Sequence record: MZ779063.1
Strand: one strand, 5' to 3'
Length of the DNA stretch: 64,000 bases
Origin: Staphylococcus phage vB_SauM-UFV_DC4
In this document: piece by piece, positions 1-64,000 of the stretch
How positions within the stretch are numbered: position 1 is the stretch's first letter
Layout of the letters: the number at the start of each line of letters is the position of its first letter
The notes under the pieces: generated by a model
What the model saw: the letters and a program-made list of their open reading frames with translations, nothing else
Databases searched by the model: none
Told to the model about the DNA's origin: nothing
Program-made: the position numbers and the translations under genes

Positions 1-1
1 A

Positions 2-220
2 TTGGAACTTTTATCACAAATTAGAGATCATTTTGATATAGAATTCTTTGTATCAGATTCTTGTTTCTCGCATATACCGGAGAATGATAAAAGAGATAAT
101 GATGATATAGATGATAGATACTATAATTTATTTGACGAATATAAAATATCTGGAGTATTTGAAGAGATTATGGATGAAAAGATTATTAAAAAATATTTAG
201 TGAAAAATAATTTTAAATAG
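2..220 (+). CDS. C-terminal end of a hypothetical protein, truncated by the window edge; member of a tandem paralog family with a conserved C-terminus (FEEIxDEKIIKKYLVKNNFK)
   Basis: The C-terminal 20 aa are nearly identical to those of ORFs 236..1030 and 1044..1880; same strand, tightly spaced. Confidence 0.5.
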   Translation: MELLSQIRDHFDIEFFVSDSCFSHIPENDKRDNDDIDDRYYNLFDEYKISGVFEEIMDEKIIKKYLVKNNFK

Positions 221-235
221 AAGGAGATCAATATA

Positions 236-1030
236 ATGGGTGTAATTAAAAGTGATAAAAAATATTTCTTATGTAAAATAAATGATGAATTATTTGAAGT
301 TGATAAAAATCATAGAGATTCATTTTTATATGACTATTTACCTTTAATAATAGCTGAAAAAATAATTAATTCGACTGAAAAAGATTCATATGAAACTAGA
401 GCAATGGATGTTTATTATAAAAAAGAAGATAATGTAATTGAAGGTAATTTAAAATTTTTAGCAAGATGTTTACTTCCTGTCCTGTATAATTTCAATAATA
501 AAAATTCATTTAAAACCGTTATGACTCTCGCAAATTTTAAATTTAAAAGGGATGCTAATAAATCTACTTTTAGTATAGATAAAAATAGTGTTAATGATAA
601 AATACTATTTCAAATGAGACCTTTAGGAAATGAAATTGATGATATTTTATTTAATAGTATTATAAGTGACCTTTTGAACGAAGATGACGAAATAGAAATG
701 AAACAAATGTTATTAGTTGGTAATTTTGAAAAATTATTAAACGAAATTGATAGTCAAAATATAAAACATCATGATGATTTTAAAATTTTAATCAAAGATA
801 TATTCAATATTTATCTTAATTTATTAAAATCCTTAAGACATCATCTTAATATTGAATTTTTCTTTTCTGAATCTTCTTTTCTAGACACGTTAAATGTTTA
901 TAATTTTGATATTATTAATAAAGATAGTTATAAAATAAATATTTTTGAAGATGATTTAGATGGAATATTTGAAGAAATTACCGATGAAAAATTTGTTAGA
1001 GAATATTTAGTGAAAAATAATTTTAAATAA
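236..1030 (+). CDS. Hypothetical protein, paralog family A
   Basis: ATG preceded by AAGGAG; internal region HLNIEFFFSESSFL and C-terminus EEITDEKFVREYLVKNNFK mirror the neighbouring ORFs. Confidence 0.6.
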   Translation: MGVIKSDKKYFLCKINDELFEVDKNHRDSFLYDYLPLIIAEKIINSTEKDSYETRAMDVYYKKEDNVIEGNLKFLARCLLPVLYNFNNKNSFKTVMTLANFKFKRDANKSTFSIDKNSVNDKILFQMRPLGNEIDDILFNSIISDLLNEDDEIEMKQMLLVGNFEKLLNEIDSQNIKHHDDFKILIKDIFNIYLNLLKSLRHHLNIEFFFSESSFLDTLNVYNFDIINKDSYKINIFEDDLDGIFEEITDEKFVREYLVKNNFK

Positions 1031-1043
1031 AGGAGTTAATATA

Positions 1044-1880
1044 ATGAGTGATGTATATTATGAATATAAATTGAGAAATAAAATATTTAAGTTTAATGAT
1101 GAAATTGAAGATTTAAGCGATACCGGTATTAAGAACTTTATAACATATGAAAATAATATTTTAAGCAATTTATTGACAAATATATTAATTGATCATACTG
1201 TCTATGGTTTTATACCGAATATATCCTATGAAGAAAATAAAAATGATGGTGTTGATAAAGAATATGTAAAAAAGGTAAATTTAAGTATTTTAAAACATTT
1301 ACCCTTAGTATCATACAGTGTAGGTAATTCAAATATATTAAATGATTTTTCTTTAAATGTCAATTCTGTTGTTGATATTTATAAAAAAGGAAATTTCGAA
1401 GATGAAGAAGGCAATAAAATGATTATACCTAAAGAAAATTTTAAATTGGAGACAAATATAAATATTGATAATTTAGGTGGAAAAATCGATCATGAATTAT
1501 TTAATAAAATATGTGGAGATATTTTTGATCAAGACGAGAATTTTTTATTTTATAAAATGTATGATCATATATTAGAGGAAAATTCTATGTCACTATATGA
1601 GAATATAGGAAATATAAATAATAAATTGGTTTATGAAATTATACTCCGTTTAAATAATAATATTTTATCATTATTTGAAAAAATCAGAAGTCATTTAGAC
1701 GTGAGATTTTATTTAAGAGATAAAGACTTTTATCTTTTCAGTAATGGAGAAATAGACAAAGATTCATTAAGTGACGAATATATTGAAATATCTGAATTTT
1801 TAGGAAAATCATCTTTATTTAAAAAGATTACAGATGAGAAGATTATTAAAAATTATGAAATAAAAGAAAACTTCAAATAA
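1044..1880 (+). CDS. Hypothetical protein, paralog family A
   Basis: AAGGAG RBS; SHLDVRFYL... and C-terminal KITDEKIIKNYEIKENFK resemble ORFs 2..220 and 236..1030. Confidence 0.6.
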   Translation: MSDVYYEYKLRNKIFKFNDEIEDLSDTGIKNFITYENNILSNLLTNILIDHTVYGFIPNISYEENKNDGVDKEYVKKVNLSILKHLPLVSYSVGNSNILNDFSLNVNSVVDIYKKGNFEDEEGNKMIIPKENFKLETNINIDNLGGKIDHELFNKICGDIFDQDENFLFYKMYDHILEENSMSLYENIGNINNKLVYEIILRLNNNILSLFEKIRSHLDVRFYLRDKDFYLFSNGEIDKDSLSDEYIEISEFLGKSSLFKKITDEKIIKNYEIKENFK

Positions 1881-1936
1881 AATTAAAAATTTATAGTAAC
1901 GGAAATATATTTATCAATAGGAGTTGAAACTGGATA

Positions 1937-4672
1937 ATGAAGATTAAAAGATTAAAGTTAAAGAATTTTATCGGTATTTATGCTGGTATGGGATTAAAAG
2001 AAGTTGAAATTGATTTTAGTAAAAGTAAAAATAATATGATTATGCTTCTTGGAGATAACGCTTCAGGTAAGACGACAGTTATGTCTAATCTTAATCCATA
2101 TAGAGAAACTAATGATCAACGTAAAACTATAGTATTAGAAGATGAAAAAGGTATAAAAGAGATTGATTATATTAAGGGTAATGATGTTTATGAAATTAAA
2201 CATCATTATGGTAAAAACAGTTCTCAAAATAAATCATTCATTAAGAAAAATGGTGAAGAACTTAATGAAAATGGTGGTATTAAATTATTCAATGAAATAG
2301 TAGATAAAGAATTAGGTGTATCTAAAGAATACTTTACTGTAGGTCGTTTAGGTGATAACGTATCAAACTTCATTGACTATACTACAGGTGATCGTAAATC
2401 ATATATCAATAAATTTGTACCTAATATTGATAGATACTTAGAAGCTTATAAAGTAGCTAATGAGAAATTAAAAATTATTACTAAAGATTTAAAATCACTT
2501 AGATTTGATTTAGACAAATATAAAGAATTTGATGAAATCAAAAAAGAAAAAGAGAATTTAGAAACTTTAATTGATCAATTACAAAATGAACTTGATGAAG
2601 CTAATAAAGATAAAACAACTCATGAAACTAAAATGAATTCTATCATGGAAGATAAGTACAAAGAGATTCATCCAACTGAATATAAAAATCAATTAATTAA
2701 TGAAATTAATGAACTTAATCAAGAATTAGAAAAAGAAAGAAAGTTAAAAGAAGATAATGAGAATTTAAATAAATATACTATTGAATCCGCTAATGAGAAA
2801 AAAGATAAAATAGATACTATATTAAATAATACTAATAATGAGTTGACTTCTGTTGAGAAAGATAAAGAGAATAATCAAGATAAATTAGATGATTTAATCA
2901 GTAGAAAATCTAAAATAGAATCTCGTATGAATGCTATCAAATTTAATGAAGATTATGATGCTTCTGATGAAATTGATTCAATTCTTGAAGGATATAAAGA
3001 AGATTTAGAAGGTATTAAAGATGATGTAGATATTTCTAGAGGGTCTTTTGTAAGTGAATTCGGTTTACAAATTAAAGATAATATTAAAGAGGATTCATTA
3101 AGATTATATGTAAATGATTTAATTTCTAAGGTAGATAATTTTAAAGAATTTATTAATGATAATGAATTTAAATATGGTTCTATTCGTGGAGATTTTGAAA
3201 GTGAAATTAAAGATAATAATGAAAAAATTTCTATGAACCAGAATGAATTTAATGAAATTAATACTAAGCTTAATCAAATTAAAGGTAAATCAGACTTATT
3301 AAAAATATTAGATCAAAAAGATCATGAACACTATAATGAATGTGTATTTGTTCCTTTAGTAGCTGACTTTAAAGATAATGAATTTGATTCAATTTCTGAA
3401 TTAGAAAATAAAGGTAATCAACTTTATAAAGATAATCAAGAATTAGAAAAAGATAATAGATTATTATCTAATCATATTGATTTATTACGTAAATTTAATG
3501 ACATACTTAATAGCAGAAATGGTTTAATTGAATATATTGGTTTTGAAATGATTGATATTGATAGTATTGAAGAAATATTTACTAATGGTAATACATTCTC
3601 TAGTGAACTAAATAGACTTAATTCATTAATTGAAAAGACAAATGAAATTCGTACTAATGAAACTAATAGAGATAAATTGACTATTGAATTAGAGAGAAAA
3701 GAAAATGCTCTTAAAGAAGATTATTCTAATAAGAAAATATTAGATCAATATAAAGAAGATAAAGAAGATTTAGTTAAACAAATTGAAGAAATTAAAAATA
3801 AAAATAATGAAATTTCTGAGAATCTTAATTATCTTAATGGTCGTAAAGAAAAAGCAATTACTAACTTAAATATTATTAATGAATTTATTAATCTAACAGA
3901 GAGATCTGAAGAAATTAAATTAAAAATGAAAGATAAAAATGATATAGTTGATGACATTGATAAGGATCTTTCAAAATTAAGTAATTTATATGAACTTAAT
4001 CAAAAAGCAGACAATAAGATTCAATCTATTAAAGATAATTTAACTATGAAGAAAAATGATTTAGAATCTACTAAAGAAAAATACTTTGCAGTTAATTCTA
4101 TTATTACTAAGATTGATGAAATTGAATCAGTGTTATGGAAATATAATATGGTGGTAGACTCATTAAATCCTAAGAAAGACTCTATACCATTAATATTCAT
4201 TACTAATTATCTTAAAGATATTGCAGTAAGTACTAATGAATTACTTTCAGTTGCTTATAATAATTCATTTAAAATTGACTTTGACTTAACAGATAAAGAT
4301 TTCTTTATTAATGTGTATAAAGGTAATGGAACTGAACTTAAGGATATTAAAGAAGCTTCTCAAGGAGAAACAGCTTTAACTAATATTAGTTTATCATTAT
4401 CATTATTAAACAAAGTATCTCAAGATTATAATATTCTATACTTAGATGAAATGGATTCAACATTAGATTCTAATAATAGAAGAAGATTTGTTGATGTGAT
4501 TGACAGACAAATTGAATTAATGGGTCTAGAGCAAGTATTCTTAATTAGTCATAATGATGAATTTTATAGTGCTAATATTGACTTAATTTTACTTAAAGGA
4601 TATGAAAGTAAAATTGACATTAATAATGAAGAAATGATGCAAGGTAAAAATGTATTATTTAAAGTAAACTAA
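1937..4672 (+). CDS. SbcC/Rad50-like (T4 gp46-like) SMC-family recombination/repair ATPase
   Basis: N-terminal Walker A LLGDNASGKTT right after a KLKNFIGIY start typical of Rad50/SbcC. About 700 aa of coiled-coil-like K/E/N-rich sequence. C-terminal signature SQGETALTNISLSLSL, then Walker B/D-loop ILYLDEMDSTLD and FLISHN. Confidence 0.8.
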   Translation: MKIKRLKLKNFIGIYAGMGLKEVEIDFSKSKNNMIMLLGDNASGKTTVMSNLNPYRETNDQRKTIVLEDEKGIKEIDYIKGNDVYEIKHHYGKNSSQNKSFIKKNGEELNENGGIKLFNEIVDKELGVSKEYFTVGRLGDNVSNFIDYTTGDRKSYINKFVPNIDRYLEAYKVANEKLKIITKDLKSLRFDLDKYKEFDEIKKEKENLETLIDQLQNELDEANKDKTTHETKMNSIMEDKYKEIHPTEYKNQLINEINELNQELEKERKLKEDNENLNKYTIESANEKKDKIDTILNNTNNELTSVEKDKENNQDKLDDLISRKSKIESRMNAIKFNEDYDASDEIDSILEGYKEDLEGIKDDVDISRGSFVSEFGLQIKDNIKEDSLRLYVNDLISKVDNFKEFINDNEFKYGSIRGDFESEIKDNNEKISMNQNEFNEINTKLNQIKGKSDLLKILDQKDHEHYNECVFVPLVADFKDNEFDSISELENKGNQLYKDNQELEKDNRLLSNHIDLLRKFNDILNSRNGLIEYIGFEMIDIDSIEEIFTNGNTFSSELNRLNSLIEKTNEIRTNETNRDKLTIELERKENALKEDYSNKKILDQYKEDKEDLVKQIEEIKNKNNEISENLNYLNGRKEKAITNLNIINEFINLTERSEEIKLKMKDKNDIVDDIDKDLSKLSNLYELNQKADNKIQSIKDNLTMKKNDLESTKEKYFAVNSIITKIDEIESVLWKYNMVVDSLNPKKDSIPLIFITNYLKDIAVSTNELLSVAYNNSFKIDFDLTDKDFFINVYKGNGTELKDIKEASQGETALTNISLSLSLLNKVSQDYNILYLDEMDSTLDSNNRRRFVDVIDRQIELMGLEQVFLISHNDEFYSANIDLILLKGYESKIDINNEEMMQGKNVLFKVN

Positions 4673-4708
4673 AATCTGTTATTAAAAATTTGAGAGGAGT
4701 AACTCTAT

Positions 4709-4996
4709 TTGATTCTTAATGTTAATAAGACTTTAGATGCTAAATTGGAAAAAGAAATGTATGATGATATTAGAACTGCATTCATTGATAGTACGTTAAC
4801 ACCAATCCGTTATAAAAAATTAGAAGATTTATGTGAAATCCATAATAAAGATATAAAACTTTATTATAACCATGATATGATAGAATCTAAAGAATTAAGA
4901 AAAAGTTTGATTAGATTTTATAAAGAAAATAATTTAGATGAAGACGAATTCATTATAAAGATTAAAAAAGAAGTTATTAAAGATACATTTAAATAG
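4709..4996 (+). CDS. Hypothetical small protein (TTG start)
   Basis: ORF with GAGAGGAG RBS 9 nt upstream of TTG. Confidence 0.4.
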   Translation: MILNVNKTLDAKLEKEMYDDIRTAFIDSTLTPIRYKKLEDLCEIHNKDIKLYYNHDMIESKELRKSLIRFYKENNLDEDEFIIKIKKEVIKDTFK

Positions 4997-5012
4997 AAAA
5001 GGACGGTTTTAT

Positions 5013-5165
5013 ATGGATAAAAAGAAATTATGGATATTGACAGGTATAACTTTTTTAACATCTCTCACAGTAAATTTCATTATTTTATATTATAAAGATA
5101 AATATAAAATGGATGATATTGATACAGCAGAAGATCCATTTATGAAAGGTCCATTATTTATATAA
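5013..5165 (+). CDS. Small predicted membrane protein (~50 aa), not in the ORF track
   Basis: AAAAGGACGG RBS, ATG at 5013, hydrophobic segment LWILTGITFLTSLTVNFIILYY, stop at 5163-5165, followed by a terminator hairpin. Confidence 0.35.
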   Translation: MDKKKLWILTGITFLTSLTVNFIILYYKDKYKMDDIDTAEDPFMKGPLFI

Positions 5166-5174
5166 TTTAAATAT

Positions 5175-5215
5175 TGCCAAACATTCTTTAAATAGAGTGT
5201 TTGGCATTTTATATT
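5175..5215 (+). terminator. Rho-independent terminator hairpin (TGCCAAACA...TGTTTGGCA) followed by a T-run
   Basis: Perfect 9-bp inverted repeat with a 14-nt loop, then TTTTATATTTT. Confidence 0.55.
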
Positions 5216-5288
5216 TTAATTTTTTATGAAATCTAAGTAACGATTAAATTATCAAAGTAGCAATTGAATTGAGGAGTGTTCAAAGATA

Positions 5289-7010
5289 ATGGGTAGATTT
5301 ATTAAATCAACATATTTAAATAAAAAAGAGACACATTCAGGAAAAGAAAAAGTAGTAATGGTAGTTAAAGAAGAAGACGGTAATAAAAAACATATGGAAA
5401 TAACTGATCCAATGATGCATTATTATGTAACTAAAGATGAACATTGGTTACCACCTAATAAAATTGTAGGTTCTATTGAAAAAGATAAAGTAAGAACTGT
5501 TACTTGTAAGCATAAAGATATTATCAAATCAGTAGTTAAAGAAGCTGGTAATGCTCAAGATAAAGCAGAATATGATAGAATTATGAAATCAGGTAATTGG
5601 CAAGAATATAGAAAATTAAAAGATTTTCATTTATTAAATAATGCTCATGGATCTGATATTAATATAGAAGATTATAATATTAATGAGTATATTAAAAAGA
5701 ATTTAGATAGTAAAGTCGGTATAGATATATGTCTATTCGATATTGAGGTTGATGGTTCTCAAGTAACAGGCTTCCCAGATCCTGAAAAAGCTGAAGCAGA
5801 GATAAATATTATAACTGTAGTGGATTGGAGTAAGAAAAAAGTATTAACATTCGCTCTTAAATATGACACTGATACTTATAGAGAAACTATGAAAGATCAA
5901 GATAAGTTAATTAAAGACTTAAATGAAATCTATAATAATGAAAATAGTGAAATTGGTAAAGATTTAGGTTTAGAATTTGAAATATATGAATTAGATACAG
6001 AAATGCAAGTAATTAAATCTTTCTTATACTATATTAATGAAATTAGTAAACCTGATATATGTACAGCATGGAATCTAGATTATGACTTCCCTGCAATATT
6101 TGAACGTATTAGAGCTAATGGAGAAGATCCTGCAGATTATTTCTGTTCTAAAGAATTTGAAGATAAAAAAGCATATTATAAATTAGATAAAAATGCTACT
6201 GATATGGCTAATAGATCTTCTACATTTGAGACTAATTCTTATACTAACTGGATTGACCAATTAGCTTTATATGCAAATATTAATAAACCTAATGGTGCTT
6301 TGGAATCAGTTAAGTTAAATGATATTGGAGAAAAAGAAGCGAGAGTTACTAAAGATGTTTATGAAGGTTCTATCTCTGATTTACATTTTAGAGATTATTA
6401 CACATTTATACTTTATAATATTAAAGATACTGTATTAGCTGCATTAATTGAACATAACACTAATATGTTTGATTTATTATTCTCTATTGTAGATATGACT
6501 AGAACAAGACCTAGTAAAGCACTTAAGAAAACTATTTGTTTAAGAAATCGTAGTTCAGTATTCTTTGAAAATCAAGGATATGTATTAAGTAATAACCACT
6601 CAAAATTATTATCAGATCCGAATGCAGATAAAATTCGTGGTGGATTTGTAGCAGATATGATGTTAATTGAACGTAATGGTGATACATTAGTTAAAGGTAG
6701 AGATATTAGATCTAATAGATTATTTAGTAATGTTTGTGACTTTGACTTGAGTGCTCTATACCCATCTATTATTAGAGCATATAATATAACACCTGAAGGA
6801 CATGTGGGTAAAATGAATATTCTTGATAAAGATAGAATAACAGTGCCTAAGTATGAGGAAGATAAAGATAACTATGATTTTAATACTGAATTCGTAAGTA
6901 AGTTTAACAGTCAAGATAGTGTTGCTTTTGCTCAAGAATTTCATGGTTTACCTCCTCTTATTAAAGCATCTGATGACATTATTAAAGAATTAGAGGAGGA
7001 AATTGGTTAA
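5289..7010 (+). CDS. Family B DNA polymerase, N-terminal part (3'-5' exonuclease domain through polymerase motif A); the ORF stops shortly after motif A
   Basis: Exo I LFDIEVDG, Exo II TAWNLDYDFPAIFER, Exo III YNIKDTVLAALIEH, polymerase motif A DFDLSALYPSIIRAYNITPEG; no motif B (KxxxNSxYG) or motif C (YGDTDS) before the stop. Confidence 0.8.
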   Translation: MGRFIKSTYLNKKETHSGKEKVVMVVKEEDGNKKHMEITDPMMHYYVTKDEHWLPPNKIVGSIEKDKVRTVTCKHKDIIKSVVKEAGNAQDKAEYDRIMKSGNWQEYRKLKDFHLLNNAHGSDINIEDYNINEYIKKNLDSKVGIDICLFDIEVDGSQVTGFPDPEKAEAEINIITVVDWSKKKVLTFALKYDTDTYRETMKDQDKLIKDLNEIYNNENSEIGKDLGLEFEIYELDTEMQVIKSFLYYINEISKPDICTAWNLDYDFPAIFERIRANGEDPADYFCSKEFEDKKAYYKLDKNATDMANRSSTFETNSYTNWIDQLALYANINKPNGALESVKLNDIGEKEARVTKDVYEGSISDLHFRDYYTFILYNIKDTVLAALIEHNTNMFDLLFSIVDMTRTRPSKALKKTICLRNRSSVFFENQGYVLSNNHSKLLSDPNADKIRGGFVADMMLIERNGDTLVKGRDIRSNRLFSNVCDFDLSALYPSIIRAYNITPEGHVGKMNILDKDRITVPKYEEDKDNYDFNTEFVSKFNSQDSVAFAQEFHGLPPLIKASDDIIKELEEEIG

Positions 7011-7792
7011 TGTCTATTATTATTGAAGAATCAAAAATAGTAAATAAATTAGTAATGACTTTTGAAGAAATATCTAAGCTATTCAATAATATTGTTGATG
7101 GAAGTAAGTATATTAGTTTAAATAAAAATATTATAACAAATCATTCTAAGTCAGATGATAATCCTAATTCAGTTGAAGTGGAAATTATAGAAGATAATCC
7201 AATTTACGATTATCTTCTACCTATTGAAAATTGTGTTTTTAGTGTAGAAGACTTTATTGAAGTAAGAAAGAATAAGGGAGATAAAATTGTTAAAGTTGAA
7301 TTTTTCAATGAAATCGATAATAGTGGTATTAAAATAACTAGAGAATCTGATTTAGAAACTACTATTAATGGTGATGAGTTTGATGAAGATTTATTAGATG
7401 AAGAATTAAATTATTCATTGGATGCTATTAATTATTTTAGTTCTTTTGAACCAAGTCTAAATTTCAAATTAGATAATGATAGTTTATTGGAAATTAAGGA
7501 AAGAAAACCTTCTGAGTTCTTTAAGTTTATATTTACTGAAGATGATGTTATTGTTAAAGATCCTTATTATATTTATAATGAAGAAGACTACCTTATTGAT
7601 TTTAGAACTTCTAAAAAGTATTTATTAGGATTAAAATATAAAAAGACTAAAGGAGAAACAGTTTGTCCATTAGTTAAAATAGATGTATACGCCCCAGAAA
7701 CAACTGTATATAGTGAATTGATTATGATAAAATTTTCAATTTACCAAGACAAATTTGTTGCAAAATTGAAGAATTTAGTTTATAATATATAA
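7010..7792 (+). CDS. Hypothetical protein, start overlaps the DNA polymerase fragment's stop (TAATG)
   Basis: ATG overlapping the upstream stop; acidic; no recognisable motifs. Confidence 0.5.
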   Translation: MSIIIEESKIVNKLVMTFEEISKLFNNIVDGSKYISLNKNIITNHSKSDDNPNSVEVEIIEDNPIYDYLLPIENCVFSVEDFIEVRKNKGDKIVKVEFFNEIDNSGIKITRESDLETTINGDEFDEDLLDEELNYSLDAINYFSSFEPSLNFKLDNDSLLEIKERKPSEFFKFIFTEDDVIVKDPYYIYNEEDYLIDFRTSKKYLLGLKYKKTKGETVCPLVKIDVYAPETTVYSELIMIKFSIYQDKFVAKLKNLVYNI

Positions 7793-7835
7793 TGTGAAAA
7801 AATACTTATAAATTAAGAGAAAATTCTAAAAAGTA

Positions 7836-10298
7836 TTGAAAAGGAGTGTTTTGAATTTGGCTGATGAGAATAAAACTCAGAGAAGTATAAATAATCTCAA
7901 CAGAGATATGGTCAGAGGATTAGGCGATGAAGAAAATCCTAAGAACTTATCTGACAATATAAATGATTTTGATGATAGACTAAAAAAGATAAGACGTAAA
8001 AGTAATCATGGTAATAGTAATGGTGATATTCTATCTTTAGCATCTAAAGTAAACGGTAAAAGTAGAAATGTTAGAAAATCTAATACCGGTGATGATAAAA
8101 AAGATTTCATTAAAGATTTTATAGAAGAGAATATTGAAAATCAAGATTTTTCATCTGAAATTGCTAGAGTATCTAGATACGATGACTATAGAATTATAGA
8201 TAAATTTATACCTGAAATATCAACAAGTATTGATGTATTCGCTACTTCTATTATTGCACCTGATGATACTTCTAAATTATCATTGATGTATCGTTATGGT
8301 GATACAAATAATAAAGATGAATCAGAAAATAAAGAAGTTTTAAATGAATTAGATAGAATTGTAAAGAAATATAATTTGGACAATTTGACATATACTTCTA
8401 TTCGTGATGGTTTATTATTAGGTGATGTATTCTATATTATTAAAGATACTAAGTCTGATTTTGAAGAAATACTTAATGAAAATGATGACGTATTAGGAAG
8501 AGAAACACGAGATGAACAAAAAGTAATTAATGAATCATTTATTGACCAGAATCTTAAAGAATCTGATTTAGACACTATAATTAATGAATTTAATAATCAA
8601 TTTGAAAAGCCTATTAAAGATGAAGATCAATTAAATGAACAGAGAACTAATTTTAAAAATGAAATATTAAAGAGTATTAATGAGAATGTAGCTTTCTTTG
8701 AAAATTCTTCTGAATTACTCTCTGATATAGGTAAATACAAAGGTTCTAATGACTTACAATCATTTTTAAATAAAGCAGATAACAAAAATAAATCTAGTAA
8801 ATTAAAATCTGGTTCAGTTTATTTTAGATCCGTAGAACCCGAAGACATGATTAAATTAGAAATTGATGGTATGTGTATTGGTTATCTTTATATTGAACCT
8901 GATTCTGGAACTGATTTAAGAGGAGGAGCTAATCCTTTATTATCTGCTATGAATAATTTAATGGGAGATGGATACCAGAAGCAAGGTCAAACAGGATCAC
9001 CTTCAGGTGGTATGGGAATTACTAACTTAGATCCTGTTACTGGTGGCGTTGCAGGAAATAATATGTCTAGTAATTCTAAAAATCCTAATTCAGGAATGAA
9101 TGCTACATCTGGATCATATTATGAAAATGGAAATACTGTTATGGCATATCAAGGTTTAGTTGATGTTATAGTTAAAGGTATATCTCAAAAGATTAATATG
9201 GACTTCATTAATAAAAATGATTCATTTAAAGATATCATATATAGATTAATCCGTAAGAATTATATTATTGAAAATGGTATTAAAATGACTTTCTTAGAAG
9301 CTGATGAAGTGTTTCATCATAAATTAGACAGTCAAAAAACTTATGGAGTTTCTAAACTTAATAAATCATTATTCTTTGCTAAATTATATTTAAGTACTTT
9401 AATAACTACAATGATGGTTAAATTAAATCAATCAAGAGATAGACGTGTATTTAGAGTTAATGCAGGTTTAGATGATGATTATGAAGGAACTGTAGAAGAA
9501 ATAATTCGTAATGTGAGACAAAACGAAATGTCTACAGGATTATTTGGTGACGGAACTTCAGTTCAAACATTATTCAATCAAGTAGGTAACTTAGAAAACA
9601 TGTACATTCCTCAAAATAAAGAAGGTACTTCACCTTTAGAAATAGATACAATCTCTGGTATTCAAGTTGATATTAATGATGAGTTCTTAGAATGGCTTAA
9701 GAAATCAGTTATATCAGGTACAGGAGTTCCTTTAAACTATATTGATGCTGAAACTGAAACTGATTACGCACGTTCATTATCAATGCAGAATAATAACTTT
9801 GTCAGACGTGTAGTTAATTATCAAAAATCTTTCGGTGAATTTTATACTGAAGTATTAAGAAAACTTTATTATTTAGAAAATGTAAGTAAAAATAAAAAAG
9901 AAAATGAAGAATTAAGTAATAGAATACAAGAAATTGAAGCATACTTCCCAGCACCAGTATTCTTAAACTTAGGAAACCTTAATGAAGAAGTTGGAGCCGT
10001 TACGCAAATGATAGACTTCTTAGTTCCTTTATATACTTCAGAAGCTTCTGGTGACGAAGAAGAAGATGATAACGAAAAACTAAAACGTCTATTCCGTAAA
10101 GAATTAGTTCAACAAGAATTCATGTCTAATTTAGATTACGATAGATATGAAGATATTATTAACAATATTAAAGATGAAATAAATAAAGATAAAAGAAAAA
10201 ATGACATGGTAAATAATAATAATACTGATGAAGACGATTTATCTTCTTCAGATGACTCTGAAAATAATTCAAGCGATAATTTTGAGGATGATTTCTAA
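7836..10298 (+). CDS. Large hypothetical protein with a Gly/Ser/Asn-rich internal linker and a strongly acidic C-terminal tail; the true start is probably TTG at 7851 after AAGGAG
   Basis: Long ORF; low-complexity segment GGANPLLSAMNNLMGDGYQKQGQTGSPSGGMGITNLDPVTGGVAGNN; C-terminus DEDDLSSSDDSENNSSDNFEDDF. Confidence 0.5.
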   Translation: MKRSVLNLADENKTQRSINNLNRDMVRGLGDEENPKNLSDNINDFDDRLKKIRRKSNHGNSNGDILSLASKVNGKSRNVRKSNTGDDKKDFIKDFIEENIENQDFSSEIARVSRYDDYRIIDKFIPEISTSIDVFATSIIAPDDTSKLSLMYRYGDTNNKDESENKEVLNELDRIVKKYNLDNLTYTSIRDGLLLGDVFYIIKDTKSDFEEILNENDDVLGRETRDEQKVINESFIDQNLKESDLDTIINEFNNQFEKPIKDEDQLNEQRTNFKNEILKSINENVAFFENSSELLSDIGKYKGSNDLQSFLNKADNKNKSSKLKSGSVYFRSVEPEDMIKLEIDGMCIGYLYIEPDSGTDLRGGANPLLSAMNNLMGDGYQKQGQTGSPSGGMGITNLDPVTGGVAGNNMSSNSKNPNSGMNATSGSYYENGNTVMAYQGLVDVIVKGISQKINMDFINKNDSFKDIIYRLIRKNYIIENGIKMTFLEADEVFHHKLDSQKTYGVSKLNKSLFFAKLYLSTLITTMMVKLNQSRDRRVFRVNAGLDDDYEGTVEEIIRNVRQNEMSTGLFGDGTSVQTLFNQVGNLENMYIPQNKEGTSPLEIDTISGIQVDINDEFLEWLKKSVISGTGVPLNYIDAETETDYARSLSMQNNNFVRRVVNYQKSFGEFYTEVLRKLYYLENVSKNKKENEELSNRIQEIEAYFPAPVFLNLGNLNEEVGAVTQMIDFLVPLYTSEASGDEEEDDNEKLKRLFRKELVQQEFMSNLDYDRYEDIINNIKDEINKDKRKNDMVNNNNTDEDDLSSSDDSENNSSDNFEDDF

Positions 10299-10344
10299 TA
10301 TTGACATTTGAATAACGGATTAAATACAATTCGTTATTCAAATT

Positions 10345-10370
10345 TATATTATATAAGTGTAGTACAGAAT
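10345..10370 (+). promoter_or_regulatory. Promoter-like motif TATATTATATAAGTGTAGTAC upstream of the RNAP beta-prime fragment
   Basis: One of at least 8 copies of TATATTATA(N2-5)TG(A/T)(A/G) found 30-60 nt upstream of plus-strand starts. Confidence 0.45.
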
Positions 10371-10398
10371 ATTTATTTATAAGGAGAATGAATTAGAT

Positions 10399-12312
10399 AT
10401 GACAAATGAAGAAATTGTTTTAGATTTAAAATTAGGTAAGTATAATGATTATTTACACTCAGATAATTATTTTGAAATTTTAGAAGATTTAAAGAAAGAT
10501 ATTATTAGTAATCCTCAAAAAAGAATGGAAGACTATTTTGAAGACAATATATCTAAAAGTAATTATTTCACTTTATTAGTATTAGGTAAACCTTTTAGAG
10601 ATATGAATAAAGAGTTTACGGAAGAATACTTAGTTAATCCAACTGATATTGAAGATTATTATGATTATTTTGACAAAGTTGTTGTTAATTTTATTCATGA
10701 AGGACATGACCCAATAAAAGTTAGTCAATCTATTGCATTTATTATTGATGAATTAACTATATTTTCAAATGAATATATTTTACCTTTAGATGGACCATCT
10801 ATTTCATTATACGATATTATGAGATTGGCTAATGAAGATAAAGAAGTAGAAAAATTAATTAACTTTGATAAAGAAGATATTGACCCTAGCTTAAACTATC
10901 AGCAAATTATCAATGAAGTTCAAAAACCTAATATGCATAAATTAATTGATCGTATTAAATCTGATAAAGAAAATGATTATAAAACTTTCTTACATTCAGG
11001 AACAGGTATTAATAAGATACAATTGAATGAGGTTTTAAGTTTCGTAGGATACAAACCAGATATTCGTGGCGATGTTGTAACTGATATTATTGATACCTCA
11101 TTCATGCGTGGTTTAAAAGATACAACACAATTTGCTATTGATGCAGAATCTTCATTAAACGCATTAATGAACTCTAAGAATAAAGTACGTGAATCAGGAT
11201 ACTTAAACCGTAAAATTACTTTATTAACTTCAGATTTAAAATTATCAGAAAATGAAGATTGTGAAAGTAAACATTTTGTTTACGTTAATATGAATAGTCA
11301 AGATAAATTAGATAGATTTAATGATAGATTCTATTATGATGATACAGATCAAGAATTAAAATTAATTAATTCTAAAGAAGATAGTCATTTAATAGGACAG
11401 ATTGTTCCATTACGTTCTCCTATCACATGTGCTGAATCTAAAGGAAAAATATGCCAAACTTGTTACGGTAAACGTTTATATAACATTAATAGAAACTTAT
11501 CTGTAGGTATATTGGCTACATTAAGATTAACAGAACCTATGACTCAAAAATTATTATCAACAAAACACTTACAAGCAGTACAATTATCTGAATTCTCTTG
11601 GCCAGATATCTTTAAAGAACACTTTGAATTCTCTGGAGATAATATTGTTCCACGTAATGAAAAGACTAAAGTTATTATTGATGAAATGATTATTAATGAA
11701 GATTATGAATATGGAAGATATAAAGCTAACAGTTTTAAATTTAAAGTAGGTACTAAAACTCATACTGTTAAATCACCTGTAACTCTTAAAATACCAGATC
11801 AAAATATTGAGACTATGGATAAGTTTTATGATGAAGAAGAAAATGCATTTATATTCAGTATGAAAGACTTAAAAGAGAATTTCTTATTTAATATTAAAAT
11901 TAAAAATGAAGGTGTTGCTGACCCACTTCTTAAAATACGTTCTATATTAGAAAGTACTAAATACATTAGAAATGATTATGAAGAAAATAACTATCAAGCA
12001 ATGTTTAATGATGTAACAGATTTATTACTTAAATCAGGTACAGACGTTATGAGTGTTCATTTAGAAACTATTATTAGAAACATGGTATTCTTAAATGAAG
12101 ATTATAAAGAAAGAACTAAATATAGAGATCCTGAATTTGAACCTGATATTGAATTGAAAAATGTAGGTAGTGCTATTTTAAGTTCACCTTCGCCAGTACA
12201 ATCATTAATCTTTGAGAAGATTAAAGCACAATTAAGTACTGATGAAACTAATAACTTCTTCAGTAAAGATGGAGACTCAATGTTCGATCCGTTATTTGAT
12301 TTTGATATTTAA
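10399..12312 (+). CDS. Multisubunit RNA polymerase beta-prime subunit, C-terminal module (bridge helix to trigger loop and beyond), fragment 1
   Basis: Bridge-helix-like FMRGLKDTT...SGYLNRKITLLTSDL (compare bacterial [23 protein letters not shown]). Trigger-loop region RSPITCAESKGKICQTCYGKRL...NLSVGILATLRLTEPMTQKLLSTKHLQAV (compare RSPLTCE..GVCAKCYGRDLA.G...[25 protein letters not shown]). Confidence 0.75.
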   Translation: MTNEEIVLDLKLGKYNDYLHSDNYFEILEDLKKDIISNPQKRMEDYFEDNISKSNYFTLLVLGKPFRDMNKEFTEEYLVNPTDIEDYYDYFDKVVVNFIHEGHDPIKVSQSIAFIIDELTIFSNEYILPLDGPSISLYDIMRLANEDKEVEKLINFDKEDIDPSLNYQQIINEVQKPNMHKLIDRIKSDKENDYKTFLHSGTGINKIQLNEVLSFVGYKPDIRGDVVTDIIDTSFMRGLKDTTQFAIDAESSLNALMNSKNKVRESGYLNRKITLLTSDLKLSENEDCESKHFVYVNMNSQDKLDRFNDRFYYDDTDQELKLINSKEDSHLIGQIVPLRSPITCAESKGKICQTCYGKRLYNINRNLSVGILATLRLTEPMTQKLLSTKHLQAVQLSEFSWPDIFKEHFEFSGDNIVPRNEKTKVIIDEMIINEDYEYGRYKANSFKFKVGTKTHTVKSPVTLKIPDQNIETMDKFYDEEENAFIFSMKDLKENFLFNIKIKNEGVADPLLKIRSILESTKYIRNDYEENNYQAMFNDVTDLLLKSGTDVMSVHLETIIRNMVFLNEDYKERTKYRDPEFEPDIELKNVGSAILSSPSPVQSLIFEKIKAQLSTDETNNFFSKDGDSMFDPLFDFDI

Positions 12313-12386
12313 AACAATATAATTCAACCAAACTTCTATTAACTTAGGAGTTTGGTTATATATAATAACTCTAGGAGGAATTTAAT

Positions 12387-12677
12387 ATGGAAAATGTACC
12401 AGAATATAGTTTATTAGGGATATATAATTTTAATTATGATAAAGAGAAATTAATAATGTCTATAATAAAAAATTGTCATATTGTCTTTAACACTATTAAT
12501 GAGGATGGAGAAAGAGATATTTATTTATTATCTGATTTAGAAATTAGTGAGGATGGTATATTTTCTTTTGTATTAACTAAAGATGATTTACCGGTATCAG
12601 TTCATAATTTTTCAATTAAAGAGGTATATGATTTTGATGAACTTAATAAATTGATAATGAAAGAAATTAATTCTTAA
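12387..12677 (+). CDS. Small acidic protein; candidate uracil-DNA glycosylase inhibitor (Ugi)-like DNA mimic (speculative)
   Basis: 96 aa, AGGAGG RBS, acidic; segment ERDIYLLSDLEISEDGIFSFVLTKDD loosely resembles PBS2 Ugi ESDILVHTAYDESTDENVMLLTSD. Confidence 0.5.
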   Translation: MENVPEYSLLGIYNFNYDKEKLIMSIIKNCHIVFNTINEDGERDIYLLSDLEISEDGIFSFVLTKDDLPVSVHNFSIKEVYDFDELNKLIMKEINS

Positions 12678-12744
12678 AAAATTAATTTTTTATAATAACT
12701 GATAGATATAAAATTTTAAAGCAAAAAGGAGAATTTAATTTAAC

Positions 12745-13191
12745 ATGGAAATTTTCAAATTAAAAGAATTAGAAGGTAAACAAGAACAAACAATCGAATT
12801 AACTGGTGATGATAAAAACCTTAAAGAAATTAGAGAAGCATTCTTTAATAGTCAATCAGGTACTTATATGGTAAATAAAACTATCAATGATAATATTGAA
12901 GAATTCTTCAAACATGCTGAAGATGATGTAACTGTAGATGATGTTTATAAACTTAATGTAATTGTTGAAGATGATAAACAAATTACTTTAGTTAAAGCTG
13001 AAAAAGATGATCAATTTAAGAAAGGTTGTTTCTACATGGTATTTGACTTAATGGGTTCTGTACCTGTTTATACTGATTTAGAAAATCCTGAAGCTACATT
13101 TGATTTATCCGGTATGTTTAAAGAAAATGGTTTTGATTTCTTTAAAACTATTGCAGAAGTATTCCCTACTACTATTGAGCTTAAACAATAA
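12745..13191 (+). CDS. Hypothetical acidic protein
   Basis: ORF with AAGGAG RBS. Confidence 0.5.
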   Translation: MEIFKLKELEGKQEQTIELTGDDKNLKEIREAFFNSQSGTYMVNKTINDNIEEFFKHAEDDVTVDDVYKLNVIVEDDKQITLVKAEKDDQFKKGCFYMVFDLMGSVPVYTDLENPEATFDLSGMFKENGFDFFKTIAEVFPTTIELKQ

Positions 13192-13208
13192 AGAAAGAAG
13201 CTGATACT

Positions 13209-14756
13209 ATGGTAGTATTAAATGAAACAAGAAAAATAAAAGTATCTGTATATCCTACTCGTATATTAGTTGAAAATTACGAGTTAGGATTTTGTTCTGC
13301 AATAGAAAGTTATCTATCAGTATGGGATAAAATATATCATAAACATACTTATAAAGCTTTCAAATATGATGAAGAAAATAAAACTATATCTTTTCCAGCA
13401 GGTATTAATACTAAATTATTATTACAGTCATTAAAAAATCATGGAGAAATTGATTATCAAGATTTCAGAGCAGTTGAAAATTTATTCTTTAAACCTAAAC
13501 CAAATTATGATGTTAAAATGAATTTTAAACCTAGAGATCTTCTACAAAGAAAAGCTATAGAATTCTTAAATTCATTTAGTATATATGATCCATCAACACA
13601 AAAATTCCTTTCATTACAAACTGGTGAAGGTAAAACTTTCTGTGCTTTAAAATCAGTCATTGACAGAGAATTAGTACCTATGATTTTTGTTAATAACAAT
13701 AAACTTAAAGAGCAATGGGAAGAAAAAATAAAAGAGTACACTAATGTTGATAATGAAAAAATATATGTGATTCAAGGGAGATCAAGTATTAATAAACTAT
13801 TTAAAATGAAATCTAAAGAAAGAAATAAAATAGATTTCTATATAGTAATGTATAAAACGTTAAATTCTTTTATTCAAGAAGATGAAGAAAGATTACAAGA
13901 ATTACTATTAAAAACTAAAGTAGGTATTAAGATATTTGATGAAGCACATTTAGATTTTCGAAGCTTAACTAATATTGATATACAAACAGATTTACCGTCA
14001 ATATACTTATCAGCTACACCTAGAAGATCTGATAAATCAGAAAATATGGTATTTAGTAATATATTCTTAAAAACACCTATATTTAGTTCTGATAATTACG
14101 ACAGACAGATAGCTAATAATAGAAAAATACCATCTAAATATCATGATGTATTTATTATCAGATGGAATAGTAATCCTAAAGAAGTTGAATTAGCTGATTT
14201 CATGAAAGCTTCTAAACGTAATGGTCTTAATGTAAATCATTATAGTAAATACTTAATTGAAGAAGATAAAAGAAGAAAAGAATACTTTGATATTGTATTT
14301 AATATTATTAATAATGTCATTATGAAAGAAGAAGTTAAAAAGACTGTAGTTATGTTTAAATTAAAGAATATGATAGATGATTTTTATTCATATTTAGAAG
14401 ATAAACTTGGACCTGAAGGATTAGAATTTTTAAATTGTATTAGATACTATGATGGTATTGATAAAGAAGAAAAAGATAAAGTATTAGAATCTAACTTAAT
14501 TATTACAACTGATTTATCTCTAGGTACTGGAATAGATATACCTGATTTAAAAGCTGTAATTAATACAGTTCCTTTATCAAGTGAAAGTAAAGTAACTCAA
14601 ATTATGGGTAGATTAAGATATATTGAAAATGAAAAATTAATGTTCTTTGATCTAATTGATCATGGATTTAAGAAATTAGTTTCTCAAGGAAGTAATAGAT
14701 TAAGAAATGTATATAAGAAGAAAGCTTTAAATATAACTGATTTTAAAATTAAATAA
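13209..14756 (+). CDS. Superfamily 2 (DEAH-box-like) helicase
   Basis: Motif I LQTGEGKT, motif II KIFDEAHLD, motif V/VI-like TTDLSLGTGIDIP and QIMGRLRY. Confidence 0.7.
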   Translation: MVVLNETRKIKVSVYPTRILVENYELGFCSAIESYLSVWDKIYHKHTYKAFKYDEENKTISFPAGINTKLLLQSLKNHGEIDYQDFRAVENLFFKPKPNYDVKMNFKPRDLLQRKAIEFLNSFSIYDPSTQKFLSLQTGEGKTFCALKSVIDRELVPMIFVNNNKLKEQWEEKIKEYTNVDNEKIYVIQGRSSINKLFKMKSKERNKIDFYIVMYKTLNSFIQEDEERLQELLLKTKVGIKIFDEAHLDFRSLTNIDIQTDLPSIYLSATPRRSDKSENMVFSNIFLKTPIFSSDNYDRQIANNRKIPSKYHDVFIIRWNSNPKEVELADFMKASKRNGLNVNHYSKYLIEEDKRRKEYFDIVFNIINNVIMKEEVKKTVVMFKLKNMIDDFYSYLEDKLGPEGLEFLNCIRYYDGIDKEEKDKVLESNLIITTDLSLGTGIDIPDLKAVINTVPLSSESKVTQIMGRLRYIENEKLMFFDLIDHGFKKLVSQGSNRLRNVYKKKALNITDFKIK

Positions 14757-14776
14757 TGAAAGGTTGTTGAGGTATT

Positions 14777-15487
14777 GTGTCCATTATATCTCGTGGAGAG
14801 GCTATTGATAATTATCAATACCTCAATGAATTATTTATAAGTTTTAGAAAAGAAATTAATGAATTTTTATTTAGTGAGATATTTAAAATTAATCATACTG
14901 ATTTTAAAAACTCTATTATAGGTAGTGTTAATTCAGAATTTAAAGTTAAGGAAGAAAAAGATTCAATATGCTTATTATTAGAAGATAAATTTATTGAATT
15001 CGACCTTTATGAAGGATTTATTATCCTTTACAACTTTAAAGAGAATATTAGTTTAATGAAAGAAAAAATTGATATCCAAAAATCTATAATAGAAAATAAA
15101 TTAGATACTAGATATAATTCTAATAATAAACTTAAAAATAAGAATAAAAAGCTTAATAATGAAATAACTGAAAAGAATAATGAACTTAATGAAAGAATTA
15201 AATTAGGTGTTTTAACTAATGCATTACTAAATATGTTAAGAATGCCCAATTCATTTAAATTAAAAGAAGAAATAGATGAACTTAATAAAAGTATTGAGAA
15301 AAATAATCTAATTATAGAGAATAATGATAGTAATATAAAATTATTAGAAGAAGATAAGAAAGATATTAGTAAATATGATTTTAGGTTTGCTAATGATAAA
15401 TATCTATTCAATAAGATTAGTGAGTTTGTACAGTACTTTAAAAATGAATATGGTTTTGAATTTTATATTAAAAATGATACTATATAA
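14777..15487 (+). CDS. Hypothetical protein with a coiled-coil C-terminal half
   Basis: K/N/E-rich heptad-like sequence; GTG or internal start possible. Confidence 0.45.
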   Translation: MSIISRGEAIDNYQYLNELFISFRKEINEFLFSEIFKINHTDFKNSIIGSVNSEFKVKEEKDSICLLLEDKFIEFDLYEGFIILYNFKENISLMKEKIDIQKSIIENKLDTRYNSNNKLKNKNKKLNNEITEKNNELNERIKLGVLTNALLNMLRMPNSFKLKEEIDELNKSIEKNNLIIENNDSNIKLLEEDKKDISKYDFRFANDKYLFNKISEFVQYFKNEYGFEFYIKNDTI

Positions 15488-15498
15488 GGAGTAAATAT

Positions 15499-16131
15499 AT
15501 GAATACAGAACTAAGCAAATTAAGTTTAGAAGAGTTGAGTGATTTAAAAGAAGAAGTCAATAGATTTTTTAATAACGATTTATTTAAATTTCCTAATGCA
15601 GGAATCACATCTAATTTATCTTTACCTGCAAAGTATTATAATCTTTTATTAGTTAATATTATAGAAGACAGTAAACTAAAATTTACTTTATACGGTATCG
15701 ATATGATTATTTTTGATTTAGATACATTAGAAGTATCAATGAGCGATAAATATGAACACAATATGGGTTTAGCTGAAGAAACTCTAATTTCTAATTATGA
15801 AGGATTTACTGAAAAAGACAAATTTTTAGATTCTATAGAAGATGAGAAAAATATACTAAAAGATAAATTTATATTTGAAAATAATATTAGTTCTATTAAT
15901 AAAGAAATAGAAAATATTGAATCATTATTTGGTATCAAGTTTAAATTTATCGAAGATTTTGATGGTTATAAATTAGAAAGAAATCAAGATAATGAAGATA
16001 CAGAAGAAACTGAAAAAGAAAATATAATTGAAGATAATAAAATTGCTAAAGAAAGTAATGAACATGAAATTACACATAGTAAAAAAGATTCTTTAATTAA
16101 AAGAATAATTAAGAGAGTGGTGAAATTTTAA
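15499..16131 (+). CDS. Hypothetical protein
   Basis: ORF with AGGAG RBS. Confidence 0.5.
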   Translation: MNTELSKLSLEELSDLKEEVNRFFNNDLFKFPNAGITSNLSLPAKYYNLLLVNIIEDSKLKFTLYGIDMIIFDLDTLEVSMSDKYEHNMGLAEETLISNYEGFTEKDKFLDSIEDEKNILKDKFIFENNISSINKEIENIESLFGIKFKFIEDFDGYKLERNQDNEDTEETEKENIIEDNKIAKESNEHEITHSKKDSLIKRIIKRVVKF

Positions 16132-16731
16132 ATGACTGAAGAAAAATTACCTGCATTAAATATTATTGCTTCTGCAGTAACTACTACACCTAAGACTAAT
16201 ACAGAATTTATTAATATGACATTTATGGTAGATAACCCTAAATTTAAAGATATGTATTTAGAATTTTCTGATATTGATTTATCAGAAGTATTTAAAAACG
16301 AAATGCTTAAAGAAGCTTATGAAAACGGTCAATTAGCAGAATATACTAAAATTGATCAGACTTTAGATAATTATAATATTAGAATGATTAAAGATGATAC
16401 AGTTATACAAATACAACGTATTAGAGATTACTTTGAAGAATTATCTGAATATGCTGATAAATTAATATTCTGGGTTGATGAGATTACTTTATGGTCTCAG
16501 TTAATAGAATTAGTTTATGGAGGTTCATCAGATAACACATATGAATTACCTTCATATATTGACTTCCAACCTATTGACATAAAATCAGTAGTTAGAATGT
16601 CAGCTATAAGAGATAATGATTATTCATATGCAGAAGAATTAATGGGAACAAGTGAATCACTAACAGATTCATCTTTATCAATTTCATCATTCTTATTAAC
16701 ATTCATTAAAAATGCTGGAATATTAAAATAA
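16132..16731 (+). CDS. Hypothetical protein
   Basis: ORF; start overlaps the upstream stop (TAAATG). Confidence 0.5.
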   Translation: MTEEKLPALNIIASAVTTTPKTNTEFINMTFMVDNPKFKDMYLEFSDIDLSEVFKNEMLKEAYENGQLAEYTKIDQTLDNYNIRMIKDDTVIQIQRIRDYFEELSEYADKLIFWVDEITLWSQLIELVYGGSSDNTYELPSYIDFQPIDIKSVVRMSAIRDNDYSYAEELMGTSESLTDSSLSISSFLLTFIKNAGILK

Positions 16732-16740
16732 ATTTTTAAA

Positions 16741-16765
16741 TATATATTATAAAGATGTATTAGTA
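16741..16765 (+). promoter_or_regulatory. Promoter-like motif TATATATTATAAAGATGTATTAGTA
   Basis: Copy of the TATATTATA family upstream of ORF 16802. Confidence 0.4.
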
Positions 16766-16801
16766 ATGGAATATTATTAATATAAATAATTTAAATGGAG
16801 A

Positions 16802-18052
16802 GTGTCAGATATTATGTTAACAAATTTTAAAGATCATTTACACAGAGGCGGAAACCTTTCAGTTTCAATTTATACTTTATTTACTAGAAAGAATAAAAAT
16901 ACTGGTAATGCTATTAATGGTGAGTATATTAACACGTATCAATCAAGTCAATATAACGGTGTTCCTTTCTTAAGTGAAATTGAAAATAATGGTAATCATT
17001 ATATTTCTTTCTCTTATAACAAATTTCAACAAGGTCAAGCACCTATTCGTGAAGATGTATTAATTAGTTATCCACATTTACAAGAATTTAATAATTTCTT
17101 AAAAGCAACTTATACAAGTATTAGTGAGAATTTTAATAATATTTTCTCTAATAATCAAGTTAATCCAGATTATCAACAACATATTTGGCAATCACCAAAA
17201 TTAGTATCTGGTAAAGAAATTGCTATTGCTCCTGCAGTAATTCAAAATAATAGAACTAATAATTTTGAAATTGGTTTTAATATTATGGTAAATGATACTA
17301 ATAAATATGATTTTGTATCAGCTAATACATTTATCAGTTTAGTTAATTTATTAGTTAGAATTACTAATGATCCATTAACATTCAGAAATCAATGTGTGCA
17401 AGCAGAAATGCAAGCTAAAGAAATTGAAAATAATCAACTATTAAAAGGATTATTAAGAGCTCAAGGTTTACCTACAGACATGAGTAATCATCATATGGAT
17501 GAAAAATCAGCTCAAGGCAATGCTCCACGTAATAATAACTTTAATAACAACAATGGTGGAGGTTTCAATAATAATAATAATCAATTCGGTAATTTCGGTG
17601 GTAATAAAGGAAATTTTAACCAAGCTCCACAACAACAAAATAACTTTAATCAACAGCAACAGAGTCAACCTCAAGGAAATCCTTTTGGAAATTTTAATCA
17701 ACCTCAACCACAACAGAATCAACAACCAGCACAACAAAATGATAACCCTTTTAATGTAAGTCAACAACCAGTACAACAAAGTAGTAGTAATCCATTTGAT
17801 GCTGGTCAAACGGATCAAATTAGTGATGATGATTTACCATTTGAAACTAAAGAAACACCACAACAAGATGATAGACAAATTGATAAATCTAACATGTTTA
17901 AAGATGCTGAAGTTAACAAAGAATCAGGTTCTTTAGAAGACTTATCAAATACAGTAAATAATGAAAGTGAAGGTAAAGCTAGTTCTTTACTAGATGATTT
18001 CATTAAAAAAGGTAAAGAATCAGAACAAGAAGATGATGATTTAGGAATTTAA
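16802..18052 (+). CDS. Protein with a globular N-terminal domain, a long Q/N/G/P-rich low-complexity linker and acidic DDDLPF-containing tail; single-strand DNA-binding-protein-like architecture (speculative)
   Basis: About 110 aa of NNFNNNNGGGFNNNNNQFGNFGGNKGNFNQAPQQQNNFNQQQQSQPQGNPFGNFNQPQPQQNQQP, then DQISDDDLPFE and terminal EQEDDDLGI. Confidence 0.55.
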   Translation: MSDIMLTNFKDHLHRGGNLSVSIYTLFTRKNKNTGNAINGEYINTYQSSQYNGVPFLSEIENNGNHYISFSYNKFQQGQAPIREDVLISYPHLQEFNNFLKATYTSISENFNNIFSNNQVNPDYQQHIWQSPKLVSGKEIAIAPAVIQNNRTNNFEIGFNIMVNDTNKYDFVSANTFISLVNLLVRITNDPLTFRNQCVQAEMQAKEIENNQLLKGLLRAQGLPTDMSNHHMDEKSAQGNAPRNNNFNNNNGGGFNNNNNQFGNFGGNKGNFNQAPQQQNNFNQQQQSQPQGNPFGNFNQPQPQQNQQPAQQNDNPFNVSQQPVQQSSSNPFDAGQTDQISDDDLPFETKETPQQDDRQIDKSNMFKDAEVNKESGSLEDLSNTVNNESEGKASSLLDDFIKKGKESEQEDDDLGI

Positions 18053-18136
18053 GAATTAAATAATATATGGTCTAATATGGATAAATATCTGTATTAGATC
18101 ATATATACCTTTTATTTTTTATAAAAAATAAATAAA

Positions 18137-18988
18137 GTGAGTGAATATTATATGGCAAATAAAAAGGATCTAAGTGAGTTAGAAAGAATTATAAGTAGTA
18201 TGGACACTATTGACGTTAGAGAAGTTTTTAAAGATGTAAGAAGTTCAGATAATGTTAATGAAGAAGATGATCTAAATTCATCTAAATACAAAGGCGATAT
18301 TAAAGGTTTAGTAACTAAAGAAGAGTATGAAAATCTTCCTTATTTAGGTAAACGTGCTATTCAGTTTATGGAAAATATTGCAGCTGATAAAGAAAATTTA
18401 GATTTTGAATCTTATTTTGAAAGATATGCAAAAGCATATGGTAAAGATGAAATTGATTCATTTAAAAACACTATGTATAGACTTAAAAGTAGTAAGGTTT
18501 TTACAATACAATCATTAATGACGATTACCGAAGCTATTGACTATAAAGTTCATATAATAACTGAAGAATTTAAAGGTATGGATGAATTAAGATTATATGA
18601 ACCTAAAAGAAAAGTTAAATCTTCTAGATTTATGGGTAAATTAAATTTTGATTTAATGCCAGATGTTATATATGAAGACTTTATATTGGAGTTTGTAGAG
18701 TTTTTAGAAGAATTAGGAAAAGAAGGATATACATTTGAAATGTTATTTGGAGAACTTGAAAATAATTCTGATGAGAAAAATCCTATAAGCAAAATTAAAT
18801 CATCTATGGATAAAATGATTAAACAAGGTAAACTAACTTGGAAAACTATGGAAACTATAACAGAGTCTCTAGGTATGAGTATCAAAGTTGATTTTATAAA
18901 AGAAGTTATTGACACTGATGAAGTTAATAAAATTGATGCATCTAATCAAATACATCTAGAAGATGATAATATAATTCATAAAAAATAA
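18137..18988 (+). CDS. Hypothetical protein
   Basis: ORF with AGTGAGTGA RBS-like sequence. Confidence 0.5.
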   Translation: MSEYYMANKKDLSELERIISSMDTIDVREVFKDVRSSDNVNEEDDLNSSKYKGDIKGLVTKEEYENLPYLGKRAIQFMENIAADKENLDFESYFERYAKAYGKDEIDSFKNTMYRLKSSKVFTIQSLMTITEAIDYKVHIITEEFKGMDELRLYEPKRKVKSSRFMGKLNFDLMPDVIYEDFILEFVEFLEELGKEGYTFEMLFGELENNSDEKNPISKIKSSMDKMIKQGKLTWKTMETITESLGMSIKVDFIKEVIDTDEVNKIDASNQIHLEDDNIIHKK

Positions 18989-18995
18989 AATATAT

Positions 18996-19035
18996 CCCCT
19001 AACCTTATTAATTTAAGGTTAGGGGAATTTATATC
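18996..19035. terminator. Bidirectional terminator hairpin CCCCTAACCTT-ATTAATTT-AAGGTTAGGGG flanked by A-run and T-run; member of the CCCTAACC hairpin family
   Basis: Perfect 11-bp stem between convergent genes 18137..18988(+) and 19043..20713(-). Confidence 0.65.
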
Positions 19036-19042
19036 ATTTTTT

Positions 19043-20713
19043 TTATTCTGTAGCTTCTTCTTCTGGAGATTCTTCTACTTGTGAAGTAGAAATATTAATA
19101 TTAATATCTTTACTTATACTGTCAGAAATAACATTAACTTTAGCAGTTCCTGCAGCTTTAGCAGTCACGAGTCCATCGTTATTAACTGAAGCAAATTCAG
19201 AACCTTCAGTAATAGAATAACTTACAGGGTTTCCTTTAGGATCTGTAGTTACATTTAATTGTTGAGTTTCATTGTCTTTCATATCAATACTATCAGGAGT
19301 AACTGTTAGACTTTTAGTCTTTACTCTAGTTACATTAACATTAACTGTCTTACTAATAGAATCAGAACTTACTTTAACTTTAGCAGTTCCTACAGTTTTA
19401 GCAGTTACAAGACCACTATCATTAACTGAAGCAAATTCAGATCCTTCAGTAATAGAATAACTTACATTGTTTGTAGATGGTTGAATTTTAACGTCTAACT
19501 GTTGAGTTGATTCTGCATCTATGTTAACTTCTTCTGGAGTAACAGTTAGACTTTTAGTCTTTAAACGACTTACATTAACTTCTACATTTTTAGAAACATT
19601 GTCTGATTTAACTGTCACATTTGCAGTTCCTTCAGAAATACCAGTAATATTTCCTTTATTATCTAATGAAGCAAATTCAGAACCGTCTTTTAATTCAAAG
19701 CTTACTTTTCTTCCTTCAGGTTCAGTAGTAACTTCTAATTTTTGAGTTTCTTCTGCTTCAATATTAACTGTCTCTGGAGTAACAGTTAAGCTTTTAGTTT
19801 GATTGATACTTTCAAATTTTCCGTTTTTAGGATTATAAACGGAATATTCAATTTTTTTATCAATTTCGTTTTGTACTGTTTCTTCACTTAATATGCGAAT
19901 ATTGAAATTAACAATATTATCTTGAATACTTCTCTCATGTACTTTAACTAAGACTTCACCAGTTTTACTAAAGAATAATAAACGATTTTTATCTGATTGG
20001 TATCTAGCATAACTTTCATCACTAATATTTACAGATAATAATTGTAAAAGGTTTTCTTTAGCTACAGGAGTAACTTCTTTAGTATCGAAATCTTTATAAC
20101 CTAAGATTTTATCTAAAGGTAAAACAGATTCTTTAAGAACGTTAATATCTTGTTGTAATTGAACAAGACGTCCTGTAAATTTACCGTATTCTTTAACTTT
20201 AATAAAGATTGAATCTTTAACACGTTCAAAGATATTTTTATGTCCTTCAGAAATAGCAATATCATACTTTTCTGAAGCATCTTTAGGGAAGTATAATTTA
20301 AGTTCATATTCTTCATTAACTTCTAAATCAGAAGTAGGTAAACTTAAAATTTCAGATTTAACATCTTTAGCAGTATAAGTTTTAACTACAGACTTATCTG
20401 AAAGTTTGATTAAGTCAAATTTTAATAATCCCAATACATCACGAGCATCTACAGGATTAATATAGAAAGGTACATTAATAAACTTACCAGTTTCTCCTTC
20501 AGATTTGAAGTAAACTGTTCTTCTATCATATTTAATTTTACCAGTTTCAGGAAGAGGTTGAACATCAGTAACAGTCCAACCAGCTTGTTTTAAGCTAGCT
20601 AGATCATTACTAGAAAGAATAACGTTTTCACGAGGTCCACGTTCACCTAAACCTAAAAATGGAATTAATTTTTCATCTAATAATTTTACTTTAAAGTAGT
20701 TAGTAGTAGCCAT
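19043..20713 (-). CDS. Virion-associated protein with three tandem C-terminal bacterial Ig-like (Big_2-type) domains
   Basis: Three repeats of about 90 aa: KTKSLTVTPExVNIxAExTQQLxV...SYSITEGSEFASVNxxGLVTAKxxGTAKVxVxSDSISKxVNVNV. The N-terminal ~370 aa is unassigned. Confidence 0.6.
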   Translation of the reverse strand: MATTNYFKVKLLDEKLIPFLGLGERGPRENVILSSNDLASLKQAGWTVTDVQPLPETGKIKYDRRTVYFKSEGETGKFINVPFYINPVDARDVLGLLKFDLIKLSDKSVVKTYTAKDVKSEILSLPTSDLEVNEEYELKLYFPKDASEKYDIAISEGHKNIFERVKDSIFIKVKEYGKFTGRLVQLQQDINVLKESVLPLDKILGYKDFDTKEVTPVAKENLLQLLSVNISDESYARYQSDKNRLLFFSKTGEVLVKVHERSIQDNIVNFNIRILSEETVQNEIDKKIEYSVYNPKNGKFESINQTKSLTVTPETVNIEAEETQKLEVTTEPEGRKVSFELKDGSEFASLDNKGNITGISEGTANVTVKSDNVSKNVEVNVSRLKTKSLTVTPEEVNIDAESTQQLDVKIQPSTNNVSYSITEGSEFASVNDSGLVTAKTVGTAKVKVSSDSISKTVNVNVTRVKTKSLTVTPDSIDMKDNETQQLNVTTDPKGNPVSYSITEGSEFASVNNDGLVTAKAAGTAKVNVISDSISKDININISTSQVEESPEEEATE

Positions 20714-20736
20714 TCTTAGAATTCACTTTCCTTTCT

Positions 20737-21288
20737 TTATTTTTCTAATAGTAAATCAATTAAATCTTGTTTACGAGCATTTTTATTATACTCAATTCCT
20801 TTAGAATCTAATTCTTCTTTAAGCTCAGCTACAGTGAATTCATTTAAATCTTCTTCTGTAACCTCAACTTCTTCAGAATCTTTTTCTTCTACTTTCTTAT
20901 CTTCTTTTTCATCGATAGTAGAAGCTTCTTCTTCAGAACTTTGTTCTTCTTTAGTTTCTTCTTTTACTTCGTCTGATACTTCGCTATCTGTTCCTTCATC
21001 CACTTGCTTCTCTTTGCTGCTGCTTTGTTTTTCTTGTGATTGCGTATCATTTGATTCAGAAACTGTTTCATTTTTATCTTCACTTTTATCTTCTTTTTTA
21101 TTTGATTTATCGCTTGGATATACATAGTCTTCATCAACAATTGTTACTTGTAAACCTAAACGTCTAAATAAACGAATTTGTGAACCTGAAGCACGGAAAG
21201 GTTTAACAAAAGGACCTTTACCTTTACCAGGTACAAATGCTTTTTCATTAATAATAATGAAATTATTATCTTCATTGAAATTTAACAT
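20737..21288 (-). CDS. Acidic Lys/Glu-rich protein with an N-terminal PGKGKGP module and a C-terminal SAP/HeH (Rho-N-like) helix-extended-helix motif
   Basis: N-terminus IIINEKAFVPGKGKGPFVKPFR resembles the tail fibre N-terminus; C-terminus FTVAELKEELDSKGIEYNKNARKQDLIDLLLEK. Confidence 0.55.
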   Translation of the reverse strand: MLNFNEDNNFIIINEKAFVPGKGKGPFVKPFRASGSQIRLFRRLGLQVTIVDEDYVYPSDKSNKKEDKSEDKNETVSESNDTQSQEKQSSSKEKQVDEGTDSEVSDEVKEETKEEQSSEEEASTIDEKEDKKVEEKDSEEVEVTEEDLNEFTVAELKEELDSKGIEYNKNARKQDLIDLLLEK

Positions 21289-21360
21289 AAATTAGTAATC
21301 TCCTTTACCATATTTTATTTTATAAATAAAAGTTAAGGAAGGATCTTATAAAAATCCTTC

Positions 21361-22158
21361 TTAACTAAATGTTCCCCATGCGTTACCAATACGTTGTCCT
21401 TTACCATTTGATTTACCAATTGGCACGTATACATATTGTCCCTTAAATTTACCTGAAACCCAGATAAGACCATCAAAGTCTTGGATTTCTTCGTATTTAA
21501 TAGAGTCGCCTTTTTTCATGAATGGACCTGTAGGCCATCCAGTCCATGGACCATTTTTACGAGTAATAATTCCTGAAGCAACATTACATTTGAAAGTAGC
21601 TTTTTCAGTTTTCCATAGAATACCTGCTGAATTACGTTTCCATTTAGCAGATGTAACAGCTTTCTTAGGAGCTGCTTTCTTAACTACTTTTTTCTTAGGA
21701 GCTGCTTTCTTAGTAGTTGCTTTTTTAGTAGCTGTACTACTAAAGGCTGGACGAATTACTCCCCAAAATCCTGTATAATCATGGAATACTTTAGCTGCAG
21801 GTGAACCATTGCTACCTGCGTTAAACCAGTTTTGGTCAACTGAATAGAAATTGTTTAAGTTAGCTGAAGTAATAATACCTGTATGACCATAAACATCATA
21901 TGGAGGATTAGCCCAAATAGCTATATCTCCTGGTTGAGGTAAGAATGATGGAGTATTTTTAATAAGTTTCCATCCTGAAGGCATTGTATTATCTTTAAGA
22001 TCTTTAGCATTACCCCAAGGCCAGAATTTTCCATCAGTTAAATAGTGACAATAACCAATAGTCAAATCCATACATTGAGCACCATAAGCTCCATCCATGT
22101 CAAGTCTACGACCAATACGATTATTAACCCAATTCAAAGCTTGAGTTTTAGTTTTCAT
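21361..22158 (-). CDS. Peptidoglycan hydrolase: CHAP-domain endopeptidase/amidase with a C-terminal SH3b (SH3_5) cell-wall-binding domain
   Basis: CHAP catalytic Cys in YGAQCMDL and His in YGHTGII. Lys/Ala/Thr-rich linker. C-terminal SH3b WKRNSAGILWKTEKATFKC...GKFKGQYVYVPIGKSNGKGQRIGNAWGTFS is nearly identical to the C-terminus of ORF 22324..23274. Confidence 0.8.
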   Translation of the reverse strand: MKTKTQALNWVNNRIGRRLDMDGAYGAQCMDLTIGYCHYLTDGKFWPWGNAKDLKDNTMPSGWKLIKNTPSFLPQPGDIAIWANPPYDVYGHTGIITSANLNNFYSVDQNWFNAGSNGSPAAKVFHDYTGFWGVIRPAFSSTATKKATTKKAAPKKKVVKKAAPKKAVTSAKWKRNSAGILWKTEKATFKCNVASGIITRKNGPWTGWPTGPFMKKGDSIKYEEIQDFDGLIWVSGKFKGQYVYVPIGKSNGKGQRIGNAWGTFS

Positions 22159-22254
22159 ATTTTATTCAAACCCTTTCGATAATTTTTATTTATTTCTTTA
22201 TATTTAGTTGTTCTTTTATAAAAATAATATGTTTCATAATAGTATAAAAATATA

Positions 22255-22290
22255 TACCCTAACGAATCTTTAATATGATCGTTAGGGTAT
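22255..22290 (-). terminator. Terminator hairpin ACCCTAACGA...TCGTTAGGGT downstream of the amidase gene
   Basis: 10-bp inverted repeat in the 165-bp gap between the two lysin genes. Confidence 0.5.
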
Positions 22291-22323
22291 ATAAAATTAT
22301 AATTTAAATTATAGAATCATTTA

Positions 22324-23274
22324 TTAGCTAAATGTTCCCCATGCTGGACCAATACGTTTACCGTTACCATTTGATTTACCCACTGGTACGTATACATATT
22401 GTCCCTTAAATTTACCTGAAACCCAAATATATCCGTTAAAATCTTGGATTTCATCATATTTAATAGTGTCACCTTTAGACATACGAGGACCTTGAGGCCA
22501 TCCAGTCCATGGACCATTTTTACGAGTAATAATTCCTACAGATACACCACATTTGAAAGTAGCTTTTTCAGTTTTCCATAGAATACCTGCTGAATTACGT
22601 TTCCAAGTAGTTGAAGTTTCAGTACTTGTTTTCTTAGGTTTAGCAGGTGCTTTAGTTGTAGTAGTAGATTTAGTCGCTGTTGAAGTTTTAGCTGTAGAAG
22701 TAGCACCATTTTTCATATAAGCTAGAACCTTTTTATCTACATTAGAAACACTACGAGACATACCGCATGCAGCTAATAAGTTACCTGGATCTTGTTTGTC
22801 TGCTTGAATATCTTGATGACCTGGCATATTTGTACTTGCATTAACTTTATATTCTTTACATAAGAAAGCAAGAATACGACAATAGTTATCAAATGATTTT
22901 AATGAACGACTTCTATTAGAGAAGTAACATCCTTCAACACCAATAGCACCGTCATTAGCATCAATACCATACCAAGCATTATCAGTTGGTGTATTATACA
23001 TAACATGCCATGCTTTTTCATCTAAAGGAACACAAATAATACATTCTTTATCATCAACAAAAATATGAGCTGATGCTGTATAGTTCCAATCGATATTATA
23101 TGAATTACGATAGTAATCAACATTATTTTGAGCTGTTGTGTTAGGGTTTCCTGTGTCATGAGCAACAATAAATTTAGGTCCGTTAAGCTTATCTCCAGCT
23201 CTACGAGTACCTATTGGTAAAAAATCAGTATAAACAGGAACACCGTTCCATGTACCGATATGTTTTTTAGCCAT
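22324..23274 (-). CDS. Peptidoglycan hydrolase: N-acetylmuramoyl-L-alanine amidase (amidase_2/PGRP fold) with a C-terminal SH3b domain
   Basis: FIVAHDTGNP...AHIFVDDKECIICVP...W matches the amidase_2 zinc-site layout; C-terminal SH3b shared with the CHAP lysin; AGGAGG RBS. Confidence 0.8.
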   Translation of the reverse strand: MAKKHIGTWNGVPVYTDFLPIGTRRAGDKLNGPKFIVAHDTGNPNTTAQNNVDYYRNSYNIDWNYTASAHIFVDDKECIICVPLDEKAWHVMYNTPTDNAWYGIDANDGAIGVEGCYFSNRSRSLKSFDNYCRILAFLCKEYKVNASTNMPGHQDIQADKQDPGNLLAACGMSRSVSNVDKKVLAYMKNGATSTAKTSTATKSTTTTKAPAKPKKTSTETSTTWKRNSAGILWKTEKATFKCGVSVGIITRKNGPWTGWPQGPRMSKGDTIKYDEIQDFNGYIWVSGKFKGQYVYVPVGKSNGNGKRIGPAWGTFS

Positions 23275-23342
23275 AAAAAATTTCCTCCTTGATATTTATA
23301 TTACTAATTAAAGTAATTTCTATATTTAAGTGTTCTATATTT

Positions 23343-25691
23343 TTAATACTTGATTTCTGTAGATACGATTAATTTATTTTGATATCTTCCACCTCTAGTA
23401 TAAACTTTACTATCAGCGTCACCTACATTAATACTATTTTCAGATCCATAACCTATACATTCATCTAAGAATAAATTACCTCCTGATGAAGCTTGGAAGT
23501 CTTTTCCTTGATAACTTTCAAATGCGATACATCCTAAATTCCACGATTGTGTACCTTCATTTACATCAGCTACATTACCTCCATCATTTCTTCCATATAT
23601 ACCATTTATTCTAATGATTTTTAAACCTTCATGAGTAGTTGATCCGTTATTTGATTTAACGCCATTCAATCCTTTATCAGTTCCATTATCCATTCCTATA
23701 CAATTAATTTCTATTATATTAGGTTTAGAACCATCAGCTCCAATATGGTAATTTAAACCGTCAAAACTATTATAATTACCTTTACAGCTATCAAGAATAA
23801 TATCTTTTCCACCAACAATAGCAAGACCATTGTAATTTGAAGCAGAATGATAAAAATTACATTTCTTAAAGAATGCACTATTATTTGAAGTTAAATTCAA
23901 TTCAACACAGTTTCTTCCACCATATATATTTAAATTTTCAAAATATATATTCGAAGCTAGACTTGTTAACTGTATATTTGAAGAAGATATTAAAGGTATT
24001 ACATTACTATTTGAAGGTTTATTATCATTAATATTTGAATAAACTTTAGTACCATCAGTAAACCATGAATTAGGCGTGCTTTCAACTTCATCAATACTAT
24101 TTACTTTCTTTATATCAATACTATTATCTAGAGTTACAACTTTATCGGTAGAAGATCTACTAAATTCATAAGTTCTATTTTTATCAGAAGTTAGTGTCCA
24201 TGAAGGTTCATCAGCCATAATAATATTCACATTATTACCTGTACCTATTATATTAATACTCTTATTAAATGCTTTTGTAATTAATGTACCGCCTATTCTA
24301 AAATAGTTACCATCAGCAACCATAATTGTATCATTATCATTGACTTTAGGTATTGCTACTTTAAAAGATTTAAATGGTTTTTCATTAGATAAACCGTCAT
24401 TAGAATCATTGCCATTAACAGAATCTAAATAGTAGGTAGTTCCACCTGTAAGTCTATTAACGGTTATATCATATTTTACATCAAAAGTGCCTTTTCCATC
24501 AGTAACAATTCTATTTTTTAATATTTCATTACCATAATTGAAATCATTAGGTTTTCTAACTGTTATTGGAAGTGTAGGTGCATAATTACCATCAAGACCG
24601 GGTAAACCTTGTAGACCTTGACTTCCAATTTGTCCAGTATCCCCTTTTTCACCTTTTAATCCATTTAACTGTTCTTCAGTAAAATCAGAGTACTCGAAAG
24701 GATTTCCTTTTTCACCTTTTAATAGATCTAATTGTTCTTGAGTAAAATCAGAATATTCAAAAGGGTCACCTTTTTCACCTTTTAACTCAGATAACTGTTC
24801 TTGAGTAAAATCAGAGTACTCGAAAGGATCTCCTTTTAATCCATTTAACTGCTCTTCAGTAAAATCAGAGTATTTGAAGGGGTCGCCTTTAGGACCTTGC
24901 ATACCTGGATCACCTTTATACATCTCAGCATTTTCTACCATGTAATTCTTAAGATTTTCTTTATAATCTAATAATTTATTTTCAAAATCTTCTATTTTAC
25001 TGTTAAATGAATCTTGTGCTAATTTTAATTCTTCAGATTTATCTTTTATGAGATTTAATTTTTCTTCAACTTTAACTACATCATTTTCCATATTCTTAAC
25101 ATAGTTTGTAGTCTCACTAAGTTTTTCCATTTCATCATTAAGACTCATTGTATTGTTATAATTACTATTGAATTGTTCTCTTACAGTTTCAAAATCAGAT
25201 AGAGTATTTTTCATATTACTCAATTTGTTATTCATATCTTCTATTGTTGAAATTACTTCTTCTTTTTCAGATTTTAAATCTAATTTTTTATCTTCAATAC
25301 TATATTTAAAACTATCTAGCTCACTCAAATATGAATTAAGATTATCATCATCAATTAAATTTTCTTTGATTAAGTTAAGTTTTTCTCCTGCTTTTTCATT
25401 AATATTATTTATATCAGTAGATATTATTTTTATTTGTTTAAAAGCTTCATTCACTTGAAGATATTTCTGTTTTATAAAATCTTCAATAGAGAAATAATCA
25501 GCTACGTCATATTCTCCATCTGAATTTAAATCAACATATTCATTTTTATTTACCTTTACATATTGAATATTCATTAAATCATAATAATCTAATGTATTTC
25601 TATCAACATAATAAGGTTTATTTATAGGTCCCATACCTTTACCTGGAATATAAGTTTTTTGAGGAACTATAATTAGTATACTATCTTCCAT
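23343..25691 (-). CDS. Tail fibre/receptor-binding protein with an N-terminal PGKGMGP module, a coiled coil, collagen-like G-x-y repeats interrupted by four FEYSDFTxEQL units, and a C-terminal right-handed beta-helix (pectate-lyase-like) domain
   Basis: [12 protein letters not shown]...[15 protein letters not shown] (x4)...[22 protein letters not shown]; the C-terminal region is rich in N/G/S/T short repeats typical of beta-helix fibres. Confidence 0.7.
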
Positions 25692-25726
25692 ACTATATTT
25701 CCACTCCTTTAAATTTGATCTGTAAA

Positions 25727-25809
25727 ATCCCCCTAATATATTTTTAAATCGATGATTATTCTATTCTTATAATTATTGGCTCATCGTTTAAAGTTATATA
25801 TTAGGGGAA
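25727..25809. repeat. Long-range inverted repeat TCCCCCTAATATAT ... ATATATTAGGGGA enclosing about 56 nt, between the 641-aa gene end and the tail fibre gene start
   Basis: 12-13 bp perfect arms read directly. Confidence 0.5.
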
Positions 25810-25870
25810 CTAATTTTAGTCGAAAAAACTAACGAAAATTAATTTTTATTATATAATAATGTTATAAATT

Positions 25871-27796
25871 TTAACCATTAATAATTTTAAAAATATTTTC
25901 GTTTAATAAATCTCTTTCTAATCTACTTTCTTCAGAAAGTTTTTCCATTAATTCTTCTTCTGTATATTTATCAAAAGATACAGAATTATATCCATTAATA
26001 GAAATAGAAGATTCATTAACTTGAATTGATTTATTTACATTTAGATCATTAATGCTTTCTTCTAAGAATTTTTTAAGGCGTGTTTCATCTTTATTAGGTA
26101 CATTTTCATAAGCTTCAAACACTATATCTTCATAGTATTCTTCTAATGATTCTTCAAAACCTTCATAAAGTGAATCATCTTTATTTTTTAATTGGAAATT
26201 AATATTTTCTTCTAGTAATTCTAAATTAACTTCTTCAGATAATCTTTCTTTAACATCTTCGTTAACTTCATCTAAAGGATTAAGATAGTTTTCTAATAAA
26301 CCTGATTCTGATTCATTATTAACACGTTGAATTGTATTCATATTGAATTCTTTTTCTAAGTTTTCTAAAGTTATTTCATTATCTGTATAAAATTCTTTAA
26401 GAACTTTATTTACTTTAGGTTCAACTACAATAACTTTCTTAAATCCTAAACCGAAATCAACTTTATCAACTAATAATGAAGAAGGATTATATACTTTAGG
26501 AACTTCATCCATATAAGATTCTTTACTAATAACGATATCAACACGTTTACCTAAAGATTCAGATAAAGCATTTGTATATCTAATTAAGTCTTTAATTGTG
26601 TAAGTTTCATTAACTTCTTCTTCATTAATAACTTTAGTTTTAAATTCAATATCAGTAGATCCACAATTTTCACATACTAATTCTTCTTCATTAACGTTAG
26701 GATCAACTGTTTCTTGAACTCCACATTCGTTACAAATTACTTCTCCAACTTCTTTAGAAGTTTTTAAAGCTTCTTCAAGTTCTCCATTACAATTTTCACA
26801 TACTAATTCATTTGATTCATTCATTGTTAGATTGCTTCCACAATTTTCACAAACAGCTTTTCCATTTTCAATTTTACCAGTTTCACTTAAAATACGTCTA
26901 ACAGTTTCAATTGATTCATTAGTAACAAAAATTTGTTTTTCATTTTCGTTCTCTAATTTAAATGTATTTAATAGAGTTTCATGAATTTTCTCTGCATGAT
27001 TTTTAAATGATTTAACTACAGCAAAATCAGAATCTTCTCTCATATATACGTATGGGAAAGCTTGATTATTTTTATCATCAACATAATTTTCATTAGCAAT
27101 TATATTTTGTTTTTCAGTATTAACTTCTTTAGATTCTGGAGTACCTATAGCATATCCTACTTCAGCAGGAGTGTCTAATATTCCATTTTTTAAATCTACA
27201 AAAGTAAATTCAGGAACTGGATCTTTATCGTATAAATAAGTTTCAGTAACTGCTCCTCCAACACTTGGAGAACCATTTGCAGCAGACAAACCTCCATCAC
27301 TAACAGAACTTGCATTGGTATTTGCATTAGAAGTACTTACTGAATAAGTCGCATGTGGACCAAAAGTAGTAGGAACCATCATTTGAGAATCTAAGAATTT
27401 AGCTCTTAATTCAGAATATCCTGGTTGTTTCTTATCTTCATCATCGTCTTCTTTTTCATCTTCGAATAAATAATCTTCTTCAACAGAAATTTCAGGATCT
27501 GAATTAGCTACATCAGTAATGATAACTTCATCTTTATCAGCCACGATTGGTTGATCGTAATCAGGATGATCCGAATCAATTACTTGAACATCATCTTCAT
27601 CTTCAGCATCTTCAATTTCATCAAGATCATCAGATTCCTCATCATCAATTTCTTCTTCATCTTCATTAATTATTTCGTTAAACATTTCTTCTAATTCTTC
27701 ATCATCTTCAGGAATGTCACGTTTTAATTCTTCATTTTCATCATCATTTAAATCATCTTCAAATAATAACATATCATTTTTATTTTCTTCAGACAT
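25871..27796 (-). CDS. Highly acidic protein with two C-x2-C-x13-C-x2-C zinc-ribbon motifs
   Basis: The N-terminal 120 aa are about 50% D/E; CENCGSNLTMNESNELVCENC and CNECGVQETVDPNVNEEELVCENCGS. Confidence 0.55.
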   Translation of the reverse strand: MSEENKNDMLLFEDDLNDDENEELKRDIPEDDEELEEMFNEIINEDEEEIDDEESDDLDEIEDAEDEDDVQVIDSDHPDYDQPIVADKDEVIITDVANSDPEISVEEDYLFEDEKEDDDEDKKQPGYSELRAKFLDSQMMVPTTFGPHATYSVSTSNANTNASSVSDGGLSAANGSPSVGGAVTETYLYDKDPVPEFTFVDLKNGILDTPAEVGYAIGTPESKEVNTEKQNIIANENYVDDKNNQAFPYVYMREDSDFAVVKSFKNHAEKIHETLLNTFKLENENEKQIFVTNESIETVRRILSETGKIENGKAVCENCGSNLTMNESNELVCENCNGELEEALKTSKEVGEVICNECGVQETVDPNVNEEELVCENCGSTDIEFKTKVINEEEVNETYTIKDLIRYTNALSESLGKRVDIVISKESYMDEVPKVYNPSSLLVDKVDFGLGFKKVIVVEPKVNKVLKEFYTDNEITLENLEKEFNMNTIQRVNNESESGLLENYLNPLDEVNEDVKERLSEEVNLELLEENINFQLKNKDDSLYEGFEESLEEYYEDIVFEAYENVPNKDETRLKKFLEESINDLNVNKSIQVNESSISINGYNSVSFDKYTEEELMEKLSEESRLERDLLNENIFKIING

Positions 27797-27816
27797 TTTT
27801 AAATATCCTCCTTAAA

Positions 27817-29085
27817 TTATTTTCTAAAAGTTCCTTCAATACTATCTTTAATAATAAATAATATACATGGAAGTAATACATAATCTTCCATATTCATATC
27901 ATATTTATCATCATAGTAATTAAACACTTTACTTAATATTTTTTCTTCTATCTTTTCATCATTCATATACATTGAGACTAATTTATATCTATCATCAAAG
28001 TAAGTTAAACTTTTAGTGCCTTGATAGTCTTCATTAACTTCATTGATCTTAGTTAAATTACTTAACTCTATAAAATCATTTAATCCATCTAATACTTTAG
28101 TATCTTCTATACTTTTATGAACGAAGCTTATTTCTTTATACTTCTCTCTAAACATTTTTAAGAAATTATCCTTAGTGTCGTTAAGAGTAATAACATTAGG
28201 TAAAGTCTTTTTATCCTTTAATTTTTCATATAGAGAGAATTTATAATTCTTTTGATTTATTCTTTCATTCTTAGGATTTTTATCTTTATAAGGTAATATA
28301 TTAGAAAGATAAGTACTAGATTTTACTAATAGATTATTGTCATAAATAAATCTGGATAAATTCAAATCAATATATTTAGTTGATGCGACTGCACTAAATT
28401 CATCTTCATAGTAAATAAAAGTATTTAATGAAGAATTATAGAAATGATCAATAAATATTTGTGAAAATTCATCAGCGTATTTAATGCTATGATTGACTTG
28501 ATAGAAATCTTCTTCTAGTATCAATGATTTATTATCTGTTCCAATATTGGAAAATACTGTTCTATATACGTTTGATACCTGATTTTCAATATCTTCTGTA
28601 TTAACATTAAAATTCTGATATTGTATTTTATAGTAAGCGGAATTCTCTAATGAACTCATTTCTACATTAGTTACACGATATATTCTACTAGTTGCATTTT
28701 CTTTAGACTGATATTGAAATACAATAAAATCATCTGGTAAAGGTTCAATAGTACCTGGCAATATAACTGCTTCAGATTCTAAATCTTTTTCAGTTCCCCA
28801 TTCCTCATCCCATTCAATTGTAGGATTCATTTCAGCTACATTATATAAAGGGAAGTCTTTTAATTTATTATATTTCAAAGGAGAATTATCTCCAATAATT
28901 TCTTCAACATTATCTAGTGAACGATCAGAAGTAGATTTCTCATGATCTTTACTATAGTATGTAACAAAACTAGGAGCTCCTGCTTGAAACTTACTATATT
29001 TTTCTGTACCGGATAAATATGAGGATACGTAACTATTTACAATATCTTTTGGTTGTAATTCATCATTTGATATAAATGTACCCAT
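27817..29085 (-). CDS. Hypothetical protein
   Basis: Long ORF; the upstream gene's stop is 20 nt away. Confidence 0.5.
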   Translation of the reverse strand: MGTFISNDELQPKDIVNSYVSSYLSGTEKYSKFQAGAPSFVTYYSKDHEKSTSDRSLDNVEEIIGDNSPLKYNKLKDFPLYNVAEMNPTIEWDEEWGTEKDLESEAVILPGTIEPLPDDFIVFQYQSKENATSRIYRVTNVEMSSLENSAYYKIQYQNFNVNTEDIENQVSNVYRTVFSNIGTDNKSLILEEDFYQVNHSIKYADEFSQIFIDHFYNSSLNTFIYYEDEFSAVASTKYIDLNLSRFIYDNNLLVKSSTYLSNILPYKDKNPKNERINQKNYKFSLYEKLKDKKTLPNVITLNDTKDNFLKMFREKYKEISFVHKSIEDTKVLDGLNDFIELSNLTKINEVNEDYQGTKSLTYFDDRYKLVSMYMNDEKIEEKILSKVFNYYDDKYDMNMEDYVLLPCILFIIKDSIEGTFRK

Positions 29086-29165
29086 ATATTCTCATTATCC
29101 TCACTTTCTTTATTAAATTTCGTATATGGTATTGTTATCTTTGAATTTTGTTTTAATATAATAAT

Positions 29166-29200
29166 CCCAATACCTTAATATTATATTAATAGGTATTGGG
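29166..29200. terminator. Hairpin CCCAATACCT-(15 nt)-AGGTATTGGG; member of a second conserved hairpin family
   Basis: 10-bp perfect stem; a second copy lies at 60151..60181. Confidence 0.55.
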
Positions 29201-29220
29201 ATAAAATATTTTATAAAAAA

Positions 29221-29730
29221 TTAAAGACCAAATTCTTTATCTAAAGATTCTTCTAAAGAACTAATATCTTCATTAGTTTGTTCTTCTTCTTTAACAGCTT
29301 CAAATAAGCTAAATAAAGCTTCTTCAACAGGACTTACAACTGAATCAATTTTATTTTCCATAGCTTCATTTAATTTAGTAGGTAATTTTTTGAATAGAGC
29401 GATGTATTTCTTTTCATTATTTCTAGCCCAGGCTTCTGCTTTTTTAGGACTTTGGAAAGCACATACTCGAATAAAACGATTTAAAATAGATGTTTTACCT
29501 TTAGCATCAATTACTCTGTAAGTAAATATAACTGTTCCATCTTCATGAGCATCTAAAGCAAATTCATTTTCATCAAATTTTTTACCTTTAGCGATAACTT
29601 TAGCTTTCTTTTTAGTAGCACGTGCTATGAATTTTTCCTCTGTATCTTTATCAGAAGGGTTTACCATTTTTCTTAATGTATCCTTCACATTAGCTTCATT
29701 TAATAATGTTTCTTGTAAAAAATCTTCCAT
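29221..29730 (-). CDS. Hypothetical protein, paralog of ORF 29772..30332 (C-terminus ends in SLEESLDKEFGL)
   Basis: Shared blocks AEAWARNNEKKYIALFKKLPTK and KEAQKWVQSNGNKFVSIFKKAPDK. Confidence 0.55.
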   Translation of the reverse strand: MEDFLQETLLNEANVKDTLRKMVNPSDKDTEEKFIARATKKKAKVIAKGKKFDENEFALDAHEDGTVIFTYRVIDAKGKTSILNRFIRVCAFQSPKKAEAWARNNEKKYIALFKKLPTKLNEAMENKIDSVVSPVEEALFSLFEAVKEEEQTNEDISSLEESLDKEFGL

Positions 29731-29771
29731 AATTATAATTCCTACTTTCGTAATTTATTTTTCTATATAAT

Positions 29772-30332
29772 TTAGTTTAATTTAAATTCCTCATCTAATA
29801 TTTTTTCTAAATTTTCAATAACTTTATCATCTTCATCAATTTCAGGTTTCTTATCAGGAGCTTTCTTGAAGATAGATACAAATTTATTTCCATTACTTTG
29901 AACCCATTTTTGTGCTTCTTTGAAACGATCTGCAACTATTCCAATAGGTATTCTTCGAATTTTATCTTTACCTTTATATTTAACAGGTACTTCTAAAGCA
30001 GCGTTTTTACCACCAGTACGTTTGGCCACTACTACAATATTGCTTGAATCAATTCTAATACCATTACTTTTAGCTTTTATTTTAAAATTCATACAAGCTT
30101 TAGCAAAATCCGCTTCAAGCGTATCAGGTTCAACAATTCCTTCTTGAACTGCAATATCCGAAGTATTACCGCAATCTTCACATACTAATTGACCTGATTC
30201 ATTTGGAGACATTTTAGAACCACATTCTTCACAAATAGGCTCTTCTTTATCAGTATCAATATCACGATTTAATTCTTCATTAACTAAACCAAATTCTTTA
30301 TCTAAAGATTCTTCTAAAGATTTAAAATCCAT
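29772..30332 (-). CDS. Zinc-ribbon protein, paralog of ORF 29221..29730 (N-terminus begins MDFKSLEESLDKEFGL)
   Basis: CEECGSKMSPNESGQLVCEDCGN has the same C-x2-C-x13-C-x2-C pattern as the 641-aa acidic protein. Confidence 0.55.
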   Translation of the reverse strand: MDFKSLEESLDKEFGLVNEELNRDIDTDKEEPICEECGSKMSPNESGQLVCEDCGNTSDIAVQEGIVEPDTLEADFAKACMNFKIKAKSNGIRIDSSNIVVVAKRTGGKNAALEVPVKYKGKDKIRRIPIGIVADRFKEAQKWVQSNGNKFVSIFKKAPDKKPEIDEDDKVIENLEKILDEEFKLN

Positions 30333-30390
30333 TATATTTTCCTCATTTCTATTTATATTTATTAATATTAATGTGTTATCTTAAATAAAT

Positions 30391-30422
30391 TGCCCTAATG
30401 ACAATTTTTATCATTAGGACAA
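30391..30422 (-). terminator. Hairpin CCTAATGA...TCATTAGG downstream of the RNAP beta gene
   Basis: 8-bp stem in an AT-rich gap. Confidence 0.4.
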
Positions 30423-30428
30423 TTAAAA

Positions 30429-33400
30429 TTATAGCATATCTTTTACTTTACGTTTTAATTCTATTAAAGCTTTATTAGTTGCCAACATTAAATAAATATC
30501 AGTAGTCATACGAGATACGATACTTAATGGAGAGAATATAGCTTCGATTTCTTCGTCAGGTCTATATTCTGCATAAGGAGATTCATTAGGAGGAGTAACA
30601 TCAGCAATAACTGTTTTACATGCTCCATAGAAACTAATCTTATCACCGATACTCATATCATCTTCATATTCTGTGAAAATTTCAATAAGTACTCCATCCA
30701 CTTTTTCACCTTTAATTTTCTCACTATTAATTTTCTCTACAGCTGGAATATCTACATCTAAACCAGGTAATGTAGATTTATTATCTTTAACTGCATTTTT
30801 GTATTCTCTATATTTACTCTTAGATTTATTAATATAACCATTAACTAATTTAGCTAATGTAGGAGACATATTTTCAATATCATCATTATAATAGATATTT
30901 ACTTTTTTAATTTCTCCAGTATATTTAGATCTAACAGCTCTATTAGAAATATCTTGTATTTCTTGTTCAAATTCAGAACCGATTTTATCTAATAAAGAAC
31001 CAATACCTTCATCATCAAATGAATTCTCAAATATCATTAATGGATCTCCTGTACGTACATTTTGACCTTCCTTAACAATATATTGAATATTTGTATTAGA
31101 AGCTAAATTAACTGTTTTCTTCATAGTAACTTTAGTTGACATTGCTTCAGACATACTGTTAGAAATAATAGAACTATCTTCGTACGTGCCATAGCTTGAA
31201 GCAACTGCAACTTTAGATAATTTACCAGCAGCAAATTGAATATCATTATTACTGCCAGATCCTGCAAAGTAACTATCATTTTTAGCCAATACTTGTCCTT
31301 TATTAAATTTCTTACCTACTTCAAATTGTGGGGTAAGTTTATTATTTTGATAGAAACCGCCATTAGAGTTTTTAGCAAGTTTTTCAGATATATCAATTAC
31401 ATCTTTATCCCCATTAATGTATTCAACAAGCATTAATCCTGTTTTCTCATTGATAGAAGTTACTTTCCCATCTTCTTTAGCTTTAAATGCAAAAGTATCT
31501 GAAATTTGATACGCTAAAGATTTATCTACACCAGATCCAACTAATGGACGATCATTTGTTTTAGTAGCGATTAAATGCTTAGCCTGAGTTCCTGTCATTC
31601 CTATACGAGGTGAATCTGCATGTCTACTAGTATATGGGTTTAATAATTCTAATGGAGTGTATAAAGCTGTATCACTTACATCTTTCTTACTACCATCAGT
31701 ATATCCACGAGTAGATTTAATCTGTGTATCATATGAAAGTTGTCTAACTATACCTACCTTATTACTGTCAGGTGTGCTTATTCCTAATATACCTTGCATA
31801 CTTTCGTCATAAGAACGAATATCAGGTTCATATGATTGTTCAGAGTTACGTCCAGCAGGACCTTTAAACGTAACAGAAGTCATCTTATCTATTTCTAAGT
31901 TAGGGTTTAAATCAGATACTTCATCTACTGTAGGTTGTTCCATAATAGTTTTAATTAATTGATCTTGTTTAACTGAAATATTCTTAGGATTTTTATTATT
32001 ATAAGAATCTGAATACTCTTTATAAGCATTTGCCATCATTTTATACAATAATGCGTTAATTTGCTCTGGTCCACGTACACGATAAATTCCCATATCATTA
32101 TGATCTCTAGCTGAAACGTCTTCTAACATTGTATTAGCTAATAGTAATAATTCAACCATATTATCAGGAAGTTTTAAATCTCTTAATACTTCTTTAGTAA
32201 TAGGATCCATTGCTAAATCCATAGTATTTTTAATACCTTTACCAACATTACGACTGTAGAATTTATCATTGAAATATTCTAAGTAAGGTGTTTCAGTTTC
32301 AAAATCACTGAAATTGTATTGTGAAGTAGGTAATACAGTTAATCCAGACATTAATAAATCAAATCTTAATTTATCAGTAGAGTATATTAAATAACCGTCT
32401 TGGAATTTAATCTTATTCTTTTTATCATGAATGCTAATTCTTTCATTCTCAGTAGTAAATTTATAATCAACTTCATAAAGATCAAGAATATTAGTTAAAC
32501 CTTTATAGAAACCTAATAATAGAATTGTAGGTACTAATTTATTAGTAATTTTAACACGTGAAAATGCCATCGTCTTATTAGATTGAATATTCTTACTGAA
32601 TTTCTTATCAACGACTCCAAAGTCAACTTCATTGTCTAGTTTATCAATAATGTAATCAAATATATTTACTTCCATAGATTTAATATTAGATTTACTACAT
32701 TCATACATAACAGATTCTGTTTTGTCTGCTAATATTAATTTAGATTTATTAATATTATAACCAATAGGGAAATATTTATCTTGATCATAATCAATCTTAG
32801 ATAAACTAGCGCTATCGGAAATCATTCCTAATAAACTTCTTTGGTTGAATTCAAGTACATTAGTACCATCTTGGAAATTTAATATATTTCTAGATAAACT
32901 ATTATAAATAACTGAAGTTACGTATTTATTATTAATTAAAGAAGCATTACCTTTTTTAACAGATAGGTTAGATTTATTTTCAATATAATCTATAACTTGG
33001 TCATCTTCAATAACTTTCTTAATCCATTCAGTTTCAGCATTTTCTTTATAACCGAATTTTTCTATAATGAATTTATTATAGTTAGTTGTAATCCAAACAG
33101 TATCAGGTTTATATTTAACGATTGGCCACATCATTAACTGTTTAGTTAATACTTTTTTACCGCCATTAAGTTTCATATATTTACCGTCAATAACTTTAGG
33201 AACATCAAATTTAACATTATGAGTTAAACCATCTGGACTTCTAAATTGGACTTTAACTGTATTTTTTAATGACTGACTATCTGAATTATCTTCAATATTC
33301 ATTTTATTAATAAATACTGGAATATCTTCATTGTCATTAAAGCTTTTCATTATATCAATAAAGTCTTTATTAAATGTTTTTTGCATATAAGAAATATCAA

Positions 33401-34682
33401 AATCATTAGAAGCAATATTGTTAATAGTCTCTTCATTGATATTATTAATATTTTCATTAATTTCTCTATCGATTAATTTATCTTCAGAAAAACTAAAATC
33501 TTCTAAATCATTAAGGTATTCATCTTGTTTCTTAGATAAAGCTAATATCTTTTTAGTATTTTTAAGAGCTTCATCACCAATGCTAGATTTATTTTTAATA
33601 TTTCTTTTAATTGATTTAAATGAATCATTCTTGTCTAATACATCTGAATATAAAGTTTCTGTATCAATGTCAATTAAATCTTTATTATCATTTAATTCTT
33701 TTTCAATTATCATAGCTATATTATATTCATCATCAACATCCATTTCAGTATTGTCTAATGATCTAATATAACTTATTGTAGAATCTATTTTATTAGATAT
33801 TTTTTCTAACTGTTCATCATTTTCATATTCAACTTCATCATTCTGAGCTTCGATAGGATCAATTGTTCCTACATTATCAAATGCTTTCTTTTTAATTACT
33901 CCATCTACAGCTTCAGTATTATCATCATCTTCAACTTTACTAATTTCATCAGTATCCAATGCTTGTGTATTAGTGTCAATGATTCTTCTTAATCTTTGTC
34001 TAAGTCTCATATTAAGTTTATTATAATCTTTGTAATCAAATTTAAACATTATTCCATTATCTAGAGAGACAAATAATAAATTAACATTTTGATTTTCACC
34101 ATGAGGTAATTCCTCTTGATTCTTAATCATCATGAATAAGCTTGACATGAAATCTTTTGTATTAGGTCTAATAGCTTGTTGAGAAGGTTTATTATACCCA
34201 TCAACATTAATCACATAAAGTAAATTATTGTAATCTTCTGTATTATTTAAAGAGTTAAAAGTTGATTTAATTGAATTTAATACTGTATTAAAGTTTTTAG
34301 TCATTAATGATTTATCTTCTAAATCAATAAATTTAGTTGAATCAACAATATAGTTTCTACCTTTAAATAATTTCTCATTTCTTTCAACTCTATACTGTTT
34401 ATAAGATTTAGATTTAATTTCTTTTTGATAATCTGTTATATTCGTTAATAATCTAGTTCTTCTATTTTGAGTTCTATACAATCTTGGTGTATAGATATTC
34501 TTGAAATTCTGATGATATAATAATCCACTATTTAAGAAATCAGTAAATGAATTTTCTTTAAAACCTTTATAAATAACTAACTGGTCTTTTTTCTTATCTT
34601 TGATTTCTTCATCAATAGCTTTAATTTTATATCCAGATATTGAATAGAATTTAAGATTTTTTAATCTATTAAGATATTTCAA
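30429..34682 (-). CDS. Multisubunit RNA polymerase beta subunit, large N-terminal/central fragment. It ends about 20 aa after the PSRM-region equivalent and lacks the C-terminal GGQRFGEME block
   Basis: Alignable blocks: [55 protein letters not shown] vs bacterial [90 protein letters not shown] vs [50 protein letters not shown] vs [71 protein letters not shown] vs [45 protein letters not shown]. Confidence 0.75.
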   Translation of the reverse strand: [1417 protein letters not shown]

Positions 34683-34909
34683 TTATGCCATTCCTTTCCG
34701 TATTTAATTTTATTGATTAATATATTTATATTACTTTTATTTTATAATATTATTCAATAAATTTCCTATATACAATAGTTTTGATTACTATCATTATGTA
34801 TTTTAATTGGATTTATAAAAATAAAATAACGAACTATGTGAGTTATTTTTAAATACATTTTTATGAAATAAAAATGTGTACTATCCCCTCATAATATTTT
34901 AATTTATAT

Positions 34910-34935
34910 AAATATACTATAAGAATAGTATATTT
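34910..34935. promoter_or_regulatory. Perfect palindrome AAATATACTAT-aaga-ATAGTATATTT in the divergent intergenic region between the RNAP beta (minus) and beta-prime fragment 2 (plus) genes
   Basis: 11-bp inverted repeat arms with a 4-nt spacer, read directly. Confidence 0.5.
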
Positions 34936-35142
34936 ATTATTATAATATTTTATTATAATATAATTATAATATTCCGGACACTTTCAAATTTTTTATCACA
35001 TAATGGTACAAATTTATAATTTTTTAAATAATTAATATAAAAATATTTATTAACTTCATGCATATTGTTTAATTATATAAAAATTATAAAATACTCAGTA
35101 ACATCTAAATATCAATAAAATAATGAAAGAAGTGAAAATAAA

Positions 35143-36369
35143 TTGGCTAATATGAATTATGAAAATAAAACACTTAATGAAAAAGAAGTATCGACATTAT
35201 TAAGTGTTGGTAAAGATGACATTACATTAGACAAGTTAAAAGAATTATTTGCTTTTAGACAAAATACAGAACCAATGTATAATCCAACGGATAAATTTAC
35301 ATTAAAGAAAGATTTAGTCTATAATAAAAAAGATGAAAAAACTACTGTAGGTAGATATATATTTAATAAATTTATTTTAGATAATAAAATTGGACCGATT
35401 ATAGGCTATATGAATCGTGATATGGGCGGTTCTGGAGTAGGTAAACTTCAATCTGATTTATCAAATTTATTACTTAATGATATTATTACTACACAAGAAA
35501 TGTCAAATTATATCGATAAATTACAATGGTTAGGTTTCTCTATAGCCAGTTTTATTAATTCTAGTCTAACTACTACAATGATGACTGCTACTGAAAAAGT
35601 TAAACAGAAAAAAGAAGAGTTATTAGTTAAATATGAAAAAGCATTGAATACTCCTGGAGAGGAATTAAATGCAATATCAGTTATTGAAAAAGAATTAATT
35701 AATTTAAGTAAAGAAGAATTAAAAGGATTGGCTGATTTAGATATTTATGATAGTGGCTCACGTGGTTCATTCGGTAATAACTATAAATTAACTGCATTAA
35801 TTCGTGGAGCAAATAAAAACTTTGCTGATCCAAGTAAAATTAGAATTGCTAAAAGCTCACTAGCTGAAGGAATTGATCCTAATGAACTTTATATGTTTGG
35901 AGATATTATGACTGCAGGTTCAGCTGGACGTGCACTAGGTACTCAAGAAGGAGGGTATCAGGCTAAGCAGCTGATGTCGGCTTTCCAAACGACTGTTTTA
36001 GATAAAAAAGGTTCTGACTGTAGAACAAATCATTTCCTTAAATTAATATTAGATAAATCAAACGCATCATTAATGATGTATAGATATTTTAAAGATAATA
36101 ACGCAAGATCAGGTCAATTAGTTTTATTAACTCCTGAAAATGTAGATGATTACATGGGTAGAGTTTTAGAATTTAGAAGTCCTATGTATTGTGCAAGTGA
36201 AGATATTTGTAGTAAATGTGCAGGAGAATTACCATATAAATTAGGAATTGAAAATATTGGTCTATTAGTTAACCAAGTTGCTCAAGCAATCGTAACAAGT
36301 TCAATGAAATCTTTCCATGATATGACGATTAAACAAAATGAAATAGATATAGAAAGTTATATAGAATAA
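35143..36369 (+). CDS. Multisubunit RNA polymerase beta-prime C-terminal module, fragment 2 (paralog of 10399..12312); the ORF ends about 18 aa after the trigger-loop first helix
   Basis: Bridge-helix-like GDIMTAGSAGRALGTQEGGYQAKQLMSAFQ; trigger-loop region FRSPMYCASEDICSKCAGELPYKLGIENIGLLVNQVAQAIVTSSMKSFHD. Confidence 0.7.
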   Translation: MANMNYENKTLNEKEVSTLLSVGKDDITLDKLKELFAFRQNTEPMYNPTDKFTLKKDLVYNKKDEKTTVGRYIFNKFILDNKIGPIIGYMNRDMGGSGVGKLQSDLSNLLLNDIITTQEMSNYIDKLQWLGFSIASFINSSLTTTMMTATEKVKQKKEELLVKYEKALNTPGEELNAISVIEKELINLSKEELKGLADLDIYDSGSRGSFGNNYKLTALIRGANKNFADPSKIRIAKSSLAEGIDPNELYMFGDIMTAGSAGRALGTQEGGYQAKQLMSAFQTTVLDKKGSDCRTNHFLKLILDKSNASLMMYRYFKDNNARSGQLVLLTPENVDDYMGRVLEFRSPMYCASEDICSKCAGELPYKLGIENIGLLVNQVAQAIVTSSMKSFHDMTIKQNEIDIESYIE

Positions 36370-36437
36370 CATAGATAGGATAACAATCATTAAATTGATT
36401 GTTATCCTTATTTTATTGGATTAAATCATTCTTTAAA

Positions 36438-36470
36438 TTTATATTATAATTATGAGGTGAATGATGTGTA
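36438..36470 (+). promoter_or_regulatory. Promoter-like motif TTTATATTATAATTATGAGGTGAATG
   Basis: TATATTATA family copy upstream of the endonuclease gene 36508. Confidence 0.4.
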
Positions 36471-36507
36471 TTAATGTGATATACTTATAATTATAAAAAT
36501 AAATTTA

Positions 36508-38601
36508 ATGGAGATGAAATGGATAATGTTAGGTAAAGAAATAATGAGAAGATCTGAAATAATTTACGATGATACAGATATAAAAACTGTTTTAAATTTA
36601 GATCCGGATAAAGATTACATAAATGAAGAAGAGGATATCGAATATATCTGTCCTAAACATGGTAAACAAAAAAGAAAAATAAAACAACATTTAGAAAAGA
36701 AAGGTTGTTTCGAGTGTCAATACGATAATAAGTCTAAAAAGACTAAAGGTAAAGATTTATTAGAAGAGTTTTACAAAAGATTTGGAGAAGATGTTTTTGA
36801 TTATCCAGATATAGAAGAAGATCGTGTATATTCATCTAGAGAAGAAATAAAGATAGTTTGTTTTAAACATGGAGAATTCACTAGACAAATTAGAGAACAT
36901 AATACAAAAGCTAAAATATGTGATAAATGTAAATTAGAGGATGGAGGAAAAGATTTTAAAAAGAAACAATTTGAAGAAAGATTGAGAAATGAAAATTATG
37001 AAATGTATAAGATTACCGATTTTTCTGAGACTGTATTTGAAGGGTTAACTAATTTTATGTATGTTAGATGTAAAAAACATGATACGATTAACAAAATACA
37101 ACCTAGATCATTACTAAGTAAGAATAGTAATGGGTGTTCAAAATGTAGAAGTGAAAAACTATTAAAAAGTAGAAGATCTAATAACAAGGTATATAACGTG
37201 GAAGATATTTTTAACATATATAAACAAAAAGGAAATCTTTTAAATACTGCGACTAAATATCTTGAAAATTTAAATCTCGAACAAAGAAAAGAGTTATTCT
37301 TAATGATATCCAAACATAATTTTGGAAATAAGTATGACTATTCTTTAATAGAAAAAGAAAAAAATAATTTTAAATCTAGAGATAAAGTAACACTAATATG
37401 TAAAGAACATAATGTCGAATTTAAACAAAATATATCACACCACTATAAAGGTAGGTTAGGTTGTGATAAATGTAAAAAGGATAATGTGTCTAAAAGTATA
37501 TCTGACTCATACAGATTTTCTAAAAGAACAGATATAAAACCTGAAGAATTAATAAAAGAAGTAGATAATGAAAATTTCAAAGATAATGAGATAAGAAAAA
37601 TAGTGAGATTAATGAATTTTGAAGATAAAGGAAAATATTACAGATTATTAGGGAAAAAGATTAAGGGAGATAAATATAACTATGATAAATTAGTGTATAA
37701 CGGTGATAGTGTTCAGGTAACTATAACATGTAAAAAACATGGAGATTTTAAACAGGTAATATACGATCACTTTTTCCAAGATCATAATTGTAATAAATGT
37801 TCAAAGATCGTATCCAAACAAGAACTTAAATTAAGTAATGATTTGGAAAAATATTTTACAGTTAAAAATTCTTTAAGAAGAATATTTGAGGATAAAAGAA
37901 AAGAAATTGATATATTTATCAAAGATATTAATTTAGGTATAGAGATAAATGGTCTAAGATGGCATTCAAATGATATAAAAAAGGAGGATGAAAATAATTT
38001 TGCAAGATACCATCAATTTAGTAAAATGAATGAATCTGAATGTTTAGGTATAAAATTATTAAACTTCTATGACGATGAAATAAATATAAAGAAAAATGAA
38101 ATTTCTTATTCTAAAATAATGAAAGAAATTTTATTATTTAATAATTCCTTTAATATTAAAAATATAGATTTAAAAGATTTAGAGATGAAAAAGATATCTT
38201 ATAATTTCATAAAGAAATTTTATAAGAAACATTCACTAGAATTCTTTAATGAAGAAGATAAAAATTATAGAGGAATATTCTATAAAGGTTATATAGTTTC
38301 CGTATTCTCATTTAATAATAAGAACGAATGTCATAACTATAGCACGAATTACAATTTAAATGAAGATATTGATTTAATATTAGATGCTTACCCTAATACC
38401 ATTTTTAATCTTAGATCAGATTCTTATAATAGATATAAATTTCAAGATTATGGGTTCATTACAATAAATAAAACTCTACCGCAATATAGAAATTTCAATA
38501 AAAAAGGTTTAACTAAAAATAGATATAAAAGATTAGAAAAGAGAGATAATAATAATCCTAATAGAATTTATGATTGTGGTAGAACTATCATGATTTACTA
38601 A
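36508..38601 (+). CDS. Putative homing-type endonuclease: five tandem KHG zinc-ribbon repeats, a Vsr/DUF559-like PD-(D/E)xK nuclease core and a conserved C-terminal domain (paralog 1 of 3)
   Basis: Repeats CxKHGxFxxxIxxHxxxxxxCxxC x5; nuclease core IEINGLRWHSNDIKKEDENNFARYHQFSKMNESECLGIKLLNFYDDEI; C-terminus ...NRIYDCGRTIMIY shared with ORFs 38912 and 40962. Confidence 0.6.
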   Translation: MEMKWIMLGKEIMRRSEIIYDDTDIKTVLNLDPDKDYINEEEDIEYICPKHGKQKRKIKQHLEKKGCFECQYDNKSKKTKGKDLLEEFYKRFGEDVFDYPDIEEDRVYSSREEIKIVCFKHGEFTRQIREHNTKAKICDKCKLEDGGKDFKKKQFEERLRNENYEMYKITDFSETVFEGLTNFMYVRCKKHDTINKIQPRSLLSKNSNGCSKCRSEKLLKSRRSNNKVYNVEDIFNIYKQKGNLLNTATKYLENLNLEQRKELFLMISKHNFGNKYDYSLIEKEKNNFKSRDKVTLICKEHNVEFKQNISHHYKGRLGCDKCKKDNVSKSISDSYRFSKRTDIKPEELIKEVDNENFKDNEIRKIVRLMNFEDKGKYYRLLGKKIKGDKYNYDKLVYNGDSVQVTITCKKHGDFKQVIYDHFFQDHNCNKCSKIVSKQELKLSNDLEKYFTVKNSLRRIFEDKRKEIDIFIKDINLGIEINGLRWHSNDIKKEDENNFARYHQFSKMNESECLGIKLLNFYDDEINIKKNEISYSKIMKEILLFNNSFNIKNIDLKDLEMKKISYNFIKKFYKKHSLEFFNEEDKNYRGIFYKGYIVSVFSFNNKNECHNYSTNYNLNEDIDLILDAYPNTIFNLRSDSYNRYKFQDYGFITINKTLPQYRNFNKKGLTKNRYKRLEKRDNNNPNRIYDCGRTIMIY

Positions 38602-38608
38602 TATAATA

Positions 38609-38650
38609 CAGTGACATTAATTTGTCACTGTATTATAATTATTTTTTTTT
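38609..38650 (+). terminator. Hairpin ACAGTGACA-TTAATT-TGTCACTGT followed by a T10 run
   Basis: Immediately after the 36508..38601 stop. Confidence 0.6.
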
Positions 38651-38858
38651 ATTTAGGATTTATAAATAACTATTTTAATATAGTAATAGATATATTTCTA
38701 TTTACTATATTCGTAAATTCTTTTTCTTACTCAATCTCGTAATTTGTTTTGCGTCAAGCAGGTTACATGGGCCTCCTACCCGTATAATATTGTACTACAC
38801 CTAAGTGGATCATAGAAAATGGTCCACTTTATTTATCGTTTTCAATTAATTTTTAAAA

Positions 38859-38885
38859 TTATATTATAAATATGAATATTTAAGT
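38859..38885 (+). promoter_or_regulatory. Promoter-like motif TTATATTATAAATATGAATATT
   Basis: TATATTATA family copy upstream of ORF 38912. Confidence 0.4.
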
Positions 38886-38911
38886 TATTATAAATTAATT
38901 GAGGTGATAAA

Positions 38912-40363
38912 ATGTTGGGTAAAAAATTATTAACTGTTTTTGGAGAGATCTATGATGAAGGATTATTCACATATCCTAACTTAGATTTAAATAAAAATTA
39001 TACAACTAAAGAATATATAGATATAAAATGTTATAAACATGGAATTTTCTCTAGAACTATAAATTCTCATAAAAAGAAAAGAAAATGCAGAAAATGTTCT
39101 AATGAAGAAAATAAATGGGATAACAATAAATATCTATCTGAATTATTTAAGAAAAATAAAGAATTTAAAGATTTATATAAATATGATAAGTTAAATTATC
39201 AAGGCTATCATAAAAAAATAAAAATATATTGCAATAAGCATGGATATTTTGAACAGATAGCAAATAACCATTTAAATGGAATGGGATGTAATGAATGCAG
39301 TATAGATAAACATAGAAATAAAAAATCAAATAAGAAAAAATATACTGTAGATGAATTATTAAATGATGAGAACTTGAATACTCAACAAAAATCAAATATT
39401 GTTAGATGTCATTTTAATAATAAAGATAAAAATGAGTACTATATAAAAAAATCTAAGATGGTTCATGGTAATAAATATATTTACGATAAGTTCAATTACA
39501 TTAATAAAAAGAATAAAGTAAAAATATATTGCCATAAGCATGGATATTTTGAACAAAGAATAGAAGAACATATTAATAAGAAAATGGGTTGTCCTTCTTG
39601 TGGAATGATTGTTTCTAAAAATGAAGAAATGTTAAATAATGATTTAAAGCATTTTAATTTCAATATTATTAGAAATGATAGAAAGATTTTAGATAAAAAA
39701 GAAATCGATATACTTATTCCAGAAGAGAAAATTGCAATAGAAATTAATGGTAATTATTGGCATTCAAATTTGGTTATGGATGAATTAAAAGCTAAAAGAC
39801 ATTTATATAAAAAATTTAAAATGTCTAAGGTTAAAGATTATCATTTAATAAATTTTTATGAAGATGACTTCATTTATAAATATAATTTAATTTTAAAAGA
39901 AATATTTTTACTAACAGATAAACTAAAATTATATAATTTTAAAAAAGATTATTTAAAGATTGAATCTTTAGATAATCAAAAATTTATAGATTTTTATAAT
40001 AATAATTCTTTATATAATATTAATAATAATTATAGATCAGCTTATGCTATAAAATATAAAGAATTTATAATAGGTGCATTTTCTTTAAATGAAGATAATG
40101 TATGTTATAATTATTGTATTAATTATAATAATAATGAAGATTTAAGTTTAATTAAAGAATTATTTCCTAATATAGTATTTAAAGTAAAGATTGACTCTTT
40201 TAATAGTTATAAATTTTTAAATAATGAATTACTAATTATAAATTATGAAAGTCCTAAATTTTATAATTTTCAATTAACTGGAAAAGACAGATTAAAAAGA
40301 AAAATTATAAATAATAGTGATAACAGAATATATGATTGTGGAAGTTATAGTTTTATATTTTAA
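38912..40363 (+). CDS. Putative homing-type endonuclease, paralog 2 of 3 (three KHG zinc-ribbon repeats plus a Vsr/DUF559-like core)
   Basis: CYKHGIFSRTINSHKKKRKCRKCS, CNKHGYFEQIANNHLNGMGCNECS, CHKHGYFEQRIEEHINKKMGCPSCG; nuclease core IAIEINGNYWHSNLVMDELKAKRHLYKK; C-terminus NRIYDCGSYSFIF. Confidence 0.6.
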   Translation: MLGKKLLTVFGEIYDEGLFTYPNLDLNKNYTTKEYIDIKCYKHGIFSRTINSHKKKRKCRKCSNEENKWDNNKYLSELFKKNKEFKDLYKYDKLNYQGYHKKIKIYCNKHGYFEQIANNHLNGMGCNECSIDKHRNKKSNKKKYTVDELLNDENLNTQQKSNIVRCHFNNKDKNEYYIKKSKMVHGNKYIYDKFNYINKKNKVKIYCHKHGYFEQRIEEHINKKMGCPSCGMIVSKNEEMLNNDLKHFNFNIIRNDRKILDKKEIDILIPEEKIAIEINGNYWHSNLVMDELKAKRHLYKKFKMSKVKDYHLINFYEDDFIYKYNLILKEIFLLTDKLKLYNFKKDYLKIESLDNQKFIDFYNNNSLYNINNNYRSAYAIKYKEFIIGAFSLNEDNVCYNYCINYNNNEDLSLIKELFPNIVFKVKIDSFNSYKFLNNELLIINYESPKFYNFQLTGKDRLKRKIINNSDNRIYDCGSYSFIF

Positions 40364-40364
40364 A

Positions 40365-40395
40365 TAGAAGGATAGTATCCTTCTATTTTTTTTTT
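40365..40395 (+). terminator. Hairpin AGAAGGATA-gt-ATCCTTCT followed by a T10 run
   Basis: Directly after the 38912..40363 stop. Confidence 0.6.
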
Positions 40396-40403
40396 ATTTA
40401 TTA

Positions 40404-40474
40404 TGTTCTTGTTGCTACTGGTTAAAGCATATCGAGTAAATCGGTATTTTGTGAGTTCGACTCTCACCAAGAAC
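40404..40474 (+). tRNA. tRNA-like element (71 nt cloverleaf, anticodon region ambiguous, possibly TAA)
   Basis: 7-bp acceptor stem GTTCTTG/CAAGAAC, D arm GCT-ACTGGTTAA-AGC, anticodon arm TATCG-AGTAAAT-CGGTA, 4-nt variable loop, canonical T arm GTGAG-TTCGACT-CTCAC, discriminator A; no encoded CCA. Confidence 0.45.
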
Positions 40475-40846
40475 ACGCCAATAGGATTAATCATCCTTAC
40501 ACTAAGGCTGCAGACTTAGTGTGAATAAAATACAGTATGAGCTATATGCCACTCTTATACTGTTAGATTCAACTAATGCTAAGGCATATCATTAGTTGTA
40601 AAAATTTAAAACTTATATCTAATTTACGTTTAGTTATTAGATTGTATTTTTGTTAAAGAGGACTTATTTTACTTAATTGTAATAAGTATCTGACTTTAAC
40701 TTAATTGGTTTTCTAGTTTTGACCCTAACAATAAAAAACTAGACTATTAAATATTTTATTTCTTTTTAGCTCACAACTTAAAAGAAAAAACTAGGTGGAT
40801 CATTTTATGCTTTTTTGATCGGCTAAAAACTAATAAAGCACCCTTA

Positions 40847-40880
40847 CCCTAACCTCATTAATTTGAAGGTTAGGGTTATT
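40847..40880 (+). terminator. Hairpin CCCTAACCTC-ATTAATTTG-AAGGTTAGGG followed by a T-rich run; member of the CCCTAACC family
   Basis: Ends the structured noncoding region 40380..40880, just before the promoter motif at 40897. Confidence 0.5.
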
Positions 40881-40896
40881 TTATACATAGTTTTAA

Positions 40897-40925
40897 ATAT
40901 ATATTATAAAAATGAGATATAATTG
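40897..40925 (+). promoter_or_regulatory. Promoter-like motif ATATATATTATAAAAATGAGATAT
   Basis: TATATTATA family copy upstream of ORF 40962. Confidence 0.4.
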
Positions 40926-40961
40926 TCTCAAATACTTTTATAATATGGAGATGAAAAAGAT

Positions 40962-42914
40962 ATGATAGGTTCAAAGATTAGAAAATCATTAAATGAAAAA
41001 TTTGGTTATCATTATAAGTTTTTATTAGAAGATTTTAAGAAAGATTATGATTTAAATAATGATACAATTATGGTAACTAAAGAAGCTAGTGACATCACAA
41101 AAGAATATAAAATAAAATCATTAAAGTATACTAAAGACATTGAAAAATTAGACAAAGACTTTAAGAAAGAGGAAGAAGAATTAAATATTAGAAAATCTAG
41201 AATTTTTAATTTAGATGAATTAGGTTTAGATGAAGACCTTAGAAACATCTGTAAGTATATAGACAGCACTACTAAATTAAAAGTAAAAGTTAGAGAGTAT
41301 AAAAAAGAAAGTAAAGAAAATATTGAATTCTTTTACAAAAATTTTGCTAATTTTACTTATAATAGTGTAATATATGATATGAGTCATTTTAAACCATCAA
41401 CAATTAGATCTAATCAGAAAGTTATATGTAGAAAACATGGACCTTTCTTTACTACTCCAGTAGATTTCTTTATAAAGAAAAAAGGTTGTCCAGTTTGTGA
41501 AAAAGAAACAGATGAAGAAAAGAAAGACACTAGTTGGAAGGATGAATTCATAGAAAATAATAATAAAAAAATATATCAAGAAGTAAAAGAAGAGAAAGAA
41601 AAAGAAAATAAAAAAGCTAAAAAAGAAAAGGTAGATATAAATAAGGAAAATAAAAAACTTTTAGATGAAGTCTTAAATCCACCTGAATTAGGATATTATA
41701 GAGAACCAGATAAAATACCTAATTCCAAAAAAGAAAATGAGAGATTCTTAAAGAATATTAAAGAAATAGATAATAATAAAGTTGAAGAATCTAAAGAAGT
41801 TGAAAAACCAAAGGAAATTGTTAAACCTAAATTAAATAAAAAGACAGTTGATCAAATAATAGCAGATAATAATACTAATCTGAGTAGAAAGATTAAATAT
41901 ATAAATAAAAATATTTATACAGAAAATGAAAGACAAGATTTCTATAAAAAATTAACTGACCGCAAACATGGTAAAAATAAATATAAAATTGATGAATTTA
42001 GACCTAAGACAATTAAAGAAAAACAAGAAGTAATTTGTCTTAAGCATGGACCTTTTAAAATAACAGCTGAAGAATTATTAATTAAAGGTAACCAGTGTCC
42101 TAAATGTTCTTCTAATAGAACTTCCATAACAGAAACTTTTGTAAGAGAATATATTCAGAGTTTAGATTTTGAAGTTAATAATTACGAGATAGAAGATTTA
42201 ATCAAACCTTATGGTGTTGATATAATTATCGAAAATTTAAAATTAGCTATTGAAGTTCAAGGTATCAAATATCATTCATCTGAAACAAGATCAGAAGCTT
42301 CAAATAAATACCATCAATTAAGAAAATTAAAAATGCTAGAAAATAAAGGTTATCATTTATTGAATATATATGATGATGAAATTCCTAATAAAAATAAAGG
42401 AATTGGTTGGGATAAATTTGGTAGATTTTTATCTGAATTAATGATGTTTGATAAAAGATTTGATATTGAAGAAATGGATACGAATTCAATAAAAATAGAT
42501 ACAATTAGTTATTACAAATTCAGAGAATTCTTTGAAAATTCTAGACAAGAATTTGTTACTGGAGATACAGAATATAAAGGAGTGGTTTATAAGAATAAAT
42601 TAATTTCAGTATTTTCTTATAATAAAGAAACAAGAGAATGTCATAACTACCATACTATGACAAATAATAAATTTGATTTAGAATTAATTTACAGAAAATA
42701 CAAAGATTTAAAATTTATAGTTAAAAGAGATTCTTATGTAGCGTATAAAATGAAAGGGCATGATATGTTACCGATAGCAGAAACAGAACCTGGTTTCTGT
42801 AACTTTTCAAAGATTGATGGAGATAGAAAAAATAACTATATAAGACAAAAAAGAAAGAATGAAAATGATAAAAACAAAGTTTATGACTGCGGAAATATAA
42901 TTTTTGTATTTTAA
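40962..42914 (+). CDS. Putative homing-type endonuclease, paralog 3 of 3 (two KHG zinc-ribbon repeats separated by a Lys/Glu-rich spacer, Vsr/DUF559-like core, conserved C-terminus)
   Basis: CRKHGPFFTTPVDFFIKKKGCPVCE, CLKHGPFKITAEELLIKGNQCPKCS; nuclease core LAIEVQGIKYHSSETRSEASNKYHQLRKLKMLENKGYHLLNIYDDEI; C-terminus NKVYDCGNIIFVF. Confidence 0.6.
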   Translation: MIGSKIRKSLNEKFGYHYKFLLEDFKKDYDLNNDTIMVTKEASDITKEYKIKSLKYTKDIEKLDKDFKKEEEELNIRKSRIFNLDELGLDEDLRNICKYIDSTTKLKVKVREYKKESKENIEFFYKNFANFTYNSVIYDMSHFKPSTIRSNQKVICRKHGPFFTTPVDFFIKKKGCPVCEKETDEEKKDTSWKDEFIENNNKKIYQEVKEEKEKENKKAKKEKVDINKENKKLLDEVLNPPELGYYREPDKIPNSKKENERFLKNIKEIDNNKVEESKEVEKPKEIVKPKLNKKTVDQIIADNNTNLSRKIKYINKNIYTENERQDFYKKLTDRKHGKNKYKIDEFRPKTIKEKQEVICLKHGPFKITAEELLIKGNQCPKCSSNRTSITETFVREYIQSLDFEVNNYEIEDLIKPYGVDIIIENLKLAIEVQGIKYHSSETRSEASNKYHQLRKLKMLENKGYHLLNIYDDEIPNKNKGIGWDKFGRFLSELMMFDKRFDIEEMDTNSIKIDTISYYKFREFFENSRQEFVTGDTEYKGVVYKNKLISVFSYNKETRECHNYHTMTNNKFDLELIYRKYKDLKFIVKRDSYVAYKMKGHDMLPIAETEPGFCNFSKIDGDRKNNYIRQKRKNENDKNKVYDCGNIIFVF

Positions 42915-42920
42915 ATAATA

Positions 42921-42960
42921 ACCCTAACCTTAAATTAATAAGGTTAGGGTATTTTATATT
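42921..42960. terminator. Bidirectional hairpin ACCCTAACCTT-AAATTAATA-AGGTTAGGGT with flanking T-run; CCCTAACC family
   Basis: Between convergent genes 40962..42914(+) and 42968..43651(-). Confidence 0.6.
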
Positions 42961-42967
42961 ATTTTTT

Positions 42968-43651
42968 TTATTGAATTATCTTATTTGGTTTAACTTCACT
43001 TTTCATTTTGATTTCAGTTTTAACTTTGTCAAGAACTTCTGATTCATATAAAGAAGGATCTTCCTCATATTTTTTAGTCATCTTCTTAACAGCTGCTAAT
43101 TTATTTTCCAATGGTGCTTCTAATTCTACTTGATTAAATAATCCTTCAAAATTACCGAAAACAAATTCTTCATTTAATGGAATAAACAGATCTCCATTGT
43201 GTGCTAATTCATGAGCAGTATAAGATAGAGGTACAATTCCTATATTACCTTCAAAATGCATTTTAATAACATCTTCTGCTACAGTAAAACTCTCATGAGA
43301 CTTTTTATACTCATAATTAGTTTTAAGTTTTTCTCTATAGCTAGATACTATATCATATAGAGACAATGGGTAGTGGTGCATTTCTATAGTTAATCGCTTA
43401 TCATCATTTATATCAACTTCTGGTATAAACTTACATTTAGTAAGATCCATTTCAGTTTTCAAAGCTTTAATAAATGATTTGTATTCATATGAGCTTCTAA
43501 CTATTTTTTCAATATATTTATTAAATGTCTCTTCAGACTTTATATCATCTTCATTATTATACATTTCAAATTTCTTTGTTTCATCTACATTTAATTCTAT
43601 TGTTTCGATTAATTTTGGAAGGTCTTTTTTATCTACTTTTGGCATTTGCAT
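42968..43651 (-). CDS. Hypothetical protein
   Basis: ORF; contains HHYPLS...HELAHNGD, a possible metal-binding motif (weak). Confidence 0.45.
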   Translation of the reverse strand: MQMPKVDKKDLPKLIETIELNVDETKKFEMYNNEDDIKSEETFNKYIEKIVRSSYEYKSFIKALKTEMDLTKCKFIPEVDINDDKRLTIEMHHYPLSLYDIVSSYREKLKTNYEYKKSHESFTVAEDVIKMHFEGNIGIVPLSYTAHELAHNGDLFIPLNEEFVFGNFEGLFNQVELEAPLENKLAAVKKMTKKYEEDPSLYESEVLDKVKTEIKMKSEVKPNKIIQ

Positions 43652-43750
43652 AGATTTAATACCTTCTTTCTAATTTTCTTTTATCTATATTAGTATAATT
43701 AAATGTTATGAATATTTTTTAGTCTTTATGCGTTTCATGTAAATTTTTAA

Positions 43751-43775
43751 ATATATATTATAAAAGTGAAGTACT
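43751..43775 (+). promoter_or_regulatory. Promoter-like motif ATATATATTATAAAAGTGAAGTAC
   Basis: TATATTATA family copy upstream of ORF 43826. Confidence 0.4.
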
Positions 43776-43825
43776 AATTAGCTAATAGTATTTCATAAAA
43801 ATTACACTAGGAGAGTGAATCGGAT

Positions 43826-45910
43826 ATGAGTAGAATAATACTAAAGAAAAACAACTTGTCAGAAGAAAATATCAGTTTAAAGGAGGTTAAACGTTGGTTT
43901 AAGAAAGAAATAGATTTTAATCAACCATCTAAAATGATAAATGATAAAAATTATGTAAATAATGTAAATAATCTTTTTGATGGTGTTATTAATATTATGA
44001 AAGAAAATAAAATAACAGATACAATGTTTAGATTTATTTCCAATGATAATAATGAAGATATTAGAAATATTTTTATTATTTATTCAATTGATAGTATTCC
44101 TTTTGTTACTAGAGTATATGGACCAAAAATGAATCTTAAAGATAAAAATAGTGATGTAAATGTAGATGCATTACTAAAATTTATTAAATCAAGTATCATT
44201 GACAATTTAATGATTTACAAATTTTATAAAACTACAGATTTTAGTTTCCATAAAAAACTAAGCAGTTTCGGTAATTATGAAAGAAATACATTATACGATT
44301 TAATTGCTGAAATTAATAAAGATGCTATTATTGCAGCATATAAAGAATTAAGTGTGGATAACTTAGGTAGTTACTTAATTTCATTAGACAATGAGGAGCT
44401 ACTAAATAAATCTTATGACGCAATTAATTATTTTGATTTACTAATGGATGCTAATATAAATGTTAGAAGTAAAGAAGGTAAATTGATTCAAAAGATTGAC
44501 AGAAATGATATATTTTCAAATAGAACATATTCTGAAGTGTTCACATTTAGTCAACGTTCAGATTATTATTTCGCTAGTAATCCATTATTCAATATTCCAA
44601 AAGTAAGTGATGTAAGGGATGATACTAGAGTAGATTTATTTATATGTACAAATGGAAAAGAACAAAAAATAAGAGATACAAGTGTCTTAACTAGAGAAAA
44701 TTTATATTTCAATCCATTTAGACAACGATTCTTGTCAGTTAGCTATGAACATCCTATTAGAGAGACATTGATATATGATTTATTCTTAAGTTTCTTTGGT
44801 ATAGAAAATATTGAAAATACTTTAAAGAGATTTACATTTGAACTTCTTCAAGGTGTTTATTCAGGAATATATTCTAAAGGGAATGTTAATGAAGTTACTT
44901 CAAAATCATATTTATTAAATTCAGAAAATAAACGTGGATATACTAAGAAGAAGAAAAATGAGTATCCATTAAAAATGAACATATCAGAAACGTTAAGCAC
45001 TAGTACTCATATAGTAGGATATACTTTATTCAATAACTTCTTATTTGAATATATACAGTCAAGTAATAAAACTATAAAACTTGATGATTTTAATGTTATA
45101 AAATTAATGAAATTCATTACTTTTGAAAATAATAACACTGATTTTAATGAAGATATTAAAAATGTCTTTACGTCAAGAAAAGATATATTTAATGGTAATA
45201 AACGTATTAATACATCTTCGCATAGATATACAAATCTAAAACTAGGTTTAGAATCTTCATTAAATACAATATTTAATGAGGATAAAAATTATATTGATGC
45301 ATTTACTAATCAATATCAAAATATAATTGAAGGAAAATATGCATTTTCTAAACCTGAAAAAGAAAGTATTATTGAAATCAATAATGAAGATGAATTAAAA
45401 GAAATGCAGGAAGAAATTAAATCAAAAGATTCTAATATAGAATATGTAGAAGAAACTAAAGAAGAAACTAAAAATGATAAAAAAGAGGAGAAATTAAATA
45501 TGTCATATCAAATTATTAAAGAAAATAAATTTACTAAAGATGTATCATTTAAATATGCAGGTTCTACACATAGAATTGATAAAATTCGCAAAGGTGATAT
45601 TGAATTAGAAATTGCTAAACGTAAATTATTCATTAATAAATTAATTAATGATAATACTAAATTTGCTTTCGTAGATAGCGTAGAGTTCTCGGATAGTCAT
45701 ACTATTAAAGTTACTAATATTGATGGTGAAGTTCAATTTGTTAGTGATTATGTTGATGTTCTTGAAGGAACAGATACTTTAGAAGACATTAGAATTAAAG
45801 TTACTAATAAAGATTTAGATAGTGATGAAAATTTAGTTAAATTAATTACTGGTGAAGAAACTGATATTAATTCTTTAGATGAAGAAATCTTAGATTCATT
45901 TATGGTTTAA
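43826..45910 (+). CDS. Large hypothetical protein
   Basis: 694-aa ORF, GGAGAG RBS; no recognisable motifs. Confidence 0.5.
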   Translation: MSRIILKKNNLSEENISLKEVKRWFKKEIDFNQPSKMINDKNYVNNVNNLFDGVINIMKENKITDTMFRFISNDNNEDIRNIFIIYSIDSIPFVTRVYGPKMNLKDKNSDVNVDALLKFIKSSIIDNLMIYKFYKTTDFSFHKKLSSFGNYERNTLYDLIAEINKDAIIAAYKELSVDNLGSYLISLDNEELLNKSYDAINYFDLLMDANINVRSKEGKLIQKIDRNDIFSNRTYSEVFTFSQRSDYYFASNPLFNIPKVSDVRDDTRVDLFICTNGKEQKIRDTSVLTRENLYFNPFRQRFLSVSYEHPIRETLIYDLFLSFFGIENIENTLKRFTFELLQGVYSGIYSKGNVNEVTSKSYLLNSENKRGYTKKKKNEYPLKMNISETLSTSTHIVGYTLFNNFLFEYIQSSNKTIKLDDFNVIKLMKFITFENNNTDFNEDIKNVFTSRKDIFNGNKRINTSSHRYTNLKLGLESSLNTIFNEDKNYIDAFTNQYQNIIEGKYAFSKPEKESIIEINNEDELKEMQEEIKSKDSNIEYVEETKEETKNDKKEEKLNMSYQIIKENKFTKDVSFKYAGSTHRIDKIRKGDIELEIAKRKLFINKLINDNTKFAFVDSVEFSDSHTIKVTNIDGEVQFVSDYVDVLEGTDTLEDIRIKVTNKDLDSDENLVKLITGEETDINSLDEEILDSFMV

Positions 45911-45954
45911 TAAAATTAACAAATGCTAAAAACTTTTTAATTATCTATTAAAAT

Positions 45955-45990
45955 GAAGAGAGTTTAAATACTCTCTTCTTTATTTTTTTT
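45955..45990 (+). terminator. Hairpin GAAGAGAGT-ttaaat-ACTCTCTTC followed by a T-run
   Basis: After the 43826..45910 stop. Confidence 0.6.
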
Positions 45991-46004
45991 TATAAATTTT
46001 AGGG

Positions 46005-46631
46005 ATGTGTATGAGATTGATAGACTTTAAAAAAATGCTTAAAGAGAATACTAGGAACATAGAAATTTATTGCGATGGAGCAATTAAAGGTGTTAGATCA
46101 AAAGGAACTAAATATGGAGGTATTGGTATTATTCCCGTACAAGAAGATCTATTTGATTATATATCTATACCTTACATAGGAAAAGATCTAACCAATAATA
46201 AATTAGAGATGTTGGCTGTACTATTTACTATATTATTCTCATTAGAGGTCTCTCAAGAGTATAAAGGTAAAACAAATATTAATATAAAGTCCGATAGTGA
46301 ATATACGGTTAATGGTTATAATAAAAATTTAGATAAATGGATAAATCAAGGTTGGAAAAACTATTCAGGTGCTGACGTTAAGAATAAAGAATTATGGCAG
46401 TTAATTGAAAGAGTTAAATATTATTTAAATAGAAACAGAAATAAGTATTATGTAAATTTACAATGGACTAAAGGACATGATAATGAAAAATATAACGAAT
46501 TAGCAGACGAATATGCTGTTAAAGCTAAAATGGAAGCATATGAAGACAATGACAGTGCTTTTTCTATAGAATATGCTATTGATAAAGCTAATAAATTTAT
46601 AACTAAATTAGAAAAGAAAGAGGTATTGTAA
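46005..46631 (+). CDS. rnh: Ribonuclease H (RNase HI family)
   Basis: Catalytic-motif layout IYCDGA (Asp), NNKLEMLAV (Glu), IKSDSEYTV (Asp), WTKGHDNEKYNELADEYA (His/Asp). Confidence 0.7.
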   Translation: MCMRLIDFKKMLKENTRNIEIYCDGAIKGVRSKGTKYGGIGIIPVQEDLFDYISIPYIGKDLTNNKLEMLAVLFTILFSLEVSQEYKGKTNINIKSDSEYTVNGYNKNLDKWINQGWKNYSGADVKNKELWQLIERVKYYLNRNRNKYYVNLQWTKGHDNEKYNELADEYAVKAKMEAYEDNDSAFSIEYAIDKANKFITKLEKKEVL

Positions 46632-47186
46632 ATGGCAACTAAAATAGATTTTAATAATGAAGACGATTATAATGATGTATTAAATATAAACGATTGGAAT
46701 AGACTATGTATGGACTTCTGTATTAGATCTGCTAGTATTAGTAAATGTGCTGCTAAACAAGTCAGCTCAATTGTAGCTGATAAAGATTCTATATTTTCTC
46801 TTGGAGTAAATGGTTCTTTTCCGGGTAAACTAAATTGTAATGAAATATTTAAAAAAGAAGATGGAATTTGGTATGTAAAAGATCTTAATGAAGAAACTAA
46901 TTTAATTGAATGGGTTAAATGCGAAGATCAAGAACAGCATCATAAATGGTCTTTATTAAATGAAGTTCATGCTGAAATAAATGCTTTATCTAAAATGAAT
47001 AAAAAAGGTATTTCTACTGAAGGACTAGACTTATATTGTACTCACTCACCATGTTATAATTGTGCTAAAAGTATAATTGCTGCTGGAATTAAAAATGTCT
47101 ATTTTAATGAATTATATGATGGTTATGAAGATGTTATGGAATTATTAGTTTCAAATAATGTTAACTTCATTAAAGTGGAGGTCTAG
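46632..47186 (+). CDS. dCMP (deoxycytidylate) deaminase / cytidine-deaminase-fold zinc enzyme
   Basis: Zinc-binding signature HAEINAL...(28 aa)...SPCYNCAKSIIAAGIKNVYF (H-A-E ... P-C-x-x-C). Confidence 0.7.
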   Translation: MATKIDFNNEDDYNDVLNINDWNRLCMDFCIRSASISKCAAKQVSSIVADKDSIFSLGVNGSFPGKLNCNEIFKKEDGIWYVKDLNEETNLIEWVKCEDQEQHHKWSLLNEVHAEINALSKMNKKGISTEGLDLYCTHSPCYNCAKSIIAAGIKNVYFNELYDGYEDVMELLVSNNVNFIKVEV

Positions 47187-47190
47187 AATT

Positions 47191-47373
47191 ATGTCTTGGT
47201 TACCTTTATCAATATTTATATTTATAGGAATATTACTTATTTTATCAACAAATGAAACAAAAAGAATGGTAAGAACTGAAAAATTGAAAGAAGAAAAAGA
47301 TTATTTAAAAAGACAAAGATTTAATAATTTAAGGACTAGTCAAAGAAAGCGAGGAAAAGTAGATGTTAGATAA
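47191..47373 (+). CDS. Small single-pass membrane protein (track ORF 47158..47373; likely true start ATG 47191 after GGAGG)
   Basis: MSWLPLSIFIFIGILLILST hydrophobic helix, then a basic tail. Confidence 0.4.
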   Translation: MSWLPLSIFIFIGILLILSTNETKRMVRTEKLKEEKDYLKRQRFNNLRTSQRKRGKVDVR

Positions 47374-47854
47374 TGTAATTATACTTAGTGCTTTATCTAT
47401 AGCATTCTTTTTAACTACTTTAACATTTATATTTCTAACAATTCATTTTAGAAAAGAATTAGTTAAAAATGTTAAAATGAATAAAAATTATAGAGATAAA
47501 ATAGCTATTTTAGAAAAGCAAACAACTGGAAAAGATGTATTAGATTCATTAAATTCTATGATCGATGAGTTTTTAAAACCTACTTATGATTTAACTATAG
47601 AAGAAACATACATGGATTTAAAATTAGACAATCCTCTAGTTTCAAATAGAAATATAACTATATCTGAACAAAGAAAAAATGTTATACTTGAAGATGTATT
47701 TGAGAAATTCATGAATTATTTATCTGATGATTTCAAAAATAAATTATCTTTAATATATAAAGAAGATGAAATAGAAAATATGGTACTAGATATAATGTAC
47801 TATAAATTAACTGTATATATAAAAGAACGTAACGAGTTACAAAAAAATTCTTAA
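47363..47854 (+). CDS. Membrane-anchored hypothetical protein
   Basis: N-terminal transmembrane helix IILSALSIAFFLTTLTFIFLTI. Confidence 0.45.
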   Translation: MLDNVIILSALSIAFFLTTLTFIFLTIHFRKELVKNVKMNKNYRDKIAILEKQTTGKDVLDSLNSMIDEFLKPTYDLTIEETYMDLKLDNPLVSNRNITISEQRKNVILEDVFEKFMNYLSDDFKNKLSLIYKEDEIENMVLDIMYYKLTVYIKERNELQKNS

Positions 47855-47860
47855 AAATAT

Positions 47861-47900
47861 CCCCTAACCTTATTAATTTAAGGTTAGGGGGTTTATATTA
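47861..47900. terminator. Bidirectional hairpin CCCCTAACCTT-ATTAATTT-AAGGTTAGGGG (identical to the copy at 18996) followed by a T-run
   Basis: Between convergent genes 47363..47854(+) and 47907..48674(-). Confidence 0.65.
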
Positions 47901-47906
47901 TTTTTT

Positions 47907-48674
47907 TTATAATAGAACATTTATTAAATCTGTTAAAAATCTCAATTGATTTTTATAAGATAAATCTTCAATTCTTACTTCTTCATCAATATCATCTTCA
48001 ATATACATTTCCAATGTATCCATTTCAATGATATATTTATTTTCAATTATATCTTTATAATAACCAGAAGTTAAATTATAATTAATCATATTATCTTTAA
48101 ATAATAAAAGTTTCTTATACAAATCCATTTTATCTTTCTTTTTATCTTCCCAAAGACACTCTATTAAAAATTTAAACATGTAATCCATATGATGTTCCTT
48201 AACACCATTTTGATAACCTTTTACATCTATTTTATTTTGATATAAGTTTATATAGTGTTCTTTACCTAATACATTTATATAATTATCATACTCTTCACTT
48301 TCAGCAAATCTAACATGTTTTGATATCTTTAAATTATTACATTTCTTACCAATAACAAATATAGCATCTTTTTTAATACTTAAAATATCACTATCTTTAA
48401 GATTATTATTCTCTATAAAGATTTTTCTAGCTATCTTAAAACCATTCATTAAAACTTCATTCATTTTTTTATTACTTCTCAACATTTTACCAATAATAAC
48501 ATTTCTTTCATATTTCTGAGTATTTCTTAATTTATTATATTGTTCTTCATTAAGATAACCTGAATCATATAATATATTCATACCAGCTGATTTAATATCA
48601 TATTCAGTAATTACAGTATCTTTAATATATCTTACGTCTGATGTGTAATTAGTTTTCATGTATAAATTAGACAC
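47907..48674 (-). CDS. Hypothetical protein
   Basis: ORF, GGAGG RBS. Confidence 0.5.
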   Translation of the reverse strand: MSNLYMKTNYTSDVRYIKDTVITEYDIKSAGMNILYDSGYLNEEQYNKLRNTQKYERNVIIGKMLRSNKKMNEVLMNGFKIARKIFIENNNLKDSDILSIKKDAIFVIGKKCNNLKISKHVRFAESEEYDNYINVLGKEHYINLYQNKIDVKGYQNGVKEHHMDYMFKFLIECLWEDKKKDKMDLYKKLLLFKDNMINYNLTSGYYKDIIENKYIIEMDTLEMYIEDDIDEEVRIEDLSYKNQLRFLTDLINVLL

Positions 48675-48924
48675 TGCAATTACCTCCTCTATAATATTTT
48701 AATAAAACAATTACTATTTAAAAATACATTAGCTAAGCAATTCATTTATAATCCTCCTATATAATCATCGCCAGCCTCTTTACTAATTTCATATTCTCTC
48801 TCAATATCTTCTTCTGATTTACCTTGTAATCCTTCTGCAACTTCACCATATTCATCAAGTAAAAAATCTAAAAATCCCATTATAAAACCTCCTCAAAATT
48901 GTAATCTAATTATCTTCGTAAATT

Positions 48925-49485
48925 TTAATTCTTAACAAAGTTATGTTTCATTAATGTCTTAATAAATTCTTTATTAGTTAACCAATCTCCAGTATTATTA
49001 ACTACTTCAAGATCAGTTACTTCATCTAAATCTTTCTTTTCTTTCTCTAAATCTTCTTTATTTCTTCCTTCACGTTTAACTTGATTCTTTTCATTAACTA
49101 CTTGAATAGTAATAATGTCAGAATCTTCACCATATTTCTCTTTAATATCTCTTACAGAAGCATCTCTACCTTCTCTATTTACAATAATAATATTTACATT
49201 ATAAATACCATTTTGCGGATATTCTAAACTTTGATCAATTGTACCGTAATAATTTTCATAGAAATTAGTCTTAGCTATTAAATTACCTTTCATACCATCA
49301 TATTCTTCTTTATTTAAGAATACATAATCTACGCCATTTTTCTCATCTTCTCTTTGCTTTCTAGTAGTTACTTGATCTAATTTTTTAAAGAATAAATGCG
49401 GATATTCCTTTTGATCTGATAAATTATTTGCCAATACAGTTTTTCCTGAACCTGATACACCACATAATAAGATAAATTTTTTCAT
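48925..49485 (-). CDS. Guanylate-kinase-family nucleotide (d)NMP kinase
   Basis: P-loop LCGVSGSGKTVL, then VTTRKQREDEKNGVDYVFLNKEEY, matching the guanylate-kinase S/TTR...G.DY.F...EF signature. Confidence 0.65.
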   Translation of the reverse strand: MKKFILLCGVSGSGKTVLANNLSDQKEYPHLFFKKLDQVTTRKQREDEKNGVDYVFLNKEEYDGMKGNLIAKTNFYENYYGTIDQSLEYPQNGIYNVNIIIVNREGRDASVRDIKEKYGEDSDIITIQVVNEKNQVKREGRNKEDLEKEKKDLDEVTDLEVVNNTGDWLTNKEFIKTLMKHNFVKN

Positions 49486-49561
49486 AACTAGAAACGACCT
49501 CCAAATTTTATTATCTAATATTATTTGGTTTTCTATATTTTTTAGAAAAATTCGTTATAAA

Positions 49562-50293
49562 TTATGATTTAATTCCATCAGATTCTCTTAATTTATCAAT
49601 TAATTCTATAAATTCATTGTATTTCTTATCTACAATTTTAAGATAATTATATTGAGAATTAGAAGCAACTTCATCTTTTTTCTTTTCTTTTAATTCATCA
49701 CGTTTTTGGTAGTGATTATTTTTACCTTTAATTTCTATTAATAAATTAAAATCAGGAAGATAAAAATCAGGCATGTAGAAATGTTTCTTATTAGCAAACG
49801 TATAAGGAATAGCTATATTAGAAGGAGATAATACATTATTAGATTTAAAATCCATTTGTTTATCTAAGAATTCTAAGAAATCTTTTTCATAAGATCCGAC
49901 ATATTGAGTAGGTAAACCTTTGCCAGAACTCCAATGATATTTGCCTGAAATTCTTCTATTTTCTAACATTTTATTTTGCATTTCAGGGTCATTTAATAAA
50001 GTAGTCTTACCGTATTTTTTATTCATTCTATCTTTAAATTGTTGTCTATATTTATCTTTACATACTTTATCATGTACACGTTCATACTTTTCAGTTTGTT
50101 CATTAAATTTAGTAGGTTTACCACATATAATGCACGTACCATGAGTTTTCTTATTTCTGAAATTAAAATATATATTAGCTGCAGATAATTCACCTAATTC
50201 TTTTTCATGAAATTTCTCCATATGATTATAAAGACCTTTTTTATCTACATATTTCTTTGTACAGAATGGACATTTATGATATTTTGTAGCCAT
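49562..50293 (-). CDS. Zinc-finger protein with a C-terminal endonuclease-like segment (speculative)
   Basis: C2H2-like CPFCTKKYVDKKGLYNHMEKFH and CIICGKPTKF...H...C; C-terminal LLIEIKGKNNHYQKRDELKEKKKDE resembles the IEINGxxWHS cores above. Confidence 0.45.
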   Translation of the reverse strand: MATKYHKCPFCTKKYVDKKGLYNHMEKFHEKELGELSAANIYFNFRNKKTHGTCIICGKPTKFNEQTEKYERVHDKVCKDKYRQQFKDRMNKKYGKTTLLNDPEMQNKMLENRRISGKYHWSSGKGLPTQYVGSYEKDFLEFLDKQMDFKSNNVLSPSNIAIPYTFANKKHFYMPDFYLPDFNLLIEIKGKNNHYQKRDELKEKKKDEVASNSQYNYLKIVDKKYNEFIELIDKLRESDGIKS

Positions 50294-50387
50294 TATTAAT
50301 TTTCACCGTTCTTTCATTATCATTATTTAAGTATAAATGCTTGTTTCTATTGTTTTGTTATAAAAAATTAAGAACGCATTTATTTAT

Positions 50388-50412
50388 AAATATAATATTA
50401 TATAGTACATTA
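50388..50412 (+). promoter_or_regulatory. Promoter-like motif TAATATTATATAGTACATTAATTG
   Basis: Variant of the TATATTATA family, close to the 10345 copy (TATATTATATAAGTGTAGTAC). Confidence 0.35.
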
Positions 50413-50472
50413 ATTGAAAGTTGGTGATAGCTAATCGCTAATAAAAAGAAACATTTTAGAAATGAAATATTC

Positions 50473-50874
50473 ATGGCTCAAAATATCTATAATCGTCAAC
50501 ATATGTTAGAAGATATGGAAGCTATGGGTCAAACAATCCAGAATTTAATTATAATGAAAAAAGGAACTTATCCTAACACTCCAAATTTAGGAGTAGGAAT
50601 AGAAGATTATTTATTTGAAATACTAGATAACGAAACTATATCTGATATTACTAGTAATATTAATAATCAGATAAGTCAATATATAGTATCTTCTTCTGTT
50701 AATATAGATGTTAAAGTAATACAATTAAAAAATAGTAATGCAAATTTAAATAGTTTAAAAATTGACGTTACATTATCAGATACAATTGATATTTCTAACG
50801 TACAAAGTTTTTCTTATGTGTTTGCGGCTAATATGTTAACTAGGAAAATGGTAACTAAACTTGTCTTAAGCTAA
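50473..50874 (+). CDS. Hypothetical protein
   Basis: ORF. Confidence 0.45.
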   Translation: MAQNIYNRQHMLEDMEAMGQTIQNLIIMKKGTYPNTPNLGVGIEDYLFEILDNETISDITSNINNQISQYIVSSSVNIDVKVIQLKNSNANLNSLKIDVTLSDTIDISNVQSFSYVFAANMLTRKMVTKLVLS

Positions 50875-50916
50875 GACTTTAAAAATAATAAAAGAAAAGA
50901 ATGGAGAAATAGATAA

Positions 50917-52431
50917 ATGGTAAAAAAAGCAGATAACAATGAACTTAATGATTTTATGTCTGAAGAAGAATTAAATGAAGTTAGTCAAGGTTCTTCTAAT
51001 AATGATGAGAAACAAGAACAAAAACAAAGTAATCAAAAACAACAACATAATAAAAATAATCAAGGTAATAAAAAGAAAAATAACAATCGCAGAAGAAATA
51101 ACAATAATAAACATAATCAACAAGATAAGAAACAAAATCAAAATAGCAAATCAGCAATTCCAACTCAAAGAAATAAAGACAATCAAACTATGATGAGTGC
51201 TAGTGTTGATAGTGATAATCAACAAGAACAAGCTAAAACAGATCATATTAATTTAGATGGTCCTCAACCAGGCGAAGGTTTTGTTGACTATGAAAACTTA
51301 ACTTCATATGGATTTAGTGAAGGAAAATCAAATGAAGATAATTCTAGCATGACATTATCTGATTTTGAAGAACAACAAGAACAAAAAGCTAAAAAAGATT
51401 ATGAAAATCAAAAAGCTATTAGTGAAATTGAAAGTATTAGCAGTGATGAAAGAGCTAATCTATTAAATAATATTAATGTAGATTTAGATAATATTGAAAT
51501 TATTTCTGACATTGATTATGATATTGATAAAGAAAACACTAATTTCGTATTAAATAGTAAAGCAACTCATCAAGTTGTATTACCACAATCAGCATACATT
51601 GCTCATATGGAAAGTTTACGTAACCAAGAGATTTTATCTATTGCTGAATCTATTGATGATGATTACAATGCAATGTTAAAACGTTACCAATTATACTTCC
51701 ATAAAATGAATACAAATTCATTAGGAATTAATAACTTCCAAGATTTCGCTAGATTAACTTCTGTATATGATGTTAGTACTATTGAATACGGATTATACAA
51801 TATTTCATTCCCTGGTGAAACTAAATTTGATATTAGATGTGGTAGCTGTAGAGCTGAATTAAAAGACGTTAAAGTTTCTAATGATCAATTAATGTCATTT
51901 AAAGATGAAGATGCTTTCGATCATGTTACTAAAAATGTTAAGAATATCACTAGTGTTGATGAAAATAAAGAACACTCATTAATTTATACTGAACAACGTA
52001 TTGCTTTAAGAGATTCTAAAATTATCTTTGAAATTGTAACACCTACTGTTGAAAAACACTTAAGAGTTTTAGGTAGTATCCATATGGACGGTTTAACTGA
52101 AGATGAATCAGAAAGATTTAAACAAAATGCCACAGCTTTAATGCATGTTAAAAATGTTTATATCCCTGACTTAAAAACACTTAAAGAAGGACAAAAACCT
52201 AAGTTCCGTAAATTAAGTGAAGATAACATGAAAGATAAAATGAAAATTATTGAAAATCTTTCTATTCGTGATGGACATCAATTAACTGATGCTATTTATG
52301 ATCGTGTTAATAAACATGCTATTGAATATGCTATTAAAGGTGCAAACTGTCCTAATTGTGGAGAAGATTTAGGTAAGATTGATATTGACATGAGTGAAAT
52401 GCTTTTTCGGGAAGCGCTGCATTTGGTTTAG
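50917..52431 (+). CDS. Hypothetical protein with a Q/N/K-rich low-complexity N-terminal region and a C-terminal CxxC pair
   Basis: KQEQKQSNQKQQHNKNNQGNKKKNNNRRRNNNNKHNQQDKKQNQNSK; NCPNCGEDLGKIDI. Confidence 0.5.
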   Translation: MVKKADNNELNDFMSEEELNEVSQGSSNNDEKQEQKQSNQKQQHNKNNQGNKKKNNNRRRNNNNKHNQQDKKQNQNSKSAIPTQRNKDNQTMMSASVDSDNQQEQAKTDHINLDGPQPGEGFVDYENLTSYGFSEGKSNEDNSSMTLSDFEEQQEQKAKKDYENQKAISEIESISSDERANLLNNINVDLDNIEIISDIDYDIDKENTNFVLNSKATHQVVLPQSAYIAHMESLRNQEILSIAESIDDDYNAMLKRYQLYFHKMNTNSLGINNFQDFARLTSVYDVSTIEYGLYNISFPGETKFDIRCGSCRAELKDVKVSNDQLMSFKDEDAFDHVTKNVKNITSVDENKEHSLIYTEQRIALRDSKIIFEIVTPTVEKHLRVLGSIHMDGLTEDESERFKQNATALMHVKNVYIPDLKTLKEGQKPKFRKLSEDNMKDKMKIIENLSIRDGHQLTDAIYDRVNKHAIEYAIKGANCPNCGEDLGKIDIDMSEMLFREALHLV

Positions 52432-52496
52432 TAACAACGACCAACTCCAAGCAGTATAGAAAAAAGGTCTTTGATGATGCAGCGTATATAGCATAT

Positions 52497-52697
52497 TTGC
52501 TTGATTTATTTGAAGGACGTTTATCTTTTAATGAAATTCTTAATATGGAATTAAATATATTAAATTCTATGGTTAAAGCCAAAGAAAAAGAAATGAAAAA
52601 TAAACGTATGCAACAACAAAAATTAGAATCTGCTCAAAGAAGAGATTTTAATAATGGAATGCCTAAAGTAGAACTACCAAGACATTTAAATAATTAA
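52497..52697 (+). CDS. Small hypothetical protein
   Basis: ORF only. Confidence 0.3.
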   Translation: MLDLFEGRLSFNEILNMELNILNSMVKAKEKEMKNKRMQQQKLESAQRRDFNNGMPKVELPRHLNN

Positions 52698-52725
52698 AAA
52701 AGAAATGAAAGGAGCTGACTATTGA

Positions 52726-53019
52726 TTGGTTACTAATACTAAAGATAGTCAGAAAATCCTTCATATTTATGATTCTCTTGTTGAAGATGATGATAATATT
52801 TTATCATCTCTATGTCATTCTAATAAAGGTTTAGTATTTGTAAATCTTTTATATGACCTAGATTATAAAATTAAAGAAGGATTTTCTAAGAACTATAATG
52901 AATTTGATTACATTATTTTGGAAACAGAAGATAAAGAAAAATTAAAAGAAAAAGTTTCATATATAAAAAATTTAAAATTTGAAGACAACAAGAATAGTAT
53001 AAGAATTTCAATTGTATAA
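52726..53019 (+). CDS. Small hypothetical protein (TTG start)
   Basis: ORF with GAAAGGAG RBS. Confidence 0.4.
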   Translation: MVTNTKDSQKILHIYDSLVEDDDNILSSLCHSNKGLVFVNLLYDLDYKIKEGFSKNYNEFDYIILETEDKEKLKEKVSYIKNLKFEDNKNSIRISIV

Positions 53020-53036
53020 AGTGAGGTCTAAAAAGA

Positions 53037-54779
53037 ATGTTAGATAAGAATAAAGAAAAGAAGAAATTAGTTTCAAATATTGTAGATGAAGATTCATATA
53101 AAGATATAGCTGAATTAACTATTGATACTATTTCAAATACGTTAATGAAATCATTAGGTTATTTCGGATCTACAACTATTTTTGATGATGGTATTAGTAG
53201 ATATGTAACTAAAGACGGTTATAATATCCTAAAAAATATTAGATTTCAAGATACAATCGCTACAGCTATTTTGAATTTTATTAAAGAAGTATCGTTATCA
53301 CTAGTTAAATCAGTGGGAGATGGATCAACTTCATCAGTAATTAACTCACAAGCTATGTTTAAAGAAATTAATAAAAGACTAAAAGAAAAAGATGATTTAG
53401 GTGGATATTCTCGTAAAGAAATTTCTGATTCATTAAATAATATGAAAGAATTAATTTCTAAAGAATTAACTTCAAAATCTACTAAAATTGATCAAGATAA
53501 TTTCCATAAATTAAAAAATATCGCTACAGTATCTAATAACAATGATGAAAAATTAGGAGAAATGGTTTATGAAATTTTCTCTAAAATTGGTAATAAAGGT
53601 TTTATATTCCCTGAAGTTTCTGATAATGAAGAAGACCATTATTCATTAACTAGAGGTATTGAAACACCACATGCATTATTAGATAATAAATTAATTAATA
53701 ATAAAGATGACCATTCAGTTGATTTTAGTAAACCTTATGTAGTTGTTGTTAATGATAAACTAACTGAAGAAGATATTGTATGGACATCAAATATTATTTC
53801 TAAAGTTAAACCGTTCTCAGGACAAGGATTAATATTCTTTGCTCCAGCTTTTTCTAAAGAGTTTAAAGATTATATTAAAAATAATTTACATGCTAATAGA
53901 AATAATGGTTCATTACAAGCAGTTGAAACTGACTTTGAATTATCTATTGGTTCTCATTATCATGATCCAGAAAAATTAGAAGATTTAGCTATATATACAG
54001 GTGGATCTATTATTGATAAAACTATGGAAAAAGAAGATTTCTATAAACAAGTTGAGTCTATTGTAGAACTTCCTGAAAATGACCCAGAATGGTTATTATT
54101 TAAAGAAACTGTAATTGGTAGAGCTGAAAGAATTACTATTGATAATTTTAAAACACAAATTATTAATGGTTATGGTAATGGTACTCAAAAACTTAAAGAT
54201 AGAATTTCAGAAATTAATAATGAGATAACTTATTATACTGATATGAATTCAGATCAAGCTATTACAGCTATTACTGATTTACAAAAACGAGCAAATTCTT
54301 TAAATAATGCTATTGCTAAATTATACGTTGGTGGTTCTTCTCAAGCAGAAAAAACTTCTAGACTATACTTAGTAGAGGATTCAGTGCATGCTTCTAAATC
54401 TGCTTTAGAATACGGTTATGTATCTGGAGGTAACTTATCAGTAAATAAAGTTATTAAAAATATCAATAGAGACGTTTTAAGTGATTTAGATAATCTAACA
54501 TTAGATTTAATTGATATATCTTCAAGAGAAGTTTATCATAAAGTATTAGAAAACTTTAATAGATTTAGTTCGGGAGAAATTGAATCTATCACTCAAACTT
54601 GTATAGATAAAGATGCTATATTGAATATTAAAAATAATGAATATGAAGATGATGTTAATACAGATATTATCAACTCAGTAGAGACAGATATTAAAATATT
54701 AGAAACAACTATTAGTATTATAGGATTGATTTCACTAAGTAACCAATTCTTAACTAATTCAGTCATTATTCCACAATAA
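53037..54779 (+). CDS. Hypothetical protein
   Basis: 580-aa ORF. Confidence 0.5.
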   Translation: MLDKNKEKKKLVSNIVDEDSYKDIAELTIDTISNTLMKSLGYFGSTTIFDDGISRYVTKDGYNILKNIRFQDTIATAILNFIKEVSLSLVKSVGDGSTSSVINSQAMFKEINKRLKEKDDLGGYSRKEISDSLNNMKELISKELTSKSTKIDQDNFHKLKNIATVSNNNDEKLGEMVYEIFSKIGNKGFIFPEVSDNEEDHYSLTRGIETPHALLDNKLINNKDDHSVDFSKPYVVVVNDKLTEEDIVWTSNIISKVKPFSGQGLIFFAPAFSKEFKDYIKNNLHANRNNGSLQAVETDFELSIGSHYHDPEKLEDLAIYTGGSIIDKTMEKEDFYKQVESIVELPENDPEWLLFKETVIGRAERITIDNFKTQIINGYGNGTQKLKDRISEINNEITYYTDMNSDQAITAITDLQKRANSLNNAIAKLYVGGSSQAEKTSRLYLVEDSVHASKSALEYGYVSGGNLSVNKVIKNINRDVLSDLDNLTLDLIDISSREVYHKVLENFNRFSSGEIESITQTCIDKDAILNIKNNEYEDDVNTDIINSVETDIKILETTISIIGLISLSNQFLTNSVIIPQ

Positions 54780-54787
54780 AACTTATT

Positions 54788-54830
54788 GCCGAAACCATTT
54801 GAACATTAATGGTTTCGGCTTATTTTTGTG
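54788..54830 (+). terminator. Hairpin GCCGAAACCATT-tgaacatt-AATGGTTTCGGC followed by a T-run
   Basis: 12-bp perfect stem after the 53037..54779 stop. Confidence 0.65.
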
Positions 54831-54948
54831 AATATAATTATCTTAATAATCTTTTTTACAAAATTAGATTTTTATGATTTTTTATTTGCTTTTTTGCTAA
54901 TTTTTTGTTATAATTAAAAATATATTAAGTAGGAGGAATTATATAAAA

Positions 54949-55722
54949 TTGACTAATTTTACAGCTTCTCAATTTCTCAAAAACCCTACAGGAAAAGGTT
55001 CAGCTACAGTAGCTAGACGTGATAGAATCATATTAGATATGAGAACTAGATTCTCTTATCTTTATAAAAAGAATAGAAAGAGCTTTAAATTAAAGATATT
55101 CTTATATCAAGATAAGTACTATTTCTATTTCCAAATACCTTCAGAAGACTATTTTAAAGAGAATTTATCTTATGATGTTATTATTGAATTTAGACCACCT
55201 AATGAAAGAGCAGCTAAAGCAAAAGATCTTAATAATTACTTAATAAGATTTATTAGTAATTCACCTAACTTTATGTTTACATATGGTTATCTATATAATA
55301 AAGATGATTTACTAATAAGTTGGTTAAGTTATAAATTAGGACCTAAAGCTTTAAATCAACCTCCAGAAGTTAGAAACCCTAGACTTGAATACGGTTTTGA
55401 GAAATCAGTTTATTTTGCACTTTTGTATTTAGAGACTAACCCTAAAGCATTAAAAAATCCGCTTCATTTGACATTACCTAACAGACAAAGAATTAAAAGT
55501 TCTTTCAAATCTTCAGAATTAAAATTACGTGAATACAATAAGATTAAAAAACAGAAAAATGCTTCTAAGAAAAACTCATCAGGTATTAAAAGACAAATAA
55601 GTAATCGTGTCGATAAAAGAAATGAAGAAAAGAAAAGAGTAACTAAACCTATTAATAGAAAAGTTAAATCTATAGGTAAAGTTAAAAAAGTTAAGAAGAC
55701 TAACTCTACAAAACGAAAATGA
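54949..55722 (+). CDS. Hypothetical protein with a very basic Lys/Arg-rich C-terminal tail (nucleic-acid-binding-like)
   Basis: C-terminal 70 aa KKQKNASKKNSSGIKRQISNRVDKRNEEKKRVTKPINRKVKSIGKVKKVKKTNSTKRK. Confidence 0.5.
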   Translation: MTNFTASQFLKNPTGKGSATVARRDRIILDMRTRFSYLYKKNRKSFKLKIFLYQDKYYFYFQIPSEDYFKENLSYDVIIEFRPPNERAAKAKDLNNYLIRFISNSPNFMFTYGYLYNKDDLLISWLSYKLGPKALNQPPEVRNPRLEYGFEKSVYFALLYLETNPKALKNPLHLTLPNRQRIKSSFKSSELKLREYNKIKKQKNASKKNSSGIKRQISNRVDKRNEEKKRVTKPINRKVKSIGKVKKVKKTNSTKRK

Positions 55723-55730
55723 TTTATTAA

Positions 55731-55762
55731 ATATATATTATATAAATGATAAATAATACTTA
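55731..55762 (+). promoter_or_regulatory. Promoter-like motif AAATATATATTATATAAATGATAAATAATAC
   Basis: TATATTATA family copy upstream of ORF 55799. Confidence 0.4.
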
Positions 55763-55798
55763 TTTATCATAATTATTATTTAAGGAGAGTGCCTGATA

Positions 55799-57532
55799 TT
55801 GGATAAAGTTAAAGAATTAGAGTACAAAGAGGATTTAGATTTAAAAAAGATTGATGAATTAGTTAATAATGACGTGGAAGTACCCCTATTATCTAGTAAT
55901 GTCAATAAGCTTAAAAGAGTCTCTGGTAATTTTGAATTAACTAATGAATACATTAATTCTAAAGACTTAGATACACTTGAAAGAAAAAATAAAAATGGTA
56001 AAATTGAATTGGAGTACATACAGAGAACAGATATTCTACCATTAGTTAAATTTATTGAAAGTGAAAAGAATGATACTATATTTATAGATTTCAATAAAAT
56101 ATTAGAAACTGATAATCGTAAAGTACCTAAGGATGAAGAGTTTGATAATATATTTACTATTCAAATTAAACAAAGATCTTACAAGAGTATTTTAGATTAT
56201 ATTGTAAATGATATGAATTTTATAGTTAATGAGATTCCTCACATAATGATTAAAGGTGCTACTATATTAAGTAAGATAGCTAAATTAAGAGAGAATTATA
56301 AAGAAGAAGATTTCTTCAGAGATATTCAGAATATTATTGAAGATGAAGATTTAAGAAATGTTATTAGAAATATTGTTGATAATAACTATACAATTAATTT
56401 AGATCAAACTAATGCTGAAGCTATGTTACAAAGTAAGAAAGTTATTAAGAGAGATTTACAAGTAACTGACCAAGTAAATAAATCATTCTTATCTACAGCT
56501 GTAATGCAAAGATTTATTATTCCGTTTATTAGTCAATATTATGTAACTACTAATAAGTATCATTGTGAAAATTCTGATGCAGATAAAGAAAGAACTAAAA
56601 ATGGTTACTTTAAAGCATTTAATTATTGTATGTGTATTTCTTCATTCGATTATAATGTAAGTAATAATAATAAACTTTATAAAATTGTAGAACCTAAAGT
56701 AATCAAAACAAAATACAATGATAGAGTTATTTGGAGATTCTTAGATTTACGTTCAATTGACCCTGACACTGTTATTAATAAAATAATGGATAAAATCATT
56801 AGACAAATTGTATGTAAATTATTAGTAGATACTTCTGCAGTATCTTACTTTACGTCTGTTATTAAATTCTCAATCGATTATGAATTCCAGTACAAATATC
56901 CAATTAAGTTTAGATCAATACGTCTATCTACAGATGATGACGATGATGAAGATAGCTTCGATAAATTCCAAATGAATAACTTCCATAAAGTTAATGAACG
57001 TTTAGATTTAGCTAATAAAATCACTATTGATAGATTTATTAATGAACGTTTAGAAGAATTAAATATTAGTGATGATTACATTAATCGTTTATATGATAAA
57101 TTTGATTATATTAATGACTTACAATCTCATTTAATTAAAGTTTATTTTGCTGAATACTTTAACGTTAATACAAATGATAGAAAGAGCATTGTTTCATTAC
57201 TAGCTATTATGTCTAAAGAACTTATTGACAATAATATGGAAACTTTAGGAAAAATAGTGGCAAGTAAAGTTGTTTCAGGTACAAAAGCTAAAAATGTAGG
57301 TAAATTATCATTAGACGTAATTGCAGATAAATATTATATTGCTGCTTGGGATAAATATAGATTTATCAATGATATTACTGAAAAAGATAACTTTATCTTA
57401 CGTATAGCATTAGTAAATGGATATTCATTTAACTTCACTCCTGAAGATAAAGAAGAAGATGAAGAAGTTATTGCTGATATTGATAAGAAATACTTTATCT
57501 CTGAAGTATCACAATTTATTTCTCAATACTAA
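55799..57532 (+). CDS. Hypothetical protein (TTG start)
   Basis: 577-aa ORF, AAGGAGAG RBS. Confidence 0.5.
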   Translation: MDKVKELEYKEDLDLKKIDELVNNDVEVPLLSSNVNKLKRVSGNFELTNEYINSKDLDTLERKNKNGKIELEYIQRTDILPLVKFIESEKNDTIFIDFNKILETDNRKVPKDEEFDNIFTIQIKQRSYKSILDYIVNDMNFIVNEIPHIMIKGATILSKIAKLRENYKEEDFFRDIQNIIEDEDLRNVIRNIVDNNYTINLDQTNAEAMLQSKKVIKRDLQVTDQVNKSFLSTAVMQRFIIPFISQYYVTTNKYHCENSDADKERTKNGYFKAFNYCMCISSFDYNVSNNNKLYKIVEPKVIKTKYNDRVIWRFLDLRSIDPDTVINKIMDKIIRQIVCKLLVDTSAVSYFTSVIKFSIDYEFQYKYPIKFRSIRLSTDDDDDEDSFDKFQMNNFHKVNERLDLANKITIDRFINERLEELNISDDYINRLYDKFDYINDLQSHLIKVYFAEYFNVNTNDRKSIVSLLAIMSKELIDNNMETLGKIVASKVVSGTKAKNVGKLSLDVIADKYYIAAWDKYRFINDITEKDNFILRIALVNGYSFNFTPEDKEEDEEVIADIDKKYFISEVSQFISQY

Positions 57533-57551
57533 AAAAAAAATATTAAAAATT

Positions 57552-57600
57552 ACCCATACACTCTATATTAATGAGTGTATGGGTATATTATTTCTTTTTT
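57552..57600. terminator. Hairpin ACCCATACACTC-tatattaat-GAGTGTATGGGT followed by a T-run
   Basis: Between convergent genes 55799..57532(+) and 57621..58781(-). Confidence 0.65.
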
Positions 57601-57620
57601 TTTTCGGATCATAGAAAATT

Positions 57621-58781
57621 TTACCGATTTAATTCTCCTTCAAATAAATAATCTATATTAATGTAAGTTCTTTCAAATATTTCTTCATTAAGTCTTTTAA
57701 TCTCATTAGGATCATTAAAATCTATTATTTGAGAAGATAATATATTTTGAATTTTACTTCCATCAATTTCATCAACTATATGAGGATGATTGAATAGTTT
57801 AAACCTCTTAATTAGTTCTTCTAATTTTTCTTCTTTTATTTCATTTTCGAATAACTTTCTTAAAGATGATTCATTATTATATTCTTTTAAAGGAGATAAT
57901 TTTAAATCAGATATCATTTTATCCAATAATTTTACAGTTGATACTGGACCATAGCTTGGAATTGATTTGTATTCTTGATCTTTATGTTCCATAAATAAGT
58001 TATATAAGTCTAATATATTATAATCTATATTAACAAAATCGTTAATATCTTTTTTAGTACTAGAACTAAATAACTCATCTTTAATATTCTCTTTAGTTAT
58101 TACTTTACTCTTTTCTGATCCACGTAGTTCTAATAGTAATAATCGATCTTTATATTTTAATAATTGTCTATATATTTTATCATTACTAACTATTAATGAA
58201 TAATCATCATCATTTTCAATATTAGTTTTAGATAATATATAATAAGGTAATATAGTTGGTTCTATTTTATAAGTATCTATAAAATATGCGTTAGGTATAT
58301 ATTTAACTATAGTTTTAACTAATTCTAAAGTCGATTTAATAGTTTTATTAGTGTCTCTATAAGTTATATTGTCCTTATTCATCTTTTTATAATATTCTTT
58401 CTTATACTCTTCATCAATATTAGTATGATATATTGATTCTTTATCTGAATAAAATAAGAAAAATCTACTATGCATATTTAACCTACTAGCAAAGAAATGA
58501 CGATAATGACCTATTATATTAACTAATTCAACAACTAAATTTAATCTATCTTTAGTTTTTACATGTGTAAAATTTTCAGCTATTTGAGGTGAATATAATT
58601 GTTTAATGACTGAATTTAAATCTACATATATAGTTACATTATCATTTTTAGTATTACTACCAAACCTACCTCCTTCTACATAAGGTCTAACTAACTCAGT
58701 CATTTTGTTATAATTTAATTTTTTAGAGTTTATTATACGTTCTATTATACTAATATCCATATGTATTCCACATCCTTTCAT
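57621..58781 (-). CDS. Hypothetical protein
   Basis: 386-aa ORF. Confidence 0.5.
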   Translation of the reverse strand: MKGCGIHMDISIIERIINSKKLNYNKMTELVRPYVEGGRFGSNTKNDNVTIYVDLNSVIKQLYSPQIAENFTHVKTKDRLNLVVELVNIIGHYRHFFASRLNMHSRFFLFYSDKESIYHTNIDEEYKKEYYKKMNKDNITYRDTNKTIKSTLELVKTIVKYIPNAYFIDTYKIEPTILPYYILSKTNIENDDDYSLIVSNDKIYRQLLKYKDRLLLLELRGSEKSKVITKENIKDELFSSSTKKDINDFVNIDYNILDLYNLFMEHKDQEYKSIPSYGPVSTVKLLDKMISDLKLSPLKEYNNESSLRKLFENEIKEEKLEELIKRFKLFNHPHIVDEIDGSKIQNILSSQIIDFNDPNEIKRLNEEIFERTYINIDYLFEGELNR

Positions 58782-58887
58782 TGTTATAATATATAATTAT
58801 ATATTAATTCGTAATTTTATAAAAATTGATATTACCTAGTAACATTCACTTATAATAATAAGTATCGGGAAGTCGGTGAATTAAAAA

Positions 58888-60162
58888 TTGATAGAAAGCT
58901 TGATTACTAAAAAAATATTTAATATAAAATTAATAGCATTGTATTCAGATGGAACTACTGATGATTTATCTCAATTCATTAAAAGATCTAGGATAGAAAT
59001 GAACTTCCAAGAATATATTATGCCATACTATAGATTTATATTAAGATTACCTAAAGAAACTATAATTAAGATTAATAAAGATAGAGACAAAGTAGTATTT
59101 TCTTTTGCTTCAGATATGATTACTACTGATGCTGAAAGTGAAAGTTTATCTGTCCCCTTTTATGAAGAAATAATATTAAAACCGTTAATGGATTTAAGCA
59201 ATCCAGTTAATTATGATGATAGAGTGACTAGAACTGATGAAGATCAAAAACATTTATTTGATAGATATGAATTAGTTGCTATATCTGAAGAAACGTTAAA
59301 AACTAATAAACCTATAGTTTCAGGTATCTATAATAACTGTACTGTCAGTGAAGTAGTCACTGATTTATTAAGTAATTTAAAAAATAGAGAAATATATTTA
59401 CACGAGATAGATAATAACAAGATATATGAACAGATTATCTTACTTCCTGCAAACGTATATGACAATATAAAATTTATTGATGACGTATACGGTATATATA
59501 ATAGGGAAATTAAGATGTTTAACCATGAAACAGGATTAAATATTTTACCAATGTCTGGATTTGATCCTAATGAGATAGGTAAAGTTAAAGTAGAAATAAG
59601 ATTTCCATCAAATCAAACTGATGAAGAAATCATAGAAGGATCTTATGAACAAATATCTGAGGAAGATGACTTAGTTAGAAATAAAAATATAGTAACGAGA
59701 ATTAATAATGTATCTCTAGTAGATAATACAAGATTATTTAATGAATTAATCGGTTCAGAAATTAATTTATTTGGAATGGATAATGAAAGCGAATATACTA
59801 AATTAAACACATATCGTAGAGATATGGAAGATAGAAATGGACCTATTAATAAAGTAAAAGTATATGATGATATTTATGATAACCCTTATAGTCTAGAAAA
59901 AGAGTTTAACAATAGTAAAGATATAATATTAAAGATACAATTAAATGATATTGATTTAACTATGGAAGATACTTTTAAGCAATTTGATATAGAGTTCTTT
60001 AATGAATATTATAAACACTATAACGGTTTTTATGAATTATTATCTATTAATCAAGAATATAAAACAGCTAGTAAAGCTTTAGTCTTATCAAACTATGTTA
60101 CATTAAGAAAGATAACTGATCATACATTTATTAAGAATGATAAAAATAATCCCAATACCTAA
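58888..60162 (+). CDS. Hypothetical protein
   Basis: 424-aa ORF; the stop codon is embedded in the CCCAATACCT hairpin. Confidence 0.5.
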   Translation: MIESLITKKIFNIKLIALYSDGTTDDLSQFIKRSRIEMNFQEYIMPYYRFILRLPKETIIKINKDRDKVVFSFASDMITTDAESESLSVPFYEEIILKPLMDLSNPVNYDDRVTRTDEDQKHLFDRYELVAISEETLKTNKPIVSGIYNNCTVSEVVTDLLSNLKNREIYLHEIDNNKIYEQIILLPANVYDNIKFIDDVYGIYNREIKMFNHETGLNILPMSGFDPNEIGKVKVEIRFPSNQTDEEIIEGSYEQISEEDDLVRNKNIVTRINNVSLVDNTRLFNELIGSEINLFGMDNESEYTKLNTYRRDMEDRNGPINKVKVYDDIYDNPYSLEKEFNNSKDIILKIQLNDIDLTMEDTFKQFDIEFFNEYYKHYNGFYELLSINQEYKTASKALVLSNYVTLRKITDHTFIKNDKNNPNT

Positions 60163-60181
60163 GTAAATTATAGGTATTGGG
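60151..60181. terminator. Hairpin CCCAATACCT-aagtaaattat-AGGTATTGGG (second copy of the family at 29166)
   Basis: Between convergent genes 58888..60162(+) and 60190..60924(-). Confidence 0.55.
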
Positions 60182-60189
60182 ATAAATTA

Positions 60190-60924
60190 TTAACCAATGT
60201 ATTTTTGAACATCGTTTAATACATCTACATGACTCTTCATAGCATTATTAATTACTTTTCTATAAAGTACATTAAGTTTATTAAGATCATTAACCATTCG
60301 TTGATTTTCTCTTATTTTTTCTTCTTCAATTTCTTTATTAGCAAATTTAATTGAAGTCTCTGAAGCGGATTTCATTGTATCTGCTGAAATCTTAAATGAT
60401 TTAGCAAATGATTTAGCTTCATTAAACTGTTCGAATGATTTATTAACAATATATTCTAAATCAATAGACATTGTTAATGGTATTTCTAAGTAATGATCAC
60501 TTTCTTCTAATTCTTTTTCGAAGTCATAATATTTCATTGAGAAGCTATCATGACCTGCATAATTTAAAGTATTTTCATACTTTCTTAAATCAGCAGCTTT
60601 CCATATATTAAATACTGAAGCTGGACCTGAAAGTTTGCTCATTACGTTATTTATTTGCTCTTTATTCTTTTTAATTTTCTTAAGTGTAGATTTAGTTTTA
60701 ATTGTAACTCTGTTAAAATTGTTATTAAAGAATTTCATAAATTTAACTAATCCATTCTTAATTAATGATAGTATATTTAGGAAAAATTCTTTAACAGTTT
60801 GAAAGAAATCTTTAACAGGAGATTCATTTAGATTATTTAATTCATTATTAAACTTTAATGATTCATTTACAATTTCAATTTCTTCCTTTAAGAATTCATT
60901 ATTATAATCTTTATTTTCTAACAA
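60190..60924 (-). CDS. Hypothetical protein, paralog of ORF 61012..61806
   Basis: Shared pattern KEFFLNILSLIKNGLVKFMKFFNNNFNR vs KEFFIKIAKAIAEAFKKFTAFFVEAFNK. Confidence 0.5.
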   Translation of the reverse strand: MLENKDYNNEFLKEEIEIVNESLKFNNELNNLNESPVKDFFQTVKEFFLNILSLIKNGLVKFMKFFNNNFNRVTIKTKSTLKKIKKNKEQINNVMSKLSGPASVFNIWKAADLRKYENTLNYAGHDSFSMKYYDFEKELEESDHYLEIPLTMSIDLEYIVNKSFEQFNEAKSFAKSFKISADTMKSASETSIKFANKEIEEEKIRENQRMVNDLNKLNVLYRKVINNAMKSHVDVLNDVQKYIG

Positions 60925-60958
60925 GAAGAATCTTTCTCCTTTCTTTATTAAATAAAAA

Positions 60959-60991
60959 GACCTAATACCCTATTATTAAGAGTATTAGGTC
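60959..60991 (-). terminator. Hairpin GACCTAATAC-cctattattaag-AGTATTAGGTC
   Basis: Downstream of the 61012..61806 stop on the minus strand. Confidence 0.5.
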
Positions 60992-61011
60992 CTATATATT
61001 ATAGAAATTTA

Positions 61012-61806
61012 TTATTTTTCAGCAGCAGCTTTTTCTTCTTTTTTACCTGCACTATTAATAGCTTTAGCAGCAGTAAATGCTGTAGCTAATGTTTGGTTAG
61101 ATAATTTAACAGCTTTAGATACAGCTGTACGAGCTAATGAATGTGCTTTAGAAGCATTTCCAGCAACACGTTTTTTCTCAGTGATAGCTTCTTTATCACC
61201 TTTAGCAGCAGCTTCTACGCCTTGTTTTGCAATAAGTTGAGCTTTTTTATTAGTTTGATCTACTACTTTAGCAGCAGCTTTAACTTCACGTACTGAACCT
61301 TCAGCAGCTTGAGCAGCTTTGGAAGCATCGCTAATAGTAGAAATAGTTTCAGTAATTAAATTCTTTTCATCAGCAACACCTGATTTAGCTCTTTCAAAAC
61401 CACGATCGAAGTTATTACCATCTGGTTTAGCTAATTCTTGTAAGTTTTTCAAAGCAGAAGGTGCTAATAAAGAATAACTTTTAGCTTCTTCAAGTTTAGC
61501 AGAAGATTTAACTCCAGCGATATATTTTTTAACATTTAAAGTACGAGCTTGTAATTTGTTGAATGCTTCAACGAAGAAAGCAGTGAATTTTTTGAATGCT
61601 TCAGCAATAGCTTTAGCAATTTTAATGAAGAATTCTTTAGCTTTTTGAGCGTATTCTTTTAATTTGCTAGAACCTTGTTCTTCACCTGCAACAGCGTCTT
61701 CAGCTTCAGTAAGTACATTAACACTTTCTAGAACGAAAAGTTCTGTTTGAGTTGCTTCTAATTCCTCTTGTAGAGAAACAGTTTCGAATGATTGATTTTG
61801 TAACAT
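61012..61806 (-). CDS. Ala/Lys/Glu-rich predicted alpha-helical protein (scaffold- or coat-accessory-like), paralog of 60190..60924
   Basis: The C-terminal 150 aa are dominated by A/K/E/S/T (AAKAINSAGKKEEKAAAEK). Confidence 0.5.
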   Translation of the reverse strand: MLQNQSFETVSLQEELEATQTELFVLESVNVLTEAEDAVAGEEQGSSKLKEYAQKAKEFFIKIAKAIAEAFKKFTAFFVEAFNKLQARTLNVKKYIAGVKSSAKLEEAKSYSLLAPSALKNLQELAKPDGNNFDRGFERAKSGVADEKNLITETISTISDASKAAQAAEGSVREVKAAAKVVDQTNKKAQLIAKQGVEAAAKGDKEAITEKKRVAGNASKAHSLARTAVSKAVKLSNQTLATAFTAAKAINSAGKKEEKAAAEK

Positions 61807-61850
61807 TATATAATTTCCTCCATTTATTTTATAATTTAAATTTTTTAATA

Positions 61851-62882
61851 TCAGAAACTAATATTAAAATCAGTTTCTAATTCTTTTCCTATTTCTGCAT
61901 CTATTTGTTCTGATTCTGATTTACCTTGAACTTCAGCTACCCCAGAATCAATATCAATTTTATCAGCTAATTTATTTAAACGTTCAGTAGCTTTATTTTG
62001 TTTCTCACGTGATCTATCTGATAAATCATTATTTTGTTCACCTTCAATGATTTTAACAGCTTCACGTAAATATTCAGCTATATCTGAACGAGTTTTAATT
62101 ACTTTAATATAAGCTTGTTTTGTTAAATATAAAGCTAGCATAGAACCTGCAATAGCCATTATAGAAATGCTGCCGTATTTAATAGTTTTTTCTGACATTT
62201 TTAAGTATTTATTATCTTTAGCTTTTTTAGCTAAATCTACTATATCATCAAAACTAAATTCTTCATTAGCACTTACAAAAGAGCCATCAAATTTAAAAAT
62301 TTCTTTAAGCTTTCCTGCTTTATACATTTTTAAAACATTTTCCAAAGTATTTACTTCTAAAGAATTTTTATTTTTAAGTTTTTTACCATCAAATTGTAAT
62401 TTACCATCTTCATTACTAAATCCTAAGAAGAATAATTGTGAAGTTAATAACATAACTGTTGATGCTAAAGTAGTATAAACGATTTGACCAACTTCATTAC
62501 CATTATTAAAACATTTTTTAAAGTTATTTTTTTCTTTTTCAAGTAAGTTTACAGAATTCTCAATAGTATCAAAAACGGAAATAAGTTTAGGGTCAAAGCT
62601 ATTAGATTTTTGACTTTTTATGTATTTAAAAGTCTTTTCAAAATCTTTATAAGCTTTAACCTTTTTAAAATCGCCTTTACTAGAAAGGATCGATTTTAAA
62701 TTTTTATTTCCAGATTTTTTCAACATTTTTTCAGATGTTTTAGAGATTGCAACCGAAAGAGCTTCCATTTTTTCTTCTGGTTCTAATCTTTTAAAAGGTC
62801 TGAATGGTAAAGAGAATTCCTGTAAAACTCTTTGTGTAATTGCATCTTCAGTTAGAAGATGTTTTCTTTCAAGAAGTTCCAC
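61851..62882 (-). CDS. Hypothetical protein with a transmembrane segment
   Basis: Hydrophobic helices IVYTTLASTVMLLTSQLFFLGF and YGSISIMAIAGSMLALYL. Confidence 0.5.
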   Translation of the reverse strand: MELLERKHLLTEDAITQRVLQEFSLPFRPFKRLEPEEKMEALSVAISKTSEKMLKKSGNKNLKSILSSKGDFKKVKAYKDFEKTFKYIKSQKSNSFDPKLISVFDTIENSVNLLEKEKNNFKKCFNNGNEVGQIVYTTLASTVMLLTSQLFFLGFSNEDGKLQFDGKKLKNKNSLEVNTLENVLKMYKAGKLKEIFKFDGSFVSANEEFSFDDIVDLAKKAKDNKYLKMSEKTIKYGSISIMAIAGSMLALYLTKQAYIKVIKTRSDIAEYLREAVKIIEGEQNNDLSDRSREKQNKATERLNKLADKIDIDSGVAEVQGKSESEQIDAEIGKELETDFNISF

Positions 62883-63059
62883 AGGGAATCTCCACTTCCT
62901 TTCTAGGAGTTAATCCAAATATAATAAAATAATAAATGAAACCTACACGCTAATATAAATTTTCATTTTATATTTTATAAATTTTTGTTCTAAATATAAT
63001 TTCATTAATTTATTCAAATTAAGAAATATATCTTATTATATAATAACTGTTTCTATTAA

Positions 63060-63923
63060 TTAACGTTTTAATAATTTTTCAAGCATTTCTGAAGTTAAAT
63101 CTTTTTGATTATTCTTAACTTTGTAAGCACCAAGTTTACTTTCTTTAATAACTTCAAATTTGTTATGATCTGGTAAATATTTATAAACTAATTCTCTAGT
63201 TTGATCTAAGATAATAAAGTCTAATAAGAAGAATTCATTGTAAATTTTCTTAGCAGCTCTACGGTCAGATAGTAAATCAACACCAGTTTTACGTTTAACT
63301 TCATTAGCTTCATCGATAGTAATCATTAAAGCTGTTGTTGGAATATAGTTGGCTTTAGCTGACTTAGCAATTCCTGAAGCTTTATTAACTGAATAAAGAG
63401 AATTTAATTTATTCCAGATAGTTCCAGAACGTCCTTTTTTAGAGTCTTGAGCTATTTTCTTAACTTTCTCAGAATCTAATAATAAATCTCTTACTAAACG
63501 TAATTCACCTGTAGTAAATTTAACTAGTTTAGTTACTAAGTTTGAACCACGAGATTTATCAGAAAGATAGAAAATGATGTCTTCCGTTTTAACAACATGA
63601 ACAACTGTCTTAACACCGAATTTAGTATCCTTCTGAATATAATTTGAAGCTGGAAGAGGATTACCGTTTTTATCTGCAGGTACATAGTTAATTGTAGTTG
63701 TTATCGTAGTAGGTAAAGAAGCATTTATTTTTTCTTTATCTATAGTAACTTTTGCTCCAAAATTATCTCTTTCTGTATCTTTAATAGTAGTAGTAACTTG
63801 ACCTTTATAGTTTTCACTGAATTTTCTTTTTAATTCAGAATTTTTTTCTATAGTGTCACCATTAATTGATTTTAATCTACCGTCAAATACTGAATTTATA
63901 TTTCTATTAGAACTTTCTGACAT
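63060..63923 (-). CDS. Hypothetical protein
   Basis: 287-aa ORF. Confidence 0.5.
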   Translation of the reverse strand: MSESSNRNINSVFDGRLKSINGDTIEKNSELKRKFSENYKGQVTTTIKDTERDNFGAKVTIDKEKINASLPTTITTTINYVPADKNGNPLPASNYIQKDTKFGVKTVVHVVKTEDIIFYLSDKSRGSNLVTKLVKFTTGELRLVRDLLLDSEKVKKIAQDSKKGRSGTIWNKLNSLYSVNKASGIAKSAKANYIPTTALMITIDEANEVKRKTGVDLLSDRRAAKKIYNEFFLLDFIILDQTRELVYKYLPDHNKFEVIKESKLGAYKVKNNQKDLTSEMLEKLLKR

Positions 63924-64000
63924 ATTATTAAATTTAAATTCTTTCCCTTTACCATCTTTAACTTCAAGTATTTCTAAATTATAAGTTTTATTTGTATTCT

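Follow-up and report, generated by a model that had tools for sequence, protein, structure and literature searches.

We analyzed a 64,000-nt stretch of the genome of Staphylococcus phage vB_SauM-UFV_DC4 (sequence record MZ779063.1; hereafter the window), and describe here a locus whose features all lie on the + strand. It begins with the gene for the virion RNA polymerase β′-middle subunit (UFVDC4_00068; 35143..36369), an ortholog of AR9 gp264. The gene is followed by three endonuclease cassettes, namely: E1 (36370..38604), E2 (38844..40400) and E3 (40886..42950), and a noncoding region that opens with a tRNA-like element (40405-40885) lies between E2 and E3. The positions that PMC10638138 gives for three genes, the tRNA-Phe and the pseudo-tRNA are offset from those in the window by exactly 32000, and E2 and the β′-middle protein are 100% identical to their UFV_DC4 counterparts. 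A first-pass annotation had described these features, and all of them were found where it placed them; its interpretation of the locus held only in part.

The ORF 35143..36369 encodes 408 residues and its C-terminal letters are SSMKSFHDMTIKQNEIDIESYIE*. SFHD occupies residues 390-393 and is followed by 15 residues, close to the 18 or so first estimated. Residues 258-288 align with a 28-residue bridge-helix segment of bacterial β′, and the protein matches TIGR02386 positions 545-868. At the level of motifs, we take MKSFH to be the equivalent of MRTFH in the E. coli sequence. The family profile phrog_2962 is matched with an E-value of 1.5e-75, residues 40-407 falling on profile positions 69-432 of 433. 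In addition, tblastn alignments with AR9, PBS1, BpSp, phiR1-37 and other phages reach residue 407 or 408 (408 for the four named phages), with aligned homologues coming from Bacillus, Yersinia, Fusobacterium, Burkholderia and Xanthomonas phages. About 120 homologues measure 393-418 aa, and AR9 gp264 is 46% identical to the DC4 protein and has the same ends. To judge from these alignments, the ORF is a complete gene that stands alone; its product is the β′-middle subunit of the virion enzyme, and its end within trigger-loop helix 1 is the natural one across the family.

The virion β′ of AR9 is made up of gp145, gp264 and gp125 (PMC5312081; PMC5105663; PMC7598289), and the same conserved three-piece split is seen in SPN3US (gp241/gp42/gp244) and phiKZ (gp180/gp80/gp176). 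DC4 differs from these systems in nothing essential, apart from lacking the introns of some sister phages. In phiKZ/AR9-type jumbo phages, the virion β′ is formed from three separate proteins (N, middle and C), with the middle and C pieces parting at the trigger-loop tip and splicing playing no part. The ortholog of gp125 lies outside the DC4 window; it is a single ordinary gene in 9/9 Staphylococcus relatives and is labelled viral RNAP beta-prime in the Madawaska annotation. In the near-identical phage S6 it occupies 21665-22408, about 90 kb from the middle gene, and the β′ residues that had seemed to be missing after 36369 would be those encoded by this ordinary separate gene. The identification of gp125 as the β′-C piece is that of PMC5105663 and PMC5312081. 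The first-pass annotation had also called the ORF a second β′ fragment. The other β′ fragment in the window (10399..12312) is part of the non-virion RNA polymerase, so that 35143..36369 is not a second piece of the same subunit. The DC4 virion proteome paper reports only the RNA polymerase β subunit, UFVDC4_00067, in virions.

A different explanation for the end of the ORF is that an intron of group I or II, or a trans-splicing arrangement, interrupts β′ after trigger-loop helix 1, with the endonuclease genes carried by the intron and the rest of β′ in a downstream exon. The ORF does stop inside a catalytic element, hairpin-rich RNA lies downstream, and group I introns are known in RNA polymerase genes of related phages, including the β′-middle gene itself. 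ORF-less group I introns of AR9-like phages are present in this gene in Machias, LY01, AH12 and PB50. Two empty insertion sites, 16 nt apart (35940..35957; GGT|ACTCAAGAAGGAGGGT|ATC), mark the corresponding positions in DC4 at nt 35940/35956, in the bridge helix (codons G266|T267 and G271-Y272). Both sites are filled in Machias, LY01 and AH12 and only the second in PB50, while DC4 carries the uninterrupted ‘homing site’ allele at each. The idea that introns favour catalytic segments of this gene is borne out by the bridge helix of the relatives, but at another site than the one suspected and not in DC4.

With Rfam covariance models at E≤10, neither a group I nor a group II core was detected in 36300-36560, 38580-38930 or 40350-40970, which include the segments singled out for such a scan (36370..36507 and 40380..40960), and Intron_gpI had no match in 34600-43800. 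The same kind of scan finds both group I introns of the relatives (Machias L005 3864-4044, 24.5 bits, E 2.8e-4; 4051-4213, 27.2 bits, E 4.5e-5); with this as matched positive control, no core was detected in any intergenic segment. Furthermore, no β′-like sequence was found in the frames downstream of 36369, a promoter and a terminator are present for each of the genes downstream, and directly 3′ of the β′-middle gene relatives have a terminator or, as three other phage contigs show, unrelated genes. The truncation of β′ by an intron or splicing event was rejected by the criteria that the first-pass annotation had itself set, because of the separate gene for the reported β′-C piece, the undetected intron core and the family-wide end of the ORF, and we regard it as extremely improbable.

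The ORFs 36508..38601 (E1; the likely start at 36526 gives 691 aa), 38912..40363 (E2; UFVDC4_00070) and 40962..42914 (E3) are paralogues with 30-36% identity to each other, in keeping with the Vsr-like endonuclease genes first proposed. Their family profile matches I-Bth0305I (3R3P) with an E-value of 1.6e-6, and PHROG homing-endonuclease families match them at E 1e-17 to 1e-33. The invariant residues S235, D266, E277, G280, H284 and K301 are retained in all three, and D266, E277, H284 and E238 (E2 numbering) are conserved among them. The proteins also carry 2-4 treble-clef zinc finger repeats (DUF723/DUF4379) and a trimmed GNAT/Mom-like domain at the C-terminus. Since Hef-type enzymes have been assigned to the EDxHD family (PMC3239194), E1-E3 are classed here, from sequence comparison, as divergent Hef-like/EDxHD (Vsr-fold) homing endonucleases, and their predicted catalytic-core residues are intact. 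They share the catalytic core of I-Bth0305I and other EDxHD enzymes, with equivalents of D196 and H213 conserved, and all of these enzymes are phage-borne. However, the last acidic residue of the EDxHD motif, at the fifth position, aligns with a conserved His and not an Asp in E1-E3. I-Bth0305I has its gene inside a group I intron and binds DNA through NUMOD/HTH modules, whereas E1-E3 are free-standing predicted nucleases with zinc fingers and the C-terminal domain described above.

Each of the three genes, together with an early promoter of AR9 type and a terminator, makes up a self-contained cassette; the first-pass annotation had already noted a promoter and a terminator for each. The promoters were identified with the AR9-type early consensus of PMC5312081, TATATTAT-N6-G. 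The window holds 8 such sites, one of them before each endonuclease gene: at 36440-36454 for E1 (predicted start G36454), at 38860-38874 for E2 and, with perfect consensus, at 40900-40914 for E3. Seven terminators occur in the region, where 0.7 would be expected. The segment directly after the β′-middle ORF (36370..36507), described beforehand as structured and noncoding, folds with z = -5.3 and contains both the E1 promoter and an intrinsic terminator (36377-36408), which the E1 cassette has brought to the β′-middle gene as its new terminator. The E1 transcript in DC4 ends at the hairpin 38602-38637, E2 has a terminator at 40362-40388, and the bidirectional terminator of E3 (42921-42950) is a near-copy of the hairpin 40843-40875 that lies upstream of its promoter.

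Whole cassettes are present or absent with clean boundaries among ten related phages. The E1 cassette is missing from Madawaska, MarsHill, SA1, Machias and PB50, and its junctions are exact: it is inserted precisely between the β′-middle stop codon and the original terminator of the gene, 38602-38637, a hairpin that stands directly 3′ of the stop codon in phages without E1. In S6, E1 has a 99% identical counterpart, S6_1020. The site of E2 is occupied by a 73-nt tRNA-Asn(GTT) in S6, PALS_2 and Madawaska and by nothing in LY01 and MarsHill. Neither the phage collection nor a set of 5.8 billion proteins contains a relative of E2 with more than 36% identity, so that E2 is an orphan without a candidate donor. 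The position that we term slot A holds three different endonuclease genes, one in DC4 and S6, one in LY01 (41% identity) and a 415-aa ORF in AH12. Identity to Madawaska and S6, profiled by sliding along the sequence, showed no clear gradient of co-conversion around the cassettes. Because of the cassette polymorphism and clean boundaries in these ten phages, we adopt the reading that had been offered as the second choice, in which the subunit is naturally split and selfish endonucleases form a nest behind it. By this comparison, the region 3′ of the β′-middle gene is a hotspot for free-standing Hef-like/EDxHD homing-endonuclease genes that have been repeatedly gained and lost.

We expect the injected virion polymerase to drive early synthesis of the enzymes. 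During a mixed infection, they could cleave the cassette-free genome of a relative, at or close to the β′-middle 3′ end or in the tRNA region, and recombinational repair would then copy the cassette into the cut genome, as for the seg and mob genes of T4. The T4-like seg/mob genes resemble E1-E3 in being intergenic cassettes with their own promoters between conserved genes; like E1 and E2, they are present or absent among close relatives, and like the DC4 cassettes they adjoin tRNA genes and small stable RNAs, SegB lying in the tRNA cluster (PMC2988022, PMC13096335). The T4 nucleases belong to the GIY-YIG and HNH families, unlike E1-E3, and it is DC4, unlike T4, that has three paralogues in tandem. 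The gp264-gp265 locus of AR9 shows the same order as DC4, i.e. β′-middle gene, early promoter and Hef-like endonuclease. In AR9, gp265 is the sole endonuclease, its identity to E1-E3 does not exceed 31% and is confined to the core, and the tRNA-like element and structured RNA of DC4 are lacking.

The slot of E3 is filled in 10/10 phages, and because of this presence in every relative, we infer its mobility only from fast divergence and the flanking repeated hairpin. At least E3 might instead be a nuclease that is no longer selfish and is kept for a benefit to the phage, such as the exclusion of co-infecting relatives, host DNA degradation or the segmental amplification of neighbouring tRNA/RNA genes that SegB drives in T4-type phages (PMC13096335). 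The universal occupancy, the AR9 gene gp265 at the same position, the intact catalytic residues, the perfect-consensus promoter and, as for SegB, the adjoining tRNA and tRNA-like genes (PMC13096335) all speak for such a role. Against it, E3-slot proteins are 36-52% identical across lineages, compared with 85-92% for neighbouring genes such as the β′-middle gene, a pattern that points to turnover and replacement more than to a single function under purifying selection, and the duplicated hairpin that flanks the cassette is an insertion footprint. We consider domestication unlikely, although it is compatible with homing and the two are not mutually exclusive.

The tRNA-like element that had been noticed in this region (40405..40475) scores 35.6 bits against the Rfam tRNA family RF00005 (gathering score 29) and is termed a pseudo-tRNA, ‘pseudo-tRNA-Leu’, in the DC4 paper (PMC10638138). 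The acceptor and T stems of its cloverleaf covary. Its anticodon loop, AGUAAAU, is non-canonical, with G in place of U at position 33; among orthologues the loop reads AACAAAU or UUGAAUA, or else the arm is 15-31 nt longer (31 nt in Machias and PB50), and the arm thus varies in both sequence and length. ARAGORN calls no tRNA at 40405-40475. Given the lack of a canonical U33 loop, the unconserved anticodon and the negative ARAGORN result, we refer to it as a tRNA-like element.

The noncoding region as a whole (40405-40885), recognized earlier as a structured stretch between E2 and E3, folds with z = -5.9 and shows covariation across nine phages. Directly after the tRNA-like element is a conserved core of four hairpins (40476..40603), with covarying stems and the invariant loops AGGAUUAAUCAUCCU, GCUGCAGA, UAUGCCA and UAAGGCAUAU. 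The last two loops have 6-nt complementarity and could kiss, and two are palindromic (AUUAAU and CUGCAG). In the stems of the core, 97.6% of cells are paired, and 23 pairs show double changes as compared to 10.8±2.0 in shuffled alignments (0/500) and no more than 4 in the slid controls. No Rfam family matches 40476..40603. The core is followed by variable hairpin modules (40604..40885), and a terminator-like hairpin (40843-40875; ACCCTAACCT...AGGTTAGGGT and a T-run) closes the region. We found no promoter for this structured RNA.

The region could be what remains of a tRNA gene cluster, or an element that acts in cis on E3 as a leader or attenuator; a pseudo-tRNA stands at its start, one or two additional tRNA or tRNA-like genes occur at this place in relatives, and its terminator is just upstream of the E3 promoter. 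However, the four core hairpins have no tRNA score. Moreover, phages with about 70% identity show covarying stems together with unchanged loops, which indicates selection on RNA structure and loops and not decay, and the E3 promoter is downstream of the terminator, so that the region is not the E3 leader. Either origin appears doubtful. On the covariation evidence, 40405-40885 is a putative conserved RNA gene, in which a non-decoding tRNA-like module precedes the hairpins, and not an intron. Its product is most likely a stable small RNA with ends made by tRNA-processing enzymes. It is highly probable that a complete β′-middle gene with no splicing, a downstream hotspot for EDxHD homing endonucleases and this conserved non-intron RNA gene jointly account for the locus.

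So far, the structured RNA has been found only in ten Staphylococcus AR9-like jumbo phages, in which it is without annotation and always lies between homing-endonuclease cassettes. We give about even chances to its being a new class of phage structured RNA, made of a non-decoding tRNA-like handle, four hairpins and variable modules. The RNA could act as a tRNA-mimic decoy against host defences that target tRNA; alternatively, the invariant palindromic DNA could be a conserved target that anchors the endonuclease nest.

The open reading frame at 35143..36369, hereafter beta'-mid, is orthologous to AR9 gp264, a virion RNA polymerase (RNAP) subunit. Its match to PHROG 2962 spans the ORF start through the last profile position, the bacterial bridge helix aligns with residues 258-288, and the stop comes 15 residues past SFHD. 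At the motif level, the C-terminal QVAQAIVTSSMKSFH probably corresponds to the bacterial QSIGEPGTQLTMRTFH (E. coli), helix 1 of the trigger loop; by this match, the first-pass annotation rightly placed the stop at that helix. It offered two readings, namely: an intron-type interruption, with the missing beta' residues as a spliced exon, or a natural subunit split followed by a nest of selfish endonucleases. The latter is supported both by the ends of the homologues and by the presence or absence of the neighbouring genes slot by slot (see below). Homologues in phages of Bacillus, Listeria, Yersinia, Fusobacterium, Burkholderia and Xanthomonas align as far as residue 407/408, and the 120 top-ranking homologues in the database measure 393-418 aa, apart from a few of 271-276 aa, each the first exon of an intron-containing copy. 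Three contigs of other phages have unrelated genes directly 3' of the beta'-mid gene. Judged by sequence comparison, the stop is the natural end of beta'-mid, and a beta' gene that ends in the trigger loop is here ordinary jumbo-phage virion polymerase architecture rather than a mark of splicing.

According to the literature, the missing beta' residues reside in a separate gene instead of a spliced exon: the virion RNAP beta' consists of three polypeptides, which in AR9 are gp145, gp264 and gp125 (PMC5312081, PMC5105663, PMC7598289). Each of the nine Staphylococcus relatives encodes the gp125 ortholog as one 248-aa gene, at a locus outside the window; it lies at 21665-22408 in S6, ~90 kb from the beta'-mid gene, and is annotated in Madawaska as 'viral RNA polymerase beta-prime subunit'. 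The other beta' fragment of the window, at 10399..12312, is part of the non-virion polymerase. ORFs 236..1030 and 1044..1880, considered as beta'-C candidates because of partial AR9 synteny, were rejected.

The intron reading is refuted by the family-wide ORF end and by the outcome of the model scans. Rfam intron models gave no match in the whole window at the gathering threshold, in 34600-43800 at E<=10, or in the three intergenic segments scanned one by one with lax filters. As a control, a focused scan of Machias detected introns that a larger scan of the relatives had overlooked. Two group I introns lie in tandem in the Machias beta'-mid gene (E 2.8e-4 and 4.5e-5) and have the typical elements AATTGC...AATCAGCATC, GTTCAACGACTAAATA and AAGATATAGTC. 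These introns have no ORF, are ~165-180 nt long, are separated by 16 nt and lie in bridge-helix codons, at 35940|35941 and 35956|35957 in the coordinates of the window. Both are found in Machias, LY01 and AH12, the second alone in PB50, and neither in DC4, S6, PALS_2, Madawaska, MarsHill or SA1. The earlier suggestion that introns target this polymerase gene holds for the bridge helix of these four relatives, yet neither for the gene end nor for DC4. The hairpin loops of the noncoding stretch between E2 and E3 were also considered as group I P/Q/R/S elements; this was ruled out by the lack of a covariance-model hit and by the structure itself, a series of independent hairpins. A tempting but wrong splicing interpretation is thereby removed. 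The virion RNAP beta-C gene (30429-34682, minus strand) is a single unbroken 1417-aa ORF in DC4; its annotated introns number one in Madawaska, one in MarsHill and three in Machias.

Downstream of beta'-mid are three Hef-like endonuclease ORFs, namely: E1 (36508..38601), E2 (38912..40363) and E3 (40962..42914), whose sites we compared in ten phages as slots A, B and C, respectively. Slot A lies directly 3' of the beta'-mid stop codon. Madawaska, MarsHill, SA1, Machias and PB50 have no gene there, and the original terminator comes next after their stop codon; in DC4, S6 and PALS_2, the slot is filled by the E1 cassette (36370-38604). The cassette supplies a new beta'-mid terminator, and the old one now closes E1. 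LY01 has at this site a gene 41% identical to E1, and AH12 has an intact 415-aa ORF right after beta'-mid (1949-3196 of the AH12 stretch, L136) that carries no annotation in the AH12 record. This ORF has the same Vsr-like core (EIDIIL...AIECNGAYWHSE) and other N-terminal DNA-binding repeats (KYGVDNPMKN).

In slot B, S6, PALS_2 and Madawaska have a 73-nt tRNA-Asn, LY01 and MarsHill have nothing, and DC4 alone carries the E2 cassette, 1557 nt long (38844-40400); in Machias and PB50, a tRNA-Asn is found just 5' of the tRNA-like element. Short TTTAT(T) repeats lie on both sides of every allele. Slot C is occupied in all ten phages. The identity of its proteins to E3 is 94% (S6, Madawaska), 52% (SA1) and 36% (Machias group), compared with 98%, 92% and 85% for beta'-mid, respectively. 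In AR9, too, gp264 is directly followed by an early promoter and a Hef-like gene. The slot pattern is the signature of gain, replacement and loss of free-standing homing endonucleases, and E1-E3 presumably cleave and home. A sliding-window identity plot revealed no gradient indicative of a co-conversion tract beside the cassettes.

E1-E3 share 30-36% pairwise identity. Searched singly, they give weak hits to Vsr, DUF559 and treble-clef zinc fingers. Matches to PHROG homing-endonuclease families have E values of 1e-17 to 1e-33, and a profile of E1-E3 with 17 homologues matches the catalytic domain of I-Bth0305I (3R3P) at E 1.6e-6. Hef-type phage enzymes were assigned to the EDxHD family in the I-Bth0305I paper (PMC3239194). 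The proteins consist of 2-4 zinc-finger repeats, a Vsr-like core whose invariant residues S235, D266, E277, G280, H284 and K301 are kept in all three, and a trimmed GNAT/Mom-like C-terminal domain. 'Collaborative homing' of the F-CphI type was rejected for E1-E3 because F-CphI belongs to another family, Endo VII (PMC6083498). Neither the phage collection nor a set of 5.8 billion proteins yielded a relative of E2 above 36% identity. In most Hef-like homologues of 38912-40363, the C-terminal domain is similar to GNAT acetyltransferases and to the Mom family (PF25680; PDB 2BSW match); that of E1-E3 is shortened and has no GGASKL-type segment. Some relatives pair zinc-finger repeats of the E1-E3 type with GIY-YIG or T5orf172 nuclease domains.

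The features described in the first-pass annotation are all present: the ORF end, the terminator, the motif, the three ORFs, the tRNA-like element and the folded noncoding regions. An intrinsic terminator (36377-36408) follows the beta'-mid stop, with the early promoter motif TATATTAT-N6-G 3' of it (36440-36454). As had been proposed, each of the three endonuclease ORFs has its own copy of this motif before it and a terminator after it. There are 7 terminator-like sites in the region vs. 0.7 expected, and each of the 8 promoter motifs in the window is just 5' of an ORF start. This motif is that of the published early (virion-polymerase) promoters of AR9, AAATATATATTAT-N6-G (PMC5312081), and MarsHill (bioRxiv 10.1101/2020.12.14.422802). 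Two copies of the hairpin ACCCTAACCT...AGGTTAGGGT (40843-40875 and 42921-42950) lie on either side of the E3 cassette. Its 5' arm, CCCTAAC, recurs in the loop of an upstream hairpin (40721-40732), so alternative pairings are possible; this loop copy is not kept in Madawaska or SA1.

Both the subunit split and the Hef-like genes were already known, and the DC4 and MarsHill papers annotate them in part. What is new is the slot-by-slot reconstruction, the orphan E2 in place of a tRNA gene and the pair of unoccupied tandem intron sites. The locus compactly records the natural turnover of homing endonucleases, with three slots in 6.5 kb comparable across ten sequenced phages, alleles that are empty or filled by a tRNA or an endonuclease gene, and two vacant intron sites 400 bp upstream. 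Such comparable alleles and nearby empty sites make it a convenient system for testing what the little-studied Hef-like/EDxHD family targets and how it is inherited, here in a uracil-DNA phage genome.

The conserved structured RNA of the noncoding stretch between E2 and E3 (40405-40885) is the only element here absent from published annotation, and the region is unannotated in all relatives. Both 36370..36507 and 40405-40885 fold far more stably than shuffled sequences (z = -5.3 and -5.9, respectively). A nine-phage alignment of the latter comprises a tRNA-like element followed by four hairpins, whose stems show compensatory substitutions and whose loops are invariant (AGGAUUAAUCAUCCU, GCUGCAGA, UAUGCCA and UAAGGCAUAU); further 3' are hairpin modules present or absent by phage, then a terminator. 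RNAalifold reports compensatory changes at 22 of 56 pairs. In our own structure, 97.6% of cells are paired and 23 pairs have double changes; shuffled controls have 10.8+/-2.0 (0/500), and slid partners give no more than 4. A 6-bp complementarity between two loops never varies and so is neither supported nor contradicted.

The tRNA-like element (40405-40475) scores 35.6 bits as an Rfam tRNA and is negative in ARAGORN. Its acceptor, D and T arms are kept among phages, while the anticodon arm varies in sequence and length, so this module is not a decoding tRNA. The arm is a long hairpin, 15-31 nt longer, in Machias (L005 5186-5288), PB50 (L007 3963-4065) and AH12 (L136 3711-3795), and these elements still score as Rfam tRNA (52-55 bits). 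Machias and PB50 each carry another tRNA-like gene, their third, downstream of an early promoter and with an 'anticodon' of 2 bases.

No Rfam family fits the noncoding stretch, no promoter was found for its RNA, and a 'distant' blastn search of the phage collection recovered it in the nine Staphylococcus relatives alone. Of the exact loop patterns searched in IMG/VR, one had no match and another had three, all chance matches within coding regions; a further pattern was so unspecific that it gave nothing but noise. Our best guess is a stable RNA processed at its tRNA-like handle, in a setting comparable to that of the small stable RNAs and SegB of the T4 tRNA cluster (PMC2988022, PMC13096335). 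It is the sole element here that may be of a new kind.

The window is AT-rich (~25% G+C), and it matches Staphylococcus AR9-like uracil-DNA jumbo phages (S6 and PALS_2; 98-99.8% identity). The DC4 paper (PMC10638138) lists three genes (62429-66682, 67143-68369 and 70912-72363), a tRNA-Phe (52143-52236) and a pseudo-tRNA-Leu (72405-72475); its coordinates equal ours plus 32000, exactly for all five features. Since E2 and beta'-mid also show 100% identity to proteins of UFV_DC4, the window corresponds to 32001-96000 of the DC4 genome. This tRNA-Phe, given there as the phage's single tRNA, is the only ARAGORN call in the window (20143-20236, minus strand, anticodon AAA, 94 nt); it lies within ORF 19043..20713 and looks doubtful as a genuine tRNA gene. 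Another nuclease gene (49562-50293, minus strand), annotated in DC4 and Madawaska as 'endonuclease fused to N-terminal Zn finger domain', is unrelated and has no BLAST similarity to E1-E3. Adjoining the virion beta subunit gene, a 186-aa ORF with a TFIIB-like zinc ribbon (29772-30332, minus strand) is 468 nt shorter than its 342-aa orthologues S6_0990 (S6) and gp158 (Madawaska); DC4 therefore has an in-frame deletion or a truncated gene. Finally, identity to S6 and Madawaska falls to 72-88% at 46000-46600, inside the RNase H gene (46005..46631), between flanks above 97%, a short mosaic patch that suggests a recombination tract from a divergent phage.

What the first reader, a model, noticed from the sequence alone, without database searches (positions are those of the whole stretch)
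40404..40880. tRNA-like cloverleaf followed by ~400 nt of structured, relatively GC-enriched noncoding RNA
A 71-nt sequence forms a canonical tRNA cloverleaf (perfect 7-bp acceptor stem and a TTCGACT T-loop). Its anticodon loop is odd: G at position 33 and an apparent TAA anticodon with a short variable arm. It could be a functional phage tRNA, a degenerate tRNA or an integration/homing target. Downstream, at 40480..40880, several strong hairpins (CACTAAG/CTTAGTG, CAACTAATG/CATTAGTTG, GTATGAG/CTTATAC) sit with no ORF. They end at a CCCTAACC-family terminator. Together this looks like a small ncRNA locus.
Basis: seen in the sequence. Interest (0 to 1): 0.55.

Follow-up and report, generated by a model that had tools for sequence, protein, structure and literature searches.

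The report
Phage tRNA-shaped module fused to structured RNA
A Staphylococcus jumbo phage carries a conserved non-coding RNA gene: a tRNA-shaped piece whose decoding loop is not conserved, joined to hairpins whose loops are complementary to each other, which resembles in style, but not in sequence, the unexplained tRNA-linked RNAs of other phages.

Summary
Window 40405-40475 (+) folds as a cloverleaf and scores 35.6 bits on Rfam tRNA (cut-off 29). ARAGORN does not call it. The window is phage vB_SauM-UFV_DC4, whose paper already lists this element as a "pseudo-tRNA-Leu".

New here:
- In ten Staphylococcus jumbo phages and one metagenomic relative, all four cloverleaf stems are kept through compensatory changes. 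The anticodon loop varies freely (7 nt, 8 nt, or 20-50-nt insertions). The tRNA shape is under selection, not decoding.
- The following ~400 nt, up to a terminator at 40846-40882, is a real structured RNA. Its 125-nt core (H1-H4, 40479-40603) is 97.7% paired, and 15 of 39 pairs show double changes.
- Two diverged metagenomic relatives keep the same four-hairpin layout.
- The H2 loop always carries the palindrome CUGCAG.
- The H3 and H4 loops are mutually complementary in three lineages with three different sequences.
- No Rfam family matches the downstream RNA.

Best reading: a stand-alone phage ncRNA. The tRNA-like module probably serves as a processing or stability handle, and the loops probably mediate RNA-RNA self-pairing. 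Function and expression are untested. It is a new family within a known kind, tRNA-linked structured phage RNAs such as ROOL and GOLLD.

The parts
40405..40475 (+). tRNA-like module: full cloverleaf with acceptor, D, anticodon-stem and T arms, discriminator A at 40475 and no encoded CCA. The anticodon loop AGUAAAU has G33.
   Evidence: Rfam RF00005 scores 35.6 bits against a cut-off of 29. ARAGORN is negative. Across 9 distinct homologues the acceptor, D and T stems are 100% paired, and 8 of 16 pairs have double changes. The anticodon stem also covaries while its loop does not. The DC4 paper lists it as pseudo-tRNA-Leu at 72,405-72,475.
40476..40482 (+). 7-nt linker between the discriminator and H1. 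It leaves no room for a promoter, so the tRNA-like module and the ncRNA are one transcript.
   Evidence: Read directly from the sequence. The linker is 6-8 nt in all Staphylococcus phage homologues.
40483..40497 (+). H1: AGGAU-UAAUC-AUCCU, a 5-bp hairpin.
   Evidence: Invariant in the Staphylococcus phages. Compensated in L047 (AAGUU/AACUU) and L049 (AAGGU/GCCUU) in the model-fitted alignment.
40499..40522 (+). H2: an 8-bp stem with loop GCUGCAGA (40507-40514), which contains the palindrome CUGCAG.
   Evidence: 6 of 8 stem pairs have double changes. The CUGCAG loop is kept in every homologue, including L047 and L049, whose stems share no sequence with DC4. Predicted self-duplex is about -10 kcal/mol.
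40532..40563 (+). H3: a 10-bp stem with a 12-nt loop. The loop segment AUAUGCC (40544-40550) is complementary to the H4 loop.
   Evidence: 5 of 10 pairs have double changes. The G-U pair at columns 62/79 supports the + strand. For the loop complement, see H4.
40570..40598 (+). H4: a 9-bp stem with an 11-nt loop. The loop segment GGCAUAU (40583-40589) is complementary to the H3 loop.
   Evidence: 4 of 9 pairs have double changes. The H3/H4 loop complementarity is AUAUGCC/GGCAUAU in the Staphylococcus phages, GGCUUAU/AUAAGCC in L047 and UUGUUGGA/UCCAACAA in L049. Composition-preserving shuffles reach the observed length in 0.1-0.4% of trials per lineage (1.6% for the 6-nt SA1 variant).
40604..40708 (+). 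Variable middle region with hairpins H5 (40612-40647) and H6 (40652-40700).
   Evidence: Folded. Absent in Madawaska, partly absent in AH12 and LY01, and replaced or expanded in SA1 and Machias. It is therefore dispensable or a spacer.
40709..40743 (+). H7: UUUUCUAGUUU / AAACUAGA stem with a variable loop.
   Evidence: The arms are invariant in the Staphylococcus phages, while the loop varies in length and sequence.
40759..40840 (+). 3' domain. H8 is at 40759-40787. H9 (40797-40820) has the conserved loop UUAUGCUUU, whose UGCUUU (40808-40813) can pair with AAAGCA (40835-40840) as a candidate pseudoknot.
   Evidence: The H9 stem covaries (GAUC/GAUC, GACC/GGUC, AUCC/GGAU). The loop and the downstream AAAGCA are invariant, so the pseudoknot is untested by covariation. 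H8 is absent in the Machias clade.
40846..40882 (+). Intrinsic terminator: ACCCUAACCU...AGGUUAGGGU followed by UUAUUUU. This is the 3' end of the ncRNA.
   Evidence: It is conserved in all homologues. An AR9-type early promoter AAATATATATTAT for the next gene follows at 40895-40907.

Best explanation
This is a stand-alone non-coding RNA gene of the AR9-like Staphylococcus jumbo phages. It is about 475 nt long, from 40405 to the terminator at 40846-40882, and has two parts.

(1) A 5' tRNA-shaped module. It is kept for its shape, not for decoding. It most likely makes the transcript a substrate for the host tRNA-end-processing enzymes: RNase P at its 5' side, where in sister phages a tRNA lies 4-5 nt upstream, and RNase Z after the discriminator, since no CCA is encoded. 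This would define the ends of the ncRNA. Alternatively it stays attached as a stabilising tRNA-mimic handle.

(2) A 125-nt core of four hairpins (H1-H4) followed by a variable 3' domain. The conserved business ends of the core are its loops: a palindromic CUGCAG loop (H2) and two mutually complementary 7-8-nt loops (H3 and H4). The most likely mode of action is RNA-RNA pairing through these loops. My preferred version is pairing between copies of the same RNA, H2 with H2' and H3 with H4', giving dimers or higher oligomers.

Shown here: the locus is real, is conserved as RNA structure, has a selected tRNA shape with an unconstrained anticodon loop, has covarying loop-loop complementarity, and is an independent unit.

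Inferred: the processing steps, whether the loop pairing is intermolecular, and any biological role.
For: Identity and context:
- The window is vB_SauM-UFV_DC4. Coordinates are offset by 32,000 from the paper's tRNA coordinates, and the neighbouring RNAP beta' protein is 100% identical to the DC4 protein.
- The locus is single-copy. It is present in all nine related Staphylococcus jumbo phages in the collection and in two metagenomic relatives.

tRNA-like module:
- It scores above the Rfam tRNA cut-off in DC4 (35.6 bits) and in L047 (36.2 bits, with a 50-nt loop insertion).
- Acceptor, D and T stems are 100% paired with 8 of 16 compensated pairs; slid controls give 37-47%.
- The anticodon stem is UAUCG/CGGUA, UAUCG/CGAUA, AACCU/AGGUU, UACGG/CUGUA or UACAG/CUGUA.
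- The anticodon loop is AGUAAAU, AACAAAU, the 8-nt UUUGAAUA, or 20-38 nt.
- T-loops keep the pattern UUCRANU, and D-loops of the Staphylococcus phages keep GG.
- A true tRNA lies 4-5 nt upstream in PALS_2, S6, Madawaska, Machias and L047.

Core H1-H4:
- 97.7% of cells are paired and 15 of 39 pairs have double changes. No shuffle in 500 reaches this, and slid registers give 25-40% paired with 0-2 compensated pairs.
- RNAalifold predicts the same helices.
- Folding z-score is -5.77.
- A covariance model of the core finds L047 (27.5 bits) and L049 (24.1 bits) full-length, with 32/32 and 30/32 model pairs formed despite unrelated stem sequences.

Loops:
- CUGCAG is invariant in H2 in all lineages.
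- H3/H4 complementarity is kept with three different sequences, shuffle p about 0.001-0.004 each.

Independence from neighbouring genes:
- The RNA ends in a terminator and the next gene has its own AR9-type early promoter.
- In L049 the RNA is followed by a terminator and then a convergent gene.

Precedent: ROOL and GOLLD are phage RNAs, often near tRNA islands, that build homo-oligomers through kissing loops. GOLLD sometimes has tRNAs in its linker (PMC12286853).
Against: - No expression data. The one transcriptome paper on a relative (SA1) does not mention tRNA or ncRNA.
- No promoter was identified. In DC4 the unit starts 17 nt after the terminator of an inserted gene, so transcription may depend on read-through.
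- The sample is small: about 11 distinct sequences in 3-5 lineages. The L047 and L049 matches are modest (24-28 bits, rough E-values), and their pair counts come from a model-fitted alignment.
- Within the Staphylococcus phages, H1, the H3/H4 loops and the candidate pseudoknot never vary, so they are uninformative there.
- Inter- versus intramolecular loop pairing cannot be decided from sequence. Intramolecular 6-bp loop-loop helices exist, for example in the lysine riboswitch (own knowledge).
- A conserved palindromic loop could instead be a protein-binding site.
- L049 has no detectable tRNA-like module, so the module is not indispensable.
- RNase P and RNase Z cleavage is inferred only from shape and the lack of CCA.
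Confidence: 0.5

Rival explanations
1. Monomeric RNA. H3 and H4 kiss within one molecule to build a compact fold. The RNA, with the tRNA-like module still attached, acts as a decoy, sponge or guide for a host or phage protein (for example a tRNA-handling enzyme, nuclease or defence factor) or for another RNA. The CUGCAG loop is a binding site rather than a dimerisation site.
For: This rests on the same structural evidence as the best explanation. Covariation shows that the loops pair, not with whom. Strict conservation of loop and linker sequences in the Staphylococcus phages fits a binding surface. The tRNA shape is conserved independently of any anticodon, as expected of a mimic.
Against: The linker between H3 and H4 is only about 4-6 nt, and the stems are 8-14 bp with no obvious bend. 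A 7-8-bp kissing helix normally stacks roughly coaxially with its stems, which a short linker cannot span. This is an inference from known kissing-complex geometry, not a computation. No candidate partner protein is conserved next to the locus, because the neighbours differ between phages.
Confidence: 0.3
2. A working decoder tRNA-Leu(UAA) in the DC4/PALS_2 clade, useful for a 25%-GC phage rich in UUA codons. The downstream RNA is merely co-transcribed.
For: The full cloverleaf scores above the Rfam tRNA threshold. It has a 7-nt anticodon loop with UAA, or CAA in LY01, discriminator A73 and canonical T- and D-loop signatures. Bacterial LeuRS does not read the anticodon (own knowledge).
Against: - Position 33 is G, or A in LY01, instead of the near-universal U.
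- The variable region is short, unlike bacterial tRNA-Leu.
- ARAGORN rejects it, and tRNAscan-SE called it a pseudogene in the DC4 paper.
- Orthologues in SA1, Machias, PB50, AH12 and L047 have 8-nt to 50-nt loops with no common anticodon, yet keep the stems.
Confidence: 0.08
3. A decaying pseudo-tRNA followed by meaningless spacer, which is the published reading for these phages.
For: [quoted passage not shown] The DC4 paper lists a pseudo-tRNA. Anticodon loops are indeed degenerate, and L049 shows no tRNA hit.
Against: Neutral decay would break stems. Instead 100% of acceptor, D and T cells pair, with 8 of 16 compensated pairs. The 'spacer' has 15 of 39 compensated pairs and invariant loops, plus homologues with unrelated stem sequences but the same layout.
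Confidence: 0.05
4. A cis-acting leader or attenuator controlling the downstream 650-aa gene (40962-42914).
For: It lies directly upstream on the same strand and ends in a terminator.
Against: The 650-aa gene has its own AR9-type early promoter after the terminator (40895-40907). The downstream gene differs in L047 (a 697-aa DUF723 protein). In L049 the RNA faces a convergent gene. No riboswitch or T-box family matches.
Confidence: 0.03
5. A DNA-level element, such as a replication origin, packaging site or recombination site made of inverted repeats.
For: There are many inverted repeats in an AT-rich genome, and the locus sits at a variable junction where cassettes come and go.
Against: G-U pairs would be A-C mismatches on the other strand. 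Folding is better on the + strand (z -5.77 against -3.73). The element has a tRNA fold, a terminator and T-run, and loop-loop complementarity, none of which has a DNA rationale.
Confidence: 0.03

Closest known systems
ROOL and GOLLD RNAs (Rfam families; Kretsch et al., Nature 2025, PMC12286853)
   Same: They are phage- or prophage-encoded, large, highly structured and of unknown function. They are typically next to tRNA genes, and GOLLD sometimes has tRNAs inside its linker. Conserved and covarying loop-loop (kissing) contacts build homo-oligomers, and there is a variable, poorly conserved linker region.
   Different: There is no sequence or structure match to either Rfam model at E<=10. This RNA is much smaller (125-nt core, about 400 nt in all, against about 580 to over 800 nt). 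The tRNA partner here is a fused, non-decoding tRNA-like module. Oligomerisation here is only inferred. So far it is seen only in Staphylococcus-type AR9-like jumbo phages.
phi29-family packaging RNA (pRNA)
   Same: One RNA carries two hairpin loops that are complementary to each other.
   Different: No Rfam pRNA hit. The host phages are myovirus-type jumbo phages that are not known to use a pRNA. The complementary segments are 7-8 nt rather than 4. This RNA has an extra palindromic loop and a tRNA-like module. It is not located at a genome end.
tRNA-like processing modules: MALAT1-mascRNA, MEN-beta and the MHV68 tRNA-miRNA (TMER) transcripts
   Same: A non-decoding tRNA-shaped element is embedded in a longer non-coding transcript. 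It recruits RNase P and/or RNase Z to define the ends of the adjoining RNA (abstracts; TMERs from own knowledge).
   Different: Those are eukaryotic or herpesviral. Here the processing is only inferred, and the module sits at the 5' end of a bacterial-phage RNA.
Phage T4 stable RNAs C and D (species 1 and 2) in the tRNA gene cluster
   Same: Small stable RNAs of unknown function that are co-transcribed and co-processed with phage tRNAs (own knowledge; not checked here).
   Different: No sequence relation was tested. The T4 RNAs are about 120-140 nt, and no complementary-loop architecture has been described for them.
tmRNA
   Same: A tRNA-like domain joined to a pseudoknot-rich RNA.
   Different: ARAGORN finds no tmRNA. 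Here the cloverleaf is complete and contiguous rather than split around the body. Positions 3:70 are U-A, not G-U. There is no conserved tag reading frame, because the middle region has indels.
HIV-1 dimerisation initiation site (DIS)
   Same: A 6-nt G+C-rich palindrome presented in a 7-9-nt hairpin loop. In HIV this drives homodimer kissing (own knowledge).
   Different: Unrelated sequence and biology. Dimerisation here is untested.

Membership tests
tRNA (Rfam RF00005), as a structural class | Covariance-model score at or above the curated cut-off (29 bits) | tested here: met
   35.6 bits at 40405-40475. The L047 homologue scores 36.2 bits. The fast-filter 'gathering' run missed it.
tRNA, as a decoding gene | Called by a tRNA gene finder with a defined anticodon | tested here: not met
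   ARAGORN does not call it in DC4, MarsHill or LY01. The SA1 homologue is called 'tRNA-???' with a 4-base anticodon. tRNAscan-SE labelled it a pseudogene in the DC4 paper.
tRNA, as a decoding gene | 7-nt anticodon loop with U33 and a purine at 37 | tested here: not met
   The loop is AGUAAAU (G33) in DC4, AACAAAU (A33) in LY01, the 8-nt UUUGAAUA in SA1, and 20-50-nt loops in AH12, Machias, PB50 and L047.
tRNA, as a decoding gene | The same anticodon or isotype kept among orthologues | tested here: not met
   UAA, CAA, 'UGAA' or none across orthologues at the same locus.
tRNA, as a decoding gene | Aminoacylation and use on the ribosome | not testable with these tools
   Needs acid-gel northern blots or tRNA-seq from infected cells.
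tmRNA | Detection by ARAGORN, a split tRNA-like domain with G3-U70, and a tag ORF | tested here: not met
   No tmRNA call. Positions 3:70 are U-A. No conserved ORF.
ROOL / GOLLD / other Rfam ncRNA families | A match to the family covariance model | tested here: not met
   No family other than tRNA reaches its gathering score. The next-best E-value is 0.0032, a minus-strand Plastid-ycf2 match over the cloverleaf at 27.1 bits against a cut-off of 65.7. No ROOL, GOLLD or other family match falls in 40476-40882 at E<=10 apart from chance-level hits far below cut-off. The same holds for L047 and L049.
ROOL / GOLLD-like 'tRNA-linked self-assembling phage RNA' (functional kind) | Phage-encoded and adjacent to tRNA genes | tested here: met
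   All copies are in jumbo-phage genomes or contigs. tRNA-Asn or another tRNA lies 4-5 nt upstream in 6 genomes.
ROOL / GOLLD-like 'tRNA-linked self-assembling phage RNA' (functional kind) | Homo-oligomer formation through conserved intermolecular contacts | not testable with these tools
   Only the prerequisites are seen: an invariant palindromic loop and covarying complementary loops. Needs native gels, SEC or cryo-EM.
phi29-type pRNA | A match to the Rfam pRNA model, location near a genome end, and a phi29-like packaging motor | tested here: not met
   No Rfam hit. The locus is internal, at 72.4 kb of a 263-kb genome. The phage is an AR9-like jumbo phage.
phi29-type pRNA | Two loops of one RNA that are mutually complementary and covary between relatives | tested here: met
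   The H3/H4 loops are AUAUGCC/GGCAUAU, GGCUUAU/AUAAGCC and UUGUUGGA/UCCAACAA in three lineages.
tRNA-like processing module (mascRNA / TMER type) | A non-decoding tRNA-shaped element embedded in a longer ncRNA transcript | tested here: met
   Only 7 nt separate the discriminator from H1, so there is no room for a promoter. The shape is conserved without an anticodon.
tRNA-like processing module (mascRNA / TMER type) | Cleavage by RNase P and/or RNase Z at the module's ends | not testable with these tools
   The absence of an encoded CCA after A73 is compatible with RNase Z. No cleavage data exist.

The most novel reading that the evidence does not exclude
The RNA is a compact, naturally self-assembling phage RNA. 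H3 and H4 would act as the two ends of a rod and pair head-to-tail with neighbouring copies, as in phi29 pRNA or designed kissing-loop nanorings. The palindromic CUGCAG loop of H2 would add a two-fold contact. The result would be rings, filaments or a cage that displays or encloses tRNA-shaped modules during infection. That would make it a third, much smaller and evolutionarily independent example beside ROOL and GOLLD of tRNA-linked RNA quaternary structure in phages.
Probability: 0.25. Interest if true: 0.85.

Novelty: new variant of a known kind. Interest (0 to 1): 0.55.

Why it matters
tRNA-linked structured RNAs of phages (ROOL, GOLLD) are now known to form large RNA-only assemblies, but their function is still unknown. 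This locus offers a smaller example, with a 125-nt core, in culturable and genetically tractable S. aureus phages (DC4, PALS_2, S6, MarsHill). Its candidate contact loops are obvious and can be tested by mutation and compensation.

It also changes how the 'pseudo-tRNAs' of these jumbo phages should be read. They have been taken as evidence that the phages' tRNA genes are decaying. The covariation shows instead that the tRNA shape is under selection although the anticodon is not. That points to a non-decoding use of the tRNA fold in a bacterial virus, as a processing signal, a stability cap or a mimic.

In practical terms, the annotation of these genomes should be corrected. DC4's published 'Phe-tRNA' looks spurious, the SA1 'tRNA-Ser' is this module, and MarsHill carries an ORF call on top of it.

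Tried and rejected
- **Rfam searches.** I ran Rfam at the gathering threshold on the whole window, at E<=10 on the locus and at E<=0.01 on the whole window. Only the tRNA model hits, so the downstream RNA belongs to no known family. The minus-strand Plastid-ycf2 hit (27 bits against a cut-off of 65.7) is just the reverse complement of a cloverleaf.
- **Exact-pattern scans.** I scanned IMG/VR, JGI metagenomes and GTDB genomes. There were 0, 2, 17 and 15 hits. All lacked the flanking motifs and hairpin complementarity and came in the number expected by chance.
- **Protein-anchored search of IMG/VR** with the neighbouring g242-like protein found no relatives.
- **More distant AR9-like phages and contigs** (AR9, BpSp, Listeria LPJP1, L050-L056). 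They have no tRNA-like module, no CUGCAG hairpin and no model hit. L054 has tRNA-Asn in another position without the RNA.
- **Link to the phage's retron-like reverse transcriptase.** The literature places that enzyme's own 1.2-kb non-coding region elsewhere.
- **Sigma-70-type promoter in front of the unit.** None was found above chance. No AR9 early (AAATATATATTAT) or late (AACA-N6-TA/G) motif lies directly upstream.
- **Coding potential.** Only 38- and 44-aa mechanical ORFs, which are not conserved.
- **Transcriptome paper on SA1.** No mention of tRNA or ncRNA.
- **AcrIIIA1 protein-RNA anti-CRISPR.** A different phage family, and it binds host tRNA fragments. I judged it not relevant.
Full report
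**What the window is.** The region from 40401 onward is 96-99% identical to Staphylococcus jumbo phages PALS_2 and S6 and 89-97% identical to MarsHill, LY01 and Madawaska. Similarity to SA1, Machias, AH12 and PB50 is weaker. The paper on vB_SauM-UFV_DC4 gives a 'Phe-tRNA' at 52,143-52,236 and a 'pseudo-tRNA (Leu-tRNA)' at 72,405-72,475. These are the ARAGORN call at window 20143-20236 and the finding's cloverleaf at 40405-40475, each shifted by 32,000. The neighbouring RNAP beta' protein is also 100% identical to the DC4 protein. The window is therefore DC4 32,001-96,000, an AR9/PBS1-like jumbo phage. [quoted passage not shown] The cloverleaf has already been noted in print as a pseudo-tRNA, and the MarsHill authors read such elements as decaying tRNA genes.

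**Checking the observation.**
- Acceptor stem GTTCTTG/CAAGAAC.
- D-arm with GG in its loop.
- Anticodon stem TATCG/CGGTA with loop AGTAAAT (G33, TAA).
- A 4-nt variable region.
- T-arm GTGAG-TTCGACT-CTCAC and discriminator A, with no encoded CCA.

ARAGORN does not call the element, and Rfam's fast gathering run missed it. With permissive filters the Rfam tRNA model scores it 35.6 bits against a cut-off of 29. It is the only Rfam hit in the whole 64 kb at E<=0.01. The downstream 405 nt folds into a chain of hairpins with z=-5.77 on the + strand and -3.73 on the - strand. The region is G+C-enriched: 0.36 against 0.12-0.22 in the coding DNA just upstream. It ends in a CCCTAACC-type terminator at 40846-40882. 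The next gene (40962-42914) has its own AR9-type early promoter AAATATATATTAT at 40895-40907.

**The tRNA-like module is selected for shape, not decoding.** I collected the homologous intergenic regions from nine GenBank phages and aligned them.
- Across nine distinct sequences, including a metagenomic relative, every acceptor, D and T-stem position pairs in every sequence.
- Eight of 16 pairs show changes on both sides. Registers slid by 1-3 columns give 37-47% pairing.
- The anticodon stem is also compensated: UAUCG/CGGUA, UAUCG/CGAUA, AACCU/AGGUU, UACGG/CUGUA and UACAG/CUGUA.
- T-loops keep the pattern UUCRANU.
- The anticodon loop is unconstrained. It is AGUAAAU in DC4, AACAAAU in LY01, an 8-nt UUUGAAUA in SA1 (annotated 'tRNA-Ser'; ARAGORN gives 'tRNA-???' with a 4-base anticodon), a 20-nt loop in AH12, a 38-nt extended arm in Machias and PB50, and a 50-nt insertion in L047. 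L047 still scores 36.2 bits on the tRNA model.

This pattern is the opposite of neutral decay, and it is incompatible with a conserved decoding role.

**The downstream RNA is a conserved structured RNA.** The first 125 nt after the module (40479-40603) form four hairpins.
- H1: AGGAU-UAAUC-AUCCU.
- H2: an 8-bp stem with loop GCUGCAGA.
- H3: a 10-bp stem with a loop containing AUAUGCC.
- H4: a 9-bp stem with a loop containing GGCAUAU.

On nine distinct Staphylococcus-phage sequences, 97.7% of cells pair and 15 of 39 pairs have double changes. None of 500 shuffles reaches the observed values, and slid registers give 25-40% pairing with 0-2 compensated pairs. RNAalifold predicts the same helices without guidance. 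G-U pairs, such as columns 62/79, support the + strand.

The loops and linkers are invariant in this clade. The middle of the RNA (H5 and H6, 40604-40708) comes and goes between phages; it is absent in Madawaska. The 3' part keeps H7, a covarying H9 stem with an invariant loop UUAUGCUUU that could pair with a downstream AAAGCA, and the terminator.

**More distant relatives.** Exact-pattern scans of IMG/VR, JGI metagenomes and GTDB genomes gave only chance matches. Anchoring on the neighbouring g242-like protein gave two Logan contigs.

In L047 (83% protein identity), the order on the strand is:
- the 3' end of a genuine tRNA ending in CCA;
- 4 nt;
- the tRNA-like module;
- one extra hairpin;
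- H1 to H4;
- a terminator.

In L049 (66% identity) no tRNA is detected. There is at best a reduced acceptor/T-arm-like stem, which I regard as tentative. H1-H4 and a terminator are present, followed by a convergent gene.

A covariance model built from the Staphylococcus core finds both full-length: 27.5 and 24.1 bits, E about 1e-3 and 5e-3 in a 69-kb search (calibration is rough). In these matches 32/32 and 30/32 model pairs form although the stems share no sequence with DC4. The caveat is that this alignment is fitted to the model. AR9, BpSp, Listeria LPJP1 and seven further related contigs show nothing comparable.

**The informative loops.** Two features survive in all three lineages while the stems are completely replaced.
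- The H2 loop always contains the palindrome CUGCAG, as GCUGCAGA or ACUGCAG.
- The H3 and H4 loops are always complementary to each other, with three different sequences: AUAUGCC/GGCAUAU, GGCUUAU/AUAAGCC and UUGUUGGA/UCCAACAA. The complementary stretch is 7-8 Watson-Crick pairs, about -8 to -10 kcal/mol. Composition-preserving shuffles reach the observed length in 0.1-0.4% of trials per lineage.

This amounts to covariation of a loop-loop helix. Whether it forms within one molecule or between molecules cannot be read from sequence. H3 and H4 are stems of 8-14 bp joined at their bases by only about 4-6 nt. Kissing helices of 6-7 bp normally stack roughly coaxially with their stems. I therefore infer that pairing between molecules is sterically easier, as in phi29 pRNA. 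A G+C-rich palindromic loop is also the classic device for homodimer kissing, as in the HIV-1 DIS. Both points rest on general knowledge of RNA structure, not on a computation here.

**How it most likely works.**

Shown:
- It is an independent, terminator-bounded, + strand unit.
- It has a fused tRNA-shaped 5' module.
- Only 7 nt separate the module from H1, so the two are one transcript.
- In most relatives it lies 4-5 nt behind a true tRNA, so it is part of a tRNA-type polycistron.

Inferred:
- The module makes the precursor a substrate for RNase P.
- Because no CCA follows A73, the module is also a likely substrate for RNase Z, which would release or define the ncRNA. Alternatively the module stays attached as a structured 5' cap or mimic.
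- The core acts through its loops, most likely by self-pairing into dimers or larger assemblies.

The nearest precedents are ROOL and GOLLD. They are phage RNAs, often next to tRNA islands, that form kissing-loop nanocages, and GOLLD sometimes carries tRNAs in its linker. This RNA is not a member of either family. I put the combined explanation at about 0.5. The existence of a conserved structured ncRNA with a non-decoding tRNA-like module I put at about 0.9. Self-association specifically I put at 0.3-0.4.

**Weak points.**
- There are no expression data.
- No promoter is recognisable.
- In DC4 a 483-aa gene cassette with its own promoter and terminator has replaced the tRNA-Asn found in PALS_2 and S6. 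The unit now starts 17 nt after a terminator.
- Few independent lineages are available.
- The loops are invariant within the main clade.

**Novelty.** The cloverleaf itself is already annotated as pseudo-tRNA-Leu in DC4 and tRNA-Ser in SA1. In the library searched I found no description of any of the following:
- the conserved downstream RNA;
- selection on the tRNA shape;
- the covarying complementary loops.

I class the locus as a new family within a known kind, tRNA-linked structured phage ncRNAs.

Noticed in passing
window 20143-20236 (-): The ARAGORN 'tRNA-Phe(aaa)', 94 nt, is the 'Phe-tRNA' reported as DC4's only tRNA. It lies inside a 556-aa Big_2-domain ORF (19043-20713, -) and gets no Rfam tRNA hit even at E<=10 locally. 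It is probably a false positive.
   Followed up: yes
window 38840-40400 (ORF 38912-40363, +): A 483-aa ORF with weak treble-clef zinc-finger and DUF723 hits. It has its own AR9-type early-promoter variant (about 38855) and a terminator (40362-40388). It sits exactly where PALS_2, S6 and Madawaska carry tRNA-Asn(GTT), and homology to those phages resumes at 40401. A gene cassette has replaced the tRNA in DC4. The flanking 697-, 650- and 694-aa genes look like related zinc-ribbon or DUF559-type proteins.
   Followed up: partly
window ~38766-38835 (+): A conserved element upstream of the tRNA/ncRNA unit. It is a small hairpin AUGGG-CCUCCUA-CCCGU; in the Machias clade it is AUACG-CCUCCUUA-CGUAU, which is compensated. 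An anti-Shine-Dalgarno-like CCUCC sits in the loop, the 3' arm overlaps a TATAAT, and a terminator-like hairpin follows at 38803-38829. It could be a promoter or leader of the unit, or a separate small RNA. On the minus strand it reads as a strong SD followed by ATG-TAA.
   Followed up: partly
L004 / L006 / L005 (Machias, PB50, AH12), about 350-430 nt upstream of tRNA-Asn or the tRNA-like module: A second aberrant tRNA-like element. ARAGORN calls it 'tRNA-???' with a 2-base anticodon, and it is annotated as pseudo-tRNA-Asn in Machias. It lies directly after the RNAP beta' gene in this clade only.
   Followed up: no
L011 (AR9) 8706-9265 and 9701-9774: AR9 has a gene-free gap of about 560 nt next to g242, the homologue of window ORF 42968-43651. 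Its single tRNA (Asn) is about 450 nt further on. There is no similarity to the Staphylococcus-phage RNA and no Rfam hit. It may hold a different ncRNA.
   Followed up: partly
L001 (MarsHill) 2968-3078 (-): The MarsHill record annotates a 36-aa hypothetical protein (CPT_MarsHill_163) on the minus strand directly over the tRNA-like module. Given the RNA-structure conservation, this is probably a spurious gene call.
   Followed up: partly
L047 2506-3711 (-): The metagenomic relative carries an IS605 OrfB / Cas12f-like TnpB gene among the nucleotide-metabolism genes, that is, a transposon-type insertion in a jumbo-phage contig.
   Followed up: no

Follow-up and report, generated by a model that had tools for sequence, protein, structure and literature searches.

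How does a phage whose DNA contains uracil instead of thymine obtain its nucleotides, and which substrates are used by the deaminase and the kinase that are encoded 1.7 kb apart at this locus? The original prediction had joined the two enzymes in one route, in which the deaminase makes dUMP from dCMP and the kinase phosphorylates it. We followed this up in a window of 64,000 nucleotides of Staphylococcus phage vB_SauM-UFV_DC4 (MZ779063.1), the whole stretch of DNA that was analysed.

The phage belongs to a group with uracil in its DNA

Staphylococcus phage vB_SauM-UFV_DC4 is a jumbo phage of the S6/PALS_2 type. In the nucleotide comparison, the identity of the window was 98.3% with PALS_2, 96% with S6 and about 94% with Madawaska and MarsHill. 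Five of its genes lie at the positions given for them in the UFV_DC4 paper, shifted by exactly 32000. In the DNA of S6, uracil has been reported to take the place of thymine entirely, which bears out the membership of a uracil-DNA jumbo-phage group that had been assumed. Uracil DNA has been deduced for MarsHill, Madawaska and Machias, the MarsHill-type DNA behaving like that of S6, and PALS_2 and SA1 were proposed earlier as dU-DNA phages. The phage genome has an A+T content of ~75%, and the phages of this group are generalised transducing phages. The dU phages have many exclusive, clade-specific genes in common. Others found none of the known types of uracil-DNA glycosylase inhibitor (Ugi) in the dU phages of Staphylococcus, Listeria and Yersinia.

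Further genes of a dU-DNA pathway were sought in PALS_2, the closest complete genome. A thymidylate synthase (ThyA/ThyX), a dUTPase or a Tmk was not found among its 280 annotated features, nor were ThyA, ThyX, dUTPase or Tmk motifs present in its six-frame ORFs, a weak test that combines annotation with crude motifs. The paper on UFV_DC4 never mentions thymidylate. The expected absence of a thymidylate synthase was observed in PALS_2 within the reach of this test, and a homologue of the expected dTMPase was found. It is encoded in PALS_2 at 186505-187224, outside the window, and resembles Dtm_PBS1 (PBS1 gp39, A0A223LEB8), a characterised dTMP phosphatase, with 36% identity, an E value of 1.6e-33 and the D-x-D-x-V motif.

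The deaminase and the kinase lie in convergent units

The ORFs and the motifs quoted for them were all located in the ORF list (Table 1). The observation of an RNase H, a deaminase and a kinase was confirmed by coordinates, motifs and Pfam matches above the curated cut-offs. The three genes carry the same names in the GenBank records of PALS_2, Madawaska, MarsHill and SA1 and in the UFV_DC4 paper, the first of them appearing as ribonuclease H in Madawaska, PALS_2 and UFV_DC4. They are thus already annotated, and the reassignment of the kinase is the new and testable part.

Table 1. Features of the locus, with positions in the window
Feature	Position	Strand	Properties and evidence
RNase H (RNase HI-like)	46005..46631	+	Pfam PF00075, E 6e-22; first gene of the + unit
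Zinc-dependent deoxycytidine-nucleotide deaminase, predicted dCTP deaminase	46632..47186	+	184 aa; PBS1 Dcd ortholog by sequence
Small ORF	47158..47373	+	One hydrophobic segment; ORF list
163-aa ORF	47363..47854	+	N-terminal hydrophobic segment; last gene of the + unit
Bidirectional intrinsic-terminator-like hairpin	47859..47892	.	14-pair stem, T-runs on both strands
255-aa PolB-like protein (phrog_21037)	47907..48674	-	AlphaFold2 and Foldseek
44-aa acidic ORF	48746..48880	-	Between the kinase and PolB-like genes; translation
Guanylate-kinase-fold NMP kinase, candidate dUMP kinase	48925..49485	-	186 aa; Pfam PF00625
Zinc-finger and DUF7487 endonuclease-like protein	49562..50293	-	Pfam DUF7487, E 3.6e-9, and C2H2 finger

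The plus-strand unit comprises the genes for RNase H and the deaminase, followed by two small membrane ORFs. Upstream of the RNase H gene, whose stop codon abuts the start of the deaminase, there is a terminator-like hairpin at 45955-45978. For the first of the small ORFs, relatives annotate a shorter version of 59 aa, which is hypothetical in Madawaska and PALS_2. Neither this ORF nor the 163-aa ORF matched a Pfam or PHROG family. The bidirectional hairpin marks the boundary to the opposing unit, and terminators are annotated at the equivalent place in Madawaska. Five terminator-like sites were observed, compared to 0.5 expected from shuffles.

The minus-strand unit starts with the zinc-finger endonuclease gene, followed by the kinase, the 44-aa ORF and the 255-aa ORF. 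The synteny of the zinc-finger/DUF7487 gene and the kinase extends to related phages: the product of the former was 53% identical to PBS1 gp124, and an equivalent kinase neighbour was found in LPJP1, L008 and L014. The 44-aa ORF is hypothetical in the PALS_2 and Madawaska annotation, and ~160 nt at this ORF showed 87-95% identity to unrelated Staphylococcus phages of ~140 kb.

The small nucleotide-metabolism and replication module that had been proposed holds for the RNase H directly upstream of the deaminase, but the deaminase and the kinase do not form one module since their units are convergent. The two genes are adjacent only in Staphylococcus and Listeria phages and are ~15 kb apart in PBS1.

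For the 255-aa protein, AlphaFold2 predicted a fold like the palm and fingers of family-B DNA polymerases (pLDDT 95.3). Its Foldseek matches in the PDB were HSV UL8, an inactive PolB-like protein, and archaeal and eukaryotic family-B polymerases (E 1.7e-5 to 1e-3, TM 0.4-0.57); the Pfam DNA_pol_B family was not matched. Among 61 homologues, E24-Y25-D26, K101 and D103 were invariant and K102 nearly so, with D26 and D103 as candidates for the motif A- and motif C-like positions. Homologues with 39-43% identity adjoin the kinase in PBS1 (gp130), in LPJP1 and in two metagenomic jumbo-phage contigs. PALS_2 also encodes a separate, divergent PolB catalytic subunit.

The deaminase is a predicted dCTP deaminase

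The deaminase has the motifs VH113-A-E115 and P-C141-YN-C144 and matched Pfam dCMP_cyt_deam_1 with an E value of 1.2e-16 (60.8 bits, cut-off 25). It was 44% identical to PBS1 gp112 over 169 aa (E 4e-53) and 32% identical to T4 Cd (E 5e-23). PBS1 gp112 is Dcd_PBS1 (UniProt A0A223LD31), a metal-dependent dCTP deaminase within the dCMP-deaminase family (IPR016473); its residue numbering agrees with that of Li et al. (2025, PMC12697855). These authors found that Dcd_PBS1 acts specifically on dCTP, with no activity on dCDP, dCMP or CTP, and placed the PALS_2 deaminase, which is 100% identical to the protein studied here, among its closest homologues.

All 9 metal ligands that Li et al. named for Dcd_PBS1 are conserved. 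The catalytic site is formed by H113, E115, C141 and C144 (H102, E104, C130 and C133 in Dcd_PBS1) and the second, structural site by C39, C69, H103, S107 and E111 (C22, C52, H92, S96 and E100). Both dC ligands are kept as V44 and N60 (V27 and N43). The C-terminal end is co-linear with Dcd_PBS1, and the last 14 residues of T4 Cd have no counterpart in it: residue 170 corresponds to residue 165 of T4, and the protein ends at 184 compared to 193 in T4 Cd. The gene occurs once per genome, and its best tblastn matches outside the Staphylococcus clade were in PBS1-like phages.

Judged by sequence, the deaminase is an ortholog of PBS1 Dcd. Because Dcd_PBS1 is specific for dCTP, the deaminase most likely converts dCTP directly to dUTP and not dCMP to dUMP. 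The HAE/PCxxC metal site would carry out this deamination, and the T4-type tail that would close the pocket around a monophosphate is missing. At 44% identity the specificity can drift. So far, only the enzymes of PBS1 and phiR1-37 are known to be specific for dCTP; the bacterial relatives of Dcd_PBS1 have a preference for dCDP, and dCMP is accepted as well by the DSS3_VP1 enzyme.

The kinase retains the phosphate contacts and has lost the guanine contacts

The kinase shows the motifs G-V-S-G-S-G-K15-T, T40-T41-R42, G-V-D-Y54-V-F and EEY, and its P-loop (GxxGxGK[ST]) is intact as G9-V-S-G-S-G-K15-T16. AlphaFold2 predicted its structure with a pLDDT of 94.8, and the best 50 Foldseek matches in the PDB were all guanylate kinases (E down to 2.6e-11).

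In human GUK1, Ser37 and Glu72 (together with Thr83) recognise guanine, whereas Arg41, Arg44, Tyr53 and Tyr81 bind the phosphate (PMC11349198). HMMER-to-PDB and MAFFT alignments placed Gln38 and Ala71 of the kinase at the guanine-contact positions Ser37/Glu72 of the human and Ser34/Glu69 of the yeast enzyme, and N103 replaces Asp100. K15, R42, R45, Y54, Y80, R138 and R141 are kept. The clear guanylate-kinase signature that had been described therefore stands for the fold and the phosphate-binding residues, but not for the base-reading residues. Since the P-loop, lid and phosphate residues are intact and the guanine-reading Ser/Glu pair is exchanged, the kinase is predicted to be active on an NMP whose base is not guanine.

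The exchange was then followed in an alignment of 147 sequences, comprising 8 reference sequences and 139 database proteins of 150-320 aa, which were mostly taken from the 150 top HMMER matches against 1.84 billion proteins. Gln at position 38 was present in 123 of the 147, and none of these 123 had Glu at position 71. The other 24 lacked Gln38, and 21 of them had Glu at position 71. Across the Gln-type subfamily, which has a mean identity of about 20%, R42, R45, Y54, Y80 and R141 were invariant, E149 was nearly invariant and R138 was conserved to 88%. On this alignment, the pair of Gln and a small residue appears as a fixed and coupled signature of the whole large subfamily and not as drift.

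Among cultured phages, the signature is restricted to known or presumed uracil-DNA jumbo phages

The kinase signature reads Q-x-T-T-R, L-I-[AG]-K-T and I-I-[VL]-N. In a search of 50,697 phage genomes, the kinases that bear it came solely from PBS1/AR9-like phages, BpSp, the Staphylococcus jumbo phages, LPJP1 and phiR1-37, and all its cultured carriers are jumbo phages for which dU-DNA is known or presumed. Of the other phage "guanylate kinases", six were checked and none had the Gln/small-residue signature. The Roseophage dU system gave no match to the kinase in the same 50,697 genomes. In metagenomes, at least 120 clusters at 50% identity had the signature. Common descent may be the cause of this restriction.

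In PBS1, the homologue is gp129, with 29% identity and an identical signature. Of the other annotated "kinases" of PBS1, one is YunG-like and one is a weak P-loop protein, and PALS_2 has no homologue of either. The kinase is thus the only NMP-kinase-like gene common to the PBS1 and PALS_2 annotation. Its conserved neighbours in PBS1 and L014 are the replication genes for RNase H and the PolB-like protein, not the deaminase.

Candidate substrates of the kinase

Infection with PBS1/PBS2 induces a dUMP kinase activity; the most recent paper that we found cites old biochemical work for it and still describes its gene as unidentified. In our literature search, the activity was assigned to no gene family. 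We infer the link between this activity and the Gln/small-residue kinases by elimination; the activity could also belong to a kinase of an unrecognised fold.

A dUMP kinase is our best guess for the window kinase, at slightly less than even confidence. The proposal that it is a candidate for this activity was reasonable, considering the lost guanine contacts, the restriction to dU phages and the lack of a second shared NMP-kinase-like gene. The kinase would return dUMP to dUDP, which the host NDP kinase would then convert to dUTP. The dUMP could be supplied by the host dUTPase or a host dCMP deaminase, and the kinase would also draw dUMP away from the host thymidylate synthase. A dUMP kinase is not strictly required if dUTP comes straight from dCTP.

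More tentatively, the Gln/small-residue variant of the guanylate-kinase fold may be the long-missing dUMP kinase of the uracil-DNA phages as a whole. If so, it would be, to our knowledge, the first enzyme of this fold that is specific for a pyrimidine nucleotide, and its signature could then be used to recognise dU-DNA phages in metagenomic sequences. That the window holds some of the genes with which a phage building DNA with uracil supplies its nucleotides and replicates, with a dCTP deaminase and a dUMP kinase together, appears to us evenly balanced. For both enzymes we infer the substrates, and for the kinase also the physiological role.

Alternatively, the kinase could be active on another NMP or dNMP and be linked to the dU phages by descent only. 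The substrate could be dCMP, feeding dCTP and via Dcd dUTP, or dAMP, or a broad set of dNMPs as for the T4 gp1 and T5 kinases. We consider this unlikely. In its favour are the intact catalytic and phosphate residues together with the loss of the guanine contacts, and the amide of the Gln may be able to pair with C, A, U or T. The exchange of Glu for Ala or Gly would widen the pocket, which would suit the purine dAMP, or a broad specificity, no less than uracil. The A+T-rich genome implies a high demand for dATP as well as dUTP, the conserved neighbours are replication genes, and the kinase would be one of many clade-specific genes that the dU phages share. However, the dUMP kinase is the sole NMP kinase activity reported to be induced by this phage group, and no other NMP-kinase-like gene is common to PBS1 and PALS_2. 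The host enzymes Cmk and Adk already act on dCMP and dAMP. As generalised transducing phages, these phages would not be expected to depend on a massive salvage of host DNA.

The linear supply of the original prediction, in which dUMP from the deaminase is passed on to the kinase, is improbable. The family is named dCMP deaminase in Pfam and PHROG, T4 Cd and ComEB act on dCMP, weak use of dCMP occurs among the relatives of Dcd_PBS1, the DSS3_VP1 enzyme shows measurable activity on it, and the two genes are close together here. This is opposed by the closest characterised homologue, the PBS1 Dcd ortholog, which is inactive on dCMP and dCDP, by the missing tail of the dCMP-specific T4 enzyme and by a score of 74.5 bits against the ComEB equivalog cut-off of 219.45 (TIGR02571). 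The convergent units and the distance in PBS1 also argue against it. Judged from these comparisons, the deaminase probably does not feed the kinase.

An ordinary but divergent guanylate kinase that boosts the supply of GDP and dGDP, in line with the GenBank annotation, is very improbable. The kinase matched Pfam Guanylate_kin with 44.1 bits (E 2.5e-11, cut-off 25.2), PHROG 1815 is named guanylate kinase, and the best PDB matches in sequence and fold are all guanylate kinases. However, it reached only 58 of the 160.45 bits of the NCBIfam Gmk equivalog cut-off (TIGR03263) and a TM of only about 0.6 to the solved enzymes, and the residues that bond guanine in GUK1 are replaced (Ser by Gln, Glu by Ala, and the Asp100 position too) in an exchange that is fixed and coupled across the subfamily. 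A non-catalytic role in binding, as known from the guanylate-kinase domains of MAGUK proteins, is hardly credible: such folds have been recruited for binding and MAGUK/p55 chains were among the weak PDB matches, but the P-loop G-x-S-G-S-G-K-T is intact, and the invariant or nearly invariant phosphate, lid and E149 residues of the subfamily form the pattern to be expected for an active enzyme.

Comparison with known systems

The deaminase resembles Dcd_PBS1 in the catalytic site, the second metal site, the dC-binding Val and Asn and the short C-terminus, and PBS1 is likewise a jumbo myovirus that has dU-DNA and multisubunit RNA polymerases. It differs by an acidic N-terminal extension of 17 residues and an insert that is 6 residues shorter. 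The Dcd gene of PBS1 adjoins the ribonucleotide reductase, whereas the deaminase gene of the window follows the RNase H. With T4 Cd and the bacterial ComEB it shares the fold, the HAE/PCxxC chemistry and the T4-type second zinc site, but it is more distant from T4 Cd, without the C-terminal residues, and remains under the ComEB cut-off. In T4, the dUMP product feeds thymidylate synthase or hydroxymethylase, whereas the phage group of the window appears to be without such an enzyme.

Like the cellular guanylate kinase (Gmk/GUK1, EC 2.7.4.8), the window kinase has a core, an NMP-binding domain and a lid, together with the P-loop, the TTR motif, two phosphate-binding arginines, two tyrosines and the lid arginines. 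It is 15-25% identical to the solved guanylate kinases. The guanine-reading Ser/Glu pair is Gln/Ala in the kinase and Gln/Gly in relatives, and the strand motif D-I-D is changed to I-V-N. Guanylate kinase is found in cells, whereas this variant is found in dU-DNA jumbo phages.

The dUMP kinase activity induced by PBS1/PBS2 shares the phage group with the window kinase, and the PBS1 annotation offers no credible NMP-kinase-like gene besides gp129, the homologue of the window kinase. The dNMP kinases of T4 (gp1), T5 and T7 (gp1.7) are likewise encoded by phages and adapt the step from dNMP to dNDP to the composition of the phage DNA. They belong to other protein families, whereas the window kinase matched only guanylate-kinase models.

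The deaminase and kinase genes lie in two convergent units

An RNase H, a dCMP deaminase and a guanylate-kinase-like kinase had been proposed to form one small nucleotide-metabolism and replication module. All three open reading frames were found where the original prediction had placed them, with the RNase H directly upstream of the deaminase and abutting its start. The deaminase contains VH113-A-E115 and P-C141-Y-N-C144, and the kinase contains G-V-S-G-S-G-K15-T, T40-T41-R42 and G-V-D-Y54-V-F. The Pfam matches all exceeded the curated cut-offs (dCMP_cyt_deam_1, E 1.2e-16; Guanylate_kin, E 2.5e-11; RNase_H, E 6e-22), and in GenBank the three genes of the relatives already bear these names. 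The single module could not be upheld, as the genes were found in two convergent units instead, with the deaminase on the plus strand and the kinase on the minus strand. Adding 32000 to the window coordinates gave the published UFV_DC4 coordinates for five genes, so that the window very probably corresponds to 32001-96000 of UFV_DC4.

Features of the locus in the window and in the published UFV_DC4 annotation
Feature	Window	Strand	Published	Description
Plus-strand unit		+		RNase H, deaminase, two small ORFs with hydrophobic segments
RNase H	46005-46631	+	end 78631	
Deaminase	46632-47186	+	78632-79186	184 aa; dCMP deaminase in the annotation
Two small ORFs	47158-47854	+		
Bidirectional terminator hairpin	47859-47892			14-pair stem; the two units converge here
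Minus-strand unit		-		zinc-finger endonuclease, kinase, 44-aa ORF, 255-aa ORF
255-aa protein	47907-48674	-		phrog_21037, a PHROG without function; conserved kinase neighbour
44-aa ORF	48746-48880	-		acidic, MGFLDFLLDEYGEVAEGLQGKSEEDIEREYEISKEAGDDYIGGL; between kinase and PolB-like gene
Kinase	48925-49485	-	80925-81485	186 aa; guanylate kinase in the annotation
Endonuclease			81562-82293	
Baseplate gene			82473-82874	
Gene matched in two pieces in PALS_2	5289-7010	+		

The two small ORFs, which have hydrophobic N-terminal segments and are co-transcribed with the RNase H and the deaminase, gave no detectable match in a family search. The region of the 44-aa ORF shares a stretch of about 160 nt, at 87-95% identity, with unrelated Staphylococcus phages of about 140 kb, which suggests a recent exchange between the phage groups. 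Four match places per record had raised the suspicion of a repeat at 48680-48930; blastn searches of the window and of PALS_2 showed the stretch to be single-copy. Elsewhere in the window, the PALS_2 counterpart of the gene at 5289-7010 matches in two pieces (205395-205844 and 206837-208051), between which PALS_2 has an HNH homing endonuclease gene.

The deaminase is predicted to act on dCTP

The deaminase had been expected to make dUMP from dCMP. Evidence against this comes from the purified PBS1 protein Dcd_PBS1 (gp112), which is annotated as a CMP/dCMP deaminase and was found to be specific for dCTP, with a kcat of 15.4 per s, a KM of 137 uM, no activity on dCDP, dCMP or CTP, and inhibition by dUTP (Li et al. 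2025, PMC12697855). The room for the triphosphate was ascribed to the lack of the C-terminal 14 residues of the T4 dCMP deaminase, and the AR9, BpSp, Machias, PALS_2 and SA1 proteins were listed as the closest homologues (PMC12697855).

The window deaminase, encoded by one copy per genome, has the same sequence as its PALS_2, S6 and Madawaska counterparts (100% identity). It shares 44% identity with Dcd_PBS1 over 169 residues (E 4e-53) and 32% with T4 Cd. The residues of PBS1 gp112 fitted the numbering of Li et al. exactly, and all residues of the second metal site (C39, C69, H103, S107, E111) and of the catalytic metal site (H113, E115, C141, C144) are kept, as are the deoxycytidine-binding residues V44 and N60. 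The C-terminus is co-linear with that of Dcd_PBS1 and stops about 14 residues short of the T4 Cd end. Against the ComEB equivalog, the protein scored 74.5 bits with a cut-off of 219. Because of its orthology with Dcd_PBS1, the best-supported reading is that of a dCTP deaminase, predicted to produce dUTP directly. The specificity could differ from that of Dcd_PBS1, since bacterial relatives favour dCDP and the DSS3_VP1 enzyme also accepts dCMP (PMC12697855).

The kinase has lost the guanine-reading pair

The best PDB sequence matches of the kinase were guanylate kinases (E 2.7e-10 and weaker). An AlphaFold2 model was obtained with a pLDDT of 94.8, and the best 50 Foldseek matches were all guanylate kinases, with a TM score of only about 0.6 and 15-25% identity. 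By this model, the kinase has the guanylate kinase fold.

In human GUK1, four residues (Arg41, Arg44, Tyr53 and Tyr81) hold the acceptor phosphate, Ser37 and Glu72 form hydrogen bonds to the guanine, joined by Thr83 in the closed form, and Arg137 and Arg148 serve phosphate transfer (PMC11349198). The catalytic machinery is intact in the phage kinase, where the phosphate set is kept as R42, R45, Y54 and Y80, and the P-loop lysine and the lid arginines R138 and R141 are present. Both guanine contacts are replaced, Ser37 by Gln38 and Glu72 by Ala71, and the D-I-D strand of canonical guanylate kinases reads I-V-N. The yeast numbering is based on what we take to be the yeast guanylate kinase sequence. 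Independently, the replacement of Glu by Ala was seen in HMMER alignments to Plasmodium and Anaplasma structures. Against the NCBIfam guanylate kinase equivalog, the kinase scored 58 bits, whereas the cut-off is 160.45. Since both guanine contacts are lost and this cut-off is missed, we would class the protein as having the fold of a guanylate kinase but not as a guanylate kinase. Thus, of the clear guanylate kinase signature in the original prediction, the fold, the P-loop and the phosphate-binding residues stand, whereas the guanine-reading pair does not.

A Gln-type subfamily in uracil-DNA jumbo phages

When 1.84 billion representative proteins were searched with a profile, 146 matched with an E value of 1e-10 or better. 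We aligned 147 sequences, consisting of 139 database proteins of 150-320 aa, mostly from the best 150 matches of the profile search, and 8 reference sequences. Gln was present at position 38 in 123 of the 147, and none of these had Glu at position 71, where Ala (66), Gly (41), Cys (7) and a few other residues were found. Among the remaining 24 sequences, 21 had Glu. In the Gln group, R141 and the residues that bind the phosphate do not vary, with a mean column identity of only about 20% in the subfamily alignments. The pattern is that of an active enzyme whose base pocket has changed, and not that of a decaying or non-catalytic domain.

Ala71 pairs with Thr82 and Val102 (60 Ala/Thr), and Gly71 with Ser82 and Leu102 (25 Gly/Ser, 39 Gly/Leu), so that two pocket variants can be told apart. 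Both occur in phages with uracil replacing thymine (dU phages), Ala/Thr in PBS1 and the Staphylococcus phages and Gly/Ser in phiR1-37.

When 50,697 phage genomes were searched by tblastn with the window kinase and phiR1-37 g056, full-length relatives were found only in PBS1/AR9/Goe21/Internexus, BpSp, the Staphylococcus jumbo phages, Listeria LPJP1 and Yersinia phiR1-37, a set that coincides with the jumbo phages in which uracil DNA is known or presumed. The signature was also present in two metagenomic jumbo-phage contigs of the same gene order. It was absent from six other phage 'guanylate kinases' (Lactococcus AM1, Enterococcus 9183, Liberibacter SC1, Stenotrophomonas ANB28, Bacillus Izhevsk and MT835528), which were matched over the N-terminal half only. 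A broad alignment of 54 kinase sequences had no stretch conserved enough for a pattern-based locus search, and a pattern from a closer alignment found only 6 IMG/VR loci, too few for a co-occurrence statistic.

In the unrelated phages AM1 (L006 2959-4360) and 9183 (L007 1947-3579), the guanylate-kinase-like gene keeps the Glu and lies beside or near an unusually long (about 247 aa) gene annotated as dUTPase; in AM1 it also adjoins ribonucleotide reductase genes. This pair may be another nucleotide module.

The kinase lies near a putative polymerase-like protein

The distance between kinase and deaminase was 1.7 kb in the window, about 1.5 kb in LPJP1 and about 15 kb in PBS1, and no deaminase was found within 10 kb of the kinase in a metagenomic jumbo-phage contig (L014). 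Their adjacency is not general. Conserved are the kinase adjoining a protein of about 255 aa, which is its neighbour across PBS1, LPJP1 and the metagenomic jumbo phages, and an RNase H and a DUF7487 endonuclease nearby. The 255-aa protein matched no Pfam family. Its model (pLDDT 95.3) matched HSV UL8 and family-B DNA polymerases, and a palm/fingers-like fold of either kind is predicted. E-Y-D26 and K101/D103 are invariant, and K102 nearly so, at the places expected for the polymerase motifs A and C. The idea that this ORF supplies the catalytic part that a split polymerase would otherwise lack was rejected in that form, since a separate, divergent PolB catalytic subunit (PF20286) is encoded by PALS_2, and the 255-aa protein comes in addition to it.

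Further putative parts of the uracil-DNA pathway in PALS_2

DNA with uracil in place of thymine is a classic counter-defence of phages. Over 3.6 kb around the deaminase and kinase, the window (G+C about 25%) is 98.3% identical to PALS_2, 96.0% to S6 and about 94% to Madawaska and MarsHill. For S6, uracil has been reported as a complete substitute for thymine. The DNA of MarsHill, Madawaska and Machias behaves as uracil DNA, since it resists enzymes whose sites contain A/T and only a uracil-tolerant polymerase amplifies it, and for PALS_2 and SA1 uracil DNA was proposed on genomic grounds. According to Iyer et al., uracil DNA in PBS1-like phages is conditional on the absence of thymidylate synthase and dUTPase.

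[quoted passage not shown] The annotated nucleotide-metabolism genes of PALS_2 are only NrdH, NrdI, NrdE, NrdF, the deaminase and the kinase, and no ThyA, ThyX, dUTPase or Tmk signature turned up when its six-frame ORFs were scanned for motifs, which is a weak test. PBS1 gp39, picked up with a looser HAD-motif pattern and not with the strict one, was identified by exact look-up as UniProt A0A223LEB8, the characterised dTMP phosphatase Dtm_PBS1. Its homologue outside the window is PALS2_197 (PALS_2 186505-187224; L020 36505-37224), with 36% identity, E 1.6e-33 and a D-C-D-E-V motif. PALS2_197 is the second gene downstream of the one for the divergent family-B polymerase, with PALS2_196 between them; this proximity to the polymerase is shared with PBS1, where gp39 directly adjoins gp40. 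PALS2_197 is labelled 'hypothetical protein', and in the Staphylococcus jumbo phages the Dtm homologue carries no annotation.

A candidate dUMP kinase

With the assignment in 2025 of genes to the dCTP deaminase, the dTMP phosphatase and the dTTP pyrophosphatase, the uracil-DNA enzymology has been partly assigned; neither the dUMP kinase nor the dUTPase inhibitor has a gene so far. That PBS2 induces a dUMP kinase was borne out by Li et al., where the activity is cited for PBS1/2 infection, solely as an induced one, and named without a gene (PMC12697855). The literature searched, on dUMP kinase in phages and on guanylate kinase in AR9, PBS1 and phiR1-37, contained no gene assignment for it.

Three PBS1 genes, gp63, gp101 and gp129, are annotated as kinases. 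The 'gluconate kinase' gp63 is a YunG-like protein and the 'adenylate kinase' gp101 has a marginal P-loop match; both were rejected as the shared dUMP kinase since neither has a homologue in PALS_2, which leaves gp101 possible for PBS1 alone. The homologue of the window kinase, gp129, is by sequence the only credible candidate NMP kinase common to the group. For phiR1-37 g056, none of eight neighbours had a Pfam match, and no link to a characterised Dcd or Dtt could thus be made.

We tentatively propose, with slightly less than even confidence, that dUMP is the main substrate. The kinase would turn dUMP into dUDP, in competition with the host thymidylate synthase, and the host NDP kinase would then form dUTP. 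The dUMP to be recovered would come from the action of the host dUTPase on dUTP or from the host dCMP deaminase. Against this, the direct route from dCTP to dUTP would in principle make the kinase dispensable, Ala or Gly in place of Glu gives a larger pocket, and the phyletic pattern may come only from common descent. That the enzyme acts on another base or a broad range of bases seems rather unlikely to us. A true guanylate kinase, for which the fold would speak, is very improbable with both guanine contacts lost and the equivalog cut-off missed by far; were it a divergent Gmk, the region would be ordinary nucleotide metabolism that is already annotated.

The phage is already known, as are its genes and the labels they carry. 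The deaminase family was characterised in 2025 in a study that lists the PALS_2 protein explicitly (PMC12697855). Within the literature searched, it appears to be new that the 'guanylate kinase' of uracil-DNA jumbo phages forms a distinct subfamily in which the guanine-reading pair is jointly replaced, that this is confined to dU phages among cultured phages, and that the kinase is assigned as a candidate dUMP kinase. The likely deaminase substrate is also corrected for the Staphylococcus jumbo phages, some of which are under discussion for biocontrol or therapy. The gene of the PBS2-type dUMP kinase, a decades-old question, can now be tested directly with one specific protein of 186 aa that is easy to express. 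If dUMP is the substrate, the kinase would be an enzyme for the production of dUTP analogues, a marker for dU-DNA phages, which sequencing cannot tell from T-DNA phages, and a worked example of a base-specificity switch among NMP kinases.

At the level of residues, a guanylate kinase would have changed its base by the replacement of Ser/Glu with Gln/Ala. The guanine-reading carboxylate, an acceptor for N1-H and N2-H, would be exchanged for a Gln amide that offers both a donor and an acceptor, as expected for a base that has donor and acceptor side by side, as uracil does in N3-H/O4. A conserved Gln has the same base-reading role in the herpes thymidine kinase and in the dCK/dNK family.
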